In this document: one piece after another, positions 1 to 64,000 of the stretch
How the letters are laid out: every line of letters starts with the position of its first letter
How positions within the stretch are numbered: the first letter of the stretch is position 1
The notes under the pieces: generated by a model
Databases searched by the model: none
Told to the model about the DNA's origin: nothing
Seen by the model: only the letters and a program-made list of their open reading frames with translations
Made by a program: the position numbers and the translations under genes
Assembly: GCA_031426395.1 (NCBI GenBank)
Contig: JANPLG010000182.1
Coordinates: 6,984-70,983, forward strand
Direction of reading: 5' to 3'
Origin: Actinomycetes bacterium
GTDB lineage: Bacteria > Armatimonadota > SYMT01
Length of the DNA: 64,000 bases

Positions 1-38
1 TGATGCTCATCTCCGGACCTCACTTCCGGACCTGCTCT

Positions 39-1361
<1,323 letters not shown>

Positions 1362-1367
1362 CTCTGG

Positions 1368-1973
1368 TTACCCCGTCCCTGCTGCGCCAGATGCTGCGCC
1401 AGATGCTGCATGTGCCGCCTTCTGGGCGGATGGATGGGCCTTCTCCGGCGTGAAGACAGCGTTGTAAAGATTCTCTTCGACCACACCGCGCTCGTGCTTC
1501 GACTTCAGCTCATCGATGAGCTGGAGGGCTTCGTCCGGGGAGATCTTCATCTTTTCAATGAAGATCCCGTTCACCTGGACCGCCGGTGCGAGGTCGCAGC
1601 GGGCGCTGCACTCCACCGCTTTGAGGGTGAACAGCCCGTCCGTGCTGGTCTCACCGATGTGGATGCCGCACTTCTTCTCCAATGCATCCACCACCTGATG
1701 GGCACCTAAGAGCGCGCAGGAGACGTTCTGGCAGACCTCCACCAAGTACTTCCCGATGGGGGCCTTGTGGTACATCACGTAGAAGCTCATCATCGACTGA
1801 ACGTCGGCGGCTTCCATTCCCATGACCTCGGCAACGTCCTTCACCGCTTCCGGTGGAATCCAGCCGCCGCACTCTTCCTGGGCGATGTAGAGAGCGGACC
1901 CCAGCGCCGAACGGCTCACCGGGTATCGCGCCATCTGTTCTCGAATTGCGTCTCTAGCCTTGTCCGAAAGCAT
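1368..1973 (-). CDS. nuoE: NADH-quinone oxidoreductase subunit E (24-kDa subunit, 2Fe-2S thioredoxin-like)
   Basis: 201-aa ORF with the CxxxxC...CxxxC 2Fe-2S pattern typical of NuoE, immediately upstream of nuoF. The Ala/Gly-rich C-terminal tail is unusual. Confidence 0.9.
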   Translation of the reverse strand: MLSDKARDAIREQMARYPVSRSALGSALYIAQEECGGWIPPEAVKDVAEVMGMEAADVQSMMSFYVMYHKAPIGKYLVEVCQNVSCALLGAHQVVDALEKKCGIHIGETSTDGLFTLKAVECSARCDLAPAVQVNGIFIEKMKISPDEALQLIDELKSKHERGVVEENLYNAVFTPEKAHPSAQKAAHAASGAASGAAGTG

Positions 1974-1992
1974 GGGTTAGCTCTGTGGTTTC

Positions 1993-2123
1993 AACCGCCA
2001 AGACGCCAAGAGCGCCAAGGTTAAGAAGAAGAATCGATTGCCAGGAAGCGGTCTGCTGAATGCGGCACGTCTTGTTCCTGTCGCTCTTAAGATCCTCTTG
2101 GCGTCCTTGGCGCCCTGGCGGTT
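1993..2123. repeat. Long imperfect inverted repeat in the nuoD-nuoE spacer (arms about 1993-2020 and 2094-2123)
   Basis: Arm 1 AACCGCCAAGACGCCAAGAGCGCCAAGG and the reverse complement of arm 2 AACCGCCAGGGCGCCAAGGACGCCAAGAGG agree at most positions. They are about 75 nt apart inside a polycistronic operon. Confidence 0.5.
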
Positions 2124-2133
2124 AGTCTCAAAA

Positions 2134-3306
2134 TCAGCGGTCGATCTCGCCGAGGACGATGTCGAGGCTGCCGATGACGGCGACGGTGTCCGCGACCATT
2201 TCGCCCTGCACGATGTAGGGAAGCGCTTGAAGATTGTAGAAGCTCGGCGGCCGCACCCGCACCCGGTACGGCTTCTCGCTGCCGTCCGAAACCACGTAGA
2301 AGCCGAGCTCGCCCTTGGGGGATTCGATGCTGGCGTAGGCCTCGCCGGGCGGGACCGGGAAGCCGCGGGTCACCAGGATGAAGTGGTGGATCAGCGCTTC
2401 CATGTCCGTGAACACCCGTTCCTTGGGCGGCAGGACGATCTTTGGGTCGTCAGCGTTGAAGTCGCCTTCCGGCATCGTCTCCAGGCACTGCTCAATGAGG
2501 CGGAGGCTCTCCCGCATCTCCCCCATCCGCACGCGATAGGAGTCGAATACGTCCGAGTTCTCGCCGACCTGCACGTCAAAGGTGTAGTTCTCGTAGCCGC
2601 AGTACGGGTGGTCCTTGCGCAGGTCCATCGGCACGCCGGTGGCGCGGAGCCTGGGGCCGGTGACGCCGTAACGGAGGCAGTCCGCCGCGCTGATCACGCC
2701 GATACCGACGGTCCGTTCGCGCCAGATCGGGTTCTCGTCCAGGAGCGCCCAGTACTCGTCCAGGCGGTCCGGCAGGATGCCGAGGAACTTGGCGATCTTC
2801 TCTTCCGCGGTATCCGGCAGGTCCAGGGCCACCCCGCCGATGCGGATGTAGGAAGGCGTGAGGCGGGCGCCGGCGATCTCCTCAAAGAAGTTGAGGATCA
2901 TCTCCCGCTCGCGGAAGCAGTAGAAGAAAACGGACATCGCGCCGATGTCCATGGCGTGGGTGCCGAGCCAGAGCAGGTGACTCGCGATCCGCTGGATCTC
3001 GGACATCAGGATGCGGATGGTGTTGGCACGCGGAGGCAGCTTCAACCCGAGCAACTTCTCAACCGCCAGGCAGTACGCCAGGTTGTTGTTCATCGCGGAG
3101 AGATAGTCCATCCGGTCCGTGATGGTGATGGCCTGCTGGTACGGCTCGTTCTCCATCGACTTTTCCATGCCGGTGTGGAGATAGCCGATGTGCGGCACGC
3201 ACTTGATGACGGTCTCGCCATCCAGCTCAAGCACCAGCCGCAGCACCCCGTGGGTGGACGGGTGCTGAGGCCCCATATTGAGGGTGAGCGTTTCGGTAGA
3301 AGCCAT
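2134..3306 (-). CDS. nuoD: NADH-quinone oxidoreductase subunit D (49-kDa subunit)
   Basis: 390-aa ORF with NuoD-like sequence throughout (MGPQHPSTHGVLRL...), conserved operon position. Confidence 0.9.
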   Translation of the reverse strand: MASTETLTLNMGPQHPSTHGVLRLVLELDGETVIKCVPHIGYLHTGMEKSMENEPYQQAITITDRMDYLSAMNNNLAYCLAVEKLLGLKLPPRANTIRILMSEIQRIASHLLWLGTHAMDIGAMSVFFYCFREREMILNFFEEIAGARLTPSYIRIGGVALDLPDTAEEKIAKFLGILPDRLDEYWALLDENPIWRERTVGIGVISAADCLRYGVTGPRLRATGVPMDLRKDHPYCGYENYTFDVQVGENSDVFDSYRVRMGEMRESLRLIEQCLETMPEGDFNADDPKIVLPPKERVFTDMEALIHHFILVTRGFPVPPGEAYASIESPKGELGFYVVSDGSEKPYRVRVRPPSFYNLQALPYIVQGEMVADTVAVIGSLDIVLGEIDR

Positions 3307-3355
3307 TAGGAAAGTTGATGCGGCAGTTGCAGGAGTGGCTCTGGGTGCCAGCGCG

Positions 3356-3910
3356 CTAGAGGGCGTCTCGAACGTCGTTCAGGAGGATCACCGGCCGCTT
3401 GCCGACGATCGGGTAGTCCTTGCGGAGCGGATGTCCGTCCCAGTCATCGGGAAGCTCGATGCGCCGCAGGTCCGGGTGACCGTCGAAGCGGACGCCGAAG
3501 AGATCGTACACTTCCCGCTCGGCCCAGTCTGCGGAGACAAAGACGTCACTAGCGGTGGCCACGGTCTCGTTTTCCGCAAGCTGCACTTTGAGGAAGAGGC
3601 GCTGCTTGCGGCTGAGCGAGTAGAGATTGTAAATCATTGTGAAGCGCCGCTCTTCGTAGGGGCGGTCCACGCAGGTGAGGTCGGCGAGGTACGGATAATC
3701 GCTGTTCCGGTCGTCACGGAGTAGCTTCAGCACCGGCACCAGCGCCTTCGGCTTGAGGTAGAGCCAGTATTGCTCGCGCACCGCGTCTTCTTCGACGCGC
3801 AGGATGGCATCGGGAATCGCCTTGCGGATCCGGTCGATGTCTCCCAGAACGGGGTTCACCTTCGGAGCGGGGGCTTCGACAGCCGGCGTGGTTGCTTCGG
3901 TTTCCGACAT
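3356..3910 (-). CDS. nuoC: NADH-quinone oxidoreductase subunit C (30-kDa subunit)
   Basis: 184-aa ORF of NuoC size and sequence, between nuoB and nuoD. Confidence 0.85.
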   Translation of the reverse strand: MSETEATTPAVEAPAPKVNPVLGDIDRIRKAIPDAILRVEEDAVREQYWLYLKPKALVPVLKLLRDDRNSDYPYLADLTCVDRPYEERRFTMIYNLYSLSRKQRLFLKVQLAENETVATASDVFVSADWAEREVYDLFGVRFDGHPDLRRIELPDDWDGHPLRKDYPIVGKRPVILLNDVRDAL

Positions 3911-3954
3911 AAAGTAAAGGCTTTCGGCTTCCCATCGCGGGGAGCCGGCGCAGG

Positions 3955-4479
3955 CTAGGCGGCGACGCTGTTCTCGTCCAGAATGCGACCCTTGCGCTTG
4001 ATCTTCTTCTGAAGCTGCAGGATGCCGTAGATCAGGCTCTCGGGGCGCGGCGGGCAGCCGGGGATGTAGACGTCCACCGGCACGATCTCATCCACACCTT
4101 GCACGATGGCGTAGTTGTTGAAGATGCCATTGCCGGTGGAAGCGCAGGCACCCATGGCAATCACCCATTTCGGCTCAGGCATTTGGTCGTAGATCTGCTT
4201 CAGCACGGGGGCCATCTTCTGGCTCACCCGACCGGCGACGATCATCAAATCCGCCTGGCGCGGCGAGGCGCGGAACACTTCGGAGCCAAAGCGGGCCACG
4301 TCATAGCGGGAGGCACCGATGGCCATCATCTCAATGGCGCAGCACGCCAAGCCGAAGGTGAGCGGCCAGATGGAGTTGGCGCGCACCTGGCTCACCAGGT
4401 CGTCCAGGCGCGCCAGCAGGAACCCCTGCTGCCCGGCCTGCTGACCCAGCTTCCCGTTGACGACCGTTGTCACTCCCAT
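3955..4479 (-). CDS. nuoB: NADH-quinone oxidoreductase subunit B (20-kDa PSST subunit); start trimmed to the internal ATG (MGVTTVV...)
   Basis: The CCAIEMM...GCPP Fe-S motifs identify NuoB. The ORF's N-terminal 73 codons overlap nuoA and have unlikely composition. The trimmed start overlaps the nuoA stop by 10 nt. Confidence 0.85.
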
Positions 4480-4853
4480 TCGAATGCTCCCCGCTTCCAG
4501 ATGTACACGTAACCCACCACCAGGATGGCAACGAAGATCGCCATCTCGATCAGCCCGAAGATGCCCAGCCACCGGTGGACGGTCGCCCACGGGTAGAGGA
4601 AGATCGCTTCGATGTCGAAGAGAATGAACAGCATCGCGACCAGGTAGAACTTGATGCTGAACCGCGCGCGCGCCTCTCCCGTGGGCGTGATGCCGCACTC
4701 GTAAGGCTGCGTCTTCACCCGATCCGGCTTGCCGAGGCGAAAAAACTTGCTGATGATCTGCGGCAGGATGGCCATCACGGTGGCCAGGCCGACGGAGACC
4801 GCGATCAGGATGCCGGCAAAGAGGTATTGGCTGGAGTCGCTGGGCGGTGGCAT
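4470..4853 (-). CDS. nuoA: NADH-quinone oxidoreductase subunit A (membrane subunit)
   Basis: 127-aa ORF with three TM helices and the conserved PYECG motif, first gene of the operon. Confidence 0.85.
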
Positions 4854-5028
4854 GGTTTCGGGTCGCGAGGGCTGCCCGTCCTTACGGCTGCGAGCACCTT
4901 CGTCTCTCTACGTGAATTTTATCACAAGGAGCCGCCAGAAGTTTCAGCCGGACGGTCTCATTCATCTCGGGGCTAGGATCGCTGCGCGCGGACCTCCCGA
5001 GGCCGTGGAAGCATATCTCCGCCGGGTG

Positions 5029-5146
5029 CGGGTTTCCGGTTCCTTGTTTCAGGTTCCCGGTTCCCGGTTTCAGGTTTCCTGTTCCCTGTTTCCTGTTCCC
5101 GGTTTCAGGTTCCCTGTTCCCTGTTCCCGGTTTCCTGTTTCCCGTT
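5029..5146. repeat. Tandem heptamer array (KGTTYCM), about 16 units
   Basis: Direct read: ggtttcc ggttcct tgtttca ggttccc ggttccc ggtttca ... It lies about 180 bp upstream of nuoA on the minus strand. Confidence 0.8.
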
Positions 5147-5390
5147 AGGTGTGAGGCGGTGACGGTTGCGGGTTTGCAGGAGCGGTGCTTGGGGTGATGG
5201 CGGACCTAGCGGTGACTGGTTGCCAGAGTGTGGGGTGGTCGGCATTCTCGGAAAAACATACCGGGGGGGGCACCACCACCACCTCTGGGGCGAGGGAGCG
5301 ACACGGCGAAGGGGCGACGGAGTTGCCTGGGTCTCGGAGTGGTGTACGGATGTGCGGGGAGGTGCGGCCGGTCGGTTCTCGGTCAGGGTT

Positions 5391-5815
5391 CCGGGTAACG
5401 CGCTGGATTGGCGTGTTGCGCCCCAGGACGATGCCCTGGGCTACCTCATTGCGCCCCTTCAGGGCTGGGGAGGTTACCGTCCGCGTTCCCAGGGCGATGC
5501 CCTGGGCTGGGGTATTGCGCCCCGTTGGGGCTGGTGGTGTGGGACGCTGGGTGAAGCCGTAGAGCGTGGGGGCACTGGAGTGACGGGGTTGCCTGGTTCC
5601 GAAGTGGTATACGGCTGTCCAGTGGGGTGTTGCGGGACGGTTCGCGGCCGCCGGAATCCAACTGATGCGCTGGATTGGCGTGTTGCGACCCAGGGCGGTG
5701 CTCTGGGCTACCTTATTGCGCCCCTTCAGGGCTGGGGAGGTTGCCGTCCGCGTTCCCAGGGCGGTGCCCTGGGCTGGCGTATTGCGCCCCGTTGGGGCTG
5801 GTTGCCAGGGTCGGG
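5391..5815. repeat. REP-like repeat cluster: two copies of a ~145-bp unit, each with two GC-rich hairpins (CCCAGGGCGRTGCCCTGGG)
   Basis: Hairpins at 5422-5440, 5488-5506, 5697-5715 and 5756-5774. The nested sub-repeat ATTGCGCCCC(N)GGGGCTGG recurs. The cluster sits in a ~1.5-kb noncoding gap (4854-6408) that also holds G-tracts at 5263-5270 and 5908-5921. Confidence 0.7.
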
Positions 5816-6408
5816 GAACTGAACGGTGAGGCGTGGGGGCGGTGGTTGGTGGCTGTTGTGCGAGTGCGGCCACACTATTACCGAGGCGCTCAGATCGGGA
5901 ATTGAATGGGGGGAGGGGGGGTCCTTCTCCTTGGGGTGCCGGTGAGCCAGGTGGCGGACGGCGTGGCGGGGAGCGGTGCTGCGGAGTGGTGGTGCGGCGA
6001 CATTCCTCTTCTCCAGCGGTTGCGTGGGGATGATTTCCCTGAACGCTAAGTGGCTGGGAGAGGGGTGCTGTCCGACGGGGATTGCGGGCGCCCGTGTCCG
6101 CTTTCGTAATCGTCGTCACCTCATTCTCGGACTGCGGGGCGGCCGTCCCGGGCGTGGAAACCGTCTCCTTCGGGGGTCCAGTCGTACCTGGCCTGGGCGT
6201 AGGTCTCGCTCCGTCAGGTGGCTGACGGCCGATGGGGTCGCTGTCCCGGTGCGGGACGGGCGTGCCTGGACCCCCGCGAAGTACGGGCACCTTCGCAGTA
6301 AGATTGCCAGGCGAGGGTGACGGAGTCTCCGAGGGTGGAACGCTGCTCCTTCTTACCACGACCTCTTCAATTACTTTCAGCGGTCGCACCCCGAGCAGTA
6401 CCTGATCC

Positions 6409-8694
6409 TTGCCCCATCCCCCGGGCCAAGGCCGTGGTAAGCTTGAGGGTCCCTACGCGCTTGAGCTGGGGCGGTCGATTCCAGCAAGGCCCATAGCCGT
6501 GTCCCTGCCTGATTGGTACGAAAACGCGCTCGTTCTCCTCCACCTGGAGCACAACTACTCCCCTTCCGACCAGCCGTCGGCGCTGGGTGGGCTGGATATG
6601 GAGGAGATGCGCGAGGTCCTGGACCGCGTGCGTCCTGAGGTGATCGAGGTGACCGCGAAGGGCGCGGCTGGCTACGTCCCCTACCTCTCGCGCTACGGCA
6701 ACTGCCTGCCGCTGGTGGCCGACGCGGGCGCGCAGGACGTGCTGGCCCTCTGGCGGGAGCTGACCTCGCACCAGCACATCCGCTTTGTCCTGGGCTACAG
6801 CGGTCTGATCGACCACCGCGCCGCCTCGGAGCGGCCGGAGTGGCGGCGGCTCTCGATGCGGCACGACCCCTACCCCAACCGGGCGCTCTGCCCCAACAGC
6901 GGCTACGTGGATGAGCTGATGCTGCCGCAGTTGGAAGAGCTGGTTGAGTACTACCAGCCGGACGGCATCTGGCTGGATAACGACAACTGGACCGTCAGCC
7001 CCTGCCACTGCTCCGTCTGCGAGAGCGAGTACCAGATGCTGCACGGCCGGATGCCGCCGGACAACGCGCGGGACCCGTTCTGGCCGGAGTGGCTCCAGTT
7101 CCACCACGATAGCTTCGACCGCCACCTCAACCGCGTGGCCCGCTACCTGGAGAGCCGCCAGCCAGAGTTGATACTGACCTCCAACGGGACCGGGGCGCTG
7201 CATCATCCCGGCGCGGTGCCGATCAGCATCCGCCGCCTGACGCGCGATCTCTCCCCCGCCTATTCCCTCAAGCAGGCTGGCCTAGAAGCGCGGTTCCTCG
7301 ATGGCCGGGGCGTCCCGTTCGACTTGGGCACCTGGGTTACGTGCAGCGCGCGCCCTTTCCCGCAGGGTAAGACACCGGCCCTCCCCACTTATCCCAAGAC
7401 GGCCGCGCACCTGGAGCAGGAAGCAGGGGCGATCCTCGCCAGCGGGGGGCGCGTAACGCTCTGGCTGGAGCCGCGCCCGGATGATTCGCTCCCCCAGGCC
7501 GAGCTGGAGGTGGCCGAGGAAGCTGCCGCGTGGATTCGCGAGCGGGGGGAGTGGTCGACACGCACCACCAGTGCCGCCTACGTGGCCATCCTTCACAGCG
7601 AGGAGACGCACAGGAAGGCCGGCAATGGTCTCTACGATCCGGGGCCTTCGCTCGACCGTATTCGGGGCGCGCACCAGGCGCTAACGGAGCTGCGCCATCC
7701 GCACGACATCGTCAACGAGGCGGGGCTGCTGGCCCGGCTGGCGGAGTACCAACTGGTGGTGCTACCGGAGCAGGTCGCGCTCTCCCCTCGGGTGGAGGAT
7801 GCGCTGCGTGAGTGGGTCCGTTCCGGCGGCAAGCTGCTCGCTTCCGGTCGGGTGGCACCTCGACTCATCGAGGACCTGCCGACCTTCGCGCTGGAAGAGG
7901 TGCTGGGCATTCGCTGGACCGGTCGCCAGGAGCCGCAGAGCTGGACGGTGCTGAACGGCAAGCCGCTAAAGATCGGCGCGCCCTCCTACTCGGTCGCGCT
8001 CATCGGAGCGGAGATGCTGGCAGCTAATCTCGATCCGCAGCGACCCACCGCCGGCCGGGAGATGGCACTTCCCGCCGCCACGCGCTACGCCTACGGTGAG
8101 GGAGAAGGCTATTACCTCGCAAGCGACTTCTTCGCCGCCTACCACCGCCACCAATACCCCGGACTGCGCGACTTCCTCGGCATGATCCTGGAGAAAGCGC
8201 TCCCGCTGCCGCTGCTGCTCACCAATGCGCCGCCGAACATCGAGGTGACCGCGCGGCACGGCGAGGGATTCCTGGCGCTCCACTTCCTCAATCACGACCC
8301 GGGTAAGAGCCTCGGGCAGAACAGCGCGTTCATCGAGCGCGTGCCGCCGAATGAGCCGTTCACCGTCACCCTCACCATCTCGCTGCGCCCAGAGCTGGTG
8401 CGGCTGGAGCCGGGGGCACGGATTGTGGAGTGGACCTGGAACGCGGAGACGATGACGGCCTTCATCCCGCCCTTCGATGTCCACTCCGTTCTGGTGCTAA
8501 CCCTGCCGCCCGTGGTTGCCCCTGCAGAACCGACCGTCGATGCCCCTGCAGAACCGATCGTCGATGCCCCTGCAGAATCGACCGTCGAACATGTAACTGC
8601 CGACCAGGACGCTCCCGTCCCTGAGGATTCCCAGGTGCCGCTGACCGCTCTCCCAAACGAGGGGGAGGATCCGGCCGCACCTCCTCCCGCGTGA
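6409..8694 (+). CDS. Glycoside-hydrolase-like protein: GH29/GHL-type TIM-barrel N-domain plus a GATase1-like (GH42 trimerisation-like) middle domain; family uncertain, start uncertain
   Basis: YYQPDGIWLDNDNW resembles fucosidase/GHL catalytic motifs. AILHSEE...VLPEQVALS...GGKLLASG resembles the GH42 middle domain. The C-terminal linker has 3 x 24-bp tandem repeats (8521-8592, PAEPTVDA). Confidence 0.55.
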   Translation: MPHPPGQGRGKLEGPYALELGRSIPARPIAVSLPDWYENALVLLHLEHNYSPSDQPSALGGLDMEEMREVLDRVRPEVIEVTAKGAAGYVPYLSRYGNCLPLVADAGAQDVLALWRELTSHQHIRFVLGYSGLIDHRAASERPEWRRLSMRHDPYPNRALCPNSGYVDELMLPQLEELVEYYQPDGIWLDNDNWTVSPCHCSVCESEYQMLHGRMPPDNARDPFWPEWLQFHHDSFDRHLNRVARYLESRQPELILTSNGTGALHHPGAVPISIRRLTRDLSPAYSLKQAGLEARFLDGRGVPFDLGTWVTCSARPFPQGKTPALPTYPKTAAHLEQEAGAILASGGRVTLWLEPRPDDSLPQAELEVAEEAAAWIRERGEWSTRTTSAAYVAILHSEETHRKAGNGLYDPGPSLDRIRGAHQALTELRHPHDIVNEAGLLARLAEYQLVVLPEQVALSPRVEDALREWVRSGGKLLASGRVAPRLIEDLPTFALEEVLGIRWTGRQEPQSWTVLNGKPLKIGAPSYSVALIGAEMLAANLDPQRPTAGREMALPAATRYAYGEGEGYYLASDFFAAYHRHQYPGLRDFLGMILEKALPLPLLLTNAPPNIEVTARHGEGFLALHFLNHDPGKSLGQNSAFIERVPPNEPFTVTLTISLRPELVRLEPGARIVEWTWNAETMTAFIPPFDVHSVLVLTLPPVVAPAEPTVDAPAEPIVDAPAESTVEHVTADQDAPVPEDSQVPLTALPNEGEDPAAPPPA

Positions 8695-8713
8695 GTTGAC
8701 CTGAGCCGCTCCC

Positions 8714-9643
8714 ATGCCCGAGCTACCCGATATCGAGCTGTACCTTCACGCGCTTGAGTCCCGGGTGGTCGGGCAGGCGCTGCGGGAGGTGCGGCCAGGC
8801 AACCCGTTCCTGCTGCGGACGGTCGACCCGCCCCTGCGCGAGGTCGCGGACCGCGTGGTAGTCGCAGTTAGCCGGATTGGGAAGCGGATCGTTATTGAGC
8901 TACAGGGGGAGCTACAAGGCGAGGTCTTCCTGGTCATCCACTTGATGATCGCGGGGCGTTTTCAGTGGAAAGTGGTCGGCGCCAAGCTCGGCAAGCCGCT
9001 CTGCACCTTTGTCTTTGACACAGGTACGCTCGTGCTCACGGAAGCGGGCTCCAAGCGGCGGGCCTCCCTGCATCTGGTGCGTGGACGCGCCGCGCTGGCG
9101 GCCTTCGACCGTGGCGGGCTGGAGGTACTGGACGCATCGCCCGAAGAGTTCGCTGCGGCACTTCGGCGCGAGAACCACACGCTGAAGCGGACGCTCACCG
9201 ATCCGCGGCTCTTCTCCGGCATCGGCAACGCCTACTCGGATGAGATCCTGCACCGCGCCCGGCTCTCGCCCTTCCTTCAGACGAAGCACCTGGACGAAGT
9301 GCGGACGGCGTGCCTCTACGCCGCCACGCGGGGCGTGCTGCGCGAATGGACCGAGCGCCTTCGCGGGGAGGTCGGCGACGGCTGGCCGGTTAAGGTGACC
9401 GCCTTCCGCCCGGAGATGGCGGTCCATGGCCGCTACGCCCAGCCCTGCCCCGTGTGCGGTAGCCCCGTGCAGCGGATTGTCTACGCGGAGAACGAGTGCA
9501 ACTACTGCGCCACCTGTCAGACCGGTGGCCGCGTCCTCGCCGACCGCGCCCTCTCCCGGCTGCTGGGAGAGGACTGGCCGCGTAACCTGGAGGAGCTGGA
9601 GGAACGGGGTATCCTGCCCCGGAAGGCGGCGGAGCGCGGTTGA
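8714..9643 (+). CDS. Fpg/Nei-family DNA glycosylase/AP lyase (formamidopyrimidine-DNA glycosylase or endonuclease VIII)
   Basis: N-terminal MPELPDIE with catalytic Pro2/Glu3, H2TH region and a C-terminal CxxC...CxxC zinc finger (CPVCGSP...CNYCATCQ). Confidence 0.8.
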   Translation: MPELPDIELYLHALESRVVGQALREVRPGNPFLLRTVDPPLREVADRVVVAVSRIGKRIVIELQGELQGEVFLVIHLMIAGRFQWKVVGAKLGKPLCTFVFDTGTLVLTEAGSKRRASLHLVRGRAALAAFDRGGLEVLDASPEEFAAALRRENHTLKRTLTDPRLFSGIGNAYSDEILHRARLSPFLQTKHLDEVRTACLYAATRGVLREWTERLRGEVGDGWPVKVTAFRPEMAVHGRYAQPCPVCGSPVQRIVYAENECNYCATCQTGGRVLADRALSRLLGEDWPRNLEELEERGILPRKAAERG

Positions 9644-9720
9644 CCGGACTGGTCAGGCTGCGATGGAGAGCTTGAGAGATAGAGGGATGGAGAGACCCTG
9701 ACGTTGCCGTTCCCCACACC

Positions 9721-9769
9721 GCATTCCGCATTCCGCATTCCGCATTCCGCATTCCGCATTCCGCATTCG
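9721..9769. repeat. Tandem heptamer array (GCATTCC) x7 between convergent genes
   Basis: Seven perfect GCATTCC units, 78 nt after the fpg stop and 10 nt before the hemQ stop. A degenerate copy sits at 60969-61010. Confidence 0.85.
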
Positions 9770-9779
9770 ATGGTCTGGT

Positions 9780-10529
9780 CTACAGGTGCGCGTCCAGCTC
9801 TTCCGGCTTGACGCGGTAGCCCAGGAGGAACTGGCCGAACTCCGCGTAGACCGCGCTCACTTCGTCGAAGCGCATCTCGTAGACCAGCTTCTTGAACTGG
9901 ATCAGGTCGTCCGAGAAGAGGGTGACGCCCCATTCCCAGTCGTCCAGGCCCACGGAGCCGCCGATCATCTGCTGCACGATGCCGAAGTATTTGTGCCCGA
10001 TGGTGCCGTGGCTCTTCATCTGCCGGCGGCGCTCCTCCATCGGCAGCATGTACCAGTTCTTGTCCTCGCCCCGCTTCTTGTTCATCGGGTAGAAGACCAT
10101 GTAGCGCTTGTCCGGCACCACGAACTTGAGGCGCGCGCGGACGAACGGCGCGTCCATGGGGTTCTCGATCACACCCCGGCTGCGAATCTCGTAGAGGCTG
10201 AGCTCCGTGGCGGCGATGTAGGAGTAGGTCTCCGTGGTGTAGTCCGCCAGCCGCGTCCGGGCGAAGGCCCGTTCCAGCGCGCTGATCTCCTCCAGCGTGG
10301 GGCGCAGGTGGAGGAACATCAGGTCGGCCTTGTGCCCGATGATGCTGTAGAGGGCGCTCGACCCCTCGGGCGCGTCCGCGTGAGCTTCCGAAGCGCGAAG
10401 GAACTCCACGGCTTCGGACACGACTTCGGCGCGGTCAGCGGTGGAGAGCGCCTTCCAGCGGGGCCAGTCCAGCCGGCGGAACGTGTGGAGTGTGTACCAC
10501 CCTTCAAGCGTTTCAGGTACTTCCTGCAT
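9780..10529 (-). CDS. hemQ: Chlorite dismutase-family protein (HemQ/ChdC coproheme decarboxylase-like)
   Basis: 249 aa with family-typical blocks (WYTLHTFR, IGHK...MFLHL...), size typical of HemQ. Confidence 0.8.
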   Translation of the reverse strand: MQEVPETLEGWYTLHTFRRLDWPRWKALSTADRAEVVSEAVEFLRASEAHADAPEGSSALYSIIGHKADLMFLHLRPTLEEISALERAFARTRLADYTTETYSYIAATELSLYEIRSRGVIENPMDAPFVRARLKFVVPDKRYMVFYPMNKKRGEDKNWYMLPMEERRRQMKSHGTIGHKYFGIVQQMIGGSVGLDDWEWGVTLFSDDLIQFKKLVYEMRFDEVSAVYAEFGQFLLGYRVKPEELDAHL

Positions 10530-10577
10530 TCACAACTCTCCTCATCTCGGCACTCGCCCCTTCAGGCTCCTACTCGT

Positions 10578-10601
10578 AATCCTAATCCTAATCCTAATCC
10601 T
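10578..10601. repeat. Tandem hexamer (TAATCC) x4 in the divergent hemQ/amidohydrolase promoter region
   Basis: Direct read: taatcctaatcctaatcctaatcc. Confidence 0.7.
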
Positions 10602-10763
10602 ACTCAAAGCCCCGAGCCGCAGCCGATCTTCCGCCACGAGGCTGCGAATCGTCCCGCCTGCCTACTGTGGTCACGCAGGGATCGAGCTGCGTGAGGTCAA
10701 ACCAGCCATTATCAATCCACTCCCATCGCCGTTGACCAATGGGGAGCGGACAGCGGGGGCCCC

Positions 10764-11609
10764 ATGCCAATCATCGATGCCCACAGCCATCTCTGGACGC
10801 CGGATACCCTGCGTTATCCTCTGGCTCCCAGCTTCGCGAAGGCTGATATGAAGCCGCCGAGCTGGACGGACGCCGAGCTGCTGGCGCACTGCCGACCAGC
10901 GGGCGTGGCGCGGGTGGTCCTGATCCAGATGAGCTTTTACGGGTGGGACAACAGCTACATGCTGGACCGGATGCGTGCCCATATGAAGGGGGGCAAGCCC
11001 GGGGTGTTCGGTGGCGTGGCGGTCATCGACTGGACGGCGGAGAAGCCGGATTTGGCAATGGCGGAGATGGCTCGCGGAGGAGTGCGGGGGTTCCGCGTGC
11101 GCCACACGGACCCGCCGGCCGAGCGCTGGCTGGAAACACCGGGCTTCGAGCGCATGTTCCGCTATGCCGCCGACCACGGCCTAACGATCTGCCCGCTGAT
11201 GGACCCGCGCGGCCTGCCTTCACTGACGCGCATGTGCGCCAAGCACCCGAAAACCACGGTGGTGATCGACCACTTCTGCCGGATTGGCCTGGACGGCGAG
11301 ATCCGGGAACGAGACGTGGACGCCCTCTGCGCGATGGCGCGGTTTCCACGGGTCCACGTCAAGATTTCCGCCTTCTAGGCTCTGGGCAAGAAGAAGCCGC
11401 CCCATGAGGACCTGGAGCCGATGATCCAGCGGCTCCACGGATCGTTCGGCGCGAAGCGGCTGATGTGGGGCAGCGACTGCCCCTTCGCCGTGGACAATGA
11501 GCATTACTGCGACAGCCTCTCCCTGGTGCGTGACGGCTGCCCCTGGCTGCCCGCCGAGGACCGGAAGGAGCTGCTCTACCGCACGGCGGAGCGCCTCTTC
11601 TTCAAGTGA
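10764..11609 (+). pseudogene. Amidohydrolase-2 (TIM-barrel metal-dependent hydrolase) gene interrupted by one in-frame TAG at 11376-11378
   Basis: ORFs 10764-11378 and 11421-11609 are in the same frame. Read through, the sequence gives KISAF*ALGKKKPP...MWGSDCPF, a contiguous amidohydrolase_2 C-terminus where a Tyr codon (TAC/TAT) would be expected. Confidence 0.6.
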
Positions 11610-12366
11610 GATCCGGGAGTGCGGCCAAATCGGGCAATGCGGCAAGATCCGCCATCATACTGAGCCGCAGGCCGCGCACATTCTGCTCCAACTGTTGCAG
11701 GCGGTAGAGCCGCGCCGACCGATCGTCTTCATCCCGTTGATCCGCAGGACAGGGAAAGTCGCGGGTCACACTTCGCAGCGGCAGCCCGAGCCGGATGCAG
11801 AGCCCCATGAGCCAGGGCCGCCAGCCCCAGCCAAGATCGAGGGGCGCGGCTTCGAGAAGGGCGCAGAGGTGGCGGTCGATGAGGAGCGGGCCGTAAAGCA
11901 GGTCGCACACCGTTCCGAGCCACGGTGCGGCGAGTTGGTTGAAGTGCCGCTCCGCGCTCCGCTGGCCCGCCGGGAAGGTAGAGAAGCTCTCCTCGTCCCT
12001 GGCGGCCATGACCATGCCGTGGTCCGCAACGGTTATCACGGGATCGCACACGAACGGCGCGATGCCGTGGATGAAGAAGTCGCCCTTGTCCGGCTCCGTG
12101 TAAAGAACCCAAGCGGAAGAGAGGCGAGCGGCCTCCCGAAGGGACGCCCGCACCTGTCCAACAAGGCCGATGTCGTCTGCGCGGCGTGGCGCAAGCGTTA
12201 GTCCGGGGAGTTGGGACAGCCGTTCGAGCCACTCCGGCGGAGAGCCGGCATCGGCGGCGATCACGGTCCAGCCCATCTCGGAGAGGACCGCCAGCGAATC
12301 GTGGAGCAGCTTCCCCTCATCGGGAGTGCGGGCCCAGGTGATGGTGGCGATAACTGGTTTCGGCAC
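11602..12366 (-). CDS. Hypothetical protein (possible nucleotide-diphospho-sugar transferase-like fold)
   Basis: 254-aa ORF with reasonable composition. No motif I can name confidently. Overlaps the end of the amidohydrolase locus by 8 nt. Confidence 0.45.
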   Translation of the reverse strand: MPKPVIATITWARTPDEGKLLHDSLAVLSEMGWTVIAADAGSPPEWLERLSQLPGLTLAPRRADDIGLVGQVRASLREAARLSSAWVLYTEPDKGDFFIHGIAPFVCDPVITVADHGMVMAARDEESFSTFPAGQRSAERHFNQLAAPWLGTVCDLLYGPLLIDRHLCALLEAAPLDLGWGWRPWLMGLCIRLGLPLRSVTRDFPCPADQRDEDDRSARLYRLQQLEQNVRGLRLSMMADLAALPDLAALPDLT

Positions 12367-12403
12367 GAGTTGGTGTGAAGTGAGTCGTGAGTGGTGACGG
12401 GCG

Positions 12404-13247
12404 TTACCGGGTCAATTGGTCGCTGGTGACCGTGGGGCACCAGTGGCGCTCGATGTGCTGGACCACCAGCTCTGTTCCGCGGTCGTGGCTCACCTGGGGG
12501 CGCATGCGCGGGTTGTACATCGTGTCGGTGAGGTCCCGCACCAGGACGCAGCGGATACCGGCGCGGGTCATCTGCTTGATGGCGAAGGTGCGGTGAAGCA
12601 CGCAGAAATTGGTGTGGACCCCCATGACCAGCAGGTTGCGGATGCCGCGCTGCTTGAGCAGGCTGTAGACCTCCGGCCCCTTGTCTGAGATGAAGTCCTC
12701 GTCCGCGACGCGCAGGGCGGGGTGCTGGCGGGTCCAGGCGCGGTGATTGCGGCACTGGGGCTCGTCGTCACAGCCGCCGTCGCTGTCGTCGATGGGCAGC
12801 GGCGGGTCGGGGAGGGTTGTGACGGGGACGTCGACTTTCGGTAGCCCGATCATCCGCTTTCGCTGGGGTGCGTCCTGGTAGAACGCCATGGTGTCCGATG
12901 GGGCGTGGATGATCGTCACCCCCTTGCGCCGCGCTGATTCCACCACCGGGTTCATGCGCTTCGCGATCTCGCCGCAGCGGCGGGCGGCGGAGGCGCACCA
13001 GTGGTTGTCCCACATATCGCAGATCAGGAGAGCGGTCTCGGAGGCGGGGAACCGCTGCTCCAGGGTGACCGGAACCCACTCCGGACTTCCCTTGAAGGGC
13101 TGGATCTCCGTCCGCATCTTCAGGTTGAGCATGGTCGAACGTCCGTCGGCAGCTTCCGAGACGGCGGCTGACTGGACCGCCAGCCCCACGAGGAGCGTCA
13201 ATCCCACAGCAAGCCCGCCACGTGCCAGCAGCTTTGCAGCCCGCATC
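12404..13247 (-). CDS. Secreted isochorismatase-family cysteine hydrolase; start set at MRAAKLL... (signal peptide) with a GGAGG RBS
   Basis: LICDMWDNHW...VMGVHTNFCVLHT is the isochorismatase-like catalytic Cys region. The N-terminal 69 codons of the full ORF look like spurious extension. Confidence 0.75.
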
Positions 13248-13456
13248 ACCCACCTCCTCGCCGTCTGGAGACCGCCGTTCAAAGAGCGGCAATCCCCCGT
13301 TCTAGGCGACGGGCTGAGCAACCTGCGGAAAGAGTTGGAGGTATTCGTCCGCATCCATCTCGGCGCCCTTACACTGGCAACACTCAAGATCGCACGGCTG
13401 GAGGGCCTGCTGCAGGGCTTCCTCGCGTGCCGCTTGAAGCGGCTTGTCGCCAAGGG

Positions 13457-13920
13457 TCACCAACGAATGGCACGCGCCGCACCGAGCGCGGTTGCCGCAT
13501 CTTGGAACCGTCCCCCCTGGACATGGAGGTCCGCCACCCCTTCCAGCCACTCGGCCAACCCGGAGTCAGAGCGGGGCTTGAGGAACATGGGAAGGCTTTC
13601 GCTCAGCCCTTCCACGGCATCGTCCAACCGCCCAAGGGATGCGAGCGCGCGTGACCGGACCAGGATGGAGAAGCCGAGGCCGGTCGGCTCATCCATCTCA
13701 CGGCGAATACGAAGCGAAGCTTCGGCGTGGTGAAGCGCTGCCTCGGGATTCCCCTGCGCTCACTCCTCTCCACCAATCTGGGCCGTGAAGCCGCTTTGAA
13801 GCAAGCACGTGGCGGTGCCCCAGCGGTCGCCAAGCTGTTGGAAGATGGCCGCAGCCTGGTCAATGTCGTCGACATGACCTGCGCTCTGCAGAAAGAACTG
13901 TACCTTCGTACTTGAACCCG
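13457..13920 (-). pseudogene. Decayed, frame-shifted fragment of a TPR-repeat regulator gene (resembles the C-terminus of the SARP-family regulator at 37646-40942)
   Basis: Two minus-strand frames give TPR-like peptides (…AGHVDDIDQAAAIFQQLGDRWGTATCLLQSG… and …AQGNPEAALHHAEASLRIRREMDEPTGLGFSILVRSRALASLGRLDDA…). There is no credible start and no complete ORF. Confidence 0.3.
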
Positions 13921-13944
13921 GCCAAAAGAACCACTGATCGCACG

Positions 13945-13976
13945 GTGGTTCGGTAGTTCGGTAGTTCGGTAGTTCC
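13945..13976. repeat. Tandem octamer (GGTWGTTC) x4
   Basis: Direct read: ggtggttcggtagttcggtagttcggtagttc. Confidence 0.7.
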
Positions 13977-14117
13977 CTTGCCCTTCAATGTCAGTCACGC
14001 TAACCCGTCGAAGTCTGTTGCTTTCTAACATTGCTCGGCATGCGCTCCACTTCGCCCCATAAGCGCTACAGCCAGCTACATGCTCTCATCGTAGACCTAT
14101 CAGGTAGGGGCAGAGGG

Positions 14118-15620
14118 TCACTTTGGCTCGCTTCTCAACGCCGTCTCCCCCTTCGCGCTGACCGTTGCCTCCGCAGTACGGGCGCTTGAGCCCGCCAGGG
14201 TGACCCGGTACCGGCCGGGCCGCAGCGAGGTGTACCGCGCCACACCCTCGGCATCCGTCTCAAGATGGGTCCACCGGATGCCGCTCCAGCGCCCCGCCTC
14301 CTGAAGCTGCAATCCAATGCGCACCCGCGATCTGGCAGGAAGCCCGCGAATGACCAACGTCCCGCCGCCGGTTGCCTGGAACGAACGGGTCGGCTCCTGG
14401 CCTTCCGGGATCACTCCCGGCGGGAGATCACCGTCCACGCTCCGTGTCCAGAGCTCTTCGGGAGGCAGGTCAAGGTCACCCATCTCAAATACATGCCGAT
14501 CCGTGCTGGGCCGCACCTCGGCGTACCGATAGATGAGGGACTGGATTCGCTCCGTGACACCGCTGTAGATCGCCAGGTTGGAAAGGCGTCCGGGGATGGG
14601 ATTCCGATTGCCGCGTCGGACGTTCCAGGGCCAGTAGAACCGGCCGGAGGCGCCCTGCAGGATCGGAGCAACCCAGGGAGTCCGCTCCACGCTCTCCACA
14701 GAGAGGTGGTCGCCGCAGCGGATGTTGGTGTGGACCATCCACGCTTCTTCGTCGGCCCGCAGCGCCTCCCGCTCCTCCGGCGGGACCCGGCCCGCCACGG
14801 CGATCTCCACTGTGACATCGCCGGCGGTCTTCTCGGAGTTCGCCTGGGTCAATGGCAGGACGAATTCCGCTCGCTGGATCTTGACCTCTTCCTTGGGGAA
14901 CACCACGGTGACCTTCCGGAGCCTGCGGGACTCCTTCCCAAGCCACCCCAATTCGGCGACGGCGTTGTACTCCTGCCTCCGCACCCGTGTTCGGAAGGAG
15001 GACCGCACATCAAGGGGGGCCGCGTAATCCCAGCCGGCCGTGTCCACCGCACGCACCATGCACTCCCGGGAGATCTCTTCGGGACGCTCGAAATCGACCT
15101 GAAGGAAGAGGGTGCCGCTGTGCCCCAGCACTTGTTCCGGCAATCCCTTCCGGCTGCGGAGGTGCTTTGTCACGGCCAACCGGAACTTGCTGATGACGAT
15201 TTCCCGCCCTGCCAGTATCTCCGGGTCCGGTTTTGCCGGCTCGATGGGGAACTGCCGCGAGGGGTAGAAGGGGTATCCTCCGTGGCTGCTGTCGCCACGC
15301 CGGATGCTGTAGGCCTTCTCCAGATCCGCGAGGACCATGGAGAGCTGCGCGCCGGACCAGGAAAGGTCGACGCGGGGCCCCGTATCCGACCCCTCGTAGC
15401 GAATCTGCATCGGGATGCCGGTCTCACGGGAGAGCGCCAGCAGCGCCTCTCGAACGGTGGCCTTCTCCAGCCGCAGGGTGACCCTGGGCGGGGCGGCGCT
15501 GCCCGCCGTTGCGGATGCCAGCAGCCCCAGCAGCACGAGCGACGCCACTGCGCACCACCGCCGGAGCAGGTAGGGAGCTTGCAATCGGAGTTTCACCTGG
15601 CGGAGCGGCATCAGGCGCAT
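14118..15620 (-). CDS. Hypothetical secreted protein (signal peptide; C-terminal beta-sandwich, carboxypeptidase-regulatory-like)
   Basis: 500-aa ORF with a hydrophobic N-terminal leader. The C-terminal ...LRPGRYRVTLAGS... resembles CarboxypepD_reg-type domains. No catalytic motifs recognised. Confidence 0.5.
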   Translation of the reverse strand: MRLMPLRQVKLRLQAPYLLRRWCAVASLVLLGLLASATAGSAAPPRVTLRLEKATVREALLALSRETGIPMQIRYEGSDTGPRVDLSWSGAQLSMVLADLEKAYSIRRGDSSHGGYPFYPSRQFPIEPAKPDPEILAGREIVISKFRLAVTKHLRSRKGLPEQVLGHSGTLFLQVDFERPEEISRECMVRAVDTAGWDYAAPLDVRSSFRTRVRRQEYNAVAELGWLGKESRRLRKVTVVFPKEEVKIQRAEFVLPLTQANSEKTAGDVTVEIAVAGRVPPEEREALRADEEAWMVHTNIRCGDHLSVESVERTPWVAPILQGASGRFYWPWNVRRGNRNPIPGRLSNLAIYSGVTERIQSLIYRYAEVRPSTDRHVFEMGDLDLPPEELWTRSVDGDLPPGVIPEGQEPTRSFQATGGGTLVIRGLPARSRVRIGLQLQEAGRWSGIRWTHLETDAEGVARYTSLRPGRYRVTLAGSSARTAEATVSAKGETALRSEPK

Positions 15621-16120
15621 CAGGCCTCCTCATCGCCGCGCATCGTGATCGGTCCGCAATTGGGCGGCAGCCAATCTATGAAGCGCTGAGCGATAGGAGG
15701 TCACAATCCACGGCCCGGTTTCTTGTCTCTTGGTTTCCACCTGGGCCAGTACGAACCCCTGATCACGCCCCCAGAACCCCGACAGGCTCGCTGGTATCCA
15801 TCCAGCCCACAGACCCCTCTGTTGCGATCGTTGCATTCTGAATTCTGCATCCTGAATTCCTAGCCCTGATCACGGATAGCACCCTGGCGGCCCGCAGTTT
15901 CCGGCGATACCGGGCGAGGGTAGACCTCGCCGGGCGGCAGGCGTAGCCCTGGGCGCGGATGGACCGTCGGATGTTCCACGGAACCTGGTGGATGGATCGG
16001 TGGCCTTACACGTATCTAAGACTAGGCAACCGTAGCACGCGCGTAGGGGGTTCCCCTGGCAACTCGCGAGGCGCGCGGAGCCAGGCAAGTCGCTTCCCTC
16101 TTTCCTGATCGAGGTCACTC

Positions 16121-17272
16121 GTGGCTACGGCATCCGTTTCACAGGCAGACTGGTCCCTCCACCGCAAGGGGTTCATCGACCAGGAACGGCACAAGGAGAA
16201 GATCAAGGAGGCCATCAAGAACAACCTCCACGAGATCGTCTCCCGGGAAGACATCATCCTGTCCGACGGCCGTAGGGTGGTGAAGGTCCCCATCCGCAAC
16301 CTGGAGCAATACAAGTTCCGATTCGATGACAACAAGGGGGAGCGCGTCGGCCAGGGGCAGGGCGGCACGAAGGTCGGCGATGTGATCGGCCGCGATCCCT
16401 CTCCGGGCCAGGGGAAGGGCAAGGGCGAGGCGGGCGACCAAGCCGGAGTCGACTACTTCGAGGCGGAGGTGAACGTCGACGAACTGGCGGCGCTCATCTT
16501 CGAGGACCTCGGCCTGCCGAACCTGGAGGAGAAGCGGAGCCAGCAGTTGGAAGCGGAGGCGGTCCAGTTCACGGACATCCGGCGGACCGGCATCCTCTCC
16601 AACCTCGATAAGCGGCGCACCATCCGGGAGAACATCAAGCGGAACGCTATGAAGGGCAGCGCCCGCTTCGGCGACGTGCGCAACGAGGACCTCCGATTCA
16701 AGACCTGGGAGCCGACCATCCGGCACGAGTCGAACGCGGTCATCATCGCCATGATGGACGTCTCCGGCTCCATGGGGGAGTTCGAGAAGTACATCGCCCG
16801 CAGCTTCTACTTCTGGATGGTGCGCTTTCTCCGGACCAAGTACCAGAACGTGGAGATCGTCTTCATCTCCCACCACACGGAAGCGAAGATCGTCACCGAG
16901 GAAGAGTTCTTCACCAAGGGAGAGAGCGGCGGCACCCGGGTCAGCAGCGCCTACGCCCTCGCGATGGACGCCATCCAGAACCGCTACCCCGCCAGCGACT
17001 GGAACATCTACCCCTTCCACTTCAGCGACGGCGACAACATGTTCAGCGACAACCGCGTCTGCGTGGACCTGGTCAACCGCCTCCTCACCGTCTGCAACCT
17101 CTTCGGCTACGGGCAGATCAAGCAGGGCTGGTATCCCGCCGGCACCCTGATGAGCGTCTACAGCCAGGAGATCGACAACGACAAGTTCGTGGCGGTCACC
17201 ATTGAGGACAAGGAAGACGTCTATCCCGCGCTGCGCAAGTTCTTCGCTGTGAGGGATCCCATCCCCGCGTAG
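16121..17272 (+). CDS. yeaH: YeaH/YhbH-family protein (DUF444, vWA-like; partner of PrkA and SpoVR), GTG start
   Basis: 383 aa, characteristic N-terminus (…KGFIDQERHKEKIKEAI…), Gly-rich central segment and vWA-like MIDAS region (MMDVSGSM). Confidence 0.85.
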   Translation: MATASVSQADWSLHRKGFIDQERHKEKIKEAIKNNLHEIVSREDIILSDGRRVVKVPIRNLEQYKFRFDDNKGERVGQGQGGTKVGDVIGRDPSPGQGKGKGEAGDQAGVDYFEAEVNVDELAALIFEDLGLPNLEEKRSQQLEAEAVQFTDIRRTGILSNLDKRRTIRENIKRNAMKGSARFGDVRNEDLRFKTWEPTIRHESNAVIIAMMDVSGSMGEFEKYIARSFYFWMVRFLRTKYQNVEIVFISHHTEAKIVTEEEFFTKGESGGTRVSSAYALAMDAIQNRYPASDWNIYPFHFSDGDNMFSDNRVCVDLVNRLLTVCNLFGYGQIKQGWYPAGTLMSVYSQEIDNDKFVAVTIEDKEDVYPALRKFFAVRDPIPA

Positions 17273-17283
17273 CCGCCGGGGTC

Positions 17284-17324
17284 CAATTTGCAATTCTCAA
17301 TTGACAATTGCAAATTGACAATTC
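17284..17324. promoter_or_regulatory. AT-rich element with CAATTG/TTGCAA palindromes and two TTGACA hexamers in the yeaH-spoVR spacer
   Basis: Direct read: caatttgcaattctcaattgacaattgcaaattgacaatt. It shares the 12-mer AATTGCAAATTG with the element upstream of asnS (26221-26266). Confidence 0.4.
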
Positions 17325-17371
17325 GGAGTCGGGCTTACTTTCCCCAGATCATCCACCCACCACTCACCAAG

Positions 17372-20041
17372 ATGAACACCGAACTGGATCAGCTCACCCA
17401 GGCCATTGAGGAGATCTGGGAAGCGGGCACGGCCACCACCGGCCTCGACCCCTTCCCGATCCACTTTGAGATTGTGCCGGCCAGCGTGATGTATGAGGTC
17501 GGCGCGTACGGGGTGCCGGGGCGCTTCTCCCACTGGACCCATGGGAAGGCGTTCCACCAGATGAAGACCATGTATGACTATGGTCTTTCCAAGATCTATG
17601 AGCTGATCATCAACACCAACCCGGCGCAGGCGTTCCTGATGGAGGGGAACAGCCTGATCCAGAACAAGCTGGTGATCGCGCACGTCATCGGGCATTCGGA
17701 CTTCTTCAAGAAGAACGTCTATTTCTCCCACACGGACCGCCAGATGGCGGAGACCGCAGGCGTCACCGCAGAGCGCATCCGCGCCTACGAGCGGGAGCAC
17801 GGCGAGCGCGAGGTGGAGCAGTTCCTGGACGCCGTCCTCGCCATCCAGGAGCATATCGATCCGAACCTGCGGGTGGTCCGTGGTCCCCATAACCCGGCGG
17901 CTCCGGTGCCTGCCCGGGCGGGTGACTACGACGACCTGCTGGGCGCAAAGCCAGAAGTGAAGAAGCCACTTGACCAGGATGGTCGGACGCTCATGGCACC
18001 GGAGAAGGACCTTCTCCACTTCCTGATGCACCACTCGCCCATCTTGAACCGCAACGAAGACAAGTGGAAGACGGACATCCTCAGCATCGTCCGAAACGAG
18101 ATGCTCTACTTCCTGCCGCAGATGCAGACGAAGACGATGAACGAGGGCTGGGCCTGCGCGACCGGCGAGAGTCTGTTGGCCACGGAGAATGGTTTACTTC
18201 GCTTCAGCGATCTTTACGAGCAACGGCGCAAGATCAAGGTGGGGGGAGGCGGCGCTGGTGCGGTGCACCAGATTACGGACTTCCACCACGAGAGCCAGGT
18301 ACCCACGCTGCGAATCACCACCCGCCGCGGATACACCATCGAAGGGGCGTTGCGGCACCGCGTGCGAATGGCGGACGGCTCCTGGAGTTTCCTCGAGGCA
18401 TGTCAGCAGGGCGACGCCATCGCGCTTGCGATGGGTACCGAGGTTTGGGCTCAGGAACCTGTTCCCCTAACCTGTGAAGCGGCACCCAAAGATGTGACCC
18501 TGCACGACGTTGCGGAGGCGGCAGGAACGTCGCTTTGGACCGTCCTTCGCTTCCGGGATGGCATGAAGACGCGCAAGGACGTTGAGATCGCTCAGGCGCT
18601 CACCACCTTAGGCTATGTGGATGGCCGCGAGGGAAAGGTCATCCCCAGTAGGCGCGAGCTTACCCCACCTGCTCATTTGAATGAGGCGATGGCCCATGTT
18701 CTTGGTAGCTTTGTTGGCGACGGAAACGTCACCAAGTCGGGAATTTGCATTACCTGTGGCGACGAGGATTATGCGCGGTCACTGGCCGACCTTGCAGGCA
18801 ACGTCTTCGGGATTCCGGTCACTCTTCGCGATGATGCCACCACCACCGGTCCTCGCTTCAGGATCGAACTCCACTCAAGAGATCTGCTGCGTCTGCTTGA
18901 GAACCTCGGGATCGACCTGAAGGCTAAGGCACCGGGGAAGTCCGTGCCCTGGTGCGTCCTGCAGTCGCCGCGCCCGGTGGTGGTGGCATTCCTCGCTGGA
19001 TACTTCGATGCGGATGTCTATGCGGGAGAGCACGGGATCATCCTGAGTTCCGCGAGTTCGGAGTTGGTGCGCACAGTACAGATCCTGCTCCTGAACTTCG
19101 GCATTCTCTCCACGCAGCGCCGAAAGCCGGATGGCTGCACGCACCTCGAGATCAAAGGAAGGTCTGCAGAGCGGTTCGTGAGCGAAGTCGGATTCCGCAT
19201 GGAGCGAAAGCAACGAGCGGCGGAGACCTATGTTCGGGAACGACGCTGGTTCAAGCGAGAGGATCCCATTGATGAGATTGTGAAGATCGAGGTCGGGACA
19301 GCGGACGTCTTCGACATCACCGTGGATGAGGTCCATGCCTACGTTGCGAATGGCCTTGTACACCACAACAGCTACTGGCACAGCCGCATCCTCCGGGAGA
19401 TGGACATCACCCCGGAGGAGCACATCGAGTTCACGCGGCTCCACTCCAGCGTGCTCTCCCCCTCGCCGCGAGGGACCTCCATCAACCCCTACTACGTCGG
19501 GTTCAAGATCTTCGAGGACATCGAGCGACGCTGGAACGGCGACCTCACCCCGGACGAGCGTCGCGAGTACCGGGAGCAGAACCACGGCCGCGAGTGGCCC
19601 CACCAGGGCCGTGGCCGCGCCAAGATGTTCGAAGTTCGAGAGTTGGAGAACGACGTCTCCTTCCTGCGGAACTACCTCACCAAGGGGCTGGTGGATGAGC
19701 TGGACATGTACATCTACCGGAAGGAAGGCGATGAGTGGGTGGTGGTGGAGAAGGACTGGCGGCGCATCCGCGACATGATCGTGGAGAGCATGACCAACTT
19801 CGGCTACCCGTACCTCACGGTGGAGGATGGTGATTACCACCGCGCCCAGGAGCTATACCTCAAGCACAACTTCGATGGGCGCGAGCTGGATCAGCACTAC
19901 GCCTTCCGCACCATGCGCTACATCCACCGCCTCTGGGGCCGCCCCATCCACCTGGAGTCGCTGGTGGACGGCCAACCCACCGTCTGGACCTTCGACGGCG
20001 AGAGGGAGCTGGTGGACGGCATCGCACCGGGGGCGGACTGA
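17372..20041 (+). CDS. spoVR: SpoVR-family protein containing an in-frame intein (extein 17372-18154 + 19370-20041)
   Basis: SpoVR-like N- and C-terminal regions (…HWTHGKAFHQMKTMYDYGLSKIYEL…, …SYWHSRILREM…). Start set at MNTELDQ, because the upstream 28 codons cover the AT-rich repeat. Confidence 0.85.
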   Translation: MNTELDQLTQAIEEIWEAGTATTGLDPFPIHFEIVPASVMYEVGAYGVPGRFSHWTHGKAFHQMKTMYDYGLSKIYELIINTNPAQAFLMEGNSLIQNKLVIAHVIGHSDFFKKNVYFSHTDRQMAETAGVTAERIRAYEREHGEREVEQFLDAVLAIQEHIDPNLRVVRGPHNPAAPVPARAGDYDDLLGAKPEVKKPLDQDGRTLMAPEKDLLHFLMHHSPILNRNEDKWKTDILSIVRNEMLYFLPQMQTKTMNEGWACATGESLLATENGLLRFSDLYEQRRKIKVGGGGAGAVHQITDFHHESQVPTLRITTRRGYTIEGALRHRVRMADGSWSFLEACQQGDAIALAMGTEVWAQEPVPLTCEAAPKDVTLHDVAEAAGTSLWTVLRFRDGMKTRKDVEIAQALTTLGYVDGREGKVIPSRRELTPPAHLNEAMAHVLGSFVGDGNVTKSGICITCGDEDYARSLADLAGNVFGIPVTLRDDATTTGPRFRIELHSRDLLRLLENLGIDLKAKAPGKSVPWCVLQSPRPVVVAFLAGYFDADVYAGEHGIILSSASSELVRTVQILLLNFGILSTQRRKPDGCTHLEIKGRSAERFVSEVGFRMERKQRAAETYVRERRWFKREDPIDEIVKIEVGTADVFDITVDEVHAYVANGLVHHNSYWHSRILREMDITPEEHIEFTRLHSSVLSPSPRGTSINPYYVGFKIFEDIERRWNGDLTPDERREYREQNHGREWPHQGRGRAKMFEVRELENDVSFLRNYLTKGLVDELDMYIYRKEGDEWVVVEKDWRRIRDMIVESMTNFGYPYLTVEDGDYHRAQELYLKHNFDGRELDQHYAFRTMRYIHRLWGRPIHLESLVDGQPTVWTFDGERELVDGIAPGAD
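18155..19369 (+). mobile_element. Intein (405 aa) with a LAGLIDADG homing-endonuclease domain, inserted in SpoVR between NEGWA and SYWH
   Basis: Block A CATGESLL, with Cys1 following extein ...MNEGWA. LAGLIDADG motifs LGSFVGDGNV and LAGYFDADVYAG. Block F VFDITVDEVHAYVANG. Block G ends LVHHN followed by +1 Ser. Confidence 0.85.
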
Positions 20042-20252
20042 CCGCCGTCCGTGAGCGAAGATCTCATGCGTCTACGAGCCGCCATCGGAGATGGCTTCGC
20101 CGCCCCAAGGGCGACGGTCCTGCGGTTGGACGAGCCAGAGAATCGCATTCGAAAGAATTGCGGCTTTTCTCGGGTTTGACCAGGCGCCGACGGGGTTATC
20201 ATGGAGTCAGAAGGATTAAGCGTGTTACTCCTTCTTGATCAGCCAGTGCTTG

Positions 20253-20283
20253 GCCGCCCGCAAGGGCGGCTTTTTTCTTTTTC
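20253..20283 (+). terminator. Rho-independent terminator downstream of spoVR
   Basis: GCCGCCCG-CAA-GGGCGGC hairpin followed by TTTTTTCTTTTTC. Confidence 0.7.
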
Positions 20284-20420
20284 TGCCGGGGAGACGCTCC
20301 CCTCTGACAGCTAGACGGACCACGGCAGCGCAAGGTTCCAAGGCGCAGAACCCGTCGCAGAGTCGGCGCTGGTGCGTCCCGTGACGCAGCGGCACCCGCA
20401 ATTCGCAATCCGTAATCGCC

Positions 20421-22259
20421 TCACTCAGCGCGGGCGGCAGGGGTGATGGAGAGCGTCAGTCGGTCCTGCTTGCGAAGAACCACCAGCTTGACCGGCACGT
20501 TCGGCCGCAGGTCGCCCAGGATCTCGGTGTACTCCTGGACGTTGCGGATCTTCCGTCCCGCTATCTCCACCAGAATGTCGCCGGCCCGTACTCCGGCCTT
20601 CTCCGCGGGGCCGCCGGTGCGGACGCCGGAGAGCGCCACGCCTTCCACGTTCTCCCCGTAATCCGGAATGGTGCCGAGGAAGACCCGGAAGCGGCTGCTC
20701 TGGCTGGGCACCGCGTCCGGAAGCTTCACGAACGCAGGCCGCGACGCGTGCTTGCTGACGCCGGAGAGCACATCCGCGACGTACTTCAGGATGCGTACCT
20801 CCCCCTCCACGTTGATCTTGTCCCAGGTGTCCGTGGGCCGATGGTAGTCCGTGTGGATCCCGGTGAAGAAGAAGAGCACCGGGATCTCCTTGATGTAAAA
20901 CGACTGCTGGTCGCTCCCCCCGAAGGGCGCGCTGGTGTCCAGCTTCGGCTTCAGCGTGCTGCTCTTGCCCGCGTCGGCCAGGATTTCGTCCCAGGCCGGG
21001 GAGCTCTTCGCGCCGACCACGAACAGCGAGTCATTGCGGAGCCGCCCGATCATGTCCATGTTGAGCATGGCCACCACCTTCGGGAGCGGGACGGTGGGCT
21101 GCTTGGTCCAGTGGGCCGAGCCGAGTAGGCCGATTTCCTCGCCACTGTAGCCCATGAAAAGAATGCTCCGACCAATCCAGCTCCGGTTCGCGGCAAAGTA
21201 CTGCGCCAGCTCCAGGACGCCCGTGGTGCCGGAGGCGTTGTCGTCCGCGCCGAAGTGGATGGAGGGCTCCCGGCTCTCCGCCAGTGAGTGCTCCCCACCC
21301 ATCCCGAGGTGATCGTAGTGGGCGCCGACCACCACGTACTCATCCTTAAGGCGGGGGTCGGAGCCTTCCAGCATGCCGATCACGTTGCGCGTGGGCGCCT
21401 GCTGCCGGGCCAGGTCGACCTTCAGCGTGGCGGTGGCATTCGGGATCGGGAAGCTCTGGTTCTGGCCGTGGGCAATCATCACCTGAACATCGCGCACGGT
21501 CTTCTGGGTGGGAGCCAGCAGCTTCTCGATGAACGACGCCTTGACGGTGGCGGCGGGGATGCCGGCGTCGGTGGCATCGGAGGCGCCGCGCCAGTCGCCC
21601 AGGTCCTCCGGCTTCTCTGAAAGCGGGCCGGTCACCAGCAGCACGCCCGCCGCGCCCTTCTCACGCGCGGTCATCGTCTTCCGCAGCAGCGAGGCAAAGG
21701 GTGCCAGCTTGCCGTTCGGGTCGTTGTCCGGCGTATGGCGAAGGACCACCACCACCTTGCCCTTGACGTTGACACCCTTGTAGTCGTCATGGCCCAGGTC
21801 CGGCTTGCTGATCCCGTAGCCGGCAAAGAAGAGGGGGCCGGTCGCCGCGCCGTTGCTGGAGAAGACGAGCGGCTTGAAGGCGGTCTGGAACGCCGGCTTG
21901 GAAACCTGCTTCCCCTGCTTGAGGAGGAGGGCGTTGCCCGGACCCGGCTTGATCCCGGTAAAGACCTTGAAGCTTTGGAAGTAGGTGCCGTTCTCCCCTG
22001 CCGGCTTCAAACCAGCAGCACTGAATCGTTCCGCCAGGTACTCCGCGGTCTGGTCGTTACCTGCGGTGCCGGACCCGCGACCGGAGAGATCCGGTGACGC
22101 TAGGTACTTTAGGTGCGCTGTGACCTCAGACGCCGTGATCTCCGGGTTGGCGATCTCCTCCGCCCTCGGGGGGGCCGCGAACACGGTGCCGCCCACAGCC
22201 AGCAGGGCCAGCGTGGTCACGCCAGCGGAGAGCGAAAGGTAGGGCAGGTGCGGTCGCAT
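20421..22259 (-). CDS. Secreted M28-family aminopeptidase with PA domain and C-terminal PDZ domain
   Basis: Signal peptide. M28 metal-binding blocks (HYDHLG..., GADDNASG, SGEE..GLLGS). C-terminal PDZ-like GVRAGDILVEIAG. Confidence 0.8.
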   Translation of the reverse strand: MRPHLPYLSLSAGVTTLALLAVGGTVFAAPPRAEEIANPEITASEVTAHLKYLASPDLSGRGSGTAGNDQTAEYLAERFSAAGLKPAGENGTYFQSFKVFTGIKPGPGNALLLKQGKQVSKPAFQTAFKPLVFSSNGAATGPLFFAGYGISKPDLGHDDYKGVNVKGKVVVVLRHTPDNDPNGKLAPFASLLRKTMTAREKGAAGVLLVTGPLSEKPEDLGDWRGASDATDAGIPAATVKASFIEKLLAPTQKTVRDVQVMIAHGQNQSFPIPNATATLKVDLARQQAPTRNVIGMLEGSDPRLKDEYVVVGAHYDHLGMGGEHSLAESREPSIHFGADDNASGTTGVLELAQYFAANRSWIGRSILFMGYSGEEIGLLGSAHWTKQPTVPLPKVVAMLNMDMIGRLRNDSLFVVGAKSSPAWDEILADAGKSSTLKPKLDTSAPFGGSDQQSFYIKEIPVLFFFTGIHTDYHRPTDTWDKINVEGEVRILKYVADVLSGVSKHASRPAFVKLPDAVPSQSSRFRVFLGTIPDYGENVEGVALSGVRTGGPAEKAGVRAGDILVEIAGRKIRNVQEYTEILGDLRPNVPVKLVVLRKQDRLTLSITPAARAE

Positions 22260-22869
22260 GAAGCGCGTCTCCGGAGGGGCGGGCCGGACAGCGCCGCGTT
22301 TCGGGGATTCTATCCGCAGGCGGGTTGTCGGACCAAGGCTCCGCTATGTGAGCCAGAAACGCAGGTCGCAATGCTACGCGCACGGACGCGATTGCGGCAC
22401 GGGTGTGGACTAAACCGCGGAGACGCCGAGGACGCTGAAAGCGGGCATGCAAGAAGTCAGCGGAGCAGAGAGTTTCACCTCCTACGTCAACCGCTCTTCG
22501 GAGCGACCGGCCAGTTCTCCAATGGAGTTGTCTGCAGTGCTGACGGTCAGAATTCTGTCGGCCCGCGAATACATCCTGGGTCGGTTGCGCAGTGATCCGT
22601 TACCAGCCACCGTGCGACCGCAGGGCCAGCCGACAATCGGACCTCTCCAACTCTCTACAACAACTCCGTGCCTTCTCCATGTCTCCGTGTCTCCGTGGTT
22701 GCGGTCTTTCCGCTGTGCGTCCTCCGCGTCCTCGGCGGTTAATACCGGCACGGATGGACAAGTCGGCGGCCAGGAACACGTCGCTTACGGGTAGAGGGGT
22801 TGCTGTTTTGCTTGAGGTCCGATCGGGTACTACCGGCACACAGGTCTCCCCGCTGTACCGGTCCCCCTG

Positions 22870-23068
22870 ATGTACCCTAATCCCATTACTTCACTCCGCT
22901 TTCGCGCGTCGGCTTCGCCGGCCTTCCTCGTAGCCTTCCTTTCCGCTCTCACGCTCTCTGTCCAGGTCACGCCGGGGATCGCCGCCAATCCCGGCACGCC
23001 CTCTTGGACGACCCCACTCGCGGAAGGCGTTCAGCCGCTGGCGGGGTTCTCCCGCACATGCGGTGATT
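22870..23068 (+). pseudogene. Probable 5' fragment (signal peptide) of a secreted beta-propeller gene disrupted by the ISL3 insertion
   Basis: ORF MYPNPITSLRFRASASPAFLVAFLSALTLSVQVTPGIAANPGTPSW... is in the same frame (mod 3) as the 3' fragment at 25007-26211, and the intervening element is a multiple of 3 long. Confidence 0.35.
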
Positions 23069-25006
23069 CTAGTTGAATTGGACTCTTCGGTTCCGAAAAC
23101 CTGGCCCAGCGTTAAGCCCGCTGAGCCCGAATCGCAGTTCCCCCAACCCCGCTCAGCCGCCCAGTGGGAGGACGCGGGCCTGCAGGCTTGACAGCCCTCC
23201 TCGCCCGTACATCGTTCGTTTGATGGCCTTGAGGCGGTTCACGGTGCCCTCCAGCACGCCGTTGCTCCAGGGCTCCACCAATCCCGTGAGCACCGCGCTC
23301 CAGTCCTGCCGGAGGCCGGTGCAGAAGGACTTCAGCGGGCCGATCCCGCTGGCCCTCACGCGCTCGATCCACTGCTCGAGCGCGCGGGCCAGCGCCTCAC
23401 GCCCCAGCGGCTCCTCGCCGGTGTTCCCCCGCTCCCGGGCCAGCAAGCGAAGGAATTCGAGAGCCAGTTCCGTTGCCCGCCGCGCCTTGGGCGCCTGAAG
23501 GAAGAACTCCGCGGCGAAGATCGCCGCCCGGGCCGCGCGCCCGGACTTCGGGGACGGCTTGCCCAGGCCGGCGTGGAGGAGGCTCCACATCGCGTCCTTC
23601 AGCCGCCGGGCCTTGGCCGGCGGCGGCTTGGCCGGGTGGCGGGGCGGGCGGACCCCTCCCGCCGCCACAAGCGCGCGCCAGCGCCGGCGGACCCACTTCT
23701 CCACTGCGGAAGGGCCGTCCGGATAGCCCAGGGCCTGGAGCTCCCGCCACAGCTCCCCCGGTCCCCGGCACCCTTCCTCCCACCGGCGCTCGAGGCGCGG
23801 CAGATGGGGCGTCAGGGCCGTCGGCGCCGCGCGGTAGTCCTTCCTCTCGCGGAACGCGTCGCTGGCCATGAGGCGCGTGGCCGTCACGTGGTGGATGCCC
23901 AGCGCCTGGGCGATATGCTCCGCATCGGAGCCGCAAGCTTGCAGGCGCTTGACGGCTTGATACAGATCCAGGCGACGCTGGCGGCTGGCCCTGCTCCGCT
24001 CCCGCTCCGGCCCCGAAGAGCCATAACCGGGGAACCCATCATCCTGCTCCTGCTCCTGCTCCTGCCCCGGGGCCGGTGCCGAGCTCACCGCTCCGCCCGG
24101 GAGCGCCGACGCTGCGGGGGCCGCCGTTGATCCTGCTTCCTCCTGCCGAGCCAACCGCTCCGCCCGGGTGGCGGCCTCGATGGCGGCGGCCCACTGGCCC
24201 TCCTCCTGCCGGAGGTGGTCCAGCAGGGCCTGGGTCACTCCCTGCGCCAGATGGAACGGATCCGATCCCTGCGCGGACTGCGGCGCGCCCTCCCGGATCG
24301 CGGCGGCGTAGGTCTTGCTCCCGTCGCGGCTGACATGCTTGATCTCCGGGTGCCCGCGAAGCCAGGCGGCCAGCGTGGCCTGCTCACGATCCGGCAGGAG
24401 GCCGATCGGCTCATGGGTGTCGAGATCCACCAGCAGCGTGCCGTGGCGCCTCCCTTTGGCGAACGCGAAGTCATCCACCCCGAGGTGCGTCACCTTCCGC
24501 GCCGCCGCGCCGCGGTGGGAGAGGCTCCGCTGGAGTTCGCGGAGGACGGTGTCCGGGCTCACGCCAAAGCCCAGCTCGGCGGAAACAACCGCCCCGCGCT
24601 CTCCGCCCAGGCTGTGGCCGAGCAGCCGGAGCCATTTCACCACGTCGCACGCCCGGCGGCCATGGGGGGCGAGGAAACCGGGCAGCCGCTCGGTGAAGAT
24701 CCGCTGCGGGCACGTGGGGACATGGCAGAACCACTTGCGCGACTCGATGTCGGCGCGGAGGGGACAGCCGGCCCACGGGCGCAGCACGGCCACGCGGCGG
24801 TACCGGCTGTGGACCTTGGTGGAAAGCTGGTGGCAGCGCGGGCAGGCGGCTGCGGCGCGGCGGGTGGCGACGTCCAGGCGCAGGGCGCCATCGATCACGA
24901 AGGCTCGCAAGACGCGGACAAGCTCGGGCGCCGGATGCAGGGCAGGGGGTTGCATGCCTCCCCTTTCCCGCCTTGACACTTCTTGACACTGAGTCTCACC
25001 AACTTG
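23069..25006 (-). mobile_element. ISL3-family insertion sequence (about 1.94 kb), approximate ends
   Basis: Contains the ISL3 transposase ORF. Imperfect terminal inverted repeats at 23069-23090 (CTAGTTGAATTGGACTCTTCGG) and 24985-25006 (reverse complement CAAGTTGGTGAGACTCAGTGTC). It interrupts a beta-propeller gene. Confidence 0.55.
23153..24979 (-). CDS. ISL3-family transposase (608 aa, with a low-complexity Ala/Pro/QEQEQEQ insertion)
   Basis: N-terminal zinc-ribbon CPRCH, DDE region (HLGVDDFAFAKGRRHGTLLVDLDTHEPIGLLPDRE) and C-terminal ISL3 signature WSNGVLEGTVNRLKAIKRTMYGR. Confidence 0.85.
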   Translation of the reverse strand: MSRRERGGMQPPALHPAPELVRVLRAFVIDGALRLDVATRRAAAACPRCHQLSTKVHSRYRRVAVLRPWAGCPLRADIESRKWFCHVPTCPQRIFTERLPGFLAPHGRRACDVVKWLRLLGHSLGGERGAVVSAELGFGVSPDTVLRELQRSLSHRGAAARKVTHLGVDDFAFAKGRRHGTLLVDLDTHEPIGLLPDREQATLAAWLRGHPEIKHVSRDGSKTYAAAIREGAPQSAQGSDPFHLAQGVTQALLDHLRQEEGQWAAAIEAATRAERLARQEEAGSTAAPAASALPGGAVSSAPAPGQEQEQEQDDGFPGYGSSGPERERSRASRQRRLDLYQAVKRLQACGSDAEHIAQALGIHHVTATRLMASDAFRERKDYRAAPTALTPHLPRLERRWEEGCRGPGELWRELQALGYPDGPSAVEKWVRRRWRALVAAGGVRPPRHPAKPPPAKARRLKDAMWSLLHAGLGKPSPKSGRAARAAIFAAEFFLQAPKARRATELALEFLRLLARERGNTGEEPLGREALARALEQWIERVRASGIGPLKSFCTGLRQDWSAVLTGLVEPWSNGVLEGTVNRLKAIKRTMYGRGGLSSLQARVLPLGG

Positions 25007-26211
25007 GCGGGAGAGCCCTGGCGGTGGCCGCCGACCGTTCCGGGAATGCGATGGTCGCCGGCGACCGTCTCCTCGGCCCCGGCCGCTCGGGCCTGTTCGT
25101 TGCCTCGTTCAATGGCGCGGGCCGGGAGCGATGGACGGTGACGGAACCCGGCCAGCCCTGGTCGGGGGCGCAGGCGCGAGCGGCGGTGGTGGAACCTGGC
25201 GGCGATGTTCTCGTTGTAGGGGTGCTCGGCGTCACGCAGAGCGCTGAGATGGTGGTGGCGCGCTACGACGGCACCACCGGCGCCCGCGAGTGGCTGCGCG
25301 CTGTGGAGACGGTCACCCCGGAAGGCCCCACCGATGGCGGGGCGGGAAACTCGTTGGTTCTCGACGGCAATGGCGGGGTCCTGGCCGGAGGCTACGTGAC
25401 GGTCGGGGGCTCTCCCCGGGCGGCGGTCGCGAAGCTGGACGCCGCCACCGGCGAAATGCGGTGGACCTGGACCGGCGCAGTGGGTGAGGCACGGTCGGTG
25501 GCCGTGGGCCGACGAGCGGTCTTTGCGGTCGGCACGTCCTTCGCCGTCTGCCTCAACCCCGCGACGGGTGCCTCTTCCTGGACTGCAACCCTCCCCAGGG
25601 GAACGGCGTCGAGCGCTTCCGGTGCGGGCCGGCCCTACCTCCGTTCCGTGGTGGTGGACCGGAGCGGCACGGTGGTGGTGAGCGGCGCACTCCGCAACTC
25701 GGAAGAAGATACGCGGGCCTTCTACGTCGCCGGGCTTGAGCCGACCGACGGCCGGGTCCGCTGGCAGCAGAGTGGCCCGTCTGTCTGGGGCGCGGAGATG
25801 GCGGTCAAGGCGGTGGCGGATTCCGGGGGCAGTGTTTATCTGGGCGGGCGGATGCGCCAGTCGCCGACAGTGATGCGCCTCCGCCCGAACGGTGGCAGCA
25901 GCGTCTGGTCACGCCGACCGTGGACTCCAGACGGCGCACCGGACATGGCCACCGGTGTTCTCGACATTGCCGCGGATGACGGCTGCGTCTACGCCGCCGG
26001 CGCCGATGGCGCGGACCGCTTCCTGGTCACGGCGCTGAACACCAGCGGCAGCCCCAAGTGGCGCAGCGACCTCGGACCCGGCCGCGCGGTGGCCATCGCT
26101 CCCGCCATTGGGGATCGGCTCTTTGCGGTCGGCCGGCAGATGGTGAATGGTACGTCCAGCACGGTGCTGGTCGCGTATGGCAAGACCAAGGTGAGCGCCT
26201 CTCGGCGATAG
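25007..26211 (+). CDS. 3' portion of a PQQ-like beta-propeller repeat protein, 5'-truncated by the IS insertion
   Basis: Repeated G-rich blades (…AVAADRSGNAMVAG…, …LVLDGNGGVLAGG…, …VVDRSGTVVVSG…, …DIAADDGCVYAAG…). No credible native start, because the ORF track's Met lies inside the IS end. Confidence 0.5.
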
Positions 26212-26225
26212 GACGTGTGTGCCCA

Positions 26226-26266
26226 GTTTGCAAACTGAAAATTGCAAACTGAAAATTGCAAATTGG
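26226..26266. promoter_or_regulatory. AT-rich tandem repeat (TTGCAAACTGAAAA x2 + TTGCAAATTGG) with the 10-bp palindrome GTTTGCAAAC, upstream of asnS
   Basis: Direct read. It shares AATTGCAAATTG with the spoVR upstream element. It lies 117 nt upstream of the asnS start in a GC-rich genome. Confidence 0.4.
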
Positions 26267-26382
26267 GGGAGGCGCGAGGGGCGCTTCGGGAGGTGGCCTC
26301 CGAGGAGTGGTATCATTGAAGGCAAGCAGCCCCAGGCAGCGGGCAGCCCAACCCCTCCATCCTTCCGACTACACCCACGCCC

Positions 26383-27774
<1,392 letters not shown>

Positions 27775-27869
27775 CGCACTCGCTCCCTGATGGTCGGACA
27801 TCTGACCCCTCCGCACCCGCACTGCACGGGTCCCTCTATCCCGCCCTCTCTCCCTCTCTCCATCTCAAA

Positions 27870-28808
27870 TCAACGGGGACGGCTGGCGAGCTGGATGGGT
27901 GACCGCTTCAACAAGAGGTACTGCGGCACCATCAGGAGCGCCACCAGCAGCGCCGGGACGATCCCTGAATAGCCCCCTGCCAGCGTAGCGGAGAGCAGGG
28001 TGAACCCGAGGAACCCGTACTGGACTGCTTCGAGAGCGGCAGGTCGGCGAGGGTCGACTGCGGCGTTCACGAAGCGCGGGTAGGCGAGGATCACGAGCCC
28101 GATGAGAAACGGGAGGGCCTCCCACGGCCGGTTGAAGCCGCTCCTCGCCGCGAAGATCAGGGCCGAGGCCGCCGCCGCCAGGTGGACGAGCGCCACAAAG
28201 CTGGTGGTCGGGGGCGCACCCGGCTGGCGGCTGACGCGCACCATCGCCCATCCCGCCGCATAGAGCCCTACTGCCGCCACCGCCGGAACGTAGCGCGGGA
28301 GCAGGTCCGGTGCCACCGAGAGACCGACCGCCAGGTTGAGAGCGTGTGCCGCTCCCAGGGTCAGGAACCCCACCCCCCACACTCGCCGGGTGACCGCCGC
28401 GTAAAGGATGACTGCCATCGCGGTCATGAGTGCGAATGCAAGGGCCTGCAGCCCACCGGTGGCGGTGAGGAGCAGCCCGATCGGCAGGAGCACCCACGCT
28501 GCTTTCCACGCCACGCCAGGCTCCACTCGGCCGGAGGGGAGCGGTCGGTCCGGATGCTCCGCCAGATCCGCGTCCCGATCAAAGTAGTGGCCGAAGCAGG
28601 CCCCGGCCCCGAAGAGGCAGGCGCTCCCCATTGCGGTCACGAACGGCGGAAGCGACAGGACGAACGAAACCGAGAGTCCGCCCGCGAGGCACTCTGCTGC
28701 GGCAACCAGCGCCAGCGGGGCATTGAGGAGCGTCAGGAAGTCGTCCTGGAGGCGGGGACCCGGTGGCGGCTTGCCGGACGGCCTGGTGCTGGCGGGGAGC
28801 AACGGCAT
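27870..28808 (-). CDS. UbiA-family aromatic/heme prenyltransferase (integral membrane); start set at MPLLPAS
   Basis: DRDADLAEHPDRPLPSGRV matches the UbiA-superfamily Asp-rich motif, with multiple TM helices. The upstream 129 codons of the ORF look spurious. Confidence 0.7.
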   Translation of the reverse strand: MPLLPASTRPSGKPPPGPRLQDDFLTLLNAPLALVAAAECLAGGLSVSFVLSLPPFVTAMGSACLFGAGACFGHYFDRDADLAEHPDRPLPSGRVEPGVAWKAAWVLLPIGLLLTATGGLQALAFALMTAMAVILYAAVTRRVWGVGFLTLGAAHALNLAVGLSVAPDLLPRYVPAVAAVGLYAAGWAMVRVSRQPGAPPTTSFVALVHLAAAASALIFAARSGFNRPWEALPFLIGLVILAYPRFVNAAVDPRRPAALEAVQYGFLGFTLLSATLAGGYSGIVPALLVALLMVPQYLLLKRSPIQLASRPR

Positions 28809-29051
28809 AGGTGAGAGCGGAGTGAGGGCGGTGCGACGGACCTGCGTTCCTACCCATGATACGCGCCGGGAACGCCCGGTGAAGGCTGCTGGGAGGCGCT
28901 CATCCCCAGGACGGGAAGGATCACCGATGACTGATGAAAGTGGGGAAGGAAAGCGCCCCAGCGAACGTGGAACAGGCCCCAACGTGGCAGCCGGGCCGAG
29001 GTTCCTTCTCTTGGCTCCTTCCCTTGAGGCCCGCACCGCGCGGAGCGAATC

Positions 29052-29417
29052 ATGCAGCGGCAGAGCAACGATCCCGGTAGTGTGGAGATGGCGCTGGTGG
29101 ATGGCGCGCCCCAAATCCGTCTCCGGGGCGAGTGCGACCTTGCCACGGCCCCGGCGCTCCAGCAACAGGTAGCGGGCCTGGTTCGCGAAGGGCACACTCG
29201 GCTGGTGTTCGACCTCCAGCAGGTCACCTTCATGGACAGCAGCATCCTGCGGTCGTTCCTCACCGCGCGCCGCGACCTCCAGCCCACCGGCGGCGAGGTG
29301 GTGCTGCTCTGCCGGCCGGGCTTCGTGCGGCGGCTGCTGTCGCTGCTGGAACTGGACCAGTTGGTGCGCGTCTGCACCCCGGAGGAATGGCGGAAGTCGG
29401 TCGCAGCAGTGAACTGA
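29052..29417 (+). CDS. STAS-domain protein (anti-sigma-factor antagonist, SpoIIAA-like); start 29052 or 29088
   Basis: …LVFDLQQVTFMDSSILRSFL… is the typical STAS core with the phosphorylatable Ser region. Confidence 0.7.
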   Translation: MQRQSNDPGSVEMALVDGAPQIRLRGECDLATAPALQQQVAGLVREGHTRLVFDLQQVTFMDSSILRSFLTARRDLQPTGGEVVLLCRPGFVRRLLSLLELDQLVRVCTPEEWRKSVAAVN

Positions 29418-29421
29418 CGAT

Positions 29422-29720
29422 CCATTGCGGATTTCGGATTTCGGATTTCGGATTTCGGATTTCGGATGCGGGTTGGCTGGAGGCAGGGCGTTGCTTCATC
29501 TTCGTCTTCTCCGCTCGACGGGCCGGTCGCTGGAAAACCCCGTGGACCGTCACTCTGGGCGTCCCCACCCTGCCGGCGCGCGGACTCACTGCCCTCCCAG
29601 AGTCCACCCGGATCCGTGCTCAGCGTCGAAACAGTCCCTCTGCTGCTCGGTGGCCACGGGCGACCGTGACCGGATTGGGACGCGGATTGGGACGCGGATT
29701 GGGACGCGGATTGGCTCGAG
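29422..29720. repeat. MITE-like element, subfamily A copy (5' TIR CCATTGCGG(ATTTCGG)4-5 GATGCGGGTTGGCTGG; degenerate 3' end with a (CGGATTGGGACG)x3 array at 29672-29716)
   Basis: The 5' 55 bp are near-identical to the 5' end of the 59857-60098 element. The internal region is homologous but diverged (…GGACTCACTGCCCTCCCAGAGTCCACCCGGATCCG…). Confidence 0.5.
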
Positions 29721-29940
29721 ACCCGGTGACGCTGTCGGCAATCGCTAGGTGGGTGCGGGCGGGACGCCCGCGCTCCCAGTCTCTCCATCCCTCTATCTCT
29801 CCTTCTCTCCATCGCATAATGATCGGTCCTTGGTCCGGCGGCCCCCGTGCGGGTTTGACGCGGACGCCTATCAGGTATGAGTGGCTGGCAACCGTGCGCT
29901 CCTAGAGGGACAGCTTCCACCGCCGGCACGCCGCCAGAAC

Positions 29941-30025
29941 AGACATGATGATTGCGCAGATGGATGCGCAGATGATTGCGCAGATGGATACGCAGATGGA
30001 TGCGCGGATGGATGCGGATCGACTG
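29941..30025. repeat. 12-bp tandem repeat (GCGCAGATGGAT-like) x~7, in frame with and upstream of the flippase start
   Basis: Direct read: gatgattgcgcagatggatgcgcagatgattgcgcagatggatacgcagatggatgcgcggatggatgcg. It would translate as (AQMD/AQMI)n. Confidence 0.7.
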
Positions 30026-30118
30026 ACGTCGCCGGACGAGCCTCGAGAGACAGTAGGGACTGCGCCCGTTGCCGCGGCCGGCGCAACGCTCGCCAGTGAG
30101 GTGAGTGAAGGTCCGGGC

Positions 30119-31570
30119 ATGGCCCGGCGGGTGGCGGGCAACTCGATCTGGCTGATCGGGCAGCCCCTGCTGCTGAACGTGCTCTCCATCGCCAGCACCG
30201 CTTACATCTCGCGGAAGCTGGGAGCGGACGGCTACGGCATCTTTAACCTCGGCCTGGCCGAAGCGACCCTCTTCGCCCCGATCTGCAACCTGGGGCTCAG
30301 GGCAGTGATGGTCCGCAAGATCTCCAGCGATCGCGACCAGGCGGAACATGCCACCGCCGTCTTCGGGATGCTCCGTCTCCTGACCTGCTGCTTCGCGACC
30401 CTGCTCGCACTAGTCTGGCTGCTGCGCCCGGGCGTCGACCTCCCGGTGCGGCTGGTCGGCATGGCGGTGGTGGTGTGCGTCATCCTGACCGGCGCGGGGC
30501 AGGTGGCGGTCGACCTGGCCCAGGGTTACGAGCGTTCGCGGCTCGGGGCGCAGCCGCAGTTGGTCGGCGGGATCGTTCTGACGGTCTGCTCCGTGCTGGC
30601 GCTGGTGCTGGGGTGGGGACTGCCGGGGTTTGTCGCGGCCTACGTGCTGGGCGCCGCGCTCCAGTTCGTCTTACTGGTCAGGATGGTCCGCCGCAACTTC
30701 TTCCCACCACGGGTGCACTGGGACCTGCCGCAGATGCGCGCCTACGCGATGGAAGCGCGCCCCTTCGCGCTCAAGAGCGTCATCGGCACCAACACCCAGC
30801 CGGGCGTGCTGGACGTGGTCATCCTGGGAATGTTTGCCACCCAGGGTACGGTGGGAGCCTACGCCGCAGCGATTGGGCTCGTCTCCCGGCTCCTGATCAT
30901 CCCGCTGGGTGTGGGTGACGCGCTCTACCCGGCCATCGCAGGCAGCATTGGCAAGGACACCGCCGCGACGCAGCGCGAGGCTCGGCGGGTGCTGACGCTT
31001 CTGCTCCTGGTGACCCTCCCCGTTGCCGTGGGAATCGGCATGACCGCGCCGACCGTCTTGAACATCCTCTTCGGTCGGGAGTACGTCTCAGCCGCGCCCG
31101 CCATGCAGATCGCCGTGCTGCTGCTTCCGCTCAACGGCCTCTCCTACGCCCTCAACGAGTGCCTCAGCGCCGCGCATCGGCAGAACGACGTAGCAAAGCT
31201 GACCGTAGCGGGCGGTGCGCTGCTGCTGGTGCTGTTCGCCGTCTTCATTCCGATCATGGGAATCCTGGGCGCGGCGCTGGCGCTGGTGGCACGCGATGCG
31301 CTGATGCTTCCGTTCCGACTGCGGGTGTTCCGGGTGGTCCTTGGCCAGCCGCTCCGCCGAAGCGACCTCTTCAGGCTGGCCGTGGCATCCGGGCTTATGG
31401 CGATCCCGCTGGCCCTGGCACCTGGCATCTCCAATACTCCCGCTACCGTGGGAGTGGGACTCCTCAGCCTGGCCGTCTACGGCAGCGTGGCGATTCTACT
31501 GGGGCTGGTCCCCGGAGTGAGGCTCCCGCGATCTGGGGCCGGAACCGCCGCAGCTTCACCTGCTGGCTGA
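30119..31570 (+). CDS. Polysaccharide/oligosaccharide flippase (Wzx/MOP-superfamily, polysaccharide biosynthesis protein family); start set at MARRVAG
   Basis: About 12-14 TM helices, typical N-terminus (…NSIWLIGQPLLLNVLSIASTAYISRKLGADGYGIF…), GAAGG RBS at the chosen ATG. Confidence 0.75.
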   Translation: MARRVAGNSIWLIGQPLLLNVLSIASTAYISRKLGADGYGIFNLGLAEATLFAPICNLGLRAVMVRKISSDRDQAEHATAVFGMLRLLTCCFATLLALVWLLRPGVDLPVRLVGMAVVVCVILTGAGQVAVDLAQGYERSRLGAQPQLVGGIVLTVCSVLALVLGWGLPGFVAAYVLGAALQFVLLVRMVRRNFFPPRVHWDLPQMRAYAMEARPFALKSVIGTNTQPGVLDVVILGMFATQGTVGAYAAAIGLVSRLLIIPLGVGDALYPAIAGSIGKDTAATQREARRVLTLLLLVTLPVAVGIGMTAPTVLNILFGREYVSAAPAMQIAVLLLPLNGLSYALNECLSAAHRQNDVAKLTVAGGALLLVLFAVFIPIMGILGAALALVARDALMLPFRLRVFRVVLGQPLRRSDLFRLAVASGLMAIPLALAPGISNTPATVGVGLLSLAVYGSVAILLGLVPGVRLPRSGAGTAAASPAG

Positions 31571-31592
31571 CGCGTCACCATCTCGACACCCG

Positions 31593-32444
31593 CTATTCCG
31601 TGGAGGCGATGGCATACTCGCCCTCCCGCTGCTCGATGCGGAGGACGCTGCGCTCCGGTTCGTGGTCGAGCACCAGCAGCCAACCCTCGCGGGCGGCTCG
31701 GGCGAGGAACGCCTGCTTGGAGAGGAGCGCCTCGTAAGGGAGGAGGTCGTAGGCCATCCCCCAGAAGGGCCGGAGGTGATGGACCGTTGGCACCACGTCC
31801 GCCGGATAGGCGAGGGTCTGGCCCCCGCTCTCCAGGAAGACGGTCTGAAGGGCGCGGGTGTGGCCGGGCGTCACTTCCACGCGAATTCCTGGCAAGACCT
31901 CACCGTCGCCGTCAAGAAGCTGAAGGCGGCCGGACTGCTCTAGCGGTGCCAGATTCTCCGGCCGGTACGACACGCGCATGTGGCTCCGGTTGGCCACCGC
32001 GTCCTCCCACTCCAGCCGCTGCACGAGGTAACGGGCGCGGGGGAAGGAGGCAATGGGCACGGCGGTGCCCCCGTCCGCCTCCTGCGGAAGCCGACTGGCC
32101 CCACCGCAGTGGTCCATGTGAAGGTGCGTGAGGAGAACCATGGTCACGTCCTCCGGCCTCACGCCCAGGGCGTCCAGGTTCTCCAGCAGCGGCTCCCCAG
32201 GCTGCAGCGCGAGCTGGTCCCGCTCCTTGGCAGAGAACTTTCCGCCGTTCCCGGCATCCACTAGCACCACCTCGTCACCGGTGCGGATGAGCAAGCAATT
32301 AGTTTGGAGCGTCACCCGGCCGCGCTCATCCGGCGGAGAGTAGCGCGACCACACTGGTCGTGGAAGCACTCCGAACATGCCGCCACCGTCGAGACGAAAA
32401 GTCCCACCGCTCACCACCGCCACGTCCATCTCACCGATGCGCAT
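31593..32444 (-). CDS. MBL-fold metallo-hydrolase
   Basis: HxHxDH motif (LTHLHMDHCGG) plus downstream His/Asp ligands. Confidence 0.75.
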   Translation of the reverse strand: MRIGEMDVAVVSGGTFRLDGGGMFGVLPRPVWSRYSPPDERGRVTLQTNCLLIRTGDEVVLVDAGNGGKFSAKERDQLALQPGEPLLENLDALGVRPEDVTMVLLTHLHMDHCGGASRLPQEADGGTAVPIASFPRARYLVQRLEWEDAVANRSHMRVSYRPENLAPLEQSGRLQLLDGDGEVLPGIRVEVTPGHTRALQTVFLESGGQTLAYPADVVPTVHHLRPFWGMAYDLLPYEALLSKQAFLARAAREGWLLVLDHEPERSVLRIEQREGEYAIASTE

Positions 32445-32783
32445 CGCTCAAAACCTCTCACACCGGCGACGGGTCACTCGCCCCCAGAACCATAGCCAGC
32501 GGCCTCGCGCCGCGTTCGATCACGGTAGCAGTCTCGGTAGCCGTGCCCCCGCTTGGGGTGCGTTCACTCCGAAGTGCGGGCACCGTCACCGGGAGTCACA
32601 GAACGCCAGGGGGTTTACGGTCCACCAAGCCCCCCACCGTGATCGAACGCGGCACGAGGCCGCTGGCTATGGTTGGGGGCGGGAGGTGGTCCCCAGTCGG
32701 AGCGGTCAACCAACTCTTGTCCCCAATCCAGAATCCATACACACGGGCAAGCATTGGCACGCAATCCGAAATCCGCAATCGAC
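32445..32783. repeat. MITE-like element, subfamily B copy with a long internal hairpin (CCATAGCCAGCGGCCTCGCGCCGCGTTCGATCAC ... GTGATCGAACGCGGCACGAGGCCGCTGGCTATGG) and a heptamer 3' TIR (…GCACGCAATCCGAAATCCGCAATCG)
   Basis: Arms about 34 bp with one mismatch, roughly 150 bp apart. The 3' end is homologous to the 3' TIR of the 59857-60098 element, and the core is homologous to 46653-46983. Confidence 0.6.
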
Positions 32784-33545
32784 TCACTCATCCGGGGGTA
32801 GGTCGTCCTCATCGTCGGCGGACAAGACGGCGTTGACCGCCTTGGCGGCAACCTGCCAGCCAAAGCCGCGCCGTATCAGCATGGCGGCCAGCTTCTTGCG
32901 CGCTTCACGCGGCTCCTCGCTGCTCAGCCGCCCTGCCCGCTTCTGCGCCACCTCCACCGCTAGCCGGAGTTGGGCGTCGTCATCCAGGGGCGCGAGGGCT
33001 TCCTGGATCGTCTCCTTGTCCACGCCCTTGCTCCGGAGCTCGGCGGCCAGGCGGACCGGACCCATGGCGCGGCTGCCGGTGCGGCCGGCCACCCACGCCT
33101 CGCTGAACTCCTGGTCGTTCAGGAATCCCCCGCGCGTCAACGATTCGAGGACCTCGACCACCAGCTCCGCCTCGTATCCCTTTCGCTCCAGCCGCTGACG
33201 CAGCTCCTCTCGACTCCGGGCTCGGTACCCGAGGAGATGGAGGGCGCTCTCCTTAGCACGGCGCCACTCCTCCGCGTGCGCCAGCCGCTCCAGCGCAACG
33301 ACATCCACCTTCCGCCCCACCCGCAGTCCTTCTGCCACGGCCACGTCCACATGGACGCCTATGGCAAAGTGACCATCCACGAACACGCTGATCCGCTCCG
33401 GCCGTCGGACCTGCGGCTCAAGGGACGTGATGAGGGATGGCGTTGGATCGGGGTCAGTGCTCAAACGGTGGCCGCCCTGCTGCCTAGGTGAGATCCCAAC
33501 CCTCAATGCCGAAATGGTCCGCATAGGCCTGCGCACGGGCGGCAA
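32784..33545 (-). CDS. recX: RecX-family regulatory protein (start uncertain; possibly M8 of the ORF)
   Basis: Three-helix-repeat RecX architecture (…ALHLLGYRARSREELRQRLERKGYEAELVVEVLESL…). Confidence 0.7.
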   Translation of the reverse strand: MPPVRRPMRTISALRVGISPRQQGGHRLSTDPDPTPSLITSLEPQVRRPERISVFVDGHFAIGVHVDVAVAEGLRVGRKVDVVALERLAHAEEWRRAKESALHLLGYRARSREELRQRLERKGYEAELVVEVLESLTRGGFLNDQEFSEAWVAGRTGSRAMGPVRLAAELRSKGVDKETIQEALAPLDDDAQLRLAVEVAQKRAGRLSSEEPREARKKLAAMLIRRGFGWQVAAKAVNAVLSADDEDDLPPDE

Positions 33546-34353
33546 TCGCCACCGGGCCGGTCACCAGGACTCCGATGAAACAGGCAATCACGCCCAGGCC
33601 GGCAACAAGCTGGATTACGACTGCGGCAACCATAAACATCACCGGGTTACGCCGGAAGACCATCCAGGAGACCTTGAAAGCATCAATGGCGTCCCCGTTT
33701 CGTGCCGCCAGGTGCGGATAGACGAAGAAGGTGGCACCCCCTACCACTGCCGATGCAATGATCCCGGCTGCCATGCTCATCAATTGCGACACGAGTTGGA
33801 GAGCGGTTGAGGCACCTCCCGAATTGTTGTTATCAACCGCAAGCATAATCCCGAGGCCAGGCAGCTCCAGGACGAACCGGAGAGCAAAGCTCGCGATCAC
33901 GATGAGGAGCGTCGCAAGAAAGGCGTTGCCGAAGCGCCGGAAGCCATCGAAGAGGTTCCCGACTTCGACACGGCCATAGCTCATCTTCCGATAGGTGAGC
34001 ATGACCATTCCGACTTGCATTGCCCCGCCGGCGATGCCGCAAGAGGCTAACGAGACCAGGCCCATGAGCAGCGCGGCCATAGCATATGTCACCACATCTG
34101 ACGAGACATGCGACCAGCCAAGGGAAAGCCAGCGGCCGATATCCACTGTGCCGGTGCCGGCGAACCGCGCATCGGCATAGGTCGCCGTTCCTCCGGCCGC
34201 CTGGAGCTGGCCCAGCTTCTGATCACGGCACGGTCCGCAGTGACGCTGGCCCAGGAACTCCACCAGGCAGGCGTCGCAGAAGGGGCGGCCGCAGTTGACG
34301 CACGTCGCAGCGGCATCCGAGAAGGGATGGTTGATGCAGGGAGTGATGCTCAT
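33484..34353 (-). CDS. Membrane protein with N-terminal double zinc-ribbon (CxxC…CxxC…HCxxC) and a multi-TM C-terminal domain
   Basis: 289 aa, MSITPCINHPFSDAAATCVNCGRPFCDACLVEFLGQRHCGPCRD then at least 5 TM helices. Paralog of the next gene. Confidence 0.6.
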   Translation of the reverse strand: MSITPCINHPFSDAAATCVNCGRPFCDACLVEFLGQRHCGPCRDQKLGQLQAAGGTATYADARFAGTGTVDIGRWLSLGWSHVSSDVVTYAMAALLMGLVSLASCGIAGGAMQVGMVMLTYRKMSYGRVEVGNLFDGFRRFGNAFLATLLIVIASFALRFVLELPGLGIMLAVDNNNSGGASTALQLVSQLMSMAAGIIASAVVGGATFFVYPHLAARNGDAIDAFKVSWMVFRRNPVMFMVAAVVIQLVAGLGVIACFIGVLVTGPVAIAARAQAYADHFGIEGWDLT

Positions 34354-34790
34354 AGCGGTGGGGGAGACGAGGAGGCACTGACGAGATCGGTCGGTCGCGG
34401 GCGTCCTTCGAAGGCGTCAAGTTCGCGCAGCCGGGTGCTCTCCCGGTGTAGGGACCGGTTGGTCATGACGCCGACCCACGCCATGAACGCCGAAAGGACG
34501 AAGAGAGAAAGCCCATAGAGCAACGTCCCGGTGACCATCCCTCCCAGCCCAAACGCAAAGCCTACGAAGCCGATGCCGATGAGCGTCCCGCCGGCCCAGA
34601 AGAGCCTGCGGGGGACGGTCGGCGCCCCACCTCGCTCCAACCGGTCAACCTTGCGATCGCGGCACGGTCCGCAGCCGGTTGAGCCAAGGATCTCAACGAC
34701 ACAGTCTGCGCAATAGTTACGGAAGCAGCCGTGACATTGCTGGGGTGCTGGCTGATTCCGCCCACAGTCGCAGATCTTGCCCAGCATCAC
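34350..34790 (-). CDS. Membrane protein with N-terminal zinc-ribbon, shorter paralog of 33484-34353 (4-nt ATGA overlap, same operon)
   Basis: CDCGRNQPAPQQCHGCFRNYCADCVVEILGSTGCGPCRD then 2 TM helices. The Cys pattern is shared with the neighbour. Confidence 0.6.
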   Translation of the reverse strand: MMLGKICDCGRNQPAPQQCHGCFRNYCADCVVEILGSTGCGPCRDRKVDRLERGGAPTVPRRLFWAGGTLIGIGFVGFAFGLGGMVTGTLLYGLSLFVLSAFMAWVGVMTNRSLHRESTRLRELDAFEGRPRPTDLVSASSSPPPL

Positions 34791-35051
34791 GTCGCCTCGG
34801 TGTTATGGTCGGCGGCCTGATCGTCCTCTCGGTCCCTGGGAGTGGCAACCCGAGTGCACGGGGCAACGAACACAACATTGCTACCCGCTTGGTAGCGGAG
34901 GTAGTACTTGCCGCGAACGCCGCCCCGCAGTTCAGCGCGACCGTACTCCGCGCGGATATCGTCCTCTTCTTCAGTCCGAGTCTTTCGCATCGATCTGTAG
35001 GGTGAGCGCCACCTACTTCGAACCCTGCTACTCGCAGTTCGACTTCCGTAC

Positions 35052-36707
35052 CTACACCTCCAGGATCACGGGCACCACCATCGGCCGACGGCCGGTCAAC
35101 TGTTGGAAGAGCTTGTTGACCGTGCGCCGCACATCCTGCCGGATGGCGCCCCAGTCCCGACCGCCCTCTTCCGGCAGAGATTCCAGGAACTGGAGCACGC
35201 GCTCCTTGGCCCGGTCGTAGACCACTTCCTGCTCCGTGGTGAGTACCGCACCGCGTGAGATGCAGTCCGGCCCGGCAATGACCCGTCCGGTGCTGCGGTC
35301 CACGGTGCAGACCACCACGAAGATGCCGTCCTGCGAGAGGTGGTACCGGTCCCGGAGCACCTCGTCCTCGATGTCGCTGATGCCGGTGCCGTCCACAATC
35401 ACGACCCCGGAGGCTACCTTCTCCGTGATGACCGCTTCCTCTCGGTCCAGCTCCAGCACGTCGCCGTTCTGCAGCTTGATGACCGTGTAGCCCATCTTCT
35501 CGCCCATGCGGCGCCACAGTTCCTGGTGCCGGTACTCACCGTGGACCGGGATGATGTAAGAGGGGCGGGTGAGGTTGGCCATCATCTTCAGCTCTTCCTG
35601 GTTTCCATGCCCGGAGACGTGGATGCGCGGGTAGAGCGGCGTGTGGATGACGTTGGCGCCCTGCCGGAAGAGGTTGTTGATGACTCGCCAGACGGTATCC
35701 TCATTCCCCGGAATGGCGGTGGAGGAGAGGATGACAGTGTCGCCCGCCTGGATCTTCACCTGGCGATGGTCGTTCATCGCCATGCGGGTCAGCGCGGAGA
35801 GCGGCTCCCCCTGACTGCCGGTGCTGATGATCGCGATCTCGTGCGGCGGGTAGAGGTTCACGTCATCCAGGCGGATCATCGTGTCTTCGCCGACCTTCAG
35901 GTACCCCAACTCCCGCGCCACTTCCACGTTGCTCAGCATGCTGCGGCCGGCGAGGGCCACGCGGCGGCCGTGCTTCCTCGCAACATCGATCACCTGCTGG
36001 ACGCGCCAGAGGTTGGAGGAGAAGGTGGCGACCAGCACCCTGCCGGGGGCGTCCTTGAACACCTGGTCCAGCGCCTCGCCCACCACCTGCTCGGAGGGGA
36101 CGTAGCCGGGCTTGTCCACGTTGGTGGAGTCGGTCACCAGGGCCAGCACGCCCTCCGCGCCAGCACGGGCCAGCGCGCCGAGGTCCGCAGGCTTGCCGTC
36201 CACCGGGGTCTGATCGAATTTGAAGTCGCCGGTGTGGACCACGTTGCCGGCGGCGGAGCGCAGCACCAGGCTCACGGAGTCCGGGACGCTGTGGTTGACG
36301 TGGACAAACTCCACGTTGAACGGTCCCACCTGCACCCGCTCTCCAGCGTCCACGAGGTGCCAGTCGGTATCGGCCCAAAGGCCATGCTCGTGGAGCTTGC
36401 GCCGGATCAGGCCCAGGGTCAGCCGGGTGGCCCAGATGGGGACCGGGAGCTGCTTCAGGACGTACGGCAGCGCGCCGATGTGGTCTTCATGAGCGTGGGT
36501 GAGGACGAACCCCAGCACGCGATCGCGGTTCTCCAGCAGGTAGGAGATGTCGGGAATGAGGATGTCGACCCCAAGCTGGTGGTCTTCCGGGAACATGAGC
36601 CCGCAGTCAACAACCAGGATCTGGCCGTCGACCTCATAGGCCGTCATGTTCTTGCCGATTTCGGTGGCGCCGCCCAATGGGATGATGCGTAGACGAGAGG
36701 ATGGCAT
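35052..36707 (-). CDS. rnj: Ribonuclease J (beta-CASP metallo-beta-lactamase RNase)
   Basis: 551 aa. HAHEDH motif, beta-CASP and C-terminal domain, strong family resemblance throughout. Confidence 0.9.
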   Translation of the reverse strand: MPSSRLRIIPLGGATEIGKNMTAYEVDGQILVVDCGLMFPEDHQLGVDILIPDISYLLENRDRVLGFVLTHAHEDHIGALPYVLKQLPVPIWATRLTLGLIRRKLHEHGLWADTDWHLVDAGERVQVGPFNVEFVHVNHSVPDSVSLVLRSAAGNVVHTGDFKFDQTPVDGKPADLGALARAGAEGVLALVTDSTNVDKPGYVPSEQVVGEALDQVFKDAPGRVLVATFSSNLWRVQQVIDVARKHGRRVALAGRSMLSNVEVARELGYLKVGEDTMIRLDDVNLYPPHEIAIISTGSQGEPLSALTRMAMNDHRQVKIQAGDTVILSSTAIPGNEDTVWRVINNLFRQGANVIHTPLYPRIHVSGHGNQEELKMMANLTRPSYIIPVHGEYRHQELWRRMGEKMGYTVIKLQNGDVLELDREEAVITEKVASGVVIVDGTGISDIEDEVLRDRYHLSQDGIFVVVCTVDRSTGRVIAGPDCISRGAVLTTEQEVVYDRAKERVLQFLESLPEEGGRDWGAIRQDVRRTVNKLFQQLTGRRPMVVPVILEV

Positions 36708-36861
36708 ACGGTATCAAGGATACACCATCGGCTGGACGGGCAAGCTATGGGAATGCTCTGGATCTGTGACGGTTGGATGCTCCAATGGGAGCCTCCGGTT
36801 TGGACGACCTCCCAGCGGTTTGCACGGGACAGCGGTTGATTGGGTCGAGTAGAATCCGCTT

Positions 36862-37104
36862 ATGAGAGCCACAGTCTGGAAGCCGGAGTATACGGCCCGA
36901 GCTGAAGAGTTCTGGCGGGAGTATCAGGAGCGGATCAACCTCTCGGAACTCGCGGGGCAAGTAGCCGCCATTGATCCTGTCACCGGACTGGCTGTGAACG
37001 AACCCGATGCATCTGAATGGGAGGCGTTGGGTTCGTTTTGGCATGGGTGGCGGCCTCAATTGGATGGAGCATTCAGTGATGAGCAACGTTCCTACGGGCG
37101 ATGA
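36862..37104 (+). CDS. Small hypothetical protein (80 aa), overlaps the next gene's start by 26 nt in another frame
   Basis: Non-repetitive composition. Lies in the divergent region from rnj. No clear SD. Confidence 0.3.
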   Translation: MRATVWKPEYTARAEEFWREYQERINLSELAGQVAAIDPVTGLAVNEPDASEWEALGSFWHGWRPQLDGAFSDEQRSYGR

Positions 37105-37447
37105 GCTGGTCCGGCCGTTCCTGCCCACACGGGACTTCGAGCTGTCCAAGCGCTTCTATGAGGCGCTTGGCTTTGAGAAGGTCCTGGACGGGGAGGTGGC
37201 GATCTTCAGCGCGGGCTCCGGCGGCTTCATCCTGCAGCGCTACTACCAGCAGGTTTGGGCAGAGAACTGCATGCTGCAGTTGATGGTCGATGACCTGGAT
37301 GCGTGGTGGGCGCACATCCAGGCGTTGGAGCTTGTGGCGCAATTTGGCGTAGCGCCTCCCAAGCCGCCCGCGATGCAGCCCTGGGGACTCCGCGTGGCCT
37401 ACCTGATTGATCCGGCCGGGGTGCTCTGGCATGTGGCCCAGCGGTAG
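37079..37447 (+). CDS. VOC-family (glyoxalase/bleomycin-resistance-fold) protein; start set at MSNVPTG
   Basis: …LSKRFYEALGFEKVLDGEVAIF… paired beta-alpha-beta-beta-beta module typical of the VOC superfamily. Confidence 0.65.
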   Translation: MSNVPTGDELVRPFLPTRDFELSKRFYEALGFEKVLDGEVAIFSAGSGGFILQRYYQQVWAENCMLQLMVDDLDAWWAHIQALELVAQFGVAPPKPPAMQPWGLRVAYLIDPAGVLWHVAQR

Positions 37448-37645
37448 AAACGGCGGTCTAAGCACAACCTCTCGATCGCACGCTACGCGACAGCGCGACC
37501 CCTACCGTCACCTCCGCCTCTTGGGTCGGTCGGGTTCAAGTGGATCTCTTGAGGTTCACCTCGTCCGTGAGAAACCCGTCGCACCGTTTGCTGGAGACGG
37601 GAGCACGAGCGATCGGGGCTCAAATGGGTTCCCGGAGGGCCGCAA

Positions 37646-40600
37646 GTGGACCGAGGAACGGGCGAGGAGTTTGCAGAAAACGTTGCAGTCGTTCCTATCC
37701 ATTTCACTTCTGACCATTTCACTTCCGATTGTCCCCTTGCTGTGACGGATCCACGCTGCCAGATTGATTTGCTGGGCGCACTGCGCGTGGTGCGCGGCGC
37801 GGAGTCGGTCACCCGCTTTTCCACGCGGAAGAATGCCGCGCTGCTGGCCTACCTGGCGCACCGCCTGGGACGACCGCAGCCGCGAGAAGCCCTGATCGAT
37901 CTGCTATGGCCGGACGCCGATCTCGAACTGGGGCGCCGCAGCCTGCGGACCGCCCTGACCAGCCTCCGGCACCAGTTGGAGCCGCCTGGGGTGCCGCAGG
38001 GCTCCGTCCTGCTTGCGGACCGCGCCACCGTTGCCCTGAACCCTGCAGTAGTCACCACGGATATCCGCGCCTTTGAGGCGGCACTGGCCTCCGCGAAGAG
38101 CGCAAGCCGGATCGAGGAGAAACGACAGCGGCTTTCCGACGCCCTGACGCACTACGGCGGCACGCTCCTTCCCGGTCACTACGAAGAGTGGGTCCCCTCA
38201 GAAGCGGCGCGCCTTTCGGAGCTGCACCTGGGGGCGCTGCGCGAGCTGACCGGCATTCTAGAGCAGTGCGGCGATCTTTCCGGCGCGCTGCAGCACGCAC
38301 GACAGGCGGTCACCGTGGAGCCGCTGCGGGAAGCGCCGCACGGGGAGTTGATCCGGCTCCTCATCCAGAGCGGCCAGGAACCCGAGGCGCGGCGTCAGTG
38401 GGCGGCTCTTGGGACGCTTCTCCGTGAGGAGCTGGGCACCGTTCCTAGCGCATCCCTCCAGAAGTTGGTCGATGGCTGGCTCCAGTCTGGACCGGCCCCC
38501 GCTCCCGCAACGCTGCGGACCGGCCTGCCGCCGGTGAGCGCGGCTCAGGCATTCCCCATAGACCCAGGGTCGGCTCCCCCGGAGATGCCACCCCTACCTT
38601 CGGAGTGGACGCGCTTCTTCGGTCGCGTGGACGAACTGGGCCGCCTGCGGCAATGGCTGGCCGCAGCTGCGGTAGCGGAATCGGGGGAGCGGCTAGTTAC
38701 CCTCAGTGGGCCCGGCGGCGTGGGCAAGACCCGGCTGGCGCTCCGCCTTGCGTCCGCGCTTAGGGAAGAGTACGGGGGCCGCGTGGTCTGGGTGGCCCTT
38801 GCAGATCTCTCGGACCCGCGCCTCATCCCGGACGCGCTGGCCCGGGCCCTAGGGCTGCCGCCGGCGCAGGGCGATCCTCTGGCCCAGGTGGCGGAGTTCC
38901 TGGGGGATGGCCCGTGTCTGCTGGTGGTGGACAACCTGGAACAGCTCGGCGCAGGCGCTGCCCCAAGCGTGCAGAGCCTGCTGTCCCGCCTCCCGCAGAG
39001 CCGCATCCTTGCGACTTCCCGCACGCGCCTATTGCTGCCCGGTGAGCGGGAGTTTCCGCTGACTCCTCTCCCCGTTACTCCAGACGGGGAGTCGACAGGG
39101 GAAGGGGAACTTGCTCAGGTTGCGGGATTGCCGAGCGTTCAGTTGTTCGTCGACCGCGCCCAGGCGGTCCGGCCGGACTTTCAGGTCACCGCGCGCAACG
39201 CCGGCGATTTGGTCCGCCTGGCCACGCGGCTGGAAGGAATCCCCCTAGCACTGGAGCTGGCAGCAGCGCGTGCCTCGGTGCTCACGCCGGCGCAGATGGT
39301 GGAGCGGCTGGAGCACCGCCTTGAGTGGCTGGAGACGCGGAAGGCCGACCGCCCCGAGCGCCACCGAAGCATGCGGGCGGCCGTTGAGTGGAGCTACGAA
39401 CTGCTGGGGGCCGGACTCCGAGGGCTGTTCCGCCGCCTGGCCGTCTTCCGCGGCGGTTGGTCGCTGGGGGCAGCGGAAGCGGTGGCTGTGGACGCCTCCC
39501 TCACAGCAGTACTCTCCCCCCTCGACGCGCTGGCGCAGCTTCGGGCCTCGTCGCTCGTCCAGGTGGACGCTCCCGCCACGTCCGGCGCGGAGCCCCGCTT
39601 TCGGATGCTGGAATCGCTGCGCGAGTTCGCTCTGGAGCAGCTCTCACCGGAGGAGCTGACCGCCGCCTACCAAGCCCACCTTGGGTGTTTCCTCGACCAG
39701 GCGGAGGAAGCGGCCGCGGCGATGGACACGCCCGGCCAGCAGGAAGCGATGGACCTCCTGGAATCCGAGCGGGACAACCTGCGTGCGGCGCTGGCATGGT
39801 CGCGCGAGGCCGAGCCGCTCCTGGCACTCCGATTGGCTGGCGCCCTTGGCCGCTTCTGGCGCGTGGGCGGCTATCAGCGGGAAGGTTTCGAATGGCTGGA
39901 ATCCGTGCTCGCCACCACCGAGCGGGAGGCCACGGCCAGGGAGCTCCAATCCGGGGACGCGCTCCGTTGGAAGGCCCGCGCGCTGCATGGAGCAGGCGGG
40001 ATCGCTTTTGATCGCTTGGACTATCCTGCGGCTGAACGCTACTTCAATAGTGCCGTTTCCCTCTGGGAAGCACTCGTGGAATGGGAGCAGGCCGGCATGA
40101 GCCGGGTCGGGCTGGCCATGATGCACTACCAACTCGGCGACCTCCAGCGATCCCGAGAGCAGTACGAGAAGCTGGTGCCACTGGTCAGGGAGGGCTCCGA
40201 CCTCTCCCTCCGCGCCCGCGTCATCGGCGGGCTAGGGCAGATCGCCTACATCCTCCAGGATGCGGATCCGGAGCCGCTATACCTGGAGGCCCTCGCCTGC
40301 CAGCAGGAGCGGGGCAACGTCCAGGGCCAGGGGGCGCTCTACCACGCGCTCGGCAATCTTTTCGAGCGGAACGGCGACCGGCTGGAAGCACGGCGTCACC
40401 ACGAGCTGGCCCTTGCGTGCCGGAAGGAGGCGCGATTCCGGCAGGGCATCATCTACTCCCACTTCAGCCTCTCCGCGCTGGCGAGTGGCGAGGGTGACTT
40501 CGAGCGGGCCCGGCCCCACTGCGAAGAGGGGCTTCGCCTGGCTCGCGAGATCGGGGATGAGTGGTCGATCGGCATGGGACTGAAGTGGCTCGCCAGCATC

Positions 40601-40942
40601 CACCAGGGTGCCGGGGAGTATGCCGAAGCGGAGCGGCTCTGCCGGGAGGGCCTGCGCCTCCAATGGAAGGCGCGGGACATGCAGCATATGTCCTACCTGC
40701 TGCGCGGGCTGGCGGATGCGGCGTTGGCCCTGGGCCGATTGGAGAATGCGGTGACCCTCCACGCTGCCACCGACCTGCTCCAGTCCGAGCTTGGCGGAGC
40801 GATGTCGACCGCTCCTCCGGTCGCCAGCAACCTGCGCGAGGAGGCCCGGAGCCGGCTGGGCGACCGCCGCTACGATGCGGCCACGGAGCGCGGGACCCGG
40901 ATGCCGATTGAAGAGGTGGTCCAACTCGCGCTTGAAGGGTAG
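37646..40942 (+). CDS. SARP/AfsR-like transcriptional regulator: OmpR-type winged-helix + BTAD + NB-ARC ATPase (LSGPGGVGKTRLA) + C-terminal TPR repeats; alternative GTG start at 37742
   Basis: IDLLGALRVV...LLAYLAHRLGRPQPREALIDLLWPD (wHTH), BTAD region (…GHYEEWVPSEAARLSELHL…LIRLL…), P-loop and GxP (LVVDNLEQL) of NB-ARC, several TPR-like repeats. Confidence 0.8.
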   Translation: MDRGTGEEFAENVAVVPIHFTSDHFTSDCPLAVTDPRCQIDLLGALRVVRGAESVTRFSTRKNAALLAYLAHRLGRPQPREALIDLLWPDADLELGRRSLRTALTSLRHQLEPPGVPQGSVLLADRATVALNPAVVTTDIRAFEAALASAKSASRIEEKRQRLSDALTHYGGTLLPGHYEEWVPSEAARLSELHLGALRELTGILEQCGDLSGALQHARQAVTVEPLREAPHGELIRLLIQSGQEPEARRQWAALGTLLREELGTVPSASLQKLVDGWLQSGPAPAPATLRTGLPPVSAAQAFPIDPGSAPPEMPPLPSEWTRFFGRVDELGRLRQWLAAAAVAESGERLVTLSGPGGVGKTRLALRLASALREEYGGRVVWVALADLSDPRLIPDALARALGLPPAQGDPLAQVAEFLGDGPCLLVVDNLEQLGAGAAPSVQSLLSRLPQSRILATSRTRLLLPGEREFPLTPLPVTPDGESTGEGELAQVAGLPSVQLFVDRAQAVRPDFQVTARNAGDLVRLATRLEGIPLALELAAARASVLTPAQMVERLEHRLEWLETRKADRPERHRSMRAAVEWSYELLGAGLRGLFRRLAVFRGGWSLGAAEAVAVDASLTAVLSPLDALAQLRASSLVQVDAPATSGAEPRFRMLESLREFALEQLSPEELTAAYQAHLGCFLDQAEEAAAAMDTPGQQEAMDLLESERDNLRAALAWSREAEPLLALRLAGALGRFWRVGGYQREGFEWLESVLATTEREATARELQSGDALRWKARALHGAGGIAFDRLDYPAAERYFNSAVSLWEALVEWEQAGMSRVGLAMMHYQLGDLQRSREQYEKLVPLVREGSDLSLRARVIGGLGQIAYILQDADPEPLYLEALACQQERGNVQGQGALYHALGNLFERNGDRLEARRHHELALACRKEARFRQGIIYSHFSLSALASGEGDFERARPHCEEGLRLAREIGDEWSIGMGLKWLASIHQGAGEYAEAERLCREGLRLQWKARDMQHMSYLLRGLADAALALGRLENAVTLHAATDLLQSELGGAMSTAPPVASNLREEARSRLGDRRYDAATERGTRMPIEEVVQLALEG
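37700..37725 (+). promoter_or_regulatory. Direct repeat CATTTCACTTC x2 (15-bp spacing) just upstream of the probable GTG start of the SARP regulator
   Basis: Direct read: catttcacttctgaccatttcacttc. Confidence 0.2.
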
Positions 40943-41103
40943 GCTGCCGCCTGGAGAAGGCCAGACCCTGCCTGGGACCGGGAGGCGGTGACGGACCGCG
41001 CTACTTCGCCCGCTGGATGACACCGCTTTGCCGGTGGAGGAGAGCGCATCAGTTTGACCGACGCTCCCCTCCACCATGCACTTCGCTTTGAGTCCGCCTG
41101 CTG

Positions 41104-43023
41104 TCAGCGGGTCAAGGTGGCGTTGCGTGTGGTGGCACCGCCCGCCGTGACCACCACCTCGCCCACTTCCAGCGGGTTGTAGCCAGACTTGCTGAACTTC
41201 AGCCGGTATGTGCCGGCCGGCAGCTCACCAAGGAGGTACTCTCCACTAACGTTGGTGAAGACCGTCCGACCGGTCACGGGTCCAGCCAGGATCTCGACTT
41301 TCACCTCCGCGAGGGCATCCTCACCGGAGTTGCGCACGCGTCCGGTAATCCGCCCAAGGGACGGCTGCTCCACCGGCTGCAGGGTGACGTTCAACTCCCG
41401 CGCCTGGCCCGCGGTGAGCACAATCACCTCGGTATCAACCGAACGGTAGCCCTCGCGGGAGAAGCGGATGCGGTAGGAACCCGCCGTGAGTTCCTCGAGC
41501 GCGTAGTCGCCCTCGCCGTTGGCAAACGCCGACTTGAGCACCGGCCCCGCGATGATCGTCGCTCTGGCTTCCGCGATTCCCGCGCCCTGCGGGTTACGAA
41601 TCCGACCGAAGATCCGGCCCCGCGTCGGCTCCTCCGCGCGCAGAACGAAGTTGCGTTCCGTGACCCGGCCGGCGATCACCGTGGCTGCCGCCGTGGATGA
41701 GCGGAAGCCCGCCTTGCTGGCCGTCAGGGTGTGGCCCCCCGGCTCCAGCTCGTTAAGCTCGTAGCGGCCCTCCTCATTCGTGAGGGTTGACCGCCCTTCC
41801 TGGATGGCAACCGTGGCACCAGGGACTGCCGCCCCGCTCCCGTTGGTCACCCTGCCGACGATGCGGCCGAACTGCGAGCCTTCCGTTCGCAGGAGGAAGG
41901 AAACGGAGCGGTTCTGACCCGCCACCACCGGCGTTTCACGCGTTTGCGGAAGGTAGCCGTCCTTTGAGGCCCGGAGGGCGTAGTTTCCCGGAAGCAGCTC
42001 TTCCAGGCGGTAGCGTCCCTCGCCGTCGGTGACGGAACTTCGAATGGTTGGGCCAGCAATCACAGTAACAGTGGCACCAGCAATTGGCCGCCGGTCAGCA
42101 TCGGTGACGGTACCGGAGACGGTGCCGAAGCGAGGCTCCTCGCCGCGACGCACGGTGAAGTCGACGCGGCGCTCCTGGCCGGCTTCCACGCGGATGCCGC
42201 CCGCTTCCGCAGCCCGGTAGCCGTCTGCGGTCACCCGGAGCGAGTACAACCCTGGCACCAGGGGAGCGAGGGTGTACCTGCCCTCCGCGTCCGTGCCGAT
42301 CTCGGCGATGGTGGGACCGGCGGTGATCCTGACTGTAGCACCGGAGACTGGCTGGCCCTCGCCATTCTTGACGACACCGAAGATGGCGCCGACCGGGTCC
42401 TCACCGAGCGAATCCAGCTCCACCCGGATCTCAACGACTCTTCCGGCTCGCACTTCCAGCCCCTCCCGAATCCGGGTAGCGTGCCCCGCCGTGCTGAAGG
42501 TGAGAGCATAGACTCCAGGCCGAAGCCCGCGGAGCTCGAAACGTCCCTCCCGGCCGGAGGTCGCCCGCCCGTCCGAGGGTCCACTCAGAATCTCAATGCG
42601 CGCTCCGACAATCGCTCGGCCACCGGCTCCCCGCACGGAACCGACGATGGCACCCGTATCCGGGACCCGTTCCGGCACCAGCGCGAAGTCGACTCGCGTG
42701 GTCTCTCCCTCAGCCACGGTCAGCGGTCCCTGCTCAGCAACGCGATGGCGCGGTGCCTGCACCCGGAGGCCGTAGCCGGTGCCGGTCGGGACTTTCTCAA
42801 AGAGGTAGGTCCCATCCTCGCGCGATTGGACCGTTCGGGCGCGGTCTCCTTTGGAAAGGCGAACCGATGCGCCCGGAATCGCCTTGCCGGCGGTGTCTCG
42901 AATGGTGCCGGCCACACTGCCGGTGCCTGGCCCGCTCTCGGCGCGCGCGGGCGCGGGGGAAGCAAGGGAGATGAGGGAGAGCGCCATGAGCGCCATGGAA
43001 CGGATGAAAGAGCGTCGCATACG
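41104..43023 (-). CDS. Secreted protein composed of about 7 tandem carboxypeptidase-regulatory-like (CarboxypepD_reg/Cna-B-like) beta-sandwich domains
   Basis: Signal peptide. Repeated ~85-aa units (GxVxD..G.PIxGAxVxL…TDxEGRYxLxxLxPGxYxLxxSKxGY…). Confidence 0.7.
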   Translation of the reverse strand, partial: RMRRSFIRSMALMALSLISLASPAPARAESGPGTGSVAGTIRDTAGKAIPGASVRLSKGDRARTVQSREDGTYLFEKVPTGTGYGLRVQAPRHRVAEQGPLTVAEGETTRVDFALVPERVPDTGAIVGSVRGAGGRAIVGARIEILSGPSDGRATSGREGRFELRGLRPGVYALTFSTAGHATRIREGLEVRAGRVVEIRVELDSLGEDPVGAIFGVVKNGEGQPVSGATVRITAGPTIAEIGTDAEGRYTLAPLVPGLYSLRVTADGYRAAEAGGIRVEAGQERRVDFTVRRGEEPRFGTVSGTVTDADRRPIAGATVTVIAGPTIRSSVTDGEGRYRLEELLPGNYALRASKDGYLPQTRETPVVAGQNRSVSFLLRTEGSQFGRIVGRVTNGSGAAVPGATVAIQEGRSTLTNEEGRYELNELEPGGHTLTASKAGFRSSTAAATVIAGRVTERNFVLRAEEPTRGRIFGRIRNPQGAGIAEARATIIAGPVLKSAFANGEGDYALEELTAGSYRIRFSREGYRSVDTEVIVLTAGQARELNVTLQPVEQPSLGRITGRVRNSGEDALAEVKVEILAGPVTGRTVFTNVSGEYLLGELPAGTYRLKFSKSGYNPLEVGEVVVTAGGATTRNATLTR

Positions 43024-43281
43024 CCTAACTCCATATCGGATCAACGTAGGAAGAGGAGTCGTGCTGATTTCGTGAGCGAGCTTCTGGTTGCTCGCTAAAC
43101 CGTAGACGGTAAGACTTCTTAGGGTGTTCCGAAAACTTTGGGCTGGGGCAGCCTGCTAACGGCTCTCTTCCACGGAGGGGCGCGCAGAAGGTGGCATACC
43201 GCTGTGGCGTAAAGTTTCGTTGACGGATTGAACTTCCTCACGATAGGCTTCCACCAACGCTTTGCAGGACAAAGTAGACTT

Positions 43282-43965
43282 ATGGCCGGCATCTCCACCC
43301 ACGAAGCAGAAGAGACCCTCTCCGTCATCCGAACGTTGATGGAGCGCGGAACCCGCTACACCAACCTTTCCGGTTACGCGGGAATTGGCGTGGGCCTGGT
43401 CGCGCTGGGCGGCTGCTGGCTCCGAGCCGCGTTCAACACCCCGTTCGTGGCTACCTGGCTGGGAGTGCTGGCGGTGGCGTGCGCCGTGAGCGTCTTCTTC
43501 ACCGCCGTCATGGCCCACGCCAACGAAGAGCCGCTCTGGACGCGGCAGGCACGGACCGTAGTACTCTCCTTGCTTCCCTCGCTGGCGGCGACCCTCATCC
43601 TGACCGTGGTGCTGGCCCGCGCCGGACAGGAGGCGCTGCTCCCCGGGGTGTGGATGCTGCTCTGGGGCGTCGGCGCGCTGGCGATGAGTTTTTTCACACC
43701 GCTGGCTTTGACCTTGCTGGGCGTCTCCTTCATGGGTGCGGGCACGCTCACCCTGCTCCTCAGTCCTACCGGAAGCGCTTCTGGCACCAACGCACTCTCT
43801 ACTGACGCTCTCACCATGGGCCTCACCTTCGGCGCGATCCACCTTGTTTACGGCGGTGCGCTGATGGCTCTCAAGCAGACCCGGCGTTCACGCGCCGCCT
43901 CAGCGGGCTCCGCCGGCACAGGTTCAGGCCCCGGGAAAGGACAGGCGTACGCCACCGATGTCTAG
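43282..43965 (+). CDS. Hypothetical integral membrane protein (5-6 TM); start set at MAGISTHE
   Basis: Hydrophobic segments throughout. 8-nt overlap with the downstream wHTH regulator suggests an operon. Confidence 0.5.
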   Translation: MAGISTHEAEETLSVIRTLMERGTRYTNLSGYAGIGVGLVALGGCWLRAAFNTPFVATWLGVLAVACAVSVFFTAVMAHANEEPLWTRQARTVVLSLLPSLAATLILTVVLARAGQEALLPGVWMLLWGVGALAMSFFTPLALTLLGVSFMGAGTLTLLLSPTGSASGTNALSTDALTMGLTFGAIHLVYGGALMALKQTRRSRAASAGSAGTGSGPGKGQAYATDV

Positions 43966-44341
43966 AGTAGACACCATCGAGAAACTGGACCGGATCATCC
44001 ACGAGCGCGGACGCCTGGCGATTATGTCGCTGCTGGCGACCACGGAGTCGATGAGCTTCAAGGAGCTGAAGGAGACGCTGGGGATGACGGACGGCAACCT
44101 CAGCGTCCATATGCGCACGCTGGAGGAGATCGGCTACGTGGCCGTGGAGAAGAGCTTCGTCAACCGCAAGCCGCGCACCGACTTCAGCCTCACGCCGGAT
44201 GGTCGCCAGGCCTTCGCGGGTTACCTGGAGACCTTGGAAGAGATTGTCCGGGAGTCCCGTCCGGCCACGCAGAAGCCGGAAGAGCCGCGTCGAACGGTCG
44301 GCTCGCCTCGCCTGACGCCGGGGATGGCGGGCGCCGGTTAG
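43958..44341 (+). CDS. Winged-helix transcriptional regulator (HTH_34/PadR-ArsR-like)
   Basis: …MSFKELKETLGMTDGNLSVHMRTLEEIGYVAVEKSF… matches the LxxHLxxLEEAGYV pattern of the HTH_34 family. Confidence 0.7.
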   Translation: MSRVDTIEKLDRIIHERGRLAIMSLLATTESMSFKELKETLGMTDGNLSVHMRTLEEIGYVAVEKSFVNRKPRTDFSLTPDGRQAFAGYLETLEEIVRESRPATQKPEEPRRTVGSPRLTPGMAGAG

Positions 44342-44420
44342 CGCGACGGTCGCTCCTACGGTCAGATTTAACGTTCAACCCACTGTGGCGGCTCCGATGA
44401 GCCGCCATAATTGGAACTAG

Positions 44421-44450
44421 TTGCTTTGCTTTGCAAAGTGCTTTAAGGAG
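44421..44450 (+). promoter_or_regulatory. Element upstream of ispH: direct repeat TTGCTTTGC x2 and the 10-bp palindrome CTTTGCAAAG (44429-44438) abutting the AAGGAG RBS
   Basis: Direct read: ttgctttgctttgcaaagtgctttaaggag. The TTGCAA core is shared with the spoVR and asnS upstream elements. Confidence 0.35.
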
Positions 44451-44457
44451 TCTCGAG

Positions 44458-45330
44458 ATGCAGGTAGTACTCGCCGAGAGTTATGGGATGTGCTTCGGAG
44501 TTCGGGACGCGGTTGCGCTGGCGCTGAACTCCCCGTTCCGTACGGAGTTGACGGTTCTGGGACAACTGGTCCACAACCCGGAGGTCCTCCGTCGCCTGGA
44601 CGCGGCGGGGGTGAGGACCGCAGCCGGCATCCACGCCGGCGCCGCTACTCCGCACGTGATGATCACCGCCCACGGCGCTTCGCGACGGGCGGTGGCGGAA
44701 CTGCGCGACCGTGGCCACATAGTTCACCAGGCCACCTGCCCGTTGGTGACCCACGCGCACCGGATGCTGGACCGGCTGGTGGCGCAGGGGTTCTTCCCCG
44801 TCATCATCGGCAAGCCGGACCATGTGGAAGTCCAGGGGCTCATCGGTGACCTGGATGAGTGCGCGGTGATTGAAAGCGAGGCCGATCTCCACCTGCTGGC
44901 CGGTAAGGCACGCCTCGGCATCGTGAGCCAGACCACGCAGCCGCCGGACTTGGTCTGCGAGCTGGTCGCGGCGGTGCGGGCCTCCTACCCTGATGCGGAA
45001 GTCCGCCACCTGGACACCGCCTGCCAGCCGACCAAGGAACGGCAGGAAGCCGCGCGCCGCCTCGGATTCCAGTGCGAGGTGGTGATTGTGGTGGGCGGTC
45101 GCAACAGCAACAACACCCGTCACCTTGTCAAGACGTGCGAGGCCGGCGGCGCGCGGGCCTACCAGGTGGAATCGGCGGACGACCTCCGGTCCGAATGGCT
45201 GGCCGGTGTGAAGATGGTTGGCCTGACTGCCGGGACTTCCACCCCGGATGAGGTGATCGACGCCGTTCATAAGGCCTTACTCCAGGCCGCTGATCCTGGC
45301 GTCCGTGCCCAGCTCGCCACCTCGGCCTGA
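44458..45330 (+). CDS. ispH: 4-hydroxy-3-methylbut-2-enyl diphosphate reductase
   Basis: Three conserved Cys (CFGV..., TCPLV, TACQ) and SNNT motif. AAGGAG RBS 8 nt upstream of the chosen ATG. Confidence 0.9.
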   Translation: MQVVLAESYGMCFGVRDAVALALNSPFRTELTVLGQLVHNPEVLRRLDAAGVRTAAGIHAGAATPHVMITAHGASRRAVAELRDRGHIVHQATCPLVTHAHRMLDRLVAQGFFPVIIGKPDHVEVQGLIGDLDECAVIESEADLHLLAGKARLGIVSQTTQPPDLVCELVAAVRASYPDAEVRHLDTACQPTKERQEAARRLGFQCEVVIVVGGRNSNNTRHLVKTCEAGGARAYQVESADDLRSEWLAGVKMVGLTAGTSTPDEVIDAVHKALLQAADPGVRAQLATSA

Positions 45331-45342
45331 GGAGGAACCTCC

Positions 45343-45498
45343 ATGCGCACTGTTTTCTACCTGGCCCTCGCCTTCTGCCTTCAACCTATCGTCACCTGGA
45401 GAGTGGGTGGTGCCGCGCGTGCGGCCAGATCCCGGAAGCCGCGATTCCACAAGTCCGGCGCGGCTCGATTCCGTCGCCTGACCTCTACCCTTGAGTAG
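45343..45498 (+). CDS. Small ORF (51 aa) with a very strong RBS directly after the ispH stop: hydrophobic N-terminus, Arg/Lys-rich C-terminus
   Basis: GGAGGAACCTCC-ATG; peptide MRTVFYLALAFCLQPIVTWRVGGAARAARSRKPRFHKSGAARFRRLTSTLE. It falls below the 60-aa cut-off of the ORF track. Confidence 0.35.
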   Translation: MRTVFYLALAFCLQPIVTWRVGGAARAARSRKPRFHKSGAARFRRLTSTLE

Positions 45499-45563
45499 TC
45501 TCTTTTCGCATCAAATCGGGCACGGCGGTTTAGAACGGAACCTTCCTTGGCGATAGGCGTTCT

Positions 45564-45878
45564 ATGAGCAAAGAGAGCCTGCGTCACTGGAGACCAGGCA
45601 GCCAAAAGAACGCCATGCAATGCTGTAAGTCGGTCCCAACGCCGGTCATCCCGGCAATGCTTTCGGCCCGCCCTCACCGAGAGGGCGAGATCGCCGCCGT
45701 GGTGATCGCGCCAGTCCTGCTGGCCGCAGTCGCCGTGGCTGGCTCGGACCTGGTGCTGCTCATTGCGCTGGTTGCGGGCAGCATCGCTTGCCTGACCCTT
45801 GGTGCGGGGTTTTTCCTCGTGCTTGCCAGTCTGGCGGGTCTTGTCTTCCATATCTGGAGAAGCCAGCGGACTGCTTGA
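45564..45878 (+). CDS. Small hypothetical membrane protein (104 aa, 2 TM)
   Basis: Two long hydrophobic helices (IAAVVIAPVLLAAVAVAG…LIALVAGSIACLTLGAGFFLVLASLAGLVF). Confidence 0.35.
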   Translation: MSKESLRHWRPGSQKNAMQCCKSVPTPVIPAMLSARPHREGEIAAVVIAPVLLAAVAVAGSDLVLLIALVAGSIACLTLGAGFFLVLASLAGLVFHIWRSQRTA

Positions 45879-46012
45879 ATCGCAGACTCTGGATCCTTGT
45901 GCGGGATTCTCGAAGTCGCGGCATACCTTGGTGGATAATGGAACAGTGCTCCGGGAGCTGAAGCCCGCTTGCGCAGGCAGGCTGACCTTGCCGCTCCCCT
46001 CTGATTTGAGCA

Positions 46013-46651
46013 TTGAACCGAGGATCGATGAGCTTCGAGCTGCCGCCGCTCTCCACTGACCCAGCACCGACCGCGCCGCAAGGGGGCGAAGGCCCAAGTG
46101 CATCAGAACCAGGCGAAAGCCCTAGCGCACCCGAACCAGGGAAGCTGACGCCCGTAGCGGCCAGATCGGTTTTCAAGTCGTGGCCGCTGGCGGCGCAGAC
46201 GGCGGTCGGCTGCGGTTCGGGATGCGCGGTGCTGGCTCTGATGCAGCTGTTCCTGGTCTGGGGGGCGCTGGCCGTAACGGCCCATATCCGTCCACCCGAC
46301 GGCCTGGAAATTGATGCCGTGCATCCGAAGGTCGTGAAGGCGGGAGTGAAGTTTCCCCTCACCCTGGAGGTCAGGAACCGGGGCGGGGAGAGCTTCACCG
46401 TCCAGAACGTGATCGGACGGGCGTCACTGCTGGAAAAGCTTACCCTTTCCAACCCACGGCCCACCCCGAAGGAAGAAGCCAACCTGGCGGGCCAGGCCTC
46501 CTGGAGCTACGTGGAGAAGGTGCCGGTGGGCGGCACCTGGAAGCTCCAGTTCGACGCGAAGGCGAGCGAGCCGGGCGACATCAGCGAGCGGATGGACGTC
46601 CAGGTGAACCTTGCGCCCAACCCGGTGCGCATCCGCCTGAAAGTAGAGTAA
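46013..46651 (+). CDS. Hypothetical membrane-anchored protein (Pro/Glu-rich N-terminus, one TM, beta-rich C-terminal domain)
   Basis: 212-aa ORF with coherent composition. No motif recognised. Confidence 0.45.
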   Translation: MNRGSMSFELPPLSTDPAPTAPQGGEGPSASEPGESPSAPEPGKLTPVAARSVFKSWPLAAQTAVGCGSGCAVLALMQLFLVWGALAVTAHIRPPDGLEIDAVHPKVVKAGVKFPLTLEVRNRGGESFTVQNVIGRASLLEKLTLSNPRPTPKEEANLAGQASWSYVEKVPVGGTWKLQFDAKASEPGDISERMDVQVNLAPNPVRIRLKVE

Positions 46652-46652
46652 G

Positions 46653-46983
46653 CGGGATTTCGAATTTCGAGTTTCGGATTTCGAGTTGGGGACGGTGAGG
46701 CATCCGTTTTGTCGGGCGGATTCAATTCGCCATAGTCAGCAGCCTTGTGCTGCGTTCGATCACGGCGGCCGGCGTGTGACCCCACCGCACCCTCGCCCGC
46801 CATCCGCGATCCGCCTTCGCGCGACAGGTCAGGTGCAGAGACCAGCCGACTACCGTCATCGAACGCGGCACAAGGCCGCTGGCTATGGGCTGTGGCCGAT
46901 GACTGGCCGTATGACCTGATGAGCCTGCCTGGCAACACGGAGTCCGTCACCGTCCCCAACCCGAAACTCGAAATCCGCAATTG
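46653..46983. repeat. MITE-like element, subfamily B, full-length with about 35-bp heptamer-built terminal inverted repeats
   Basis: 5' GCGGGATTTCGAATTTCGAGTTTCGGATTTCGAGTTGGGGACGG. 3' reverse complement CAATTGCGGATTTCGAGTTTCGGGTTGGGGACGG. Internal long hairpin CCATAGTCAGCAGCCTTGTGCTGCGTTCGATCAC…CATCGAACGCGGCACAAGGCCGCTGGCTATGG. It sits exactly between the convergent stops of 46013-46651 and pyrD. Confidence 0.65.
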
Positions 46984-46988
46984 AGTGG

Positions 46989-47921
46989 TCAGTGGCCGCC
47001 GGGAGCGTTCCCGCGCGCCACACCGATGATCTCCCGCACGTCTGCAATGCCCTCGCAGCGCAGCCATTCCTCAAGGCCATCGATCACTTCCGGGATGGCG
47101 GTGGGATTGAAGAAGTTGGCCGTGCCGACCTGGACGGCGGTTGCGCCTGCCATCAGGAACTCCACGGCGTCCCGCCAGTTGGTGATCCCGCCGATGCCGA
47201 TCACCGGGATGCTCACGGCGCCCGCCACCTCGTAGACCATGCGGAGGGCCACCGGCTTCACGGCTGGCCCGCTCAGACCGCCGGTCCGGTTCCCGAGGAG
47301 CGGCCGGCGGTGGTCGATGTCGATCGCCATTCCCACCAGCGTGTTGATCAGGCAGATGGCATCCGCGCCGCCCGCCTGCGCCGCCCGCGCCAGGGCGACC
47401 ACGTCCGTGGTATTGGGGGAGAGCTTGGGGATCAGGGGCAGCCGGCAGACCGCCCGGCAGGCCGCCACCGTCTCCTCCACCGCCTGCGGCACCACGCAGA
47501 ACTCCGCCCCGCCCCGGCCCACGTTGGGGCAGGAGAGGTTAAGCTCGATGGCGGTGACGCCCTCCGCCGCTGCCAGCGCGGCGCATGTGTGGGCGTACTC
47601 CTGAATGGAGTTGGCGGAGACGTTCACGAAGATCGGGACACCCAGCTCGCGAATGCGCGGCAGTATGCCTTCCAGGAACCCCTCCAGGCCCGGATTCTGT
47701 AGTCCGATGGCGTTCAGCATCCCGCCCGGCGTCTCCGCGATCCGCTGGTAAGGATTGCCGGGACGAGGCCGTGGGGTGACCGCTTTCCCTACGAGCGCGC
47801 CCAGGCGGCGAAGGTCCCAGAAGCGCGCGTACTCCTCGCCCCAGCCGAAGCAGCCGGAAGCGGACATCACCGGGTTCTTCAAGGGAATGCCGGCAATCTC
47901 AACCGCAAGGGATGGGGTCAT
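46989..47921 (-). CDS. pyrD: Dihydroorotate dehydrogenase (class 1 catalytic subunit); start set at MTPSLAVEIAG
   Basis: FMN-binding TIM barrel with the active-site Cys (LSCPNV) and typical blocks (…NPVMSASGCFG…, …IPVIGIGGI…). Confidence 0.85.
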   Translation of the reverse strand: MTPSLAVEIAGIPLKNPVMSASGCFGWGEEYARFWDLRRLGALVGKAVTPRPRPGNPYQRIAETPGGMLNAIGLQNPGLEGFLEGILPRIRELGVPIFVNVSANSIQEYAHTCAALAAAEGVTAIELNLSCPNVGRGGAEFCVVPQAVEETVAACRAVCRLPLIPKLSPNTTDVVALARAAQAGGADAICLINTLVGMAIDIDHRRPLLGNRTGGLSGPAVKPVALRMVYEVAGAVSIPVIGIGGITNWRDAVEFLMAGATAVQVGTANFFNPTAIPEVIDGLEEWLRCEGIADVREIIGVARGNAPGGH

Positions 47922-48088
47922 CAACAAGGGCGAAGGGGCTGGATGAGGGGTCGCTGAGTGCAAGGGAAGGTCCGTGGGTCGCGCCGGGGATCAGGGCAGT
48001 TTTAGCCGGTTCTGGCCGAAGTGGCTCAGTTGTTGCTCACGCCGCCTTCGTCTCGAACCGGGTGTGGGCGCCACCTTCCGGAATCGCG

Positions 48089-49306
48089 TCACTCCGGCTC
48101 GTGATCTCTGAAGCGCCTACGAATCACCACCGCCGCCCGAAGGTGACCGAGATCCATGGTTCGACTCATCAAGCTCTTTAGGCGATGGATGAGCCGCGAG
48201 CCCCTGCCCTGGCGCTTCGGCAAGGCGAAATCACCTTCTGACTGCCCGTCTTGCACTTCGGCAACCTGGGCGGAAGGAACTGCTGGAAAGAGAAGCCGGA
48301 GAAGATCTCGCGGCCCGCTGGCACTCAGGCTTTCGATCAGCCCGTCAGGCCGATCGTAAGATGACCATTCCACTGCATAGCGGGCAAGATCCGCGATCGG
48401 AAGGCGGTGCTTCCGAATCGGAGCCGTGGCGGCGGAAGGCAGCGAGACGAGCCCTAGATGCTCCACGACACCCAGCATCACCGCCAGATCAGCCGCAGCG
48501 TTCGCCCCCTCGGCTCTAGCCCAGGCGACGTCCCAATCAAGGGTCGGATGAGCAGACAGCAGGGCCGCGACGTCCAGGTAGCTCCGCAGCGGGACCATCA
48601 GCTGATGACGGGCAGTGTGCACGGCCAGGATCAAGAGGTGGTCTTCAGCACTAGGCACCCGGAACTTTCTAGCACTACCATCCAGCGGCGCGACGGATCG
48701 CTCCAGGATTCCGGGCACGTCCATCTTGACCCCTGCTGCTGCCGGAGCGAGATCCCAGTGAAGTTCCACCAGAATGCTGTCCTTGCGAGCGAACGACCAG
48801 TGGTAATGGTTCTCAAGCAGATACTCGCGGCTATGCCCCAAGCAATCGCTCTGCCACTCATACCCAAGGCTCTCGAGCGCTTTGCAACCAGCATCCCTGT
48901 TCGAGGGGTGGACCAGAACGTCCAGGTCACCAAATCGACGCATTCCTCGGTAAGGATACTCGTGGAAAGCAAGCGCTCCACCCTTGACCACCACCGCGCG
49001 GATTCCGCACTCCTCAAGGGCTGAGCCAAGCTCCACCAGTTGGTTGAGAGCGTTGTCGGCCCGGAGTTCCCCAATGCGAGACTGCTGCCTCAAATGGCTG
49101 GAAGCCACCGGATCACATTCGAGGAATCCTGCTCGTCGGCCGTGATCGAGAAGGCTGGCGAGCCCGTGGAGCTCGATCGACGCGAAATCCGAGGGTGTCA
49201 GACCGAGTGGCTGCAACCCCGTTGAAGCTTCGGCGCGAACCACGCTGGCGAGGCGAGGCAGAACAGGTCGGAGCCGCTCCACGAGCGACTGGTCAATGGC
49301 TGGCAT
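48089..49306 (-). CDS. Nucleotidyltransferase-family protein (NTP_transf_5-like, 'uncharacterised nucleotidyltransferase'); last gene of the putative peptide-modification cluster
   Basis: 405 aa. NTase-fold motif RFGDLDVLVHPSNRD (hG[GS]…D.D). Translationally close (22 nt) to the upstream peptidase gene. Confidence 0.65.
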   Translation of the reverse strand: MPAIDQSLVERLRPVLPRLASVVRAEASTGLQPLGLTPSDFASIELHGLASLLDHGRRAGFLECDPVASSHLRQQSRIGELRADNALNQLVELGSALEECGIRAVVVKGGALAFHEYPYRGMRRFGDLDVLVHPSNRDAGCKALESLGYEWQSDCLGHSREYLLENHYHWSFARKDSILVELHWDLAPAAAGVKMDVPGILERSVAPLDGSARKFRVPSAEDHLLILAVHTARHQLMVPLRSYLDVAALLSAHPTLDWDVAWARAEGANAAADLAVMLGVVEHLGLVSLPSAATAPIRKHRLPIADLARYAVEWSSYDRPDGLIESLSASGPRDLLRLLFPAVPSAQVAEVQDGQSEGDFALPKRQGRGSRLIHRLKSLMSRTMDLGHLRAAVVIRRRFRDHEPE

Positions 49307-49328
49307 CGAATGGCGGCCCTTTCAGAGG

Positions 49329-49730
49329 TCAGGTGAGAAGGGAACGCACTCGCCTGTGAAGCGCCCACCAAGAGAAGCGCAGTCGCATCAGGATCGTCGG
49401 CTTAGCCACGTGAGAGACGACGCCCACCAGCGATTCCCACGGAAAAGGCGGGTCCGGATGCGGGTTGGCGTCCCCCTGGCAGTGGATAGTGGCAGGCTTG
49501 CCTTCTGCGTCCAGTTCAATCCGCGTGAGGCGGTGGACGATCAGGCGGGAGCCGGAGAGGTAGGCGACTGGCGCACCTTCCCTGGCCAGTTCGGGATCGC
49601 ATCGGATGGTGACGGTGCTTCCCACCGGAATGAACGGGACCATGCTGCCGGTGCTCACCGTGACCCGCATCTCGTCGCGCGTGTCCATCATCAGGCGGCA
49701 GAACGCATCAAGATGGAGTGCGGAATCCAT
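49329..49730 (-). CDS. S24/S26-like (signal-peptidase/LexA-fold) peptidase; start set at MDSALHL (the longer ORF start would overlap the kinase by 82 nt)
   Basis: TGSMVPFIPVGSTV matches the SM(x)PT(L/I) nucleophile motif. The position of the general-base Lys reads …LIVHRLTRI…, which may be a His in place of Lys. Confidence 0.5.
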   Translation of the reverse strand: MDSALHLDAFCRLMMDTRDEMRVTVSTGSMVPFIPVGSTVTIRCDPELAREGAPVAYLSGSRLIVHRLTRIELDAEGKPATIHCQGDANPHPDPPFPWESLVGVVSHVAKPTILMRLRFSWWALHRRVRSLLT

Positions 49731-49756
49731 TGTAGAAAGTAGTGGTCGACTCACCG

Positions 49757-50752
49757 TCAATGAGACCGCACCGCCAGAGCCCCGACCTTCCGCAGCACCA
49801 ATCGGGCAGTATCCACCGGTTCTCCAGAGGTCAAGCAAAAGCTGGGGAAGCGATCAGCGACACGAGCACACAGGTCAATCTGCTCGACGAAGCTGAGCTT
49901 GCCGCAGACCGTCGGCGAAAGCCTCCGAAGGGTTTCGCTTGCTGTCAGTGGCACCATGCTGGCTGCTTGCGCGAATCCCTGCATGAAGATGAAGACTGCC
50001 GATTTCGTTGGAAGTGGCCGGTCAGGAGAGTCAACCGCAGCAATGAGCTTCCGCTCTCCAGGACGGACCTGCACCCAGTTGTCTGGGGGAGCGTCCGCAC
50101 CAAGAAGCGCAACCCCTCCTTCACGGAGAAGTGGCGGTCGACAGATTGGCACCAGTTCAAGGCTGTCTCGCCTCAGGAAGAGGGAGTCGTCGCCAAAGTA
50201 AACAGCGCCTTCCCGATGCAAGGCCGATGCAAGTGTGGACTTCCCGGAGCGGCTCGGTCCCAAAAGAACGAGGGCCACATCGCCAACTGCCAAGGTGGCC
50301 GCGTGGAGAAGAACAACGGGAAGCAGGTCCAGAGTTAGGCTTGCCAGGCATCTGGCGAGATAGTTGCCCCACTGAAACTCGTCCGTGAAAACAAAAGTCT
50401 CCGCTTGCGTGTGGAAGATTGTCTCTACTGATTCACCGACTGCTGCTCCGGAATCAACCCACTGGACGGTGCCTGAGGAACTAGGGGGGCGTGGAGTCAC
50501 GCTGCTCCACATTGGATTGTCCATCAGGAGAGAGACCGACACACTCATACCGGCAACCATCAGGCGAAAAGAGCGATGCCCTTCTTCGTCACGGCCGATT
50601 TGGACTTCACACGACGGGCAATCCTGCTCCCCATCGTCGTCAATGCGCCATCCCTTTGGCATCGCGCGGCCGATGTACTGCTCGAAGTCACGGCTAGACT
50701 CAAAAACCAGGAGGACGTGGATGGGACCGAAAGCAATGCGGTGAGTGTGCAA
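49757..50752 (-). CDS. HprK-related P-loop kinase (HPr kinase C-terminal-domain-like); apparent TTG start
   Basis: LLHAATLAVGDVALVLLGPSRSGKSTLASALHREGAVYFGDDSLFL aligns with the HprK core (…G..vli.G.SG.GKS.lAl.L…G..lv.DD). Confidence 0.7.
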   Translation of the reverse strand: MHTHRIAFGPIHVLLVFESSRDFEQYIGRAMPKGWRIDDDGEQDCPSCEVQIGRDEEGHRSFRLMVAGMSVSVSLLMDNPMWSSVTPRPPSSSGTVQWVDSGAAVGESVETIFHTQAETFVFTDEFQWGNYLARCLASLTLDLLPVVLLHAATLAVGDVALVLLGPSRSGKSTLASALHREGAVYFGDDSLFLRRDSLELVPICRPPLLREGGVALLGADAPPDNWVQVRPGERKLIAAVDSPDRPLPTKSAVFIFMQGFAQAASMVPLTASETLRRLSPTVCGKLSFVEQIDLCARVADRFPSFCLTSGEPVDTARLVLRKVGALAVRSH

Positions 50753-50887
50753 AGCGGTGTGCCTGGAACGGACACGTTGGGGCGGGCCGCAGGGATCGGC
50801 GGTCTGCGAACACCCGAACGGAAGCGGCTTCGAACCACGGACTTGCTTTGCCCCGGGTCTAGGAAACCACGATTCGGCTTGAGCGCC

Positions 50888-50930
50888 AAAAAGCGGGGGA
50901 AGACTAGTTCGAGCCAGTCTCCCCCCGCCC
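50888..50930 (-). terminator. Hairpin + U-tract terminator/attenuator immediately after the small peptide ORF (minus strand)
   Basis: Minus-strand read: GCGGGGGGA-gactggctcgaactagtc-TCCCCCGC-TTTTTGG. It lies 11 nt after the peptide stop and about 135 nt before the kinase start. Confidence 0.6.
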
Positions 50931-50940
50931 TGTCAGCTAC

Positions 50941-51039
50941 CTAGGGCACCTGCCCTGTAGGAACGGCCACTGCCTCCACCGACGTGGTGAGCTCCGCTTC
51001 GGTGCTGGTGGTGACTTCAGGCTTCTCGTAAGTTCCCAT
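50941..51039 (-). CDS. Candidate precursor peptide (32 aa): MGTYEKPEVTTSTEAELTTSVEAVAVPTGQVP
   Basis: ATG preceded by AGAGAAAGG. Rich in Thr, Ser, Glu and Val. Positioned as the first gene of the kinase/peptidase/NTase cluster and followed by a terminator hairpin. Below the ORF-track size cut-off. Confidence 0.4.
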   Translation of the reverse strand: MGTYEKPEVTTSTEAELTTSVEAVAVPTGQVP

Positions 51040-51103
51040 GCTGCTTGCCTTTCTCTAATGGGGGCTGGCCCTTACCCATTATGCCGCCCGCTTGCTGCGT
51101 GTG

Positions 51104-51137
51104 CTACCAGGATCAGAATTCACCCTGATCCTGGTAG
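51104..51137. promoter_or_regulatory. Perfect 13-bp inverted repeat (CTACCAGGATCAG-aattcacc-CTGATCCTGGTAG) between the DUF11 gene stop and the peptide ORF; candidate operator, with a CATAAT -10-like hexamer downstream
   Basis: Direct read. The stem is perfectly palindromic, with no U-tract on either strand. Confidence 0.4.
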
Positions 51138-51147
51138 CGCGGATTCG

Positions 51148-53940
51148 CTAGAAGCCTTCGCCCTCGGGGTGGATTCGGAAGGTGTAGACATCCTGACAAG
51201 CATTGCGGTACTCGCCCACCGCGTTGTAGGCATAGGCCCCGCGGACCATCTGGAAGTCCGCCCTTACGCGCGCCATCCATCCGGCCGGGTAGGTGTTGGC
51301 GGCCGGCGCAGGATCACCGGTGCTGGCGATGTCCACGGGAGGAAGGACCGTGAAGGTGCCAACCTGCTGAGTGGCGCCGTTCTGGTTGAGCGAGATGTAG
51401 TTCAGCTTGTGGTTGAATGCTGTTCCAGGCCCGTCGAACGGCTGCAAGAACACCACCGAGGTGTCGAACGGCCTTCTGATGATGTTGTCACCGTCGTTGT
51501 AGCCCTGTTCCACCGCAACCTGATTGACGAACGTACAGGAGTTCCAGTTCACGTCCGAAACGAACGCAGAGGTGAGGTAGACCCAGATCTCGCGTCCGGG
51601 GCCAAAGGTCCCCAGCTCGGGTCGATAGGGGATCTGCCCTACGAACTTGAAGGTCTTGCCTGCGCTGCCGAACCGGAAGGCCGGGTTCGCCAGATCGGCG
51701 GCGGTCATGGTTGCGCCGCCTACGTTCAAGTTGGAGTAGGATGCGGCATCCGAGAAGTAGGCCTCGCCGCAGAGCATCTCGACAGCGCGGTAGGCCACCG
51801 GCAGCGGGGAGACGGGGATGTCACCCAGGTTCTGGTCCGGGCCAACCGTGAAGGCACCCGTGGTGGTGATGATCCGGTTGGCGGCGGTGATCCGCACCCG
51901 GTAGCTGCCTGCGCCCACGCCGGTGAATGAGAAGTTGCCCGTGACGAGGTCAGAGGTCACCGAGGCGACCACCAGGCCGGTGCCGGCATCCAGCAGCTCC
52001 ACCAGCTTGCCCTTGAGGGGACCGCCCGGAGCGTCGAACAGGCTCACCAGGGTGGGCTCGTTGTAGGCGCTCGGGGGTCCGCAGATGGGGCGGCCGGTGA
52101 TGGCGTAGGTGGGGACGTCCGCGCGAAGGAACAGGGTAGCGTCAACTTCGGCGGTGCAGCCGTAGCCCGCGATGCCGCTGATCAGTCCCAGGAAGTTGAA
52201 CGTCGTGCCGGCTGGCGTGGATGTCGGAACCGTGAACTGAGCGGAGAAGCTCTTAACCCCGGAGCCAACGGCAACATCACCGATCTGAAGGGTCTCGGAA
52301 CCAAGTCCGCCATCGCCCGCAAGCACCAGGATCACGCTGCGGAGGTCCGCATCGCCATTGTTCTGGTACGTGCCGTGGACGGTGAAGGTCTGGCCGGGCA
52401 GCAGGGTGCCGGTGATGGGGGTAAGGCGAAGATCGAGCGAAGGGCTGATCACCTGCAGGTTGCCGTTGCCAGAAGCGGCAACCGGTCCGCCAGACACAGC
52501 TTCCGTGCCGGAAACCGGCAGCGTCACGATGCCCGTGTTGTTCGGGCCATTCACCTTGACCGTCACCGAAACGTAAGCGTTGGGGGCCAGGGAAGTGGTG
52601 CTCAGTGCGCCGACCACGAAGCTTCCGGCACCCGTGGTGCTGGTAGGGGTCCCCGCCACCAGACCGTTCACCGTGGCTTCACCGGTGTTGGTGATGGTGA
52701 AGGTGAGGGTGGGAGAGCCGCCCGGCTTGGTGCAGACGTTGCTGCCCACAACGGCGAGGCCGGTGGTCAGCGAATCCGTGGTGGTGGTGGCCTGCGCGGT
52801 GATGTTTGCGCAGCCGCAGGCTTCCTTGGCCGTGCCGGTCAGGATGATGCTGCCATCCGAGCCGGTTCCGGTGTAGCTAACCACTACCTGGGCGGTCTCG
52901 TCGGGGGCGAGGGCGGTCTTGGTGGGAGCGCCGACCGTTGCCGTTCCGCCCGTAGCGCTGACCTGGAGCGCGAGGTTGGTGACCGCGACATCGCCACTGT
53001 TGGTGATGGTGTAGGTGACCTGCTTGGTGCCGCCCGTGGCAATGCTGATGGAGGCCGGGCCACTCACCAAAAGGCTCGGATGGGAAACCGTGGTGGTGAT
53101 CCCGCCGCTCACCGTCTTCACCGGGATGCTTCCGCCGAGCACCGCATCACCCCAGGTAGCGGTGACGCTGTTGACCTTGGTTGCCGATGCAGTGGTCACC
53201 GTGGTCGTGCGGGTGGCGGTGATGCAGGTGTTAGCCGCGATGGTGGCTGGCGTGGAGACGACACCGAAGGAGTCGGTGAGCACCACGTTGACCGCGCCGG
53301 TCTGGCCCGTGTTGCAGAGCTTGTAGGTATAGGTGATGGTCGAGCCGCTCACCACGCAGACGCGGTCCGCCATCACTTCCAGGGTGAGGCGTGCGGGGGC
53401 AGGAGTGGTGGTGCGGTCCGAGAAAAAGGTCTTGCCGCCGGGCCGAATCACGTGGAAGGTGAACTGCCACGCACTATCCGGGATGACTCGGTTGAAGGTC
53501 AGGGTGTGGAGCGTGGCCGGGAAGGATTCGCCCGGCTCCATGTTGGTATCGGGGATGCCGTTTGCGTTGTAATCCGGCCCGCCCTGGTAGTCCCACCATG
53601 AAGGATTGCCCGGCTTCGAGCTGCCGTTGGGGATGACGCTCATCGCGGTGGGCGAGACGCTTCCGCCGGTGGGGCCAACACCTACCAGCAGGCCCTTCAG
53701 GCCCGCAAGCGCGGGGGTGTTGCTGGGCACGGAGACCGCGAAGCCGTACTTGTACGTGCCGGCCGCTGAAGGAAGAAGGGTGGGGATGACGGTGGCGTAA
53801 CTGGACGCCGGCGGGTTGGTGATGTTGTTGCCGTACTGCGGGACCGCGTGCGCGGGCCTGGCGGCAAAAAGGGCGAAAGAGGAGACCGCCAGTGCCAGAT
53901 AGGCCGCTGGACGGGTTAACCGGGTCCACATTGCTGACAT
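51148..53940 (-). CDS. Large secreted protein with DUF11/CARDB-like conserved repeat domains (Thr/Gly-rich beta-sandwich repeats); start set at MSAMWTRL with an AAAGGA RBS
   Basis: Signal peptide (…AAYLALAVSSFALFAARPAHA). Repeated …VTYTITNSGDVAVTNLAL…, …TLTFTITNTGEATVNGL… motifs typical of DUF11. Confidence 0.7.
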   Translation of the reverse strand: MSAMWTRLTRPAAYLALAVSSFALFAARPAHAVPQYGNNITNPPASSYATVIPTLLPSAAGTYKYGFAVSVPSNTPALAGLKGLLVGVGPTGGSVSPTAMSVIPNGSSKPGNPSWWDYQGGPDYNANGIPDTNMEPGESFPATLHTLTFNRVIPDSAWQFTFHVIRPGGKTFFSDRTTTPAPARLTLEVMADRVCVVSGSTITYTYKLCNTGQTGAVNVVLTDSFGVVSTPATIAANTCITATRTTTVTTASATKVNSVTATWGDAVLGGSIPVKTVSGGITTTVSHPSLLVSGPASISIATGGTKQVTYTITNSGDVAVTNLALQVSATGGTATVGAPTKTALAPDETAQVVVSYTGTGSDGSIILTGTAKEACGCANITAQATTTTDSLTTGLAVVGSNVCTKPGGSPTLTFTITNTGEATVNGLVAGTPTSTTGAGSFVVGALSTTSLAPNAYVSVTVKVNGPNNTGIVTLPVSGTEAVSGGPVAASGNGNLQVISPSLDLRLTPITGTLLPGQTFTVHGTYQNNGDADLRSVILVLAGDGGLGSETLQIGDVAVGSGVKSFSAQFTVPTSTPAGTTFNFLGLISGIAGYGCTAEVDATLFLRADVPTYAITGRPICGPPSAYNEPTLVSLFDAPGGPLKGKLVELLDAGTGLVVASVTSDLVTGNFSFTGVGAGSYRVRITAANRIITTTGAFTVGPDQNLGDIPVSPLPVAYRAVEMLCGEAYFSDAASYSNLNVGGATMTAADLANPAFRFGSAGKTFKFVGQIPYRPELGTFGPGREIWVYLTSAFVSDVNWNSCTFVNQVAVEQGYNDGDNIIRRPFDTSVVFLQPFDGPGTAFNHKLNYISLNQNGATQQVGTFTVLPPVDIASTGDPAPAANTYPAGWMARVRADFQMVRGAYAYNAVGEYRNACQDVYTFRIHPEGEGF

Positions 53941-54622
53941 TCCTTTCCGCGGCTGGGGACCGCGGGTTTCTTGGTGCCGGGATTGGTTCCCAGTCGACCG
54001 GGCGTTTCGTGGGATGGAGCAGCGTTTGATCCGCCGGTAAGCGGGTGTCTGCTCGAGGCCACCTTCGATTTGCCGCTTGCCAAATCGGTGTGCACGCCAG
54101 GATGTCACGAAGCCCCCGTTTGGTCAACCTTCGATGGAGGTCGGGCTAGCTGCAGATCATCCTGTTGTCGGAGTTTGAACTGGGCGAAGGATGGATAAAG
54201 CTAAGCCCCCGCCGCAGTCCATTCTCGCCGACTTTCTTAGATAACGGTACGAAGCACCTAGCCAAGTACTATCGAGGGCAGGAGTGCCTCTGATGCCGCC
54301 CTCGCAGGGTCCGGGCCAACCGATCGGATTCCTGGCCACCCGGATACCTCTGGACATGGTGAAGGGCTCGCTTCCGGTTAGAAGGCGAAGCCTTGATTCA
54401 ATCGAGGAAGCGGGGGTGGTCAGAACTCTCGCCAGCCGCGAAGCTGGAACAGGCGGGGCATGGGGGATCAGACTTCATTCGCAATGGATGGGAGAGAACT
54501 AGATCAGCCACCCAGATTGCGGGGCAGGGAACTCCGACTTGCAACGTGAACGAACGTCCAAGAACCGGGTGGCTGACGGTTCCCGCTCTGACTCACGGCT
54601 CTCCACAGAGTGAGGTGACGGT

Positions 54623-56872
54623 ATGCGTAGACTCGTCCGGCTGGCCCTCGTCCTTCTTGGCCTCGCGGCGCCTTTGCTGGGCAGCAGCCAGCCCACCATC
54701 GCCGCCCGCGCCCGGCCGCGAATCTCGCCAAGGGCGGTGGAGACGCAGTGGGTGGTCCGCTTCCGCCCCACCCTCACGCAGAGCGCCCGCACCATGCTGC
54801 ACCAGCGGGCGCGGGCGCGGGTGCTTGGAGTGATTCCGCAGCTTGGCACGCAGACGGTCCAGCTCCCCTCCGCCGAAGCCGCCCGGATCTACGCTGCCAG
54901 CCCAGACGTGCTCTACGTCGAGCCGAATCGCCTCCGCAAGCTGCTCCTCGCCCCGCCCAACGATCCCGCCTACAACGAGCTGGACACCCTGACTCCCCTC
55001 GATCCGGACCAGGCCACCTGGTACGAATGGGACGCCCGGACCATCCAGCTCGCTGAGGCCTGGGAGCGCTTTCCGAACCGGTACTACACCGCCTCGGGCG
55101 GGAAGGGGTCGGACAAGGTGCGCATCGCTGTGGTCGATACGGGCATCGACTACACGCACCCTGACTTTGCCAACGCCGGGGGCAACTCGACTAACAGCGC
55201 GCAGGGCGGGCAGCTCGCCCGATCGCTCGACCGCACCCTCCTCAATGGAGCGGTAACGCCGGACGCGGTGGACGACTACGGCCATGGAACCCACGTCACC
55301 GGAATCGCGGCGGCGGCGACGAACAATGGGCGGGGAGTCACCGGCAACGGCTACAACGCGGAGGTGGTCTCGCTCAAGACCGTCGATGCCGCCGACAACG
55401 GCACCTCGGACGACATCGCGCGGGCGATTGTCTACGCCGCCGACAACGGCTGCCTCATCGTCAACCTCTCCCTGGGTCTGTACGAGTACTCCCAGGTGGA
55501 GCAGGACGCTGTGAACTACGCCTGGAACAAGGGCACCCTTTGCATCGCGGCCGCCGGTAACGATGGCGTGGACAACAAGCCGCTCTACCCCGCTGCGCTG
55601 GACAAGGTGCTGGCGGTCTCAGCCACCTCGGCGCAGGATGCCCTGACCACTTATTCCACCTACGGGGCGAACGTGGGCGTCGCCGCTCCCGGCGGGGATT
55701 TCGATTTCAACGCGATGTGGTTCGTCTGGATCTACAGCACGATGCCGACCTACTACGTCACGCTGAACGATCCCAGCGTCTTTGGCGCGGAGATGAACTA
55801 TTCCTACCTCCAGGGCACGTCGATGGCGTGCCCGCAGGTAGCAGGCGTTGCCGCCCTGTATGCCGGCAAGATGGGATACACGCAGGCGACACCCAATGTC
55901 TGCCTCAAGATCTGGCAGGCCCTGCAACGGGGCGCGGACGACATTGCGGGCACATCCAACGGCGGCTGGACCCCCTACTACGGCTTTGGCCGCCTGAACG
56001 CCTTCCAAGTTCTCACCCTGGACGAGAACCCGAACCCGCGCGAGGCAACGGTCGGCTGCATCACGGGCCAAGTGCGGTACCGCGGCACGCGCGTCCCAAA
56101 CGCGGTGATCACCGCCGTTCCCGAGGTCGGCGGCGCAGGCGGTGAGGGGAACTCGCGCGCGGATGGCGGGTATCGCATCGCCAACGTCCGAGCCGGAACC
56201 TACACGGTCTCGGCCAGCGTCTTCGGAGAGGAGCAGACGGTGGCGGGCGTCGAGGTGACGGCGGGCTGCGATGTTCCGGGCATCGTCTTCAACATCGGCG
56301 GAGGGGGCGGCGGCAATCCGCCTCCGGTGCCCGACGGCCTCGGCGCGGTAGGACGCTCCGCCTCGCGCATCGACGTGAGCTGGGATGACGTGACCGGCGA
56401 AACCGGCTACCGCCTGGAACGTCGCACCAGCACGGGCACCTGGAGCCTCGCCGCGAACCTCGCCGCCAACACCGCCCAGTTCACCGATACGGGCCTGGCC
56501 CGGATGACCGAGTACTGGTACCGCATCCGCGCCAACAACTCGCATGGTGCCTCCGCGGACTCCAGCGAGGTCAGCGCCTGGACCCTGGATATCCGCCCCA
56601 CTGCACCCAACCGCCTGAGGGCCGTCGCCACCTCCGGCACCCAGGTGAACCTCACCTGGCGGGACCGGAGCAGCAACGAGACGGGCTTCCGGATCGAGCG
56701 CAAGGGTCCGCGAGGGGGCTATGGCAGCCTGGCCACCACGGAGGCCAACGCCATCTCCTTCAGCGACACCACCACCCAACCGAAGAGCCGCTACACCTAC
56801 CGGCTCCGGGCGTACAACAGCGCGGGCAACTCAGCCCCCGTGGAGGCCACCGTCACCACCCGTGCCCGGTGA
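54623..56872 (+). CDS. Secreted subtilisin-like serine protease (S8) with C-terminal carboxypeptidase-regulatory-like and fibronectin-III-like domains
   Basis: Catalytic triad blocks VVDTGIDYTHPDF, HGTHVTGIAAA, GTSMACPQVAGVAALY. Signal peptide. GAGGTG RBS. Confidence 0.85.
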   Translation: MRRLVRLALVLLGLAAPLLGSSQPTIAARARPRISPRAVETQWVVRFRPTLTQSARTMLHQRARARVLGVIPQLGTQTVQLPSAEAARIYAASPDVLYVEPNRLRKLLLAPPNDPAYNELDTLTPLDPDQATWYEWDARTIQLAEAWERFPNRYYTASGGKGSDKVRIAVVDTGIDYTHPDFANAGGNSTNSAQGGQLARSLDRTLLNGAVTPDAVDDYGHGTHVTGIAAAATNNGRGVTGNGYNAEVVSLKTVDAADNGTSDDIARAIVYAADNGCLIVNLSLGLYEYSQVEQDAVNYAWNKGTLCIAAAGNDGVDNKPLYPAALDKVLAVSATSAQDALTTYSTYGANVGVAAPGGDFDFNAMWFVWIYSTMPTYYVTLNDPSVFGAEMNYSYLQGTSMACPQVAGVAALYAGKMGYTQATPNVCLKIWQALQRGADDIAGTSNGGWTPYYGFGRLNAFQVLTLDENPNPREATVGCITGQVRYRGTRVPNAVITAVPEVGGAGGEGNSRADGGYRIANVRAGTYTVSASVFGEEQTVAGVEVTAGCDVPGIVFNIGGGGGGNPPPVPDGLGAVGRSASRIDVSWDDVTGETGYRLERRTSTGTWSLAANLAANTAQFTDTGLARMTEYWYRIRANNSHGASADSSEVSAWTLDIRPTAPNRLRAVATSGTQVNLTWRDRSSNETGFRIERKGPRGGYGSLATTEANAISFSDTTTQPKSRYTYRLRAYNSAGNSAPVEATVTTRAR

Positions 56873-56912
56873 GAGCAGCACGTGGCACGGGCACATAGGC
56901 CGTGAAGCTCCG

Positions 56913-57212
56913 CTATTCGCTAAGCAACTCCACCCACGTCTCCGACTGGTGCAACCGGAGCGCCAGGGCTTCAAGGTCCGGCAGGGTGCGTCGCTCAAGG
57001 TCAGCCCTCACCGTGGCGTTCACCAGACCCAACCGCGGCTCTCCCATTAGCAGGATGAGCCGCCGCACCTCTTCGACGCGGCCCAGCGAGAGGCCCTCGG
57101 AGAGACCTACGGAAAGGCCTTTTGTGAGACCCTTCTCGAAGCCCACCGCTTCACCTTCCTCAAGGATGGCCTGGTAAGTGGTCGATTCCTTCATCTTACG
57201 AACCCTCTGCAA
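56913..57212 (-). pseudogene. Stand-alone duplicated copy of the 3' ~300 bp (DUF4351-like C-terminal domain) of the adjacent Rpn-family gene, with a 16-aa Gly/Leu/Ser repeat insertion
   Basis: MKESTTYQAILEEGE…RVEEVRRLILLMGEPRLG…LALRLHQSETWVELLSE matches MKESTTYRAILEEGE…RVEEVRRLILLMGEPRFG…LALRLHQSETWGELLSA of the upstream gene. Confidence 0.5.
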
Positions 57213-57242
57213 GAGGTTCCTGGCGAACTCCTTGCGGAAAGC

Positions 57243-58121
57243 CTAAGCGGAGAGGAGTTCGCCCCATGTCTCCGACTGATGCAGCCGGAGCGCCAGGAGT
57301 TCGAGTTCCTCCAGGGCGCGTCGCTCCAATTCGGCCCGAACCGTGGTGCCCGCCGGTCCGAACCGCGGCTCGCCCATAAGCAGGATCAGCCTTCGCACCT
57401 CTTCGACTCTGCCCTTCTCCAGGCCCCTGACTTCACCCTCCTCAAGGATGGCTCGGTAAGTAGTCGATTCCTTCATTGCGCGGACTCCCTTTAGCAGATT
57501 CCTGGCGAACCCTCTGGGGTAACGCAGCCCTAGAAGAATATACGTGGAAACCCAGAACTCGGCCGCATCGGAGGGCGTGAGTTGGTCGTTGACGCGCACT
57601 TCCATCGCGCGTACCACGGCGGGCAGCGCGCCGGAATGAACGGCGGCAAGCGGGGCTAGGGGAAGGGTGCCGATGCCGCCCTTGAGCAAGTCGTCCACGG
57701 CGGTTTGCCATAACCTGCGCACCGAATAGCGCCAGACGATGCTGGTAGGCAGGACCGGCGGCTGTCGGGTCCACTCGCCGGTCAGATGGGGACCATCGGC
57801 TTCCTTCCGGAGCAGGAGGACGACGCTGTGCACCGGAAGATCATGCCGCTCGTCCAGGAGGACGTTGTAGCGCAGCATCCTTCGCGGCAGGCCCTCGTCC
57901 CGGGAGGCCTGCAACTCCAGGTGGAGGAGCCAGGGCTGTGGCTCCTCCAGTCGTAGCACCTTGTCCGCCGCGCCTGAGACGGTCGCGATGTCCGCGTCCA
58001 CCATCCGGACCGGACCCGATGGCCGGACCCCAAGCTGGGCGAGCCAGTCCTCGGGGTGGGCTTCAATGAGGTGCTTGAGGGTCGCGTCGAAGAGCCTGGC
58101 CATGAGGATTGCTTCCTGCAC
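57243..58121 (-). CDS. Rpn-family recombination-promoting nuclease / putative transposase (PD-(D/E)xK, YhgA-like) with a C-terminal DUF4351-like domain
   Basis: 292 aa, family-typical N-terminus (…FDATLKHLIEAHPEDWL…) and conserved acidic residues of the nuclease core. Confidence 0.65.
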   Translation of the reverse strand: MQEAILMARLFDATLKHLIEAHPEDWLAQLGVRPSGPVRMVDADIATVSGAADKVLRLEEPQPWLLHLELQASRDEGLPRRMLRYNVLLDERHDLPVHSVVLLLRKEADGPHLTGEWTRQPPVLPTSIVWRYSVRRLWQTAVDDLLKGGIGTLPLAPLAAVHSGALPAVVRAMEVRVNDQLTPSDAAEFWVSTYILLGLRYPRGFARNLLKGVRAMKESTTYRAILEEGEVRGLEKGRVEEVRRLILLMGEPRFGPAGTTVRAELERRALEELELLALRLHQSETWGELLSA

Positions 58122-58289
58122 CTAATACGACAACGCAGGCACCCTGTTCCTGCTTAACGTCTTCAATTCAAGGAGGGATTGCTCGGTGTGTAAGCCTCAA
58201 CGCAGGACTGCTCCGCTGCTCCGGCACTTGGATTGTCGAGTATGACGTAACGTGAGGGTCAAGCTGTCTCCTTTGGAGCGAGCGGATGA

Positions 58290-59855
58290 TTGCGGCCGTC
58301 GATGGATACAAGCGAGAGGGCAGGCTGTACCACGCAGGGGGTGACGGAAGTGGCGCTTGACGGATTGGAGACAACCTACCGGGAACTGGAGCTGGCCCTG
58401 CGTGCGCGGGTTCCGCTGATCGCCCTCGTCACGGTGGAGGAGCAGCGGGCCGAGGAGCGGCTTCTCCAGCCGCTCGCCCGGGACTGGCGCGAGGGGCGGC
58501 TCCTCGCCTGGTCCACCACCCGTGGCTTCCAGACGCTGCCTGCGGACCCGCTCGAGGAGCCACAGCGCTTCTCAGCGCCGGACCCGCCCTCCGCGCTGGA
58601 GTTCATCGCGCAGCACGAAGAGCCGGCGCTGTTCGTCCTCAAGGACTTCCACCACTACCTGGAGAGCGCGGTCGTCCTCCGACGCCTCCGCGAGCTCTTC
58701 ATGGAGCTGCCGCATACCGGCAAGCAGATCGTCTTCCTCGGTCCCCGCTTCCGCGTGCCGGAGGATCTTGAGAAGGAGGTCCAGATCATCGACCTCCCCC
58801 TCCCGGCGCTCCCGGAGCTGGCGGCGCTCCTCGACTCCCTGGCGGATGCCGTGAAAGGCGAAGTGGCCCTCACCCCGGCGGGCCGCGAGCGGTTTCTCAA
58901 AGCCTCACTCGGCTTCACGCTCTCAGAGGCGGAGACCGTGCTGGCCAAGGCGATTGTCCGCGACGGTGCCCTCACCGACGCCGGGGTGGACCTCATCCTG
59001 GCGGAGAAGCAGCAGATCGTGCGTCGCAGCGGCTTCCTGGAGTACTACACGGCTGAGGAGACGCTGGACGATGTGGGCGGTCTCGCGGGCCTGAAGCGCT
59101 GGCTCGCCACCCGTGAGGATGCCTTCACCGAAGACGCCCGCGCCTACGGGCTGCCGGTGCCGAAGGGCGTCCTTCTGCTGGGTGTCCAGGGCGGCGGAAA
59201 GAGCCTGGTGGCGAAGGCTATCAGCCGGGCGTGGCAGATGCCGCTCCTGCGCCTCGATCTCGGCCGCGTCTTCGGCAAGTACATCGGCGAGAGCGAGGCG
59301 GCGATCCGGCGCGCCATCCGTTCCGCGGAGAGCGTCTCCCCCTCCATCCTCTGGATCGATGAGATTGAGAAAGGCTTTGCCGGCGCCACCGTCGAGGCGC
59401 ACGACACCGGCGTGAGCGCCCGCGTCCTCGGGACCTTCCTCACCTGGATGCAGGAGAAGCGGAAGCCGGTCTTCGTGATCGCCACGGCCAACCAGATTCG
59501 GAACCTCCCGCCGGAACTGCTGCGCAAGGGCCGTTTCGACGAGCTCTTCTTTGTCGACGTGCCGGATGAGCGGGAGCGCGAGGAGATCTTCGCCGTCCAC
59601 CTGCGGAAGCGCGGCCGCGTGCCGGCCAGCTTCAACCTCCGGGCGCTGGCGGCCCGCACGGACGGCTTCACCGGCGCCGAGATCGAGCAGGTGGTGAACG
59701 AAGCGCTCCACGCCGCCTACGCGGATCACCGCCGGGAGATCACCCAGGCCGACCTCGAGCAGGCAGCCGGCGAAGTAATCCCCCTCGCCGTCACGATGAA
59801 GGAGTCGGTGGCCGCCATGCGCTCGTGGGCCGCCAACCGGGCAAGACGAGCCTGA
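58290..59855 (+). CDS. AAA+ ATPase (Ycf46-like family); alternative GTG start at 58341
   Basis: Walker A GVQGGGKSL(V)AKA, Walker B ILWIDEIEK, second region of homology, Arg finger. The N-terminal …LRARVPLIALVTVEEQRAEERL… is typical of Ycf46-like proteins. Confidence 0.75.
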   Translation: MRPSMDTSERAGCTTQGVTEVALDGLETTYRELELALRARVPLIALVTVEEQRAEERLLQPLARDWREGRLLAWSTTRGFQTLPADPLEEPQRFSAPDPPSALEFIAQHEEPALFVLKDFHHYLESAVVLRRLRELFMELPHTGKQIVFLGPRFRVPEDLEKEVQIIDLPLPALPELAALLDSLADAVKGEVALTPAGRERFLKASLGFTLSEAETVLAKAIVRDGALTDAGVDLILAEKQQIVRRSGFLEYYTAEETLDDVGGLAGLKRWLATREDAFTEDARAYGLPVPKGVLLLGVQGGGKSLVAKAISRAWQMPLLRLDLGRVFGKYIGESEAAIRRAIRSAESVSPSILWIDEIEKGFAGATVEAHDTGVSARVLGTFLTWMQEKRKPVFVIATANQIRNLPPELLRKGRFDELFFVDVPDEREREEIFAVHLRKRGRVPASFNLRALAARTDGFTGAEIEQVVNEALHAAYADHRREITQADLEQAAGEVIPLAVTMKESVAAMRSWAANRARRA

Positions 59856-59856
59856 T

Positions 59857-60098
59857 CAATTGCGGATTTCGGATTTCGAGTTTCGGATTTGGATGCGGGT
59901 TGGCTGGTTGTGGGAATCCGTATCGTCTCTTCCGGTGCGTGGACTCAACGCTCGATTCGAATCCACCCGGACCCGCACTGCGGGTGGCCAGTCCGAAGAG
60001 GGACTGCTCCGTCACGCAGTCTCGCGAAAGGCGGCTCATCTGGTGAGACGGTCGTTGTCGCACGCAACTCGAAATCCGAAATCCGAAATCCGAAATTG
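59857..60098. repeat. MITE-like element, subfamily A, full-length (242 bp) with ~30-bp heptamer TIRs, between convergent stop codons
   Basis: 5' CAATTGCGGATTTCGGATTTCGAGTTTCGGATTTGG. 3' reverse complement CAATTTCGGATTTCGGATTTCGGATTTCGAGTTGCG. It starts 2 nt after the AAA-ATPase stop and ends 10 nt before the Lon-N gene stop. Confidence 0.65.
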
Positions 60099-60108
60099 TC
60101 GGTGGCCG

Positions 60109-60810
60109 TCAGTTGAGGCAGACCTGAGAGGGGTCCACCCGCAGCCGGTGGGCCTGGGTCTGCTCCTGTCCCACCTTGCGCGCTCGCTCCGTACCCGCCT
60201 TCAGCAACTCCAGTTCCCGTTCCAGCCGCTCCTGCACCGACTGCATCTCTAGTAGCGCCTGCCGCTCCGCCGGATCGCCCTGGAGCACCGCGCCTACCAG
60301 GTAGGAGAGTTGCAGCGGCTCCTCCGGAAGATCCAGCTCCTGATACTCAAGGCCGTTCGCGGAGAGAATGGCGATGATGTAATCCTCCACCCCCTTCTTC
60401 ACCTGCGCCGAGAGCGGCCCAGGCGCATCCGCTGCCTCGTCCGGCAAGAACTCCACCTCGGCCTCGGCGAACGGCTGGTCCAGGAGCAGCTTGCGGATCC
60501 GAAAGCGACGCCGGCCCACCGTGTTCAGATTCCAGCGCCCATCTCCCAGGGGCACGCTGGCGACGATCTCGCAGGTAGTGCCCACGAGGTGGGGGTCCGC
60601 CGGAGTTCCCACTTCCTGCCCGGTGGAGATGAGGCAGACGCCGAAGGTGCGGTCGCCCTCCAGGCAATGGCGGGTCATCAACTGGTAGCGCGGTTCAAAG
60701 ATGTGGAGCGGCAGCGCCATTCCCGGAAAGACCACCACGTTCAAGGGGAAGATCGGAATCCGCTGCTGTCCGGTAGCCTGTCCATCTGCCTGTTCAGTTG
60801 CCTGTTGCAT
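60109..60810 (-). CDS. Stand-alone Lon N-terminal (LON substrate-binding) domain protein; start set at MQQATEQ
   Basis: …IPIFPLNVVVFPGMALPLHIFEPRYQLM… is the Lon-N signature. The upstream 237 codons of the ORF overlap greA antisense and a heptamer repeat and are rejected. Confidence 0.65.
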   Translation of the reverse strand: MQQATEQADGQATGQQRIPIFPLNVVVFPGMALPLHIFEPRYQLMTRHCLEGDRTFGVCLISTGQEVGTPADPHLVGTTCEIVASVPLGDGRWNLNTVGRRRFRIRKLLLDQPFAEAEVEFLPDEAADAPGPLSAQVKKGVEDYIIAILSANGLEYQELDLPEEPLQLSYLVGAVLQGDPAERQALLEMQSVQERLERELELLKAGTERARKVGQEQTQAHRLRVDPSQVCLN

Positions 60811-61104
60811 GACCTGTTCCGCCCGCTCGAGCGGGATCCTTACCGCATACGGGTCGATAAAGCTGTCCCCGCTGACTCGTTGTAACCAGTGACGGGCAGC
60901 GGCGGAACGTGAGCCCCGGCAAGCCCCATCTGCGGCGCAGCGGAAAGGCACCTGGACTGCGGACAACTGCATCCGCATTCCGCATTCCGCGATCCACATT
61001 CCGAAATCGCCGACCCGGTTCGTGGTAACATGAACGGACCTCGTCCAAACCCTCTCTGCGCCGCGTCCGCGCCGCGCCCTCGTTCCCGCTATAGGAGCCC
61101 CAAG

Positions 61105-61605
61105 GTGCAGAACCTTCAAAAGGGAAAGTACTACGTCACCGTCCGAGGCGGCGCGGCGCTGGAAAAGGAATTCGAGGACCTGCAGCGGAAGCGGGGCGAG
61201 ATTGCGGAGAACATCCGAAAGGCGAAAGCCTTCGGCGACCTCAGCGAGAACTTCGAGTACCACGAAGCCAAGCGTGAGCAGGGATTCATGGAGGGGCGGA
61301 TCTCCCAGCTTAAGATCATCGTCCCCAACATGGCCATCGTCTACCCCGAACAGGTGACGCCGGACAGCGTGGGGTTCGGCTCCATGGTCACCGTGCGCGA
61401 GGACACCGGTGAGGACACTGGCGAGGAGTGGGAATTCACCATCGTCGGGCCGCTGGAGGCCGACCCCATGGAGGACCGGATCTCCTATGAGTCGCCGCTT
61501 GGCGAGGCCCTCTGGGGCCACAAGGCGGGGGAGACGGTGAGCGCCAACGTCCCCGCCGGCGTGGTGACCTACGAGATCATCGCCCTCCGTGTCTACAACG
61601 GCTAA
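61105..61605 (+). CDS. greA: Transcription elongation factor GreA (GTG start, AGGAG RBS)
   Basis: N-terminal coiled-coil with acidic tip (…KAFGDLSENFEYHEAKREQ…), C-terminal FKBP-like domain. Confidence 0.85.
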   Translation: MQNLQKGKYYVTVRGGAALEKEFEDLQRKRGEIAENIRKAKAFGDLSENFEYHEAKREQGFMEGRISQLKIIVPNMAIVYPEQVTPDSVGFGSMVTVREDTGEDTGEEWEFTIVGPLEADPMEDRISYESPLGEALWGHKAGETVSANVPAGVVTYEIIALRVYNG

Positions 61606-61639
61606 CCCCCGGTTAATCCCTTCACGTCCGTTTCAAGAA

Positions 61640-61685
61640 CGGCGGGCAGAGACGGCACGTGGCCGGTCCGCCCGCCGCTTTTTAT
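61640..61685 (+). terminator. Probable rho-independent terminator after greA
   Basis: CGGCGGGC…(22-nt loop)…GCCCGCCG followed by CTTTTTA. Confidence 0.5.
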
Positions 61686-61844
61686 GGTCAGACTGATGCC
61701 GAATTTCGCTCGACGAAGCCGCGCTGATATCAGTACGGGCAGGCCAGGGTGAGTGCATGGCGGGCGACAGAATGAGGCGCGGAGCCGCAGGCAGTCCTGG
61801 CGGCCCACTGACGACTGACCGGCACCGGCAGGACCCTTTACCCG

Positions 61845-62030
61845 CTACTTCGCCAGCAGCTTTTCCTGGTTCGCAAGGATCTGCTGCTGGTTGGTGACGA
61901 TCTCCCGCTGGTTGGAGAGGATCTCATTCAGCTTGCCCTGGTTGGACTCCAGCGTCTTCTGGTTGGAGAGGATGGTGGCCTGGTTCTCCAGGATCACCTT
62001 CTGGTTGGCAAGAATGTCTTCGGTGGACAT
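61845..62030 (-). CDS. Small heptad-repeat protein (61 aa; ILxNQxx repeated ~8 times), encoded by 21-bp tandem DNA repeats
   Basis: MSTEDILANQKVILENQATILSNQKTLESNQGKLNEILSNQREIVTNQQQILANQEKLLAK, with a weak RBS. It may be real (coiled-coil) or a translated DNA repeat. Confidence 0.3.
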   Translation of the reverse strand: MSTEDILANQKVILENQATILSNQKTLESNQGKLNEILSNQREIVTNQQQILANQEKLLAK

Positions 62031-62155
62031 GGGTGAGCTGCTTTCTGAACGTTGGGTGACAGCATGAGGGGGAATGCCCCCGGTTGATTGTAAAGCGCCC
62101 TTCCCCTCGCCTACCGTTAGAGATGGTTAATCCGCCATCAGCAGTCACGCGTGAG

Positions 62156-62641
62156 TCATTGCTGGCCCGCCCGCAGGTCGCTCACCACTCCGTCCATCCG
62201 CTCACCGTGGGGAGTGAAGCGGAGCCGTCGGCTATCTCCCTCATCGTACTCCAGGGCAATCTCCAGGCGCTCCGGCGGCAAGGCAGGCGCGATGCGCTCC
62301 GGCCACTCCACCAGGACCACGCCGCCGCTGCGGAGCAGGTCGTCCCAGCCCAGGTCGACCAGCTCATCCAGGCTGGCGACACGATAGGTGTCCAGGTGCC
62401 ACAGCGGGAGCCGACCGGCGTTCTGCTGCACCAGGGCGAAGGTGGGACTGCAGACCGGGTCGATCACCTCCAGCCCCAGCCCGATTCCTTGGGCGAGGAC
62501 CGTCTTGCCCGCGCCGAGCGTGCCGGAGAGGCAGACCACGTCGCCCTCCTGAAGCAGCCAGCCTAGCCGCTCACCCAGGGCGCGCGTGTCCTCCGCGCTG
62601 CGGGTGGTGATCTCCCAGGCTCCCGTCTGCGTCTCTCCCAT
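62156..62641 (-). CDS. tsaE: tRNA threonylcarbamoyladenosine biosynthesis protein TsaE (YjeE ATPase)
   Basis: Walker A GTLGAGKT, …SPTFALV… motif, size 161 aa. Confidence 0.8.
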   Translation of the reverse strand: MGETQTGAWEITTRSAEDTRALGERLGWLLQEGDVVCLSGTLGAGKTVLAQGIGLGLEVIDPVCSPTFALVQQNAGRLPLWHLDTYRVASLDELVDLGWDDLLRSGGVVLVEWPERIAPALPPERLEIALEYDEGDSRRLRFTPHGERMDGVVSDLRAGQQ

Positions 62642-62688
62642 TCACCCATTCTCCCCTTCGCTTGATCGCACCATCCACTCCCAGCCGG

Positions 62689-63561
62689 TCACCGCCCTGA
62701 ACCAGAGGGTCCTGCCAGGAAGCGGTAGATCATTTGGCTGAAGCGCGCCATCGCCAGCTCTGCTCGCGGCTGCGACCCCACGTCCCGCAGGAACACCGCC
62801 ACCGCATACCTTGGGCCGACCGGCGGCTCCACGAACGCCACGTCGTTGACCGCGCCGCCCCAGGTGCCGGTCTTGTTGCCGCATGTTGCTTCCTGCGGGA
62901 GACCGGTGGGGAGGCGTGACCGGCGGGTCTGGGCGAGGAGCATGGTCCGCAGCTCCTGGGACGCAGACGCGCTCACCGCCTTGCCCCGGGAGATCTGCAG
63001 CATCATCCGCGTGACTTCCGCCGCCGAGGTGGGATTGTCCTTGCCGCGCGCCAGCTCCCCGAAACGCCGCTCCAGCCGTGTGACCCGGTAGCCGTGCTCC
63101 CGCAACCAGGCGGCGATGGCCGGCTTCCCAAGTCGGCCGATCAGCGCATCTGCGGAGGCGTTACTGCTCACGGTCAGCGCCGCGCGCAGGTGGGCGAGGT
63201 CCTCTGGGGTGCGCTTGAGCCGATCATCGTGCCATGCCTGCTCCAGCGCCAGCGCGAGCGGCACCTTCGCAATGCTGGCGGCCGGGACGGATCGGTCACC
63301 GGCCACGCCTGCGGTGACGCCCTCCTCGGAGCCATCGTCCACGCGGACGTGGACCGCCGCGCTGCCGGGCAGCTTCTTCACCTCCCGCTTGAGGAGCGCT
63401 TCGAGCGCCGTGCGGTCCACCAGCGGCCGGGGCGACCCCATCGGGCGCGGCATAGCTTTCGGCGTCACCGGGGCGGCGGTCGGTGCCGGAACGCAGCCGC
63501 CCACGGAGGCGAGCGAGACAATCGCGAGCATGGCCAGCTTTGCCCGGACCTTTCCAGCCAT
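62689..63561 (-). CDS. Class A beta-lactamase-family serine hydrolase, lipoprotein signal
   Basis: SxxK (SIAKV), SDN-equivalent (SSN), KTG, lipobox (…SLASVGGC). Confidence 0.7.
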   Translation of the reverse strand: MAGKVRAKLAMLAIVSLASVGGCVPAPTAAPVTPKAMPRPMGSPRPLVDRTALEALLKREVKKLPGSAAVHVRVDDGSEEGVTAGVAGDRSVPAASIAKVPLALALEQAWHDDRLKRTPEDLAHLRAALTVSSNASADALIGRLGKPAIAAWLREHGYRVTRLERRFGELARGKDNPTSAAEVTRMMLQISRGKAVSASASQELRTMLLAQTRRSRLPTGLPQEATCGNKTGTWGGAVNDVAFVEPPVGPRYAVAVFLRDVGSQPRAELAMARFSQMIYRFLAGPSGSGR

Positions 63562-63579
63562 TGCAGTAATCCCTTCGCG

Positions 63580-64000
63580 CTACAGCAGGACTTTCCCGCC
63601 CATCATGGTCCCGCCGGTCGTGCTCCCGACCGCCGTTCCCTTGAGGGCCTGGACGCAGTAGTTCAGATAGAGCCGGAAGTGGCGGTCGTAGGTGGCCCAG
63701 GTCCAGGGTACCCCATCCTGCTCCTTGATGGGGTGCAACTGCCGCCGGGCGAGCGTTTCCCGCACCACCTCCACCGGGTCTCCCGGCGGTGCTTGCCCGT
63801 CGCGGAAGAAGAAAGGGTCGCTCAGCAGCAGCGAGCCGCCCGGACGCAGGAGGCGCGCCGCTTCGTCCATCGGCCCCTCGATTCCCACGATATCGATCAC
63901 GTTGCAGGAGAGGACGGCGTCGAAGAGGCCGGTGGGGAAGGGAAGCTGCGCGCAGTCCCCCACCACGAACTCCGCGTTGGCGGCGTGGATGGCCTGGACC
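63580..64000 (-). CDS. Class I SAM-dependent methyltransferase, partial (C-terminal part; start lies beyond the window end)
   Basis: …LLRPGGSLLLSD… post-motif region of the MTase fold. The ORF is open at the window edge. Confidence 0.55.
   Translation of the reverse strand, partial: VQAIHAANAEFVVGDCAQLPFPTGLFDAVLSCNVIDIVGIEGPMDEAARLLRPGGSLLLSDPFFFRDGQAPPGDPVEVVRETLARRQLHPIKEQDGVPWTWATYDRHFRLYLNYCVQALKGTAVGSTTGGTMMGGKVLL

Follow-up and report, generated by a model that had tools for sequence, protein, structure and literature searches.

REP-like hairpin repeats upstream of an Armatimonadota nuo operon belong to a family that partners Y1 HuH transposase genes in other bacteria

Between the nuo operon and the divergent glycoside-hydrolase (GH) gene of an Armatimonadota bacterium lies a long intergenic region packed with short repeats, hairpins and G-runs, and the question that it raises is what so much structured DNA is doing in front of a respiratory operon. 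An earlier note, made from the sequence alone, proposed a cluster of BIME/REP elements, an sRNA locus or a rearrangement hotspot. Here, we analyse this locus within the whole stretch of 64,000 nucleotides in which it was noticed (the window), and follow its repeats into other genomes. The reading that we consider probable is that the cluster is made of REP-like selfish or neutral repeats, a direct doublet that was later duplicated, belonging to a family that partners a Y1 enzyme and being, at this site, lineage-specific and without a demonstrated function.

The spacer upstream of the nuo operon is real and non-coding, as had been claimed, but it is longer than the 1.5 kb first given. The start of the GH gene is more likely the GTG at 6499 than position 6409, because the NCBI protein is 731 aa, and the gene-free spacer is therefore 4854–6498 (1,645 bp). 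Its part proximal to nuoA contains a palindrome (TTGTGATAAAATTCAC, 4912–4927, minus strand) that is invariant in three Armatimonadota relatives and that marks the outer part of the conserved nuoA control region, with the repeats lying beyond the palindrome. The comparison of syntenic regions that the earlier note had suggested was carried out: the relatives have 238–325 nt upstream of nuoA, different neighbouring genes and no copies of the repeats, and the covariance model of the family described below (R1) has no match in 51.6 kb of their DNA. The repeat-bearing spacer appears to be lineage-specific, and the idea of a rearrangement hotspot holds in a weak sense, that of a lineage-specific spacer with a local duplication, and in no other. 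Look-ups of the exact nuoA, GH and 414-aa open reading frame (ORF) proteins led to two short Logan contigs (L001 and L002), both ending at the repeats, and thus provide no independent assembly of the repeat core.

The 414-aa ORF (5145–6389, minus strand) can be read as encoding a real lineage-specific disordered protein, rich in Pro, Thr and Arg, whose internal repeats are the repeats of the DNA. It is present in the NCBI annotation (P0001) and its open frame, 435 codons from stop to stop, exceeds 99.8% of same-strand dinucleotide shuffles; however, stop codons are rare in the minus strand because this strand is T-poor, and internal duplications lengthen any open frame, this one included. Furthermore, the ORF has no Pfam domain match and no homologue besides itself among 5.8 billion proteins, its GC content at codon positions 1, 2 and 3 is flat (0.675, 0.665 and 0.66) in contrast to every neighbouring gene (GC3 0.72–0.88, GC2 0.37–0.47), and the frame crosses elements that are conserved across phyla as hairpins and not as translation. 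We regard a real protein as very improbable. The former view of the ORF as a mere product of the repeats is borne out, the T-poor strand being an additional reason; on all these grounds the ORF is almost certainly spurious and the annotated protein should be dropped.

The core of the spacer consists of four REP-like units on the plus strand, at 5422–5466, 5488–5532, 5689–5733 and 5755–5799 (units 1 to 4). Each element comprises a GC-rich 8-bp hairpin, an invariant CT, a linker of ~10 nt and a 5-bp hairpin; in unit 1 these are hairpin B (CCCAGGACGATGCCCTGGG), the linker CTACCTCATTG and the hairpin CGCCCCTTCAGGGC. The upper stem of unit 1 is weakened (6 pairs), and a C-A mismatch closes the loop of the second hairpin in units 1 and 3. 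Unit 2 starts 21 nt past unit 1, the two making up a direct doublet of 66-nt period, and units 3 and 4 are the copies of units 1 and 2, respectively, in the second of two ~267-nt tandem repeats (~5296–5545 and ~5562–5812, plus strand). In fact, the two direct repeats of ~145 bp previously noticed correspond to a 147-nt core (5400–5546 and 5667–5813, 91% identical at a spacing of 267 nt), but the similarity extends well outside it (5316–5535 and 5582–5802, 85% over 222 nt), revealing the larger two-copy duplication. As for the four hairpins originally listed, two were placed exactly (5422–5440 and 5488–5506), whereas the third lies at 5689–5707 and not at 5697–5715, and the fourth at 5755–5773 and not at 5756–5774. 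A CRISPR-like array was rejected as an explanation, since the “spacers” are themselves duplicated, and attC sites were thought of as well but set aside without a dedicated test.

All four units reach the gathering score (37 bits) of the Rfam family RF01687, Acido-Lenti-1, with 38.2, 37.2, 43.4 and 37.1 bits, three of them only just above it (E-values, reckoned over the whole window, between 1.6e-6 and 8.4e-5). The two-hairpin architecture is the same, with an 8-bp hairpin, a 12-nt linker containing the conserved GGCU...UAU..CG and a 5-bp hairpin, and so is the tendency to tandem arrangement, which in the Lentisphaera seed coordinates has periods of 69–200 nt. With R1 the units score 40.4, 40.4, 45.0 and 40.5 bits and nothing else in the 64-kb window rises above ~8 bits (E > 1); the motif pattern has 4 exact matches there, against 0.40 expected even when up to three mismatches are allowed. 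The copies in the window are these four, all at the nuoA-upstream locus and all on the plus strand, with no minus-strand copy found in the window even with the filters off. When the region was compared by blastn with motif-bearing loci of other phyla, the part conserved across phyla was found to be a three-hairpin module of ~88 nt (hairpin A, a ~22-nt spacer, hairpin B, linker, hairpin C), present at 5448–5534 and again at 5713–5801 (plus strand), which is 86–87% identical over 91–93 nt to a locus of Sedimentisphaerales (L005) and about 77–81% identical over 83–100 nt to many other loci.

The family is widespread. A specific 19-base pattern built from the window copies matched at least 117 stretches of genome contigs, which belong, among the matches listed, to Planctomycetota, Verrucomicrobiota, Acidobacteriota, Lentisphaerota, Desulfobacterota, Lysobacterales and Bacteroidota, and in several of the listed genomes many contigs were matched; as these loci were picked by an exact pattern, copy numbers and sequence conservation in the set are biased. 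The repeats are thus not unique to this locus, as the earlier note had allowed they might be, but multi-copy across many phyla and conserved in their stem structure. Among 41 adjacent pairs of matches, 28 are inverted with a gap of 85–115 nt and only 6 are direct, the arrangement of all four copies in the window being that of the minority. Inverted doublets without a gene are the commonest arrangement elsewhere, and together with single copies and direct arrays they are scattered through other genomes. On a crude gene map of the motif loci, the orientation of the repeats shows no bias with respect to the flanking ORFs. The family also includes variants in which the hairpin has a 3-nt loop. Koribacter versatilis, Lentisphaera araneosa and Rhodopirellula baltica are among the species whose complete genomes are known to contain copies. 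A literature search by repeat sequence returned nothing relevant.

The inverted doublets have the layout of a gene-flanking pair from which the gene is missing, and the gene in question encodes a Y1 transposase. In five motif loci, each of a different genome, a Y1_Tnp gene (PF01797, E = 8e-23) lies within about 150 nt of the repeats. When the neighbouring ORFs of the 117 motif loci were clustered, nothing else recurred as a family; the larger clusters, such as ABC transporters and response regulators, are there by chance. The encoded protein is an IS200-like tyrosine (HuH) enzyme of ~150 aa with the signature DH[VI]H / WQ / YIxNQxEHH, ascribed to “subclass 1.2”. Class 3 Y1 proteins, described in Planctomycetes and Acidobacteria (Quentin et al., 2018), were weighed because of this taxonomy and rejected, their tyrosine motif being YV[VI]xEQ and not YIxNQxEHH. 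The association was examined in the reciprocal direction in 80 metagenomic loci chosen solely by their subclass 1.2 Y1 protein and scanned with R1. The scan produced 161 matches at E ≤ 0.01 in 67 of the 80 loci, none of them inside the gene, and their geometry is regular: upstream, the nearest match falls on the minus strand in 45 of 53 loci, at about 54 nt ahead of the start codon, and downstream it falls on the plus strand in 42 of 50, at about 52 nt past the stop codon. The density of matches is 4.6 per kb within 150 nt of the Y1 gene and 0.02–0.05 per kb beyond 600 nt. The official Rfam model gave 11 matches at its gathering score in 6 of 20 Y1 loci, including both flanks of loci L144 and L163, and L144 shows the full layout, its three-hairpin modules beginning at a distance of about 15 nt from the Y1 gene on either side. 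In other bacteria, then, these repeats have as their partner a subclass 1.2 Y1 HuH enzyme, whose gene lies between two inverted ~90-nt three-hairpin modules. The 64-kb window contains no Y1 gene, and a partner enzyme in the source organism is therefore putative.

The identification with Acido-Lenti-1 brings back the second proposal of the earlier note, since this family has been described, in the original paper and in Rfam, as a probable trans-acting sRNA of Acidobacteria and Lentisphaerae without gene association (Weinberg et al., 2010, PMC2864571). The four units would then be genuine sRNA genes, or parts of one structured plus-strand transcript, acting in trans or as a leader of the GH gene. 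Their Rfam scores speak for this, as do the orientation of the motifs, which is that of the downstream GH gene, the G+T-rich plus strand with a GC skew of up to +0.33, and the strong covariation of the stems. Compensatory changes are seen at 12 of 13 pairs and paired cells make up 94.9%; a sequence-only HMM (nhmmer) recovers 16 matches at E ≤ 0.01 against the 161 of the covariance model. Covariation of this kind is equally compatible with an RNA hairpin. However, G-T pairs are rarer (8) than A-C mismatches (18), against 1,416 Watson-Crick pairs, and such a near-absence is unusual for a functional RNA; the conserved structure probably acts as DNA. A transposase-linked family that flanks its gene in inverted copies, forms inverted doublets without a gene and shows no preference of orientation with respect to neighbouring genes also argues against an sRNA, and so does the whole spacer being missing in close relatives. 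In addition, a scan for sigma-70-like promoters found none in the region, and terminator-like sites, with just one present, are scarcer than in shuffled sequence (mean 2.0). On RNA folding, the plus strand of the 451-nt core does no better than shuffled sequence (z = –0.68) and the minus strand has z = –4.27; on DNA folding, the z of the individual doublets lies between –0.85 and –1.9. Taken as a whole, thermodynamic folding of RNA and DNA does not discriminate between the hypotheses. We therefore hold the sRNA reading to be improbable and the suggestion of an sRNA locus, despite four passing scores, to be probably wrong.

A further reading, which we rate as distinctly improbable, makes the element the structured end of an ordinary insertion sequence of the IS200/IS605 type, its scattered copies MITE derivatives and the window copies decayed MITE remnants. 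The gene-less doublets do resemble MITEs, and the Y1 protein is above the cut-off of the NCBIfam IS200/IS605 transposase model NF033573, its best model (60.3 bits, cut-off 55), while remaining well below that of NF047646 for RAYT, the REP-associated tyrosine transposases (21.2 bits, cut-off 80). Nevertheless, both ends of the Y1 locus are inverted copies of one three-hairpin module, unlike IS200/IS605 ends, which are different, asymmetric hairpins on one strand (PMC6006769), and no recurrent tnpB-like neighbour is found among the motif loci. Y1 genes beside near-identical repeats are only 35–46% identical to each other, and subclass 1.2 is reported to be low-copy, with about 36% identity between copies within one genome (PMC6006769); both observations count against this reading.

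A REP-like origin, the reading that we prefer, was the best of the three options proposed at the outset, with the family bracketing a Y1 HuH gene in inverted copies, although the cluster is no classical BIME, all four copies pointing in the same direction. With the REP/REPIN-RAYT systems of Enterobacteria and Pseudomonas the family shares multi-copy, short, GC-rich extragenic palindromes, a single small Y1 HuH gene between inverted copies and inverted doublets as the commonest dispersed form. The CT directly 3′ of hairpin B is near-invariant (113/115 and 115/115), which on the reverse strand places an AG at the 5′ foot of the stem and recalls the GTAG foot of REPs; here, however, the two bases before the AG vary and the foot is N-Y-A-G, with GTAG in only some copies, including units 1 and 3 of the window. 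The enzyme differs as well, having YIxNQxEHH in place of the RAYT motif Y..NP and failing the NCBIfam RAYT model, and the units have 2–3 hairpins and frequently form direct tandem arrays. E. coli BIMEs likewise gather several REP units in one intergenic region, but in alternating orientation and with defined inter-REP motifs, whereas the window has four direct units derived in part from the 267-nt duplication. A divergent promoter region is an atypical site for enterobacterial REPs.

Regarding the enzyme, the Y1 proteins match TnpA-Y1 subclass 1.2 (Quentin et al., 2018, PMC6006769) in their length of ~150 aa, in DH[IV]H, WQ and Y---Q--HH, and in a conserved C-terminal tail of ~30 aa. For that subclass the study reported neither REPs nor terminal hairpins, and most of the distribution that it gave was in Cyanobacteria and Bacteroidetes, whereas here 67 of 80 genes are flanked by hairpin repeats and the hosts include PVC bacteria, Acidobacteriota and Desulfobacterota. 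TIRtrons (Di Nocera et al., 2013, PMC3733652) are similar in that a Y1 gene lies between long, partly self-complementary inverted repeats of moderately abundant families, but TIRYT proteins (e.g., aba 1552 and aba 3477) carry Y..NP and belong to another protein family than subclass 1.2; the supplements of that study contain no matching repeat sequence. With respect to Acido-Lenti-1 as described, the differences are the occurrence in Armatimonadota and many more phyla, the tight association with Y1 genes and the larger three-hairpin module of ~88 nt. The groups named for the system are PVC, Acidobacteriota, Desulfobacterota, some Gammaproteobacteria and Bacteroidota, and now Armatimonadota.

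On balance we lean towards the broader proposal that Acido-Lenti-1 is not an sRNA but the DNA repeat partner of subclass 1.2 Y1 HuH enzymes, in a so far unrecognised REPIN/RAYT-like system of at least seven phyla. By analogy with RAYT/REP and IS200/IS605, the Y1 enzyme would recognise the hairpins in single-stranded DNA and would cut and rejoin beside the hairpin foot, so spreading or maintaining the repeats; cleavage and mobility by subclass 1.2 are putative. In the window, a spacer of non-coding DNA would have gathered repeats by a lineage-specific insertion upstream of the conserved nuoA control region, the direct doublet with its 66-nt period arising first and being then copied by the ~267-nt tandem duplication into four elements. 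Should the hairpins be transcribed, they could act on RNA stability or termination in the manner of REPs. As far as the locus itself is concerned the outcome is deflationary: what was noticed as an “unusual structured region” is selfish or neutral repeat DNA plus a microsatellite. More broadly, an Rfam family that is curated as an sRNA would seem to be a DNA repeat of the REP type, and recognising this would prevent hundreds of mis-annotated “sRNA genes” in PVC, acidobacterial and other genomes. If true, a subclass of Y1 HuH enzymes of open function, thought to be without REPs and IS properties, would gain a repeat partner and hence a testable substrate, a hairpin with an N-Y-A-G foot, and the host-element relationship of the REP/RAYT type would extend to phyla without an earlier description for such an enzyme type.

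The remaining features of the spacer are G-runs and the heptamer array. The G8 run at 5263–5270 (plus strand) is as first reported, while that at 5908–5921 (plus strand) is G6AG7 and not G3AG7, and the idea of a G-quadruplex fails, no canonical motif (G3+N1-7 x4) being present on either strand of 4854–6498. The heptanucleotide repeat, (KGTTYCM)x16 on the plus strand and (GGGAACM/GGAAACM)n on the minus strand, does consist of 16 units in perfect register, but it runs from 5031 to 5144 rather than 5029–5146 (TRF: period 7, 16.1 copies, 75% matches), and 15 of 16 units fit KGTTYCM, all 16 fitting [GT]GTT[CT]C[ACT]; a double-unit pattern has 12 matches, all within the array, against 0.21 expected. 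Such heptamers are not peculiar to this locus: the 64-kb window has 13 period-7 arrays, of which this one is the longest, and it is best explained as a separate, ordinary intergenic 7-nt microsatellite. It resembles known heptameric repeats (GGGAATC of Xanthomonas, GGGGAYT of Nostoc, cyanobacterial STRR and TAACTGA of Beggiatoaceae; PMC4692102, PMC4679880) in unit length, intergenic position and the many arrays per genome, and its minus strand, GGGAACM, is near the (GGGANTN)n type, although it differs in having no canonical G4 motif over its 16 units. A specific link between heptamers and REP-like elements is suggestive but not separable from both features being intergenic: the other 12 period-7 arrays of the window have no REP nearby, whereas 6 of the 10 heptamer arrays in the Y1 loci lie within 70 nt of a REP match. 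More speculatively, the heptamer arrays often found beside these elements might be by-products of the same Y1 enzyme.

The spacer that separates nuoA (ATG at 4853, minus strand) from the glycoside-hydrolase gene is 1,645 bp long when the latter is taken to start at GTG 6499, which is preferred because it matches the 731-aa NCBI protein of the same contig; the mechanical ORF begins 30 codons earlier, at TTG 6409. Since homologues span just 86-90% of this longer form and the database protein starts at 6499, the first 90 nt of the mechanical ORF (6409-6498) are probably non-coding. At the other end of the same gene, the C-terminal tail contains a 24-nt tandem repeat (8506-8588; 3.5 copies, 89% matches) that codes for PAEPTVDA-like repeats. 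The plus strand of the spacer is rich in G and T, with a GC skew of up to +0.33, and a unit of ~267 nt is duplicated in tandem (about 5296-5545 and 5562-5812), the copies being 91% identical in a 147-nt core and 85% identical over 222 nt, with two GC hairpin units in each. The coordinates in the earlier note hold, except that the third and fourth hairpins lie at 5689-5707 and 5755-5773 and that the second G-run reads G6AG7, not G3AG7. The sample has also been assembled independently (SRR20217183; Logan contigs L001 and L002); this assembly matches 4854-5139 and 6297-6498, L001 differing from the window at one of 286 bases; it breaks within the heptamer array and ahead of the glycoside-hydrolase gene, and the repeat core (5140-6296) is therefore without a second supporting assembly.

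The 414-aa ORF called in this spacer is non-coding and represents no gene, in agreement with the earlier note. It has no Pfam domain and no homologue besides itself in 5.8 billion clustered proteins, and its GC content hardly varies between codon positions (0.675/0.665/0.66), while nuoA, nuoC, the hydrolase gene and the next gene have GC3 of 0.80-0.88 and GC2 of 0.37-0.47. The length of the open frame, which exceeds that in 99.8% of dinucleotide shuffles, is a caveat to this reading and is attributed to the T-poor minus strand and to internal duplications copying stop-free sequence.

All four hairpin units, on the plus strand at 5422-5466, 5488-5532, 5689-5733 and 5755-5799, are members of Rfam family RF01687 (Acido-Lenti-1), with scores of 38.2, 37.2, 43.4 and 37.1 bits against a gathering threshold of 37 bits. 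No further RF01687 match occurs in the 64-kb window, even at E<=1, nor does any with our own covariance model of the repeat, R1, run with filters off. The repeat family is multi-copy and multi-phylum: a pattern derived from the window's own copies, CYCTGGGCTNNNNNATTGCGCCCC, matches more than 117 genome-contig stretches, those listed coming from Planctomycetota, Verrucomicrobiota, Acidobacteriota, Lentisphaerota, Desulfobacterota, Lysobacterales, Bacteroidota and others, with several genomes contributing many contigs apiece. The conserved unit exceeds the Rfam model, being a module of ~88 nt in which a spacer of ~22 nt separates hairpin A (CGCCCCTTCAGGGCT) from hairpin B and a linker joins hairpin B to hairpin C; in many loci two such modules are inverted with their hairpin-A ends face to face. 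On a crude ORF map, the motif showed no preferred orientation relative to flanking genes.

When all ORFs were clustered across 117 motif loci (matches listed), the sole recurrent family of interest among these matches was a protein of ~150 aa found in five loci from five genomes, its gene lying within about 150 nt of the motif in all five. This protein matches Pfam Y1_Tnp (PF01797; E=8e-23) and passes the NCBIfam IS200/IS605 transposase model (60.3 bits, cut-off 55), but fails the model of REP-associated tyrosine transposases (21.2 bits vs 80). Its motifs, DH[VI]H, WQ and YIxNQxEHH followed by a conserved C-terminal tail, correspond to subclass 1.2, which has been described as low-copy, not IS-like, without REPs and mainly cyanobacterial or from Bacteroidetes (Quentin et al. 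2018, PMC6006769).

The association was also approached from the side of the gene, in 80 metagenomic loci picked solely for encoding the Y1 protein, from a scan that gave more than 588 relatives. R1 had been trained on 48 Weinberg seed sequences and six genome-contig sequences (L006, L013, L024, L047, L053, L072), and none of the 80 test loci was used in the training. At E<=0.01 it gave 161 matches, which were spread over 67 of the 80 loci and never lay within the gene. Their density was 4.6 per kb up to 150 nt from the Y1 gene and dropped to 0.02-0.05 per kb at distances above 600 nt. In 45 of 53 loci the closest match upstream was a minus-strand one, ~54 nt ahead of the start codon, and in 42 of 50 the closest match downstream was a plus-strand one, ~52 nt past the stop codon. 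The official Rfam model at its gathering score supports 11 R1 matches in six of 20 Y1 loci, including both flanks of L144 and L163; the full layout of L144 is (C' B' A'), ~15 nt, GTG...gene...TGA, ~15 nt, (A B C). As a measure of background, 51.6 kb of sequence from relatives contained no R1 match, and no additional one in the window exceeded ~8 bits (E > 1). The association of the repeat family with the subclass-1.2 Y1 gene is tight and oriented.

Among 41 adjacent R1 pairs from 58 genome loci, 28 are inverted so that their hairpin-A ends face each other across ~85-115 nt, a doublet like the gene-flanking layout minus the gene and resembling a REPIN or MITE. Seven are inverted the opposite way and six are direct, two of the latter with a gap of 22-23 nt, compared with 21 nt in the window. 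Direct or tandem arrangements occur elsewhere: arrays of four to five copies adjoin some Y1 genes (L123, L166, L177), the Weinberg seed coordinates place copies in tandem with periods of 69-200 nt, and a direct doublet on a Victivallales contig (L020) is 77-78% identical over 116 nt to that of the window. The densest cluster seen, in a deltaproteobacterial MAG (L004, 1858-2902), has at least ten R1 matches crowded around the Y1 gene (2230-2700), with three direct copies of 107-nt period on one side and two of 129-nt period on the other.

Acido-Lenti-1 was first described in Acidobacteria and Lentisphaerae, where it was considered a probable non-coding RNA (Weinberg et al., PMC2864571). The stems do show strong covariation, with compensatory changes in 12 of 13 pairs and 94.9% of cells paired, and a sequence-only HMM found 16 matches at E<=0.01 where the covariance model found 161, so that structure is better conserved than sequence. 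Functional RNAs normally accept G-U pairs far more readily than A-C. Across 115 distinct Y1-adjacent copies, 1,416 pairs are Watson-Crick, 8 are G-T and 18 are A-C. The rarity of G-T relative to A-C fits selection on DNA hairpins, with the caveat that the model to which this alignment was fitted had been trained on seeds poor in G-U. In the family-wide alignments A4 and A5, too, non-Watson-Crick stem cells are mostly A-C or C-A, not G-U, equivalent to G-T on the strand opposite Rfam's orientation; given this excess, Rfam's strand may be wrong, or else the structure may be selected in DNA. The two bases after hairpin B are a near-invariant CT, which on the other strand places AG at the hairpin foot and is reminiscent of the GTAG found at the foot of classical REPs (PMC3733652).

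The relation of the cluster to nuo was examined in three Armatimonadota relatives (L200-L202); the window's NuoD is 76-82% identical to named Armatimonadota MAG proteins, which assigns the organism to this phylum. In these relatives the sequence upstream of nuoA measures merely 238-325 nt, the upstream neighbour genes are unlike those of the window, and no R1 match occurs in the 17 kb searched in each. A block proximal to nuoA is conserved and includes the palindrome TTGTGATAAAATTCAC (4912-4927, minus strand, 58 nt upstream of the nuoA ATG), which is similar both to a CRP-type TGTGA-N6-TCAC site and to an extended -10 (TGnTAAAAT); because it is invariant in all three relatives, it is probably the real nuo control element. 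The heptamers and the REP-like cluster lie outside this block and are therefore a lineage-specific addition, no part of the conserved nuo leader. Within the operon, a Uma2-family (PF05685) gene is inserted after nuoE and before nuoF in two Armatimonadota relatives (L200, 9722-10357, and a JGI contig with P0049). L201, L202 and the window lack it, and in the window nuoF (39-1361) directly follows nuoE (1368-1973).

At this locus, Acido-Lenti-1-type elements form a REP/BIME-like cluster that shares its lineage-specific non-coding DNA with an ordinary heptamer microsatellite. Of the possibilities raised earlier, that of a BIME/REP cluster fits best, in view of the family's association with the Y1 gene and its multi-copy distribution. 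Rfam lists Acido-Lenti-1 as a non-coding RNA motif; the family traits found here look like those of a REP-type repeat flanking a Y1 gene. The Y1 enzyme would mobilise or maintain the repeats via single-stranded DNA, and the window copies would stem from insertion followed by duplication; we infer that they play no dedicated role at nuo.

The spacer has a G8 (5263-5270) and a G6AG7 (5908-5921) run on the plus strand, but neither of its strands has a canonical G-quadruplex motif. The heptamer array (5031-5144) comprises 16 units in perfect register, all fitting [GT]GTT[CT]C[ACT]; the double-unit pattern has 12 matches, at this site only, against 0.21 expected. It is the longest of 13 period-7 arrays detected by TRF in the window, almost all intergenic, the others being at 9719-9768, 15835-15859, 17298-17323, 20396-20417, 26228-26265, 29424-29467, 31409-31427, 46657-46684, 46797-46815, 59859-59894, 60070-60096 and 60972-61003. 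Bacteria are known to have an excess of heptameric repeats between genes (PMC4692102, PMC4679880). Units of the ATTTCGG family recur at four sites and those of the CCGCATT family at two to four, and the arrays at 29424 and 59859 have common flanks (ATTGCGGATTTCGG...GGATGCGGGTTGGCTGG), so some heptamer arrays are part of a larger dispersed repeat. In other genomes, heptamer arrays often adjoin REP-like elements or the Y1 gene (L159, 1031-1134; L199, 523-549 and 1293-1332; L037, 3527-3699; L056, 5809-5842; L107, 59-128), a proximity that could not be separated from their shared intergenic location. Of 17 short-period arrays in Y1 loci, 10 have period 7, as do about half of those in genome loci, and in L199 the gene is bracketed by an inverted pair of heptamer repeats, CAGTGGG upstream and CCCACTG downstream.

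What the first reader, a model, noticed from the sequence alone, without database searches (positions are those of the whole stretch)
18155..19369. Intein with a LAGLIDADG homing endonuclease inserted in SpoVR
The spoVR ORF is about 400 aa longer than typical SpoVR proteins. The extra segment begins with Cys immediately after extein ...MNEGWA. It contains two LAGLIDADG motifs (LGSFVGDGNV, LAGYFDADVYAG) and block F (VFDITVDEVHAYVANG). It ends ...LVHHN followed by Ser (SYWHS...). These are the canonical intein splice junctions. The insertion interrupts the most conserved SpoVR motif (NEGWA/SYWH), the kind of site inteins home to. I do not recall a SpoVR intein allele being described, and its host is the sporulation/stress-type PrkA-YeaH-SpoVR system.
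Basis: partly seen in the sequence, partly recalled or inferred. Interest (0 to 1): 0.85.

Follow-up and report, generated by a model that had tools for sequence, protein, structure and literature searches.

The report
SpoVR intein with homing endonuclease
The spoVR gene here really is interrupted by a self-splicing intein that carries a LAGLIDADG homing endonuclease, but this intein allele is already catalogued and is common across many bacterial phyla and haloarchaea, so it is a correct but fairly ordinary find.

Summary
Bases 18155-19369 encode a 405-aa insert (Cys1 ... His-Asn | Ser+1) that splits the SpoVR motif NEGWA|SYWH. Sequence profiles, a confident AlphaFold model (pLDDT 92) and Foldseek matches to the TliVMA, PI-PfuI and PI-SceI inteins show a class 1 intein with a nested double-motif LAGLIDADG endonuclease. 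Intein-less SpoVR proteins read straight through the site without a gap.

It is not a new allele. A 2025 preprint states that InBase lists a SpoVR intein from Chloroflexus aurantiacus. I found the same-site intein in C. aggregans DSM 9485, in more than 200 protein clusters, and in at least ten phyla including haloarchaea.

Among the window's closest relatives, alleles with and without the intein are interleaved in the extein tree. Empty sites match the window's flanks at 26-28 of 30 nt, the nuclease residues are conserved, and the intein's GC3 is 0.70 against 0.86-0.92 in the host gene. Together these fit a homing cycle that is active, or was until recently.

Two smaller points. The family carries a LacI-type DNA-binding headpiece between the splicing and nuclease domains, which I found described nowhere. 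The window also lacks prkA, which is present in the relatives' prkA-yhbH-spoVR operons.

Splicing and cleavage are inferred, not tested.

The parts
16121..17272 (+). yhbH/yeaH (DUF444), the gene upstream of spoVR
   Evidence: TIGR02877 spore_yhbH E 8e-167, above its cut-off. Pfam DUF444 E 3e-110.
17372..18154 (+). SpoVR N-extein (261 aa), ending ...QMQTKTMNEGWA
   Evidence: Pfam SpoVR stretch 4-270. Intein-less homologues match query residues up to 261/262 and resume at 667.
18155..19369 (+). Complete intein, 405 aa: Cys1 ... His404-Asn405
   Evidence: AlphaFold model with pLDDT 92.2 and pTM 0.88. Foldseek top hits are the TliVMA, PhoVMA, PI-PkoII, PI-PfuI and PI-SceI inteins, E 3e-24 to 3e-13.
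18155..18484 (+). N-terminal lobe of the splicing (Hint) domain, intein aa 1-110, with block A (Cys1) and block B (GALRH, His68)
   Evidence: Cys1 and the block B His are invariant in 120/120 homologues. The block B 'Thr' position is Ala in 113/120. Beta-strand-rich in the model.
18491..18628 (+). LacI-type DNA-binding headpiece (HTH plus third helix), intein aa about 113-158
   Evidence: A family profile hits the Lac repressor headpiece 1lcc, residues 4-50, at E 5.6e-7. Single-sequence Pfam LacI scores 21.8 bits, below its cut-off of 27. The model has helices at 116-123, 127-134 and 142-151.
18650..19234 (+). Double-motif LAGLIDADG homing endonuclease domain, intein aa 166-360
   Evidence: Pfam LAGLIDADG_3 in two stretches. 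PDB sequence hits to VMA intein endonucleases. Foldseek hits to I-DmoI and I-Tsp061I. Mean pairwise identity 0.61 with almost no indels.
18701..18730 (+). First LAGLIDADG motif, LGSFVGDGNV (Asp189 of the intein)
   Evidence: The Asp is conserved in 116/120 homologues.
18992..19027 (+). Second LAGLIDADG motif, LAGYFDADVYAG (Asp285 and Asp287 of the intein)
   Evidence: Asp285 in 120/120 and Asp287 in 115/120 homologues.
19235..19369 (+). C-terminal lobe of the splicing domain with blocks F and G (DVFDITVDEVHAYVANGLVHHN)
   Evidence: TIGR01443 above its cut-off. The block F Asp and His, the penultimate His and the terminal Asn are invariant in 120/120.
19370..20041 (+). SpoVR C-extein (223 aa plus stop), starting with Ser+1 (SYWHSRILREMD)
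   Evidence: Ser+1 in 120/120. SpoVR_C domain. Contiguous with NEGWA in intein-less proteins.
20252..20281 (+). Terminator-like GC-rich hairpin plus T run, downstream of spoVR
   Evidence: Consensus scan only. The number of sites found is no greater than in shuffles. Weak evidence.

Best explanation
This is a canonical class 1 intein with a nested LAGLIDADG homing endonuclease, inserted in frame in spoVR between Ala261 and Ser of the NEGWA|SYWH motif.

Inferred mechanism:
- The 889-aa precursor is translated.
- Cys1 makes the N-S acyl shift.
- Ser+1 attacks in the transesterification step.
- Asn405, assisted by His404, cyclises and releases the 405-aa intein.
- An O-N shift then yields a 484-aa SpoVR with an intact NEGWASYWH motif.

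The free intein is a site-specific DNA endonuclease. Its two LAGLIDADG Asp residues, probably helped by the nested LacI-type headpiece, would recognise and cut the roughly 30-bp uninterrupted sequence in intein-free spoVR alleles, so that repair copies the intein in (homing).

Shown here: the architecture, the fold, the conserved catalytic residues, the gap-free junction, the patchy distribution and the conserved empty sites. Inferred: actual splicing, actual cleavage and the role of the headpiece.
For: - Profiles: SpoVR split in two, LAGLIDADG_3 and intein_Cterm above their cut-offs.
- Fold: AlphaFold pLDDT 92.2. The best PDB matches are endonuclease-bearing inteins, E 3e-24 to 3e-13.
- Junction: intein-less SpoVR read MNEGWA|S[YF]WH with no gap.
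- Catalytic residues invariant in 120/120 homologues: A-1, C1, block B His, block F Asp and His, His-Asn, Ser+1. The LAGLIDADG Asp residues are present in 116, 120 and 115 of 120.
- Constraint: the endonuclease domain is as conserved as the exteins (0.61 against 0.62-0.64), and intein length is 404-408 aa in 117/120.
- Mobility: homologous inteins sit at the identical site in at least ten phyla, including haloarchaea. Alleles with and without the intein are interleaved in the extein tree, down to sister pairs. The closest relatives, at 73-77% identity, are intein-free. Their empty sites match the window's flanks at 26-28 of 30 nt. Intein GC3 is 0.70 against 0.86-0.92 in the exteins and yhbH.
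Against: - No experiment: splicing and cleavage are inferred from sequence.
- Pfam Intein_splicing is just below its gathering score (31.6 against 35.8), and no N-terminal splicing model (TIGR01445) hit was reported.
- The block B Thr is Ala in this family. That is tolerated in some inteins, by my own knowledge, but is untested here.
- Intein and extein identities are correlated (r 0.66), so much of the inheritance is vertical.
- The extein tree is a quick NJ tree without bootstrap support.
- A few family members have lost nuclease residues or part of the domain, so activity in this particular copy is not guaranteed.
Confidence: 0.9

Rival explanations
1. The intein splices but is no longer mobile. 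The LAGLIDADG domain is retained, perhaps for folding or for a host-beneficial role, but no longer cleaves DNA, and the element persists by vertical descent only.
For: Intein and extein divergence are correlated (r 0.66). Several lineages carry decayed endonuclease domains: Chloroflexus at 275-277 aa, L070 at 266 aa, and P0018. That shows decay does happen in this family.
Against: In this copy both catalytic Asp residues are intact, and they are conserved in 115-120 of 120 relatives. The domain is as constrained as the host protein. Occupied and empty alleles are interleaved among close relatives. Empty sites are conserved. GC3 is still unameliorated.
Confidence: 0.25
2. The insert is a native, non-splicing accessory domain of a long SpoVR isoform.
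For: More than 200 protein clusters share the long architecture.
Against: Orthologues at 73-78% extein identity lack the insert exactly, with a gap-free NEGWA|SYWH junction. All intein splicing residues are invariant. The fold is Hint plus LAGLIDADG. The insert splits the most conserved SpoVR motif.
Confidence: 0.02
3. The intein is dead and spoVR is effectively a pseudogene in this genome, consistent with the missing prkA partner.
For: prkA is absent from the 64-kb window, although relatives have prkA-yhbH-spoVR. An ISL3 transposase lies 3 kb downstream. One relative, L116, has a frameshifted copy.
Against: The ORF is intact over 889 codons. All splicing residues are present. Extein GC3 of 0.86-0.92 is typical of expressed host genes such as yhbH. 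prkA may simply lie elsewhere in the genome.
Confidence: 0.05
4. The insert is a bacterial intein-like (BIL) or Hedgehog-type autoprocessing domain rather than a true intein.
For: It shares the Hint fold.
Against: By my own knowledge of the family, BIL domains lack nested homing endonucleases, sit in variable regions of non-conserved proteins and usually lack the canonical C-terminal His-Asn plus +1 nucleophile. Here His-Asn|Ser, a LAGLIDADG domain and a highly conserved insertion site are all present.
Confidence: 0.01

Closest known systems
SpoVR intein of Chloroflexus: the InBase entry 'SpoVR-like protein, Chloroflexus aurantiacus J-10-fl' as cited in bioRxiv 10.1101/2025.01.02.630785, and C. 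aggregans DSM 9485 ACL25091.1
   Same: Same host protein and the identical insertion site (…ILNEGWA|C…FINHN|SYWH), with homologous splicing lobes (E 1e-18 to 1e-23 against the window's intein).
   Different: The Chloroflexus copies are 275-277 aa. Their in-frame endonuclease has decayed: LAGLIDADG_3 scores only E 0.037, and the headpiece and catalytic Asp residues are lost. The window's copy is full length at 405 aa. The preprint says the C. aurantiacus intein has an antisense LAGLIDADG gene; I found none in Chloroflexus sp. L074. I could not retrieve the J-10-fl sequence itself.
Endonuclease-bearing archaeal and yeast inteins with solved structures: TliVMA and PhoVMA (7qss, 7qsu, 7qst), PI-PkoII (2cw7), PI-PfuI (1dq3), PI-SceI (1vde)
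   Same: Hint splicing domain with a nested double-motif LAGLIDADG endonuclease. Foldseek E 3e-24 to 3e-13 with TM 0.5-0.65, and sequence E 1.6e-11 to TliVMA.
   Different: A different host protein (SpoVR rather than V-ATPase or DNA polymerase) and only 13-21% identity. The accessory DNA-binding unit here is a LacI-type headpiece, rather than the DRR of PI-SceI or the stirrup domain of PI-PfuI (that comparison rests on my own knowledge).
Monomeric LAGLIDADG enzymes (I-DmoI, I-Tsp061I) and WhiA
   Same: The nuclease core superposes at TM about 0.7 on the target. WhiA is a precedent for a LAGLIDADG scaffold joined to an HTH domain.
   Different: Those are free-standing or intron-encoded, or in WhiA's case a non-cleaving transcription factor. 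Here the domain is nested in an intein, and the HTH lies on its N-terminal side.
Lac repressor / LacI-PurR family DNA-binding headpiece
   Same: The intein-family profile aligns over the whole headpiece (1lcc residues 4-50, E 5.6e-7), including the VTLxDVAxxAGVSxxTV recognition-helix region.
   Different: There is no LacI sugar-binding core or dimerisation context; the unit is a roughly 46-aa insert inside an intein. DNA binding is untested.

Membership tests
Class 1 intein | Cys/Ser nucleophile at intein position 1 | tested here: met
   Cys1 at 18155-18157. Cys in 120/120 homologues.
Class 1 intein | Block B TxxH motif | tested here: inconclusive
   The His is invariant (120/120), but the Thr position is Ala in the window and in 113/120 homologues. 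The effect on splicing is unknown.
Class 1 intein | Blocks F and G with penultimate His and C-terminal Asn | tested here: met
   DVFDITVDEVHAYVANGLVHHN. The Asp, His and His-Asn are invariant. TIGR01443 scores above its cut-off.
Class 1 intein | Ser/Thr/Cys at C-extein position +1 | tested here: met
   Ser+1 in 120/120. Intein-less SpoVR have Ser, Thr, Cys or occasionally Ala at this position.
Class 1 intein | Hint fold | tested here: met
   AlphaFold pLDDT 92.2. Foldseek probability 1.00 to solved inteins.
Class 1 intein | Insert absent from orthologues, with a gap-free extein junction at a conserved site | tested here: met
   NEGWA|S[YF]WH is contiguous in about 100 intein-less proteins and in loci L121 and L122.
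Class 1 intein | Protein splicing demonstrated | not testable with these tools
   Needs expression of the precursor and detection of the ligated exteins.
LAGLIDADG homing endonuclease (double-motif, monomeric) | Two LAGLIDADG helices, each with a conserved acidic residue | tested here: met
   LGSFVGDGNV and LAGYFDADVYAG. The Asp residues are conserved in 116, 120 and 115 of 120. Pfam LAGLIDADG_3 E 3e-21.
LAGLIDADG homing endonuclease (double-motif, monomeric) | Alpha-beta-beta-alpha-beta-beta-alpha core fold | tested here: met
   Foldseek hits to I-DmoI and I-Tsp061I, TM 0.66-0.73 on the target.
LAGLIDADG homing endonuclease (double-motif, monomeric) | Site-specific cleavage of the intein-less allele | not testable with these tools
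   Indirect support only: interleaved occupied and empty alleles, and conserved empty sites.
SpoVR family (PF04293) | SpoVR and SpoVR_C profile matches across the spliced sequence | tested here: met
   PF04293 E 2e-121 and PF24755 E 1.5e-11. The spliced product is 73-77% identical to 480-aa SpoVR proteins.
prkA-yhbH(yeaH)-spoVR(ycgB) gene cluster | yhbH/yeaH adjacent to spoVR | tested here: met
   16121-17272, TIGR02877 above its cut-off.
prkA-yhbH(yeaH)-spoVR(ycgB) gene cluster | prkA/yeaG adjacent | tested here: not met
   tblastn of the relatives' PrkA against the window gives no hit. None of the nine ORFs of 600 aa or more scanned has a PrkA domain. Relatives L121 and L122 have prkA directly upstream.
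Previously catalogued SpoVR intein allele (InBase, Chloroflexus) | Same insertion site and homologous intein | tested here: met
   Chloroflexus sp. L074, C. aggregans P0537 and strain Y-396-1 P0530 share NEGWA|C…HN|SYWH and are homologous to the window's intein. The J-10-fl sequence itself was not retrieved, so identity with the InBase entry is inferred at genus level.
LacI-family HTH headpiece | Profile match over the HTH and the third helix | tested here: met
   Family profile against 1lcc, E 5.6e-7. The single sequence is below the Pfam cut-off (21.8 against 27 bits). Three helices in the model.
LacI-family HTH headpiece | Sequence-specific DNA binding | not testable with these tools
   Needs EMSA or footprinting with the empty spoVR site.

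The most novel reading that the evidence does not exclude
The LacI-type headpiece is conserved in this intein family from Acidobacteriota to haloarchaea. It may be a previously undescribed accessory DNA-recognition module that extends or anchors target-site recognition by the LAGLIDADG nuclease. Alternatively, it may give the excised intein a second role as a DNA-binding regulator. More speculatively, splicing of this intein could be conditional, gating SpoVR activity in the starvation and stress pathway it belongs to.
Probability: 0.2. Interest if true: 0.5.

Novelty: new member of a known kind. Interest (0 to 1): 0.3.

Why it matters
Mainly as an annotation correction. This protein and hundreds like it are labelled only 'SpoVR family protein', and their lengths and domain calls mislead unless the intein is recognised.

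Beyond that, the SpoVR intein is a well-populated natural data set for studying the homing cycle outside the usual replication and ATPase hosts. Full-length, decayed and empty alleles are interleaved among close relatives and across two domains of life.

The insertion point also marks NEGWA|SYWH as a probable functional core of SpoVR, a protein whose biochemical function is still unknown and which has no solved structure.

The nested LacI-type headpiece is a small but possibly new example of modular target recognition in an intein endonuclease, and could be of use for nuclease engineering if confirmed.

Tried and rejected
- Source organism: exact look-ups of P0001 and of the window's YhbH found no contig on record. 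The organism is therefore only inferred to be Armatimonadota, from P0295/L122 (75% protein and 80% nt identity).
- Antisense ORF 18875-19840 (321 aa) inside the intein: no Pfam hit. Treated as a high-GC artefact.
- Antisense LAGLIDADG gene reported for the Chloroflexus SpoVR intein: the antisense ORFs of L074 gave no Pfam hit.
- prkA in the window: not found.
- Solved SpoVR structure, to place the insertion site: none exists.
- Literature: 'intein' with 'stage V sporulation' gave 0 papers. PrkA/YeaH with intein gave nothing relevant. The 2016 survey of intein hosts does not mention sporulation or SpoV anywhere in its text, including its top-15 table, and its supplements are not held. LacI/HTH with inteins gave nothing relevant.
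- One phrase search failed on a word limit.
- I did not search with the intein alone for relatives in other host proteins, because SpoVR copies would have filled the list.
Full report
**Observation.** The + strand ORF ending at 20041 encodes an 889-aa protein when started at the ATG at 17372. They begin CATGESLL directly after ...QMQTKTMNEGWA. They contain LGSFVGDGNV and LAGYFDADVYAG. They end DVFDITVDEVHAYVANGLVHHN, followed by SYWHSRILREMD. Pfam finds SpoVR in two separated stretches (E 2e-121), SpoVR_C, and LAGLIDADG_3 (E 3e-21, above the gathering score). Intein_splicing scores just under its cut-off, 31.6 against 35.8 bits. NCBIfam finds intein_Cterm (TIGR01443) above its cut-off, plus partial hits to the intein portions of many intein-bearing equivalogs such as GyrA, RNR, DnaB, RFC and Tes. 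The upstream gene at 16121-17272 is yhbH/yeaH (TIGR02877, E 8e-167).

**What it is.**
- An AlphaFold model of the insert, built on a 53-sequence alignment, is confident: mean pLDDT 92.2 and pTM 0.88.
- Foldseek against the PDB returns endonuclease-bearing inteins first: TliVMA and PhoVMA (7qss, 7qsu, 7qst; E 3e-24 to 3e-20), PI-PkoII, PI-PfuI and PI-SceI. I-DmoI-type LAGLIDADG enzymes and WhiA follow for the nuclease core. By sequence the nearest solved relative is also the TliVMA intein (E 1.6e-11).
- In an alignment of 120 long SpoVR proteins, these residues are invariant: Ala-1, Cys1, the block B His, the block F Asp and His, the penultimate His, the terminal Asn, and Ser+1.
- The LAGLIDADG Asp residues are present in 116, 120 and 115 of the 120 sequences.
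- The block B Thr is Ala in 113 of 120, a family peculiarity of unknown consequence.
- Intein length is 404-408 aa in 117 of 120.
- The nuclease domain is as conserved as the host protein, with mean pairwise identity 0.61 against 0.62-0.64 and almost no indels.

**The junction.** Intein-less SpoVR proteins read MNEGWA|SIWH, |SYWH, |TYWH and |SLWH with no gap. Among the roughly 100 intein-less relatives, the motif is NEGWA followed by S[YF]WH in most. In the search of 50%-identity representatives, short hits (440-540 aa) match the query in two stretches that break at residue 261/262 and resume at 667. About three dozen of the best 150 representatives are 800 aa or longer. The predicted spliced product is a 484-aa SpoVR with an intact NEGWASYWH.

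**Distribution and mobility.** I scanned one genome per GTDB species for the DNA pattern TKxxNEGWA-Cys.
- 59 hits are intein-less SpoVR with a native Cys at +1 (NEGWA|CFWH in Legionella, Halioglobus, Clostridium and others).
- 48 carry a cleanly delimited insert, C...H-N|S-x-W-H, at exactly this site.
- 13 could not be closed at first. Five of those proved to be the same intein ending HN|SYWE or HN|SYWQ: the haloarchaea L007, L052 (Halovenus salina) and L080 (Halosimplex marinum), Bipolaricaulota L076 and Fraserbacteria L107.
- Host taxa include Acidobacteriota (Pyrinomonadaceae), Armatimonadota (Chthonomonadaceae, Fimbriimonadales, Fervidibacter), Chloroflexota (Ktedonobacterales, Chloroflexaceae, Roseiflexus, Chloroflexus), Myxococcota, Planctomycetota (Gemmata, Fimbriiglobus), Longimicrobiaceae and others.
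- All 48 delimited inserts match the window's intein: the full-length ones (about 360-414 aa) end to end at 28-58% identity (E 4e-44 to 4e-167), the shorter decayed ones over part of their length (E down to 4e-8).

With the spliced extein as query, the closest SpoVR relatives (73-77% identity, about 480 aa) are intein-free. One is labelled Armatimonadota. In a neighbour-joining extein tree, occupied and empty alleles are thoroughly interleaved. There are sister pairs such as P0317(none)/P0011(intein), P0343(none)/P0020 and P0024(intein), and P0293(none)/P0002(intein). This tree has no bootstrap support. An intein-less Acidobacteriota-type allele (P0145) is 78% identical to the spliced exteins of intein-bearing proteins.

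The empty sites in the two closest relatives with DNA (L121, L122) match the window's flanks at 26 and 28 of the central 30 nt, against 77-80% identity over the whole extein CDS. GC3 is 0.70 in the intein, 0.86 and 0.92 in the exteins and 0.92 in yhbH. Intein and extein divergence are nevertheless correlated (r 0.66), so vertical descent dominates over short distances.

Decayed versions also exist. Chloroflexus copies are 275-277 aa and retain only a remnant of the second LAGLIDADG helix region. Chthonomonadales L070 is 266 aa. P0018 lacks the LAGLIDADG_3 hit. Together these are the three states of the classical homing cycle: empty, occupied with a functional nuclease, and occupied with a decaying nuclease.

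**Mechanism.** Inference from the established class 1 pathway:
1. Cys1 makes the N-S acyl shift.
2. Ser+1 carries out the transesterification.
3. Asn405 cyclises, assisted by His404.
4. An O-N shift gives mature SpoVR.
5. The released intein acts as a monomeric double-motif LAGLIDADG endonuclease on intein-free spoVR alleles.

The architecture, the residues and the population pattern are shown. Catalysis is not.

**Comparison with what is known.** A 2025 preprint (bioRxiv 10.1101/2025.01.02.630785) states that InBase holds an intein in the SpoVR-like protein of Chloroflexus aurantiacus J-10-fl. I could not retrieve that strain's sequence. However, Chloroflexus sp. L074, C. aggregans DSM 9485 (ACL25091.1) and Chloroflexus sp. 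Y-396-1 all carry an intein at the identical junction, and it is homologous to the window's. The window's own protein is already in NCBI (P0001, 100% identity), unnamed. More than 200 clusters at 90% identity with this architecture were listed in two searches. SpoVR is not among the top 15 bacterial intein hosts in the 2016 survey PMC4760082, and no other paper in the library mentions it. The element is therefore a new member of a catalogued but essentially unstudied intein allele. The preprint describes the Chloroflexus intein as having an antisense LAGLIDADG gene. I found no such signal in L074, only an in-frame remnant. The antisense ORF inside the window's intein has no family hit either.

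**Side findings.**
- Intein residues about 113-158 form a three-helix unit. A profile of this segment from 25 diverse family members matches the Lac repressor headpiece over its whole length (1lcc residues 4-50, E 5.6e-7). The single sequence is sub-threshold in Pfam (21.8 against 27 bits). Several homologues carry a precomputed PF00356 hit. The module is present in the haloarchaeal and Bipolaricaulota copies, so it is ancestral to the family. I found no description of a LacI-type headpiece in an intein.
- prkA is absent from the 64-kb window, although both closest relatives have prkA-yhbH-spoVR. An ISL3 transposase lies at 23153-24979.
- The 99-nt yhbH-spoVR spacer is AT-rich, has reiterated CAATTG/TTGACAATTG motifs, and has no obvious Shine-Dalgarno sequence before the ATG.

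**Verdict.** Novelty is low, because it is a further member of a known, widespread allele. Residual interest lies in the clean homing-cycle population structure across two domains of life, the nested LacI-type headpiece, and the pointer to SpoVR's functional core.

Noticed in passing
window 18491-18628 (intein aa about 113-158): A LacI-family DNA-binding headpiece is nested between the splicing lobe and the LAGLIDADG domain. The family profile hits the Lac repressor headpiece at E 5.6e-7. It is conserved in the bacterial and haloarchaeal copies, and I found no description of it in the searched literature.
   Followed up: yes
window 1-64000; compare L121 2645-4576 and L122 2610-4550: prkA is absent from the whole window (no tblastn hit), whereas the two closest intein-less relatives have a contiguous prkA-yhbH-spoVR operon. 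Upstream of yhbH the window instead has an unrelated 500-aa ORF on the minus strand (14118-15620) with no family hit.
   Followed up: partly
window 17273-17371: The yhbH-spoVR spacer is AT-rich in a 65% GC window and holds reiterated CAATTG/TTGACAATTG motifs (tccaatttgcaattctcaattgacaattgcaaattgacaattc). No clear Shine-Dalgarno sequence precedes the ATG at 17372. In relatives the spacer is 4-74 nt. It could be an operator or a remnant of something inserted.
   Followed up: no
window 18155-19369 compared with 17372-18154, 19370-20038 and 16121-17269: Third-position GC is 0.70 in the intein, against 0.86 and 0.92 in the exteins and 0.92 in yhbH. This is a compositional mark of foreign origin or weaker codon selection.
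   Followed up: yes
window 23153-24979 (-): An ISL3-family DDE transposase (PF01610, E 3e-28) lies 3 kb downstream of spoVR. It may be related to the local loss of synteny with relatives.
   Followed up: partly
window 18347-18358 (intein aa 65-68, ALRH): The block B Thr of the canonical TxxH motif is Ala in this intein and in 113 of 120 relatives, while the His is invariant.
   Followed up: partly
L001, L005, L020, L023, L044 and others (59 of 120 loci): Many intein-less SpoVR proteins (Legionella, Halioglobus and other Gammaproteobacteria; Clostridium with CFCH) have a native Cys right after NEGWA. A nucleophile-capable residue (Ser/Thr/Cys) is therefore usual at the insertion point even without an intein. 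Eight relatives have Ala there.
   Followed up: partly
L007, L052 (Halovenus salina), L059 (Halorubrum yunnanense), L080 (Halosimplex marinum): Haloarchaeal SpoVR-like proteins, which have a much longer C-extein, carry the same intein family at the same site. It is 36-39% identical to the window's intein and ends HN|S[YK]WE. This implies cross-domain transfer of the intein or of the gene.
   Followed up: partly
L074, P0537, P0530 (Chloroflexus); L070 (Chthonomonadales); P0018: These are shortened inteins (266-291 aa, or about 346-365 aa) with decayed or partly deleted endonuclease domains at the same site, the decay stage of the homing cycle. I could not reproduce the preprint's statement that the Chloroflexus SpoVR intein has an antisense LAGLIDADG gene in L074.
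   Followed up: partly
L116 (Acidobacteria MAG45): This SpoVR intein copy loses the reading frame after about 263 intein residues. It is either a frameshifted pseudogene or an assembly error.
   Followed up: no
window 37646-40942 (+), 35052-36707 (-), 54623-56872 (+): Other genes seen while looking for prkA: a BTAD/AAA/TPR (SARP/MalT-like) regulator of 1098 aa, RNase J, and a subtilase with fn3 and CarboxypepD_reg domains. None is linked to the finding.
   Followed up: no

Follow-up and report, generated by a model that had tools for sequence, protein, structure and literature searches.

The region studied is a gap of 700 bp within a window of 64,000 nt (the whole stretch of DNA that was analysed), and it separates a gene for a STAS-domain protein from a gene for a Wzx/PST-family polysaccharide flippase. 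This STAS-flippase gap is ordinary non-coding DNA that is dense in short tandem repeats. An earlier sequence-only reading had described it as a repeat-dense spacer, and every feature in that description was found to be present and non-random, with small corrections of coordinates. The features of the locus are as follows.

29052-29417, + strand: STAS-domain gene of the anti-sigma-factor-antagonist type (Pfam PF01740, E=2e-18, and PF13466)
29424-29467, + strand: heptamer array ATTGCGG(ATTTCGG)5 (TRF period 7, 6.3 copies, 97% match, score 81)
29464-29480, + strand: junction motif GGATGCGGGTTGGCTGG, with an identical 17-mer at 59891-59907 and no other in the window
~29570-29637, + strand: diverged core block, aligning to 59928-59994 in the same orientation
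29671-29714, + strand: first 12-mer array, (CGGATTGGGACG)x3 followed by CGGATTGG (TRF 3.7 copies, 100% match, score 88)
29752-29829, + strand: TC-rich dispersed box GTCTCTCCATCCCTCTATCTCTCC...TCTCTCCATCGCA, with other copies at 9646-9720 (inverted) and 27830-27876
29855-29881, + strand: weak sigma-70-like promoter candidate TTGACG-N15-TATGAG, the sole one in the spacer, from our own relaxed scan
29903-29905, + strand: TAG in frame with the flippase by three-frame translation, the farthest point 5' that an N-terminal extension could reach
29942-30025, + strand: second 12-mer array with a 24-mer higher-order period, GCGCAGATG(GAT/ATT), resolved in a unit table and unique in the window
30098-30104 and 30107-30111, + strand: Shine-Dalgarno-like motifs GAGGTGA and GAAGG, the latter 7 nt before the ATG at 30119
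30119-31570, + strand: flippase gene from its likeliest start, with an alternative annotated start at 29945

Both flanking genes have clear coding signatures. The STAS gene shows GC contents of 0.75/0.44/0.86 by codon position, carries a GGAG motif 6 nt 5' of its ATG, and ends with a TGA at 29415-29417, the anchor of the heptamer array. The flippase matches PF01943 at 72.6 bits (cut-off 28.2) and PF13440 at 54.3 bits (cut-off 23), and its homologues at 44-54% identity carry flippase names. Between the two genes, alternative ORFs on both strands, including an antisense ORF of 499 aa, contain no Pfam family and were rejected as spurious high-GC ORFs. At the gathering threshold, the search of the whole window against Rfam returned only four Acido-Lenti-1 RNAs at 5422-5799, and a permissive search of 29300-30250 gave only sub-threshold chance matches. 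The tRNA/tmRNA scan found none, although the copy of the dispersed element at 59.9 kb has a TTCGAATCC-like string. Predicted RNA folding was not better than that of shuffled sequences, either for 29885-30150 (z +0.57) or for 29410-29730 (z +1.65). A promoter and terminator scan of the spacer with a stricter tool found neither; the relaxed candidate at 29855-29881 matches the consensus at 9 of 12 positions, with a short spacer and without the T at position 6. A genuine promoter here would place the second 12-mer array within a leader of ~230 nt.

Repeat arrays are widespread in the window, with 82 TRF rows in 64 kb. The first of the two 12-mer arrays is real and is located at 29671-29714, rather than at 29672-29716 as first reported. 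Its unit CGGATTGGGACG is found nowhere else in the 64 kb save for one stray copy with one mismatch at 8873, and the array is probably a local, recent amplification. With at most one mismatch, each of the two 12-mers was observed 4 times, the stray copy being one of the four for CGGATTGGGACG, compared with shuffle means of 0.36 and 0.89. The second array, which lies 94-177 nt 5' of the ATG at 30119, consists of units starting at 29942, 29954, 29966, 29978, 29990, 30002 and 30014, with the variants ATT/GAT, ACG/GCG and CGG/CAG. Five middle units (29954-30013) are good and the two outer ones are degenerate, and TRF reports 5.3 copies of period 12 at 29953-30016 (86% match) or, alternatively, 2.9 copies of period 24; the count of about seven units in the earlier reading was therefore generous, although the array itself is there. 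A search of JGI metagenomes with two units of the second array as the query gave ten matches and no homologous array among them, eight being chance coding matches to AQMDAQM and two being unrelated and non-coding. The TC-rich box between the two arrays is likewise repeated, with a 51-nt inverted match at 84%, blastn identities of 76% and 79%, and 2 matches in a 21-mer search where 0 were expected.

The position of the second array raises the question of where the flippase begins. The flippase frame is open for 71 codons 5' of 30119, back to the TAG at 29903-29905, and the array shares the reading frame of the flippase, as the earlier reading had stated, and is free of stops up to that ORF. In-frame ATGs occur at 29945, 29948, 29960, 29972, 29984, 29996 and 30008, all seven within the array, and at 30119. 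The public annotation P0001 calls an ORF of 541 aa starting at 29945, the translation of which begins MMIAQMDAQMIAQMDTQMDARMDADRL... We consider the ATG at 30119 the likelier start, with fair confidence, and the 541-aa call is probably over-extended by about 58 residues. Because the second array is stop-free and in frame, which is partly a matter of chance, automated annotation extends the ORF to 29945.

Composition and motifs both argue for this start. GC contents by codon position are 0.77/0.71/0.65 in 30026-30118, compared with 0.71/0.48/0.85 in the core of the gene, and this flat pattern turns coding-like (GC3 0.85-0.97) at ~30110, with a GC3 of 0.97 from 30113. The codon log-likelihood ratio between the array and 30119 is +0.04 per codon, against +0.76 in the core. 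The GAAGG 7 nt 5' of 30119, which the earlier reading had already singled out, is comparable to the GAGG/GGAG motifs found before other confidently placed starts of the window, and together with the GC3 jump near 30110 it favours this ATG. The further claim that 30119 fits the N-termini of homologues better is borne out in part. In the long ORF, the PF01943 match begins at residue 66, corresponding to profile position 4, and 20 homologues retain Met59 almost without exception; however, annotations give 16 of 19 close homologues an extension of 17-34 aa 5' of the conserved Met. In one homologue, P0002, a CTG (Leu) codon takes the place of this Met, which means that translation has to start further 5', and the ATG found there follows an AGGAAG motif.

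These homologues keep open a possible, if doubtful, alternative in which the second array is translated. The flippase would have lost its ancestral start once the operon had been broken and would now initiate at one of the array ATGs (29945-30008), giving an acidic, probably disordered cytoplasmic (AQMD/AQMI)n extension of 37-58 aa that would vary in 4-aa steps. Besides the annotated extensions and the CTG of P0002, the P0001 start, the open frame and the seven ATGs are compatible with this, and the array is codon-like solely in the flippase frame (+0.68 per codon, the two alternative frames scoring -1.0 and -0.85, values that come from ~4 distinct codons repeated). The end of the array also falls near the expected position of the ancestral start, the string 'GTAPV' matches P0007, and starts lacking a Shine-Dalgarno motif are apparently common, with about half of the genes in the window having no obvious motif. 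However, the stretch from the array to 30119 has a flat GC profile over codon positions and a log-likelihood ratio near zero, no Shine-Dalgarno motif precedes 29945, only GGA precedes the later array ATGs, and 30119 itself has a good motif. The similarity of the extension to those of homologues does not exceed that of shuffles matched in composition (P=0.24 and 0.055). A unit length divisible by 3 does not point to coding either, since the spacer's first 12-mer array has such a unit and is clearly non-coding. We therefore retain 30119 as the likelier start, which would most likely place the second array in the 5' leader or upstream region of the flippase.

At the 5' end of the spacer, the heptamer array follows the STAS stop almost directly, in agreement with the earlier reading: the stop is followed by CGATCC, and then, beginning 6 nt past the stop, by ATTGCGG and five exact ATTTCGG units. 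The sequence downstream of this array is related to a dispersed element. Two complete elements with inverted heptamer arms lie at 46652-46984 and 59856-60098; their cores are unrelated to each other, and the spacer copy shares a core of ~68 nt with the latter. The local alignment score of this core block is 22, compared with 9.5 +/- 1.4 and a maximum of 14 in 300 shuffles, blastn also reports matches for it, and the block lies ~70 nt further from the junction in the spacer than in the complete copy. Relative to the element at 59856-60098, the first block of the spacer is a diverged copy with a single arm, and no second (CCGAAAT)n arm was found within the spacer. An assembly chimera at the heptamer array was considered and rejected, the exact sequence in common with the 59.9-kb copy being only ~20 nt plus 17 nt.

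The heptamer arrays have a marked positional bias. In the window, a same-strand stop lies 3-12 nt before the start of each of the 7-8 arrays, and no heptamer arrays appeared in 20 shuffles of the window. They contain 3-6 units, with 6.3 in the spacer array, and the mode among 133 arrays from other genomes is 4-5. The ATTTCGG unit shows the same sense, stop-adjacent bias in metagenome-assembled genomes (MAGs) of at least 12 phyla, where 19 of 75 strictly solo arrays lie within -3 to 15 nt of the stop of a long ORF in the sense orientation, compared with 3 in antisense and a background of 3.4%. Convergent array pairs occur in the window at 46657/46981 and 59859/60096. For arrays in other genomes at least 330 nt from the end of the locus, an inverted partner follows within 400 nt downstream in 34 cases, and 75 arrays are unpaired on both sides.

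The earlier reading had called the first block a truncated copy of a MITE with the heptamers as its terminal inverted repeats (TIRs). The block does represent one end of a dispersed element in diverged form, but the MITE label is not supported: the spacer copy lacks a second terminal repeat, the complete copies lack a target-site duplication, and the heptamers behave as sense-strand arrays beside stops, each owned by one of two convergent genes, rather than as TIRs. It is thus unlikely that the first 220 nt are a genuine mobile MITE whose right half was deleted after insertion. Such an origin would account for the inverted heptamer arms of the two complete copies, a terminal motif TCAATTGCGG present at three ends, the identical 17-nt junction with significant core similarity, and the folding of the complete copy (59850-60105) as a long hairpin (z -3.4); moreover, the Acidobacteria MAG SZAS-13 has elements of ~110 nt whose arms are the same and whose core is conserved. 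It is at odds with the flanks of both complete copies (CCTGAT/.../TCGGTG and TAAGCGGG/.../GTGGTCAG), which show no target-site duplication, and with their unrelated cores. Each arm adjoins the stop of a same-strand gene, and co-directional spacers (STAS-flippase and RecX-MBL) have an array only at the stop-side end. Arrays in other phyla are mostly solo with a 19:3 sense bias, contrary to what remnants of symmetric TIRs would predict. No transposase with such ends occurs in the window, the sole transposase being an ISL3-type at 23153-24979 with no heptamer array beside it. What look like MITE terminal repeats in this genome are sense-strand, stop-adjacent heptamer arrays, and because the spacer array lies on the sense strand beside the STAS stop, it probably belongs to the 3' end of the STAS gene.

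A regulatory platform in the RNA is very unlikely. In this scheme, the three arrays would offer GGA/GGAU sites to a CsrA-like or other RNA-binding regulator of the flippase, in the manner of the pgaA leader with its multiple sites or of sponge RNAs of the CsrB type. The spacer has 29 GGA on the + strand versus 17 on the - strand (shuffles 12.5 +/- 3), 17 versus 3 GGAT and 13 versus 1 CGGAT, (C)GGAT occurs in all three arrays, and in other genomes the stop-adjacent heptamer units contain GGA in sense in 15 of 40 cases, compared with 5 of 40 for TCC. However, the enrichment comes wholly from the arrays, the 525 nt outside them having 10 GGA, at or below the window average; no predicted hairpins present GGA in loops, and common descent rather than function may link the three arrays. 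As the enrichment is restricted to the arrays themselves, it was rejected as evidence of CsrA sites.

It is likewise very improbable that the locus is phase-variable, with slipped-strand gain or loss of 12-mers switching or strongly tuning the flippase and producing heterogeneous surface polysaccharide, as the earlier reading had proposed; an on/off switch at the flippase is unsupported. Tandem arrays do lie directly 5' of, or within the 5' end of, a polysaccharide-export gene, and the first 12-mer array is perfect, implying recent slippage; slippage is thus active here, which makes length variation in the population plausible. Intergenic repeats are known to tune expression in Haemophilus (PMC12721329), and heptamer array lengths vary among Xanthomonas species (PMC4692102). 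Nevertheless, as the unit is 12 nt and divisible by 3, its gain or loss causes no frameshift, and any effect on expression would be graded, not on/off. Contingency loci have homogeneous short units (usually 1-9 nt) and act through a change of frame or of -35/-10 spacing; here, the 12-nt units of the second array match at 86%, which lowers slippage rates, the perfect array has only 3.7 units, an 84-bp array is too long for the space between -35 and -10 hexamers, and neither array overlaps a sigma-70-like site. The leader is unstructured, the arrays occur genome-wide and are not specific to the flippase gene, the organism is an environmental Armatimonadota-like MAG and not a host-adapted pathogen, and Rehm et al. 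deemed phase variation unlikely for heptamer repeats (PMC4692102). The short Logan contigs of SRR20217183, reached by STAS and MBL look-ups, stop at 29453 in the heptamer array or short of the spacer. No second strain was found among GTDB representatives or JGI metagenomes, no flippase relatives in the GTDB scan, no flippase 26-mer in the JGI scan, and no record in an exact-protein look-up of both flippase versions. There is no basis for calling the flippase gene phase-variable.

Gene context points to another history for the spacer. At four distinct homologous loci, a Wzy_C gene lies directly 5' of the flippase, overlapping it or 5-10 nt away. In the 64-kb window, tblastn found no homologues of Wzy, glycosyltransferase, Bac_transf or deacetylase, and a remnant of wzy or of another EPS gene, sought in the spacer and the window, was likewise absent by tblastn; the flippase thus has no link to a polysaccharide cluster within the window, and its neighbours are housekeeping genes (AsnRS, UbiA, MBL, RecX and RNase J). 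As the flippase lacks its ancestral wzy partner, the spacer is probably a rearrangement junction, a suggestion that rests on the comparison with four distant (~50% identity) homologous loci. On balance, we favour the reading that the spacer is non-coding intergenic DNA, probably left where the Wzx-type flippase split from an ancestral wzy-wzx operon, and that slippage-prone repeats of a kind typical for this genome have since accumulated in it. From 5' to 3', it would consist of the sense-strand heptamer array beside the STAS stop, probably part of the STAS 3' end and carrying the junction and diverged core of a palindromic dispersed element whose second arm is missing; a perfect and presumably recent 12-mer amplification; the TC-rich dispersed box; and a seemingly older, imperfect 12/24-mer amplification 5' of the flippase start ATG at 30119.

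The spacer was also compared with known repeat systems. Like phase-variable contingency loci built on simple sequence repeats, such as a 5'-UTR/promoter repeat of Haemophilus influenzae (PMC12721329), the locus has a tandem repeat 5' of or in the 5' end of a surface-structure gene, but it differs from them in its 12-nt imperfect unit, the absence of frameshift and promoter overlap, and its origin in an environmental organism. In Borg elements, in-frame tandem repeats create disordered protein segments (PMC9879509). The second array resembles these in having a unit divisible by three and, if translated, would encode a low-complexity acidic N-terminal segment; in contrast to Borg repeats, translation is disfavoured by composition, and an equally long non-coding 12-mer array lies in the same spacer. 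Complete copies of the dispersed element share with REP, BIME and MITE sequences a length of 240-330 bp, a palindromic structure with long hairpins and a place filling the gap between convergent genes. They differ in their tandem-heptamer arms, their unrelated cores and the lack of target-site duplications, and the spacer copy is one-armed, with no RAYT or other transposase linked.

Tandem ATTTCGG itself has no bacterial report in the searched literature. Cyanobacterial STRR heptamers are related intergenic heptamer repeats. TAACTGA direct repeats were described by MacGregor (2015) in Beggiatoaceae, Cyanobacteria and Bacteroidetes, with a post-transcriptional regulator (S1, Csp or CsrA) proposed (PMC4679880). 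ATTTCGG arrays are similar to them in being direct, intergenic and gene-oriented with 2-6 heptamer copies, and in a patchy cross-phylum spread for which a transfer mechanism is not evident. However, TAACTGA repeats lie a few nt 5' of starts whereas ATTTCGG arrays lie just past stops, and the ATTTCGG unit is different, containing no stop codons in any frame.

The stop-adjacent positional signature is already published for heptamers of Xanthomonas (GGGAATC) and Nostoc (GGGGAYT), which Rehm et al. (2015) found beside stops, with 4 units preferred; the arrays lay within 50 bp of the stop, on the sense strand, and often formed convergent pairs (PMC4692102). The arrays studied here are likewise of ~4 units, in the sense orientation, a few nt from or overlapping the stop, intergenic, arranged in convergent pairs that form inverted repeats, and without a tie to surface genes. 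The units are also alike, running from A/T-rich to G-rich in ATTTCGG, ATTGCGG, ATTGGGG and AATCGGG. In contrast to the Xanthomonas and Nostoc heptamers, the spacer array is joined to a longer dispersed sequence (junction and core), the identical unit is found in MAGs of at least 12 phyla, and ATTTCGG has GG only, with no G-tract of 3 or more, so that the three-tetrad G-quadruplex proposed by Rehm et al. is impossible. The positional signature is therefore probably independent of quadruplex formation, which narrows the explanations for a repeat class known since 2007 and never explained. More speculatively, and in our view rather improbably, the (ATTTCGG)n of the spacer may be an instance of a very widespread cis-element, made of gene-oriented arrays of 4-5 A/T-then-G-rich heptamers at stops and acting on RNA or transcription at gene 3' ends without a G-quadruplex, perhaps through termination, processing or the binding of a protein, with the GGAT 12-mer arrays as derived variants co-opted in the flippase leader.

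The spacer between the STAS and flippase genes was examined by direct sequence reading and with Tandem Repeats Finder (TRF). The following features were found there, together with related heptamer arrays elsewhere in the window:

29415-29417, plus strand: stop codon TGA of the STAS gene (Pfam PF01740, E=2e-18)
29424-29467: ATTGCGG plus five exact ATTTCGG units, beginning 6 nt past the STAS TGA
29464-29480: 17-mer junction GGATGCGGGTTGGCTGG, with an exact second occurrence at 59891-59907
29671-29714: first 12-mer array, (CGGATTGGGACG)x3.7, perfect (TRF)
29752-29829: TC-rich box (GA-rich on the opposite strand), with an inverted copy at 9646-9720 and a direct copy at 27830-27876
Unit starts 29942, 29954, ... 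30014: second 12-mer array, GCGCAGATG(GAT/ATT), imperfect (TRF, 86% match)
9719-9768, 20396-20416, 32759-32779, 46657-46684, 46961-46981, 59859-59893 and 60062-60096: other ATTKCGR/AATGCGG arrays

The repeats described in the sequence-only reading are confirmed, with positions off by 1-2 nt, although its copy count for the second 12-mer array was generous, as five units are good and two are degenerate by TRF and unit reading. Both 12-mers are above chance level and absent from the rest of the 64 kb, except for one CGGATTGGGACG-like copy at 8873 with one mismatch. The second array lies in the flippase frame, as had been stated; this frame is uninterrupted downstream of the TAG at 29903-29905 and contains ATGs at 29945, 29948, 29960, 29972, 29984, 29996, 30008 and 30119. 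In two of the three copies of the TC-rich box, beside an Fpg-like gene and UbiA, the GA-rich strand immediately follows the gene stop, unlike the orphan copy in the spacer. No Pfam match to any alternative ORF, no Rfam family and no tRNA were found in the spacer, and folding of the 5' spacer RNA was not unusually structured (z +1.65).

In the window, all seven (ATTKCGR)n>=3 arrays begin 3-12 nt past the stop of a same-strand gene, as does the related (AATGCGG)7 at 9719-9768, and no (ATTKCGR)n>=3 array occurred in 20 shuffled windows. The preceding genes include those for RecX, an M28 peptidase, DHODH, an AAA ATPase and a Lon-domain protein. In the two spacers between co-directional genes, STAS-flippase and RecX-MBL, the array is located solely at the stop-proximal end. 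The two complete elements previously considered MITEs, 46652-46984 and 59856-60098, both sit between convergent genes with one arm after the stop of each gene. Their apparent terminal repeats are paired arrays between convergent genes. No target-site duplications are visible at the complete copies, and the assignment to MITEs is not supported.

Three features nevertheless link the spacer to the 59856-60098 element, namely T(C/A)ATTGCGG as terminal motif, heptamer units and an identical 17-nt junction, and the diverged core block 29570-29637 aligns with 59928-59994 (score 22 vs 9.5 ± 1.4 for shuffles). Because these parts are shared but the right arm of the element is absent from the spacer, the first block is a one-ended, diverged copy of this dispersed element, consistent with the truncated copy proposed earlier. 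In the complete copy, the heptamer arms close a long predicted hairpin (z -3.4).

Several other repeats were observed in the window. A second palindromic element (94-nt arms, 73% complementarity) and its related copies (83-92%), which are nested within the 46652-46984 element, lie at 32477-32685 and 46730-46888. Palindrome-containing heptamer arrays (CAATTGA, TTGCAAA) lie between co-directional genes at 17282-17324 and 26228-26265 and, being self-complementary, could form hairpins unaided. At 5031-5144 and 5400-5813, a long (GGTTYCC)16 array adjoins two 147-nt direct repeats that contain four Acido-Lenti-1 RNA matches (RF01687, 37-43 bits) at 5422, 5488, 5689 and 5755. The stretch 56933-57522 carries direct repeats, 164 nt (79%) and 111 nt (76%) in length, at a spacing of about 300 nt. 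Neither TRF nor the array scan found a heptamer array beside the ISL3-family transposase gene (23153-24979, minus strand; PF01610, E=3e-28).

Exact (ATTTCGG)3 was further sought in one genome per GTDB species, yielding more than 120 stretches against about 0.3 expected by chance. All of the matches listed by name (80/80) are from MAGs, and the matches listed cover at least 12 phyla, including Acidobacteriota, Verrucomicrobiota, Planctomycetota, Chloroflexota, Bacteroidota, Proteobacteria, Myxococcota, Gemmatimonadota and Patescibacteria. At these loci, the ATTTCGG copy number peaks sharply at 4-5, and period 7 is the commonest tandem repeat (310 rows vs 62 for the next period). Among 75 solo arrays, defined by the lack of an inverted partner within 400 nt, 19 lie -3 to 15 nt past a long-ORF stop in the sense orientation, compared with 3 in antisense and a background of 3.4%; heptamer arrays of other units at the same loci also adjoin stops (40/137).

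The Acidobacteria MAG SZAS-13 carries many copies of roughly 110-nt elements with (ATTTCGG)4 and (CCGAAAT)3-4 arms, including L058 5125-5238 and 7482-7587 and L070 2678-2816. The two L058 copies have a conserved core (ATTGGTCCGGGTTCGGACGCTTCGATTT) and exactly occupy the interval between the stop codon and the Shine-Dalgarno motif and ATG of the next gene, while the L070 core differs. In the Armatimonadota MAG GCA_046292385.1 (L003), two intergenic gaps (2332-2456, 3680-3770) in an EPS operon that includes a flippase homologue are bounded by inverted arrays of TAGGGTC/CCCTAAA and GTTTGCAG/CAAACCTG. Because the L003 arms use these other units, the hairpin with tandem-repeat arms is independent of any single unit sequence.

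The flippase ORF belongs to the Wzx/PST family by its match to PF01943 (72.6 bits). The protein collection contains a 541-aa protein of identical sequence, encoded on a 71.9-kb NCBI contig, and the nearest other relatives have only 44-54% identity; the named ones are labelled flippase and come from Armatimonadota MAGs and one Longimicrobium. In all four distinct homologous loci examined, a Wzy_C gene lies directly upstream of the flippase within an exopolysaccharide cluster, overlapping it or 5-10 nt apart; the wzy-wzx comparison for window 30119-31570 includes L003, L005 and L006. The 64-kb window contains no EPS genes, with no homologue of Wzy, glycosyltransferase, Bac_transf or deacetylase, and the neighbours are housekeeping genes (AsnRS, UbiA, STAS, MBL, RecX, RNase J). 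This gene order suggests that the flippase has been separated from its usual wzy partner, the spacer being a new upstream junction.

A flippase start at ATG 30119, as preferred in the sequence-only reading, is somewhat more likely than not. GAAGG lies 7 nt before this ATG and GAGGTGA farther upstream, with like motifs before other confident starts. Codon-position GC is flat in 30026-30118 (0.77/0.71/0.65) and coding-like from about 30110 (GC3 0.85-0.97), and the codon log-likelihood ratio rises from +0.04 per codon downstream of the array to +0.76 in the core. Moreover, the Pfam profile starts with residue 66, and homologues conserve Met59 almost without exception. However, 17-34 aa extensions are annotated in 16 of 19 homologues, which supports the alternative that the flippase begins at an ATG within the second 12-mer array. 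The extension of homologue P0002 is real, since its conserved Met position is CTG. The array is also codon-like in this frame alone (+0.68), and about half of the window genes have no obvious Shine-Dalgarno motif. The extension in the window does not resemble those of the homologues significantly more than shuffled sequences do (P=0.24 by maximum score; 0.055 by summed score).

The suggested phase variation, a repeat-number switch of flippase expression, is very improbable. Gain or loss of 12-nt units leaves the frame intact. The array closest to the gene is only 86% homogeneous, and at 84 bp it is too long to sit between promoter hexamers; promoter scans found no promoter-like site overlapping it, and folding found no special structure in the leader RNA. 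Repeat arrays are, moreover, a property of the genome at large (82 TRF rows in the window). Logan contigs of SRR20217183, the one sample with this organism, stop at the repeats, and no second strain was found among GTDB representatives or JGI metagenomes; in the latter, the second-array pattern recovered no homologous array, its hits being coding sequence matched by chance and two non-coding sequences without relation to it. Of these Logan contigs, L001 (window 27542-29453) ends inside the heptamer array, and L002 (31510-32517) in the 32.5-kb palindrome. Four substitutions in L001, clustered at about 28419-28440 in the UbiA gene, suggest strain micro-heterogeneity. The speculation that the three (C)GGAT-containing arrays may be protein-binding platforms draws only on motif counts stemming from the arrays themselves.

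The spacer locus itself is ordinary. The proposed mechanism is that slipped-strand amplification built the arrays in an unconstrained junction, with the heptamer array forming part of the STAS 3' end as a member of the class of heptamer repeats found next to stops. The second 12-mer array would sit in the leader of the flippase gene or farther upstream, in frame through chance and annotation convention, and whatever influence its unit number has would be graded. The earlier interpretation is partly supported: the truncated element, frame and start codon hold, whereas MITE membership and phase variation do not.

No mention of tandem ATTTCGG in bacteria was found in the literature searched. The stop-proximal signature has been described for the Xanthomonas heptamer GGGAATC and the Nostoc heptamer GGGGAYT, in sense-strand arrays of about 4 units abutting or overlapping the stop, with frequent convergent pairs and no mobile-element association, and phase variation was considered unlikely (Rehm et al. 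2015, PMC4692102). The ATTTCGG arrays share with this class the sense strand, stop adjacency, 4-5 units and convergent pairs, and the ATTTCGG unit is a non-quadruplex member. The behaviour of heptamers beside stops across phyla, the sole aspect of wider interest here, extends a repeat class already published but unexplained.
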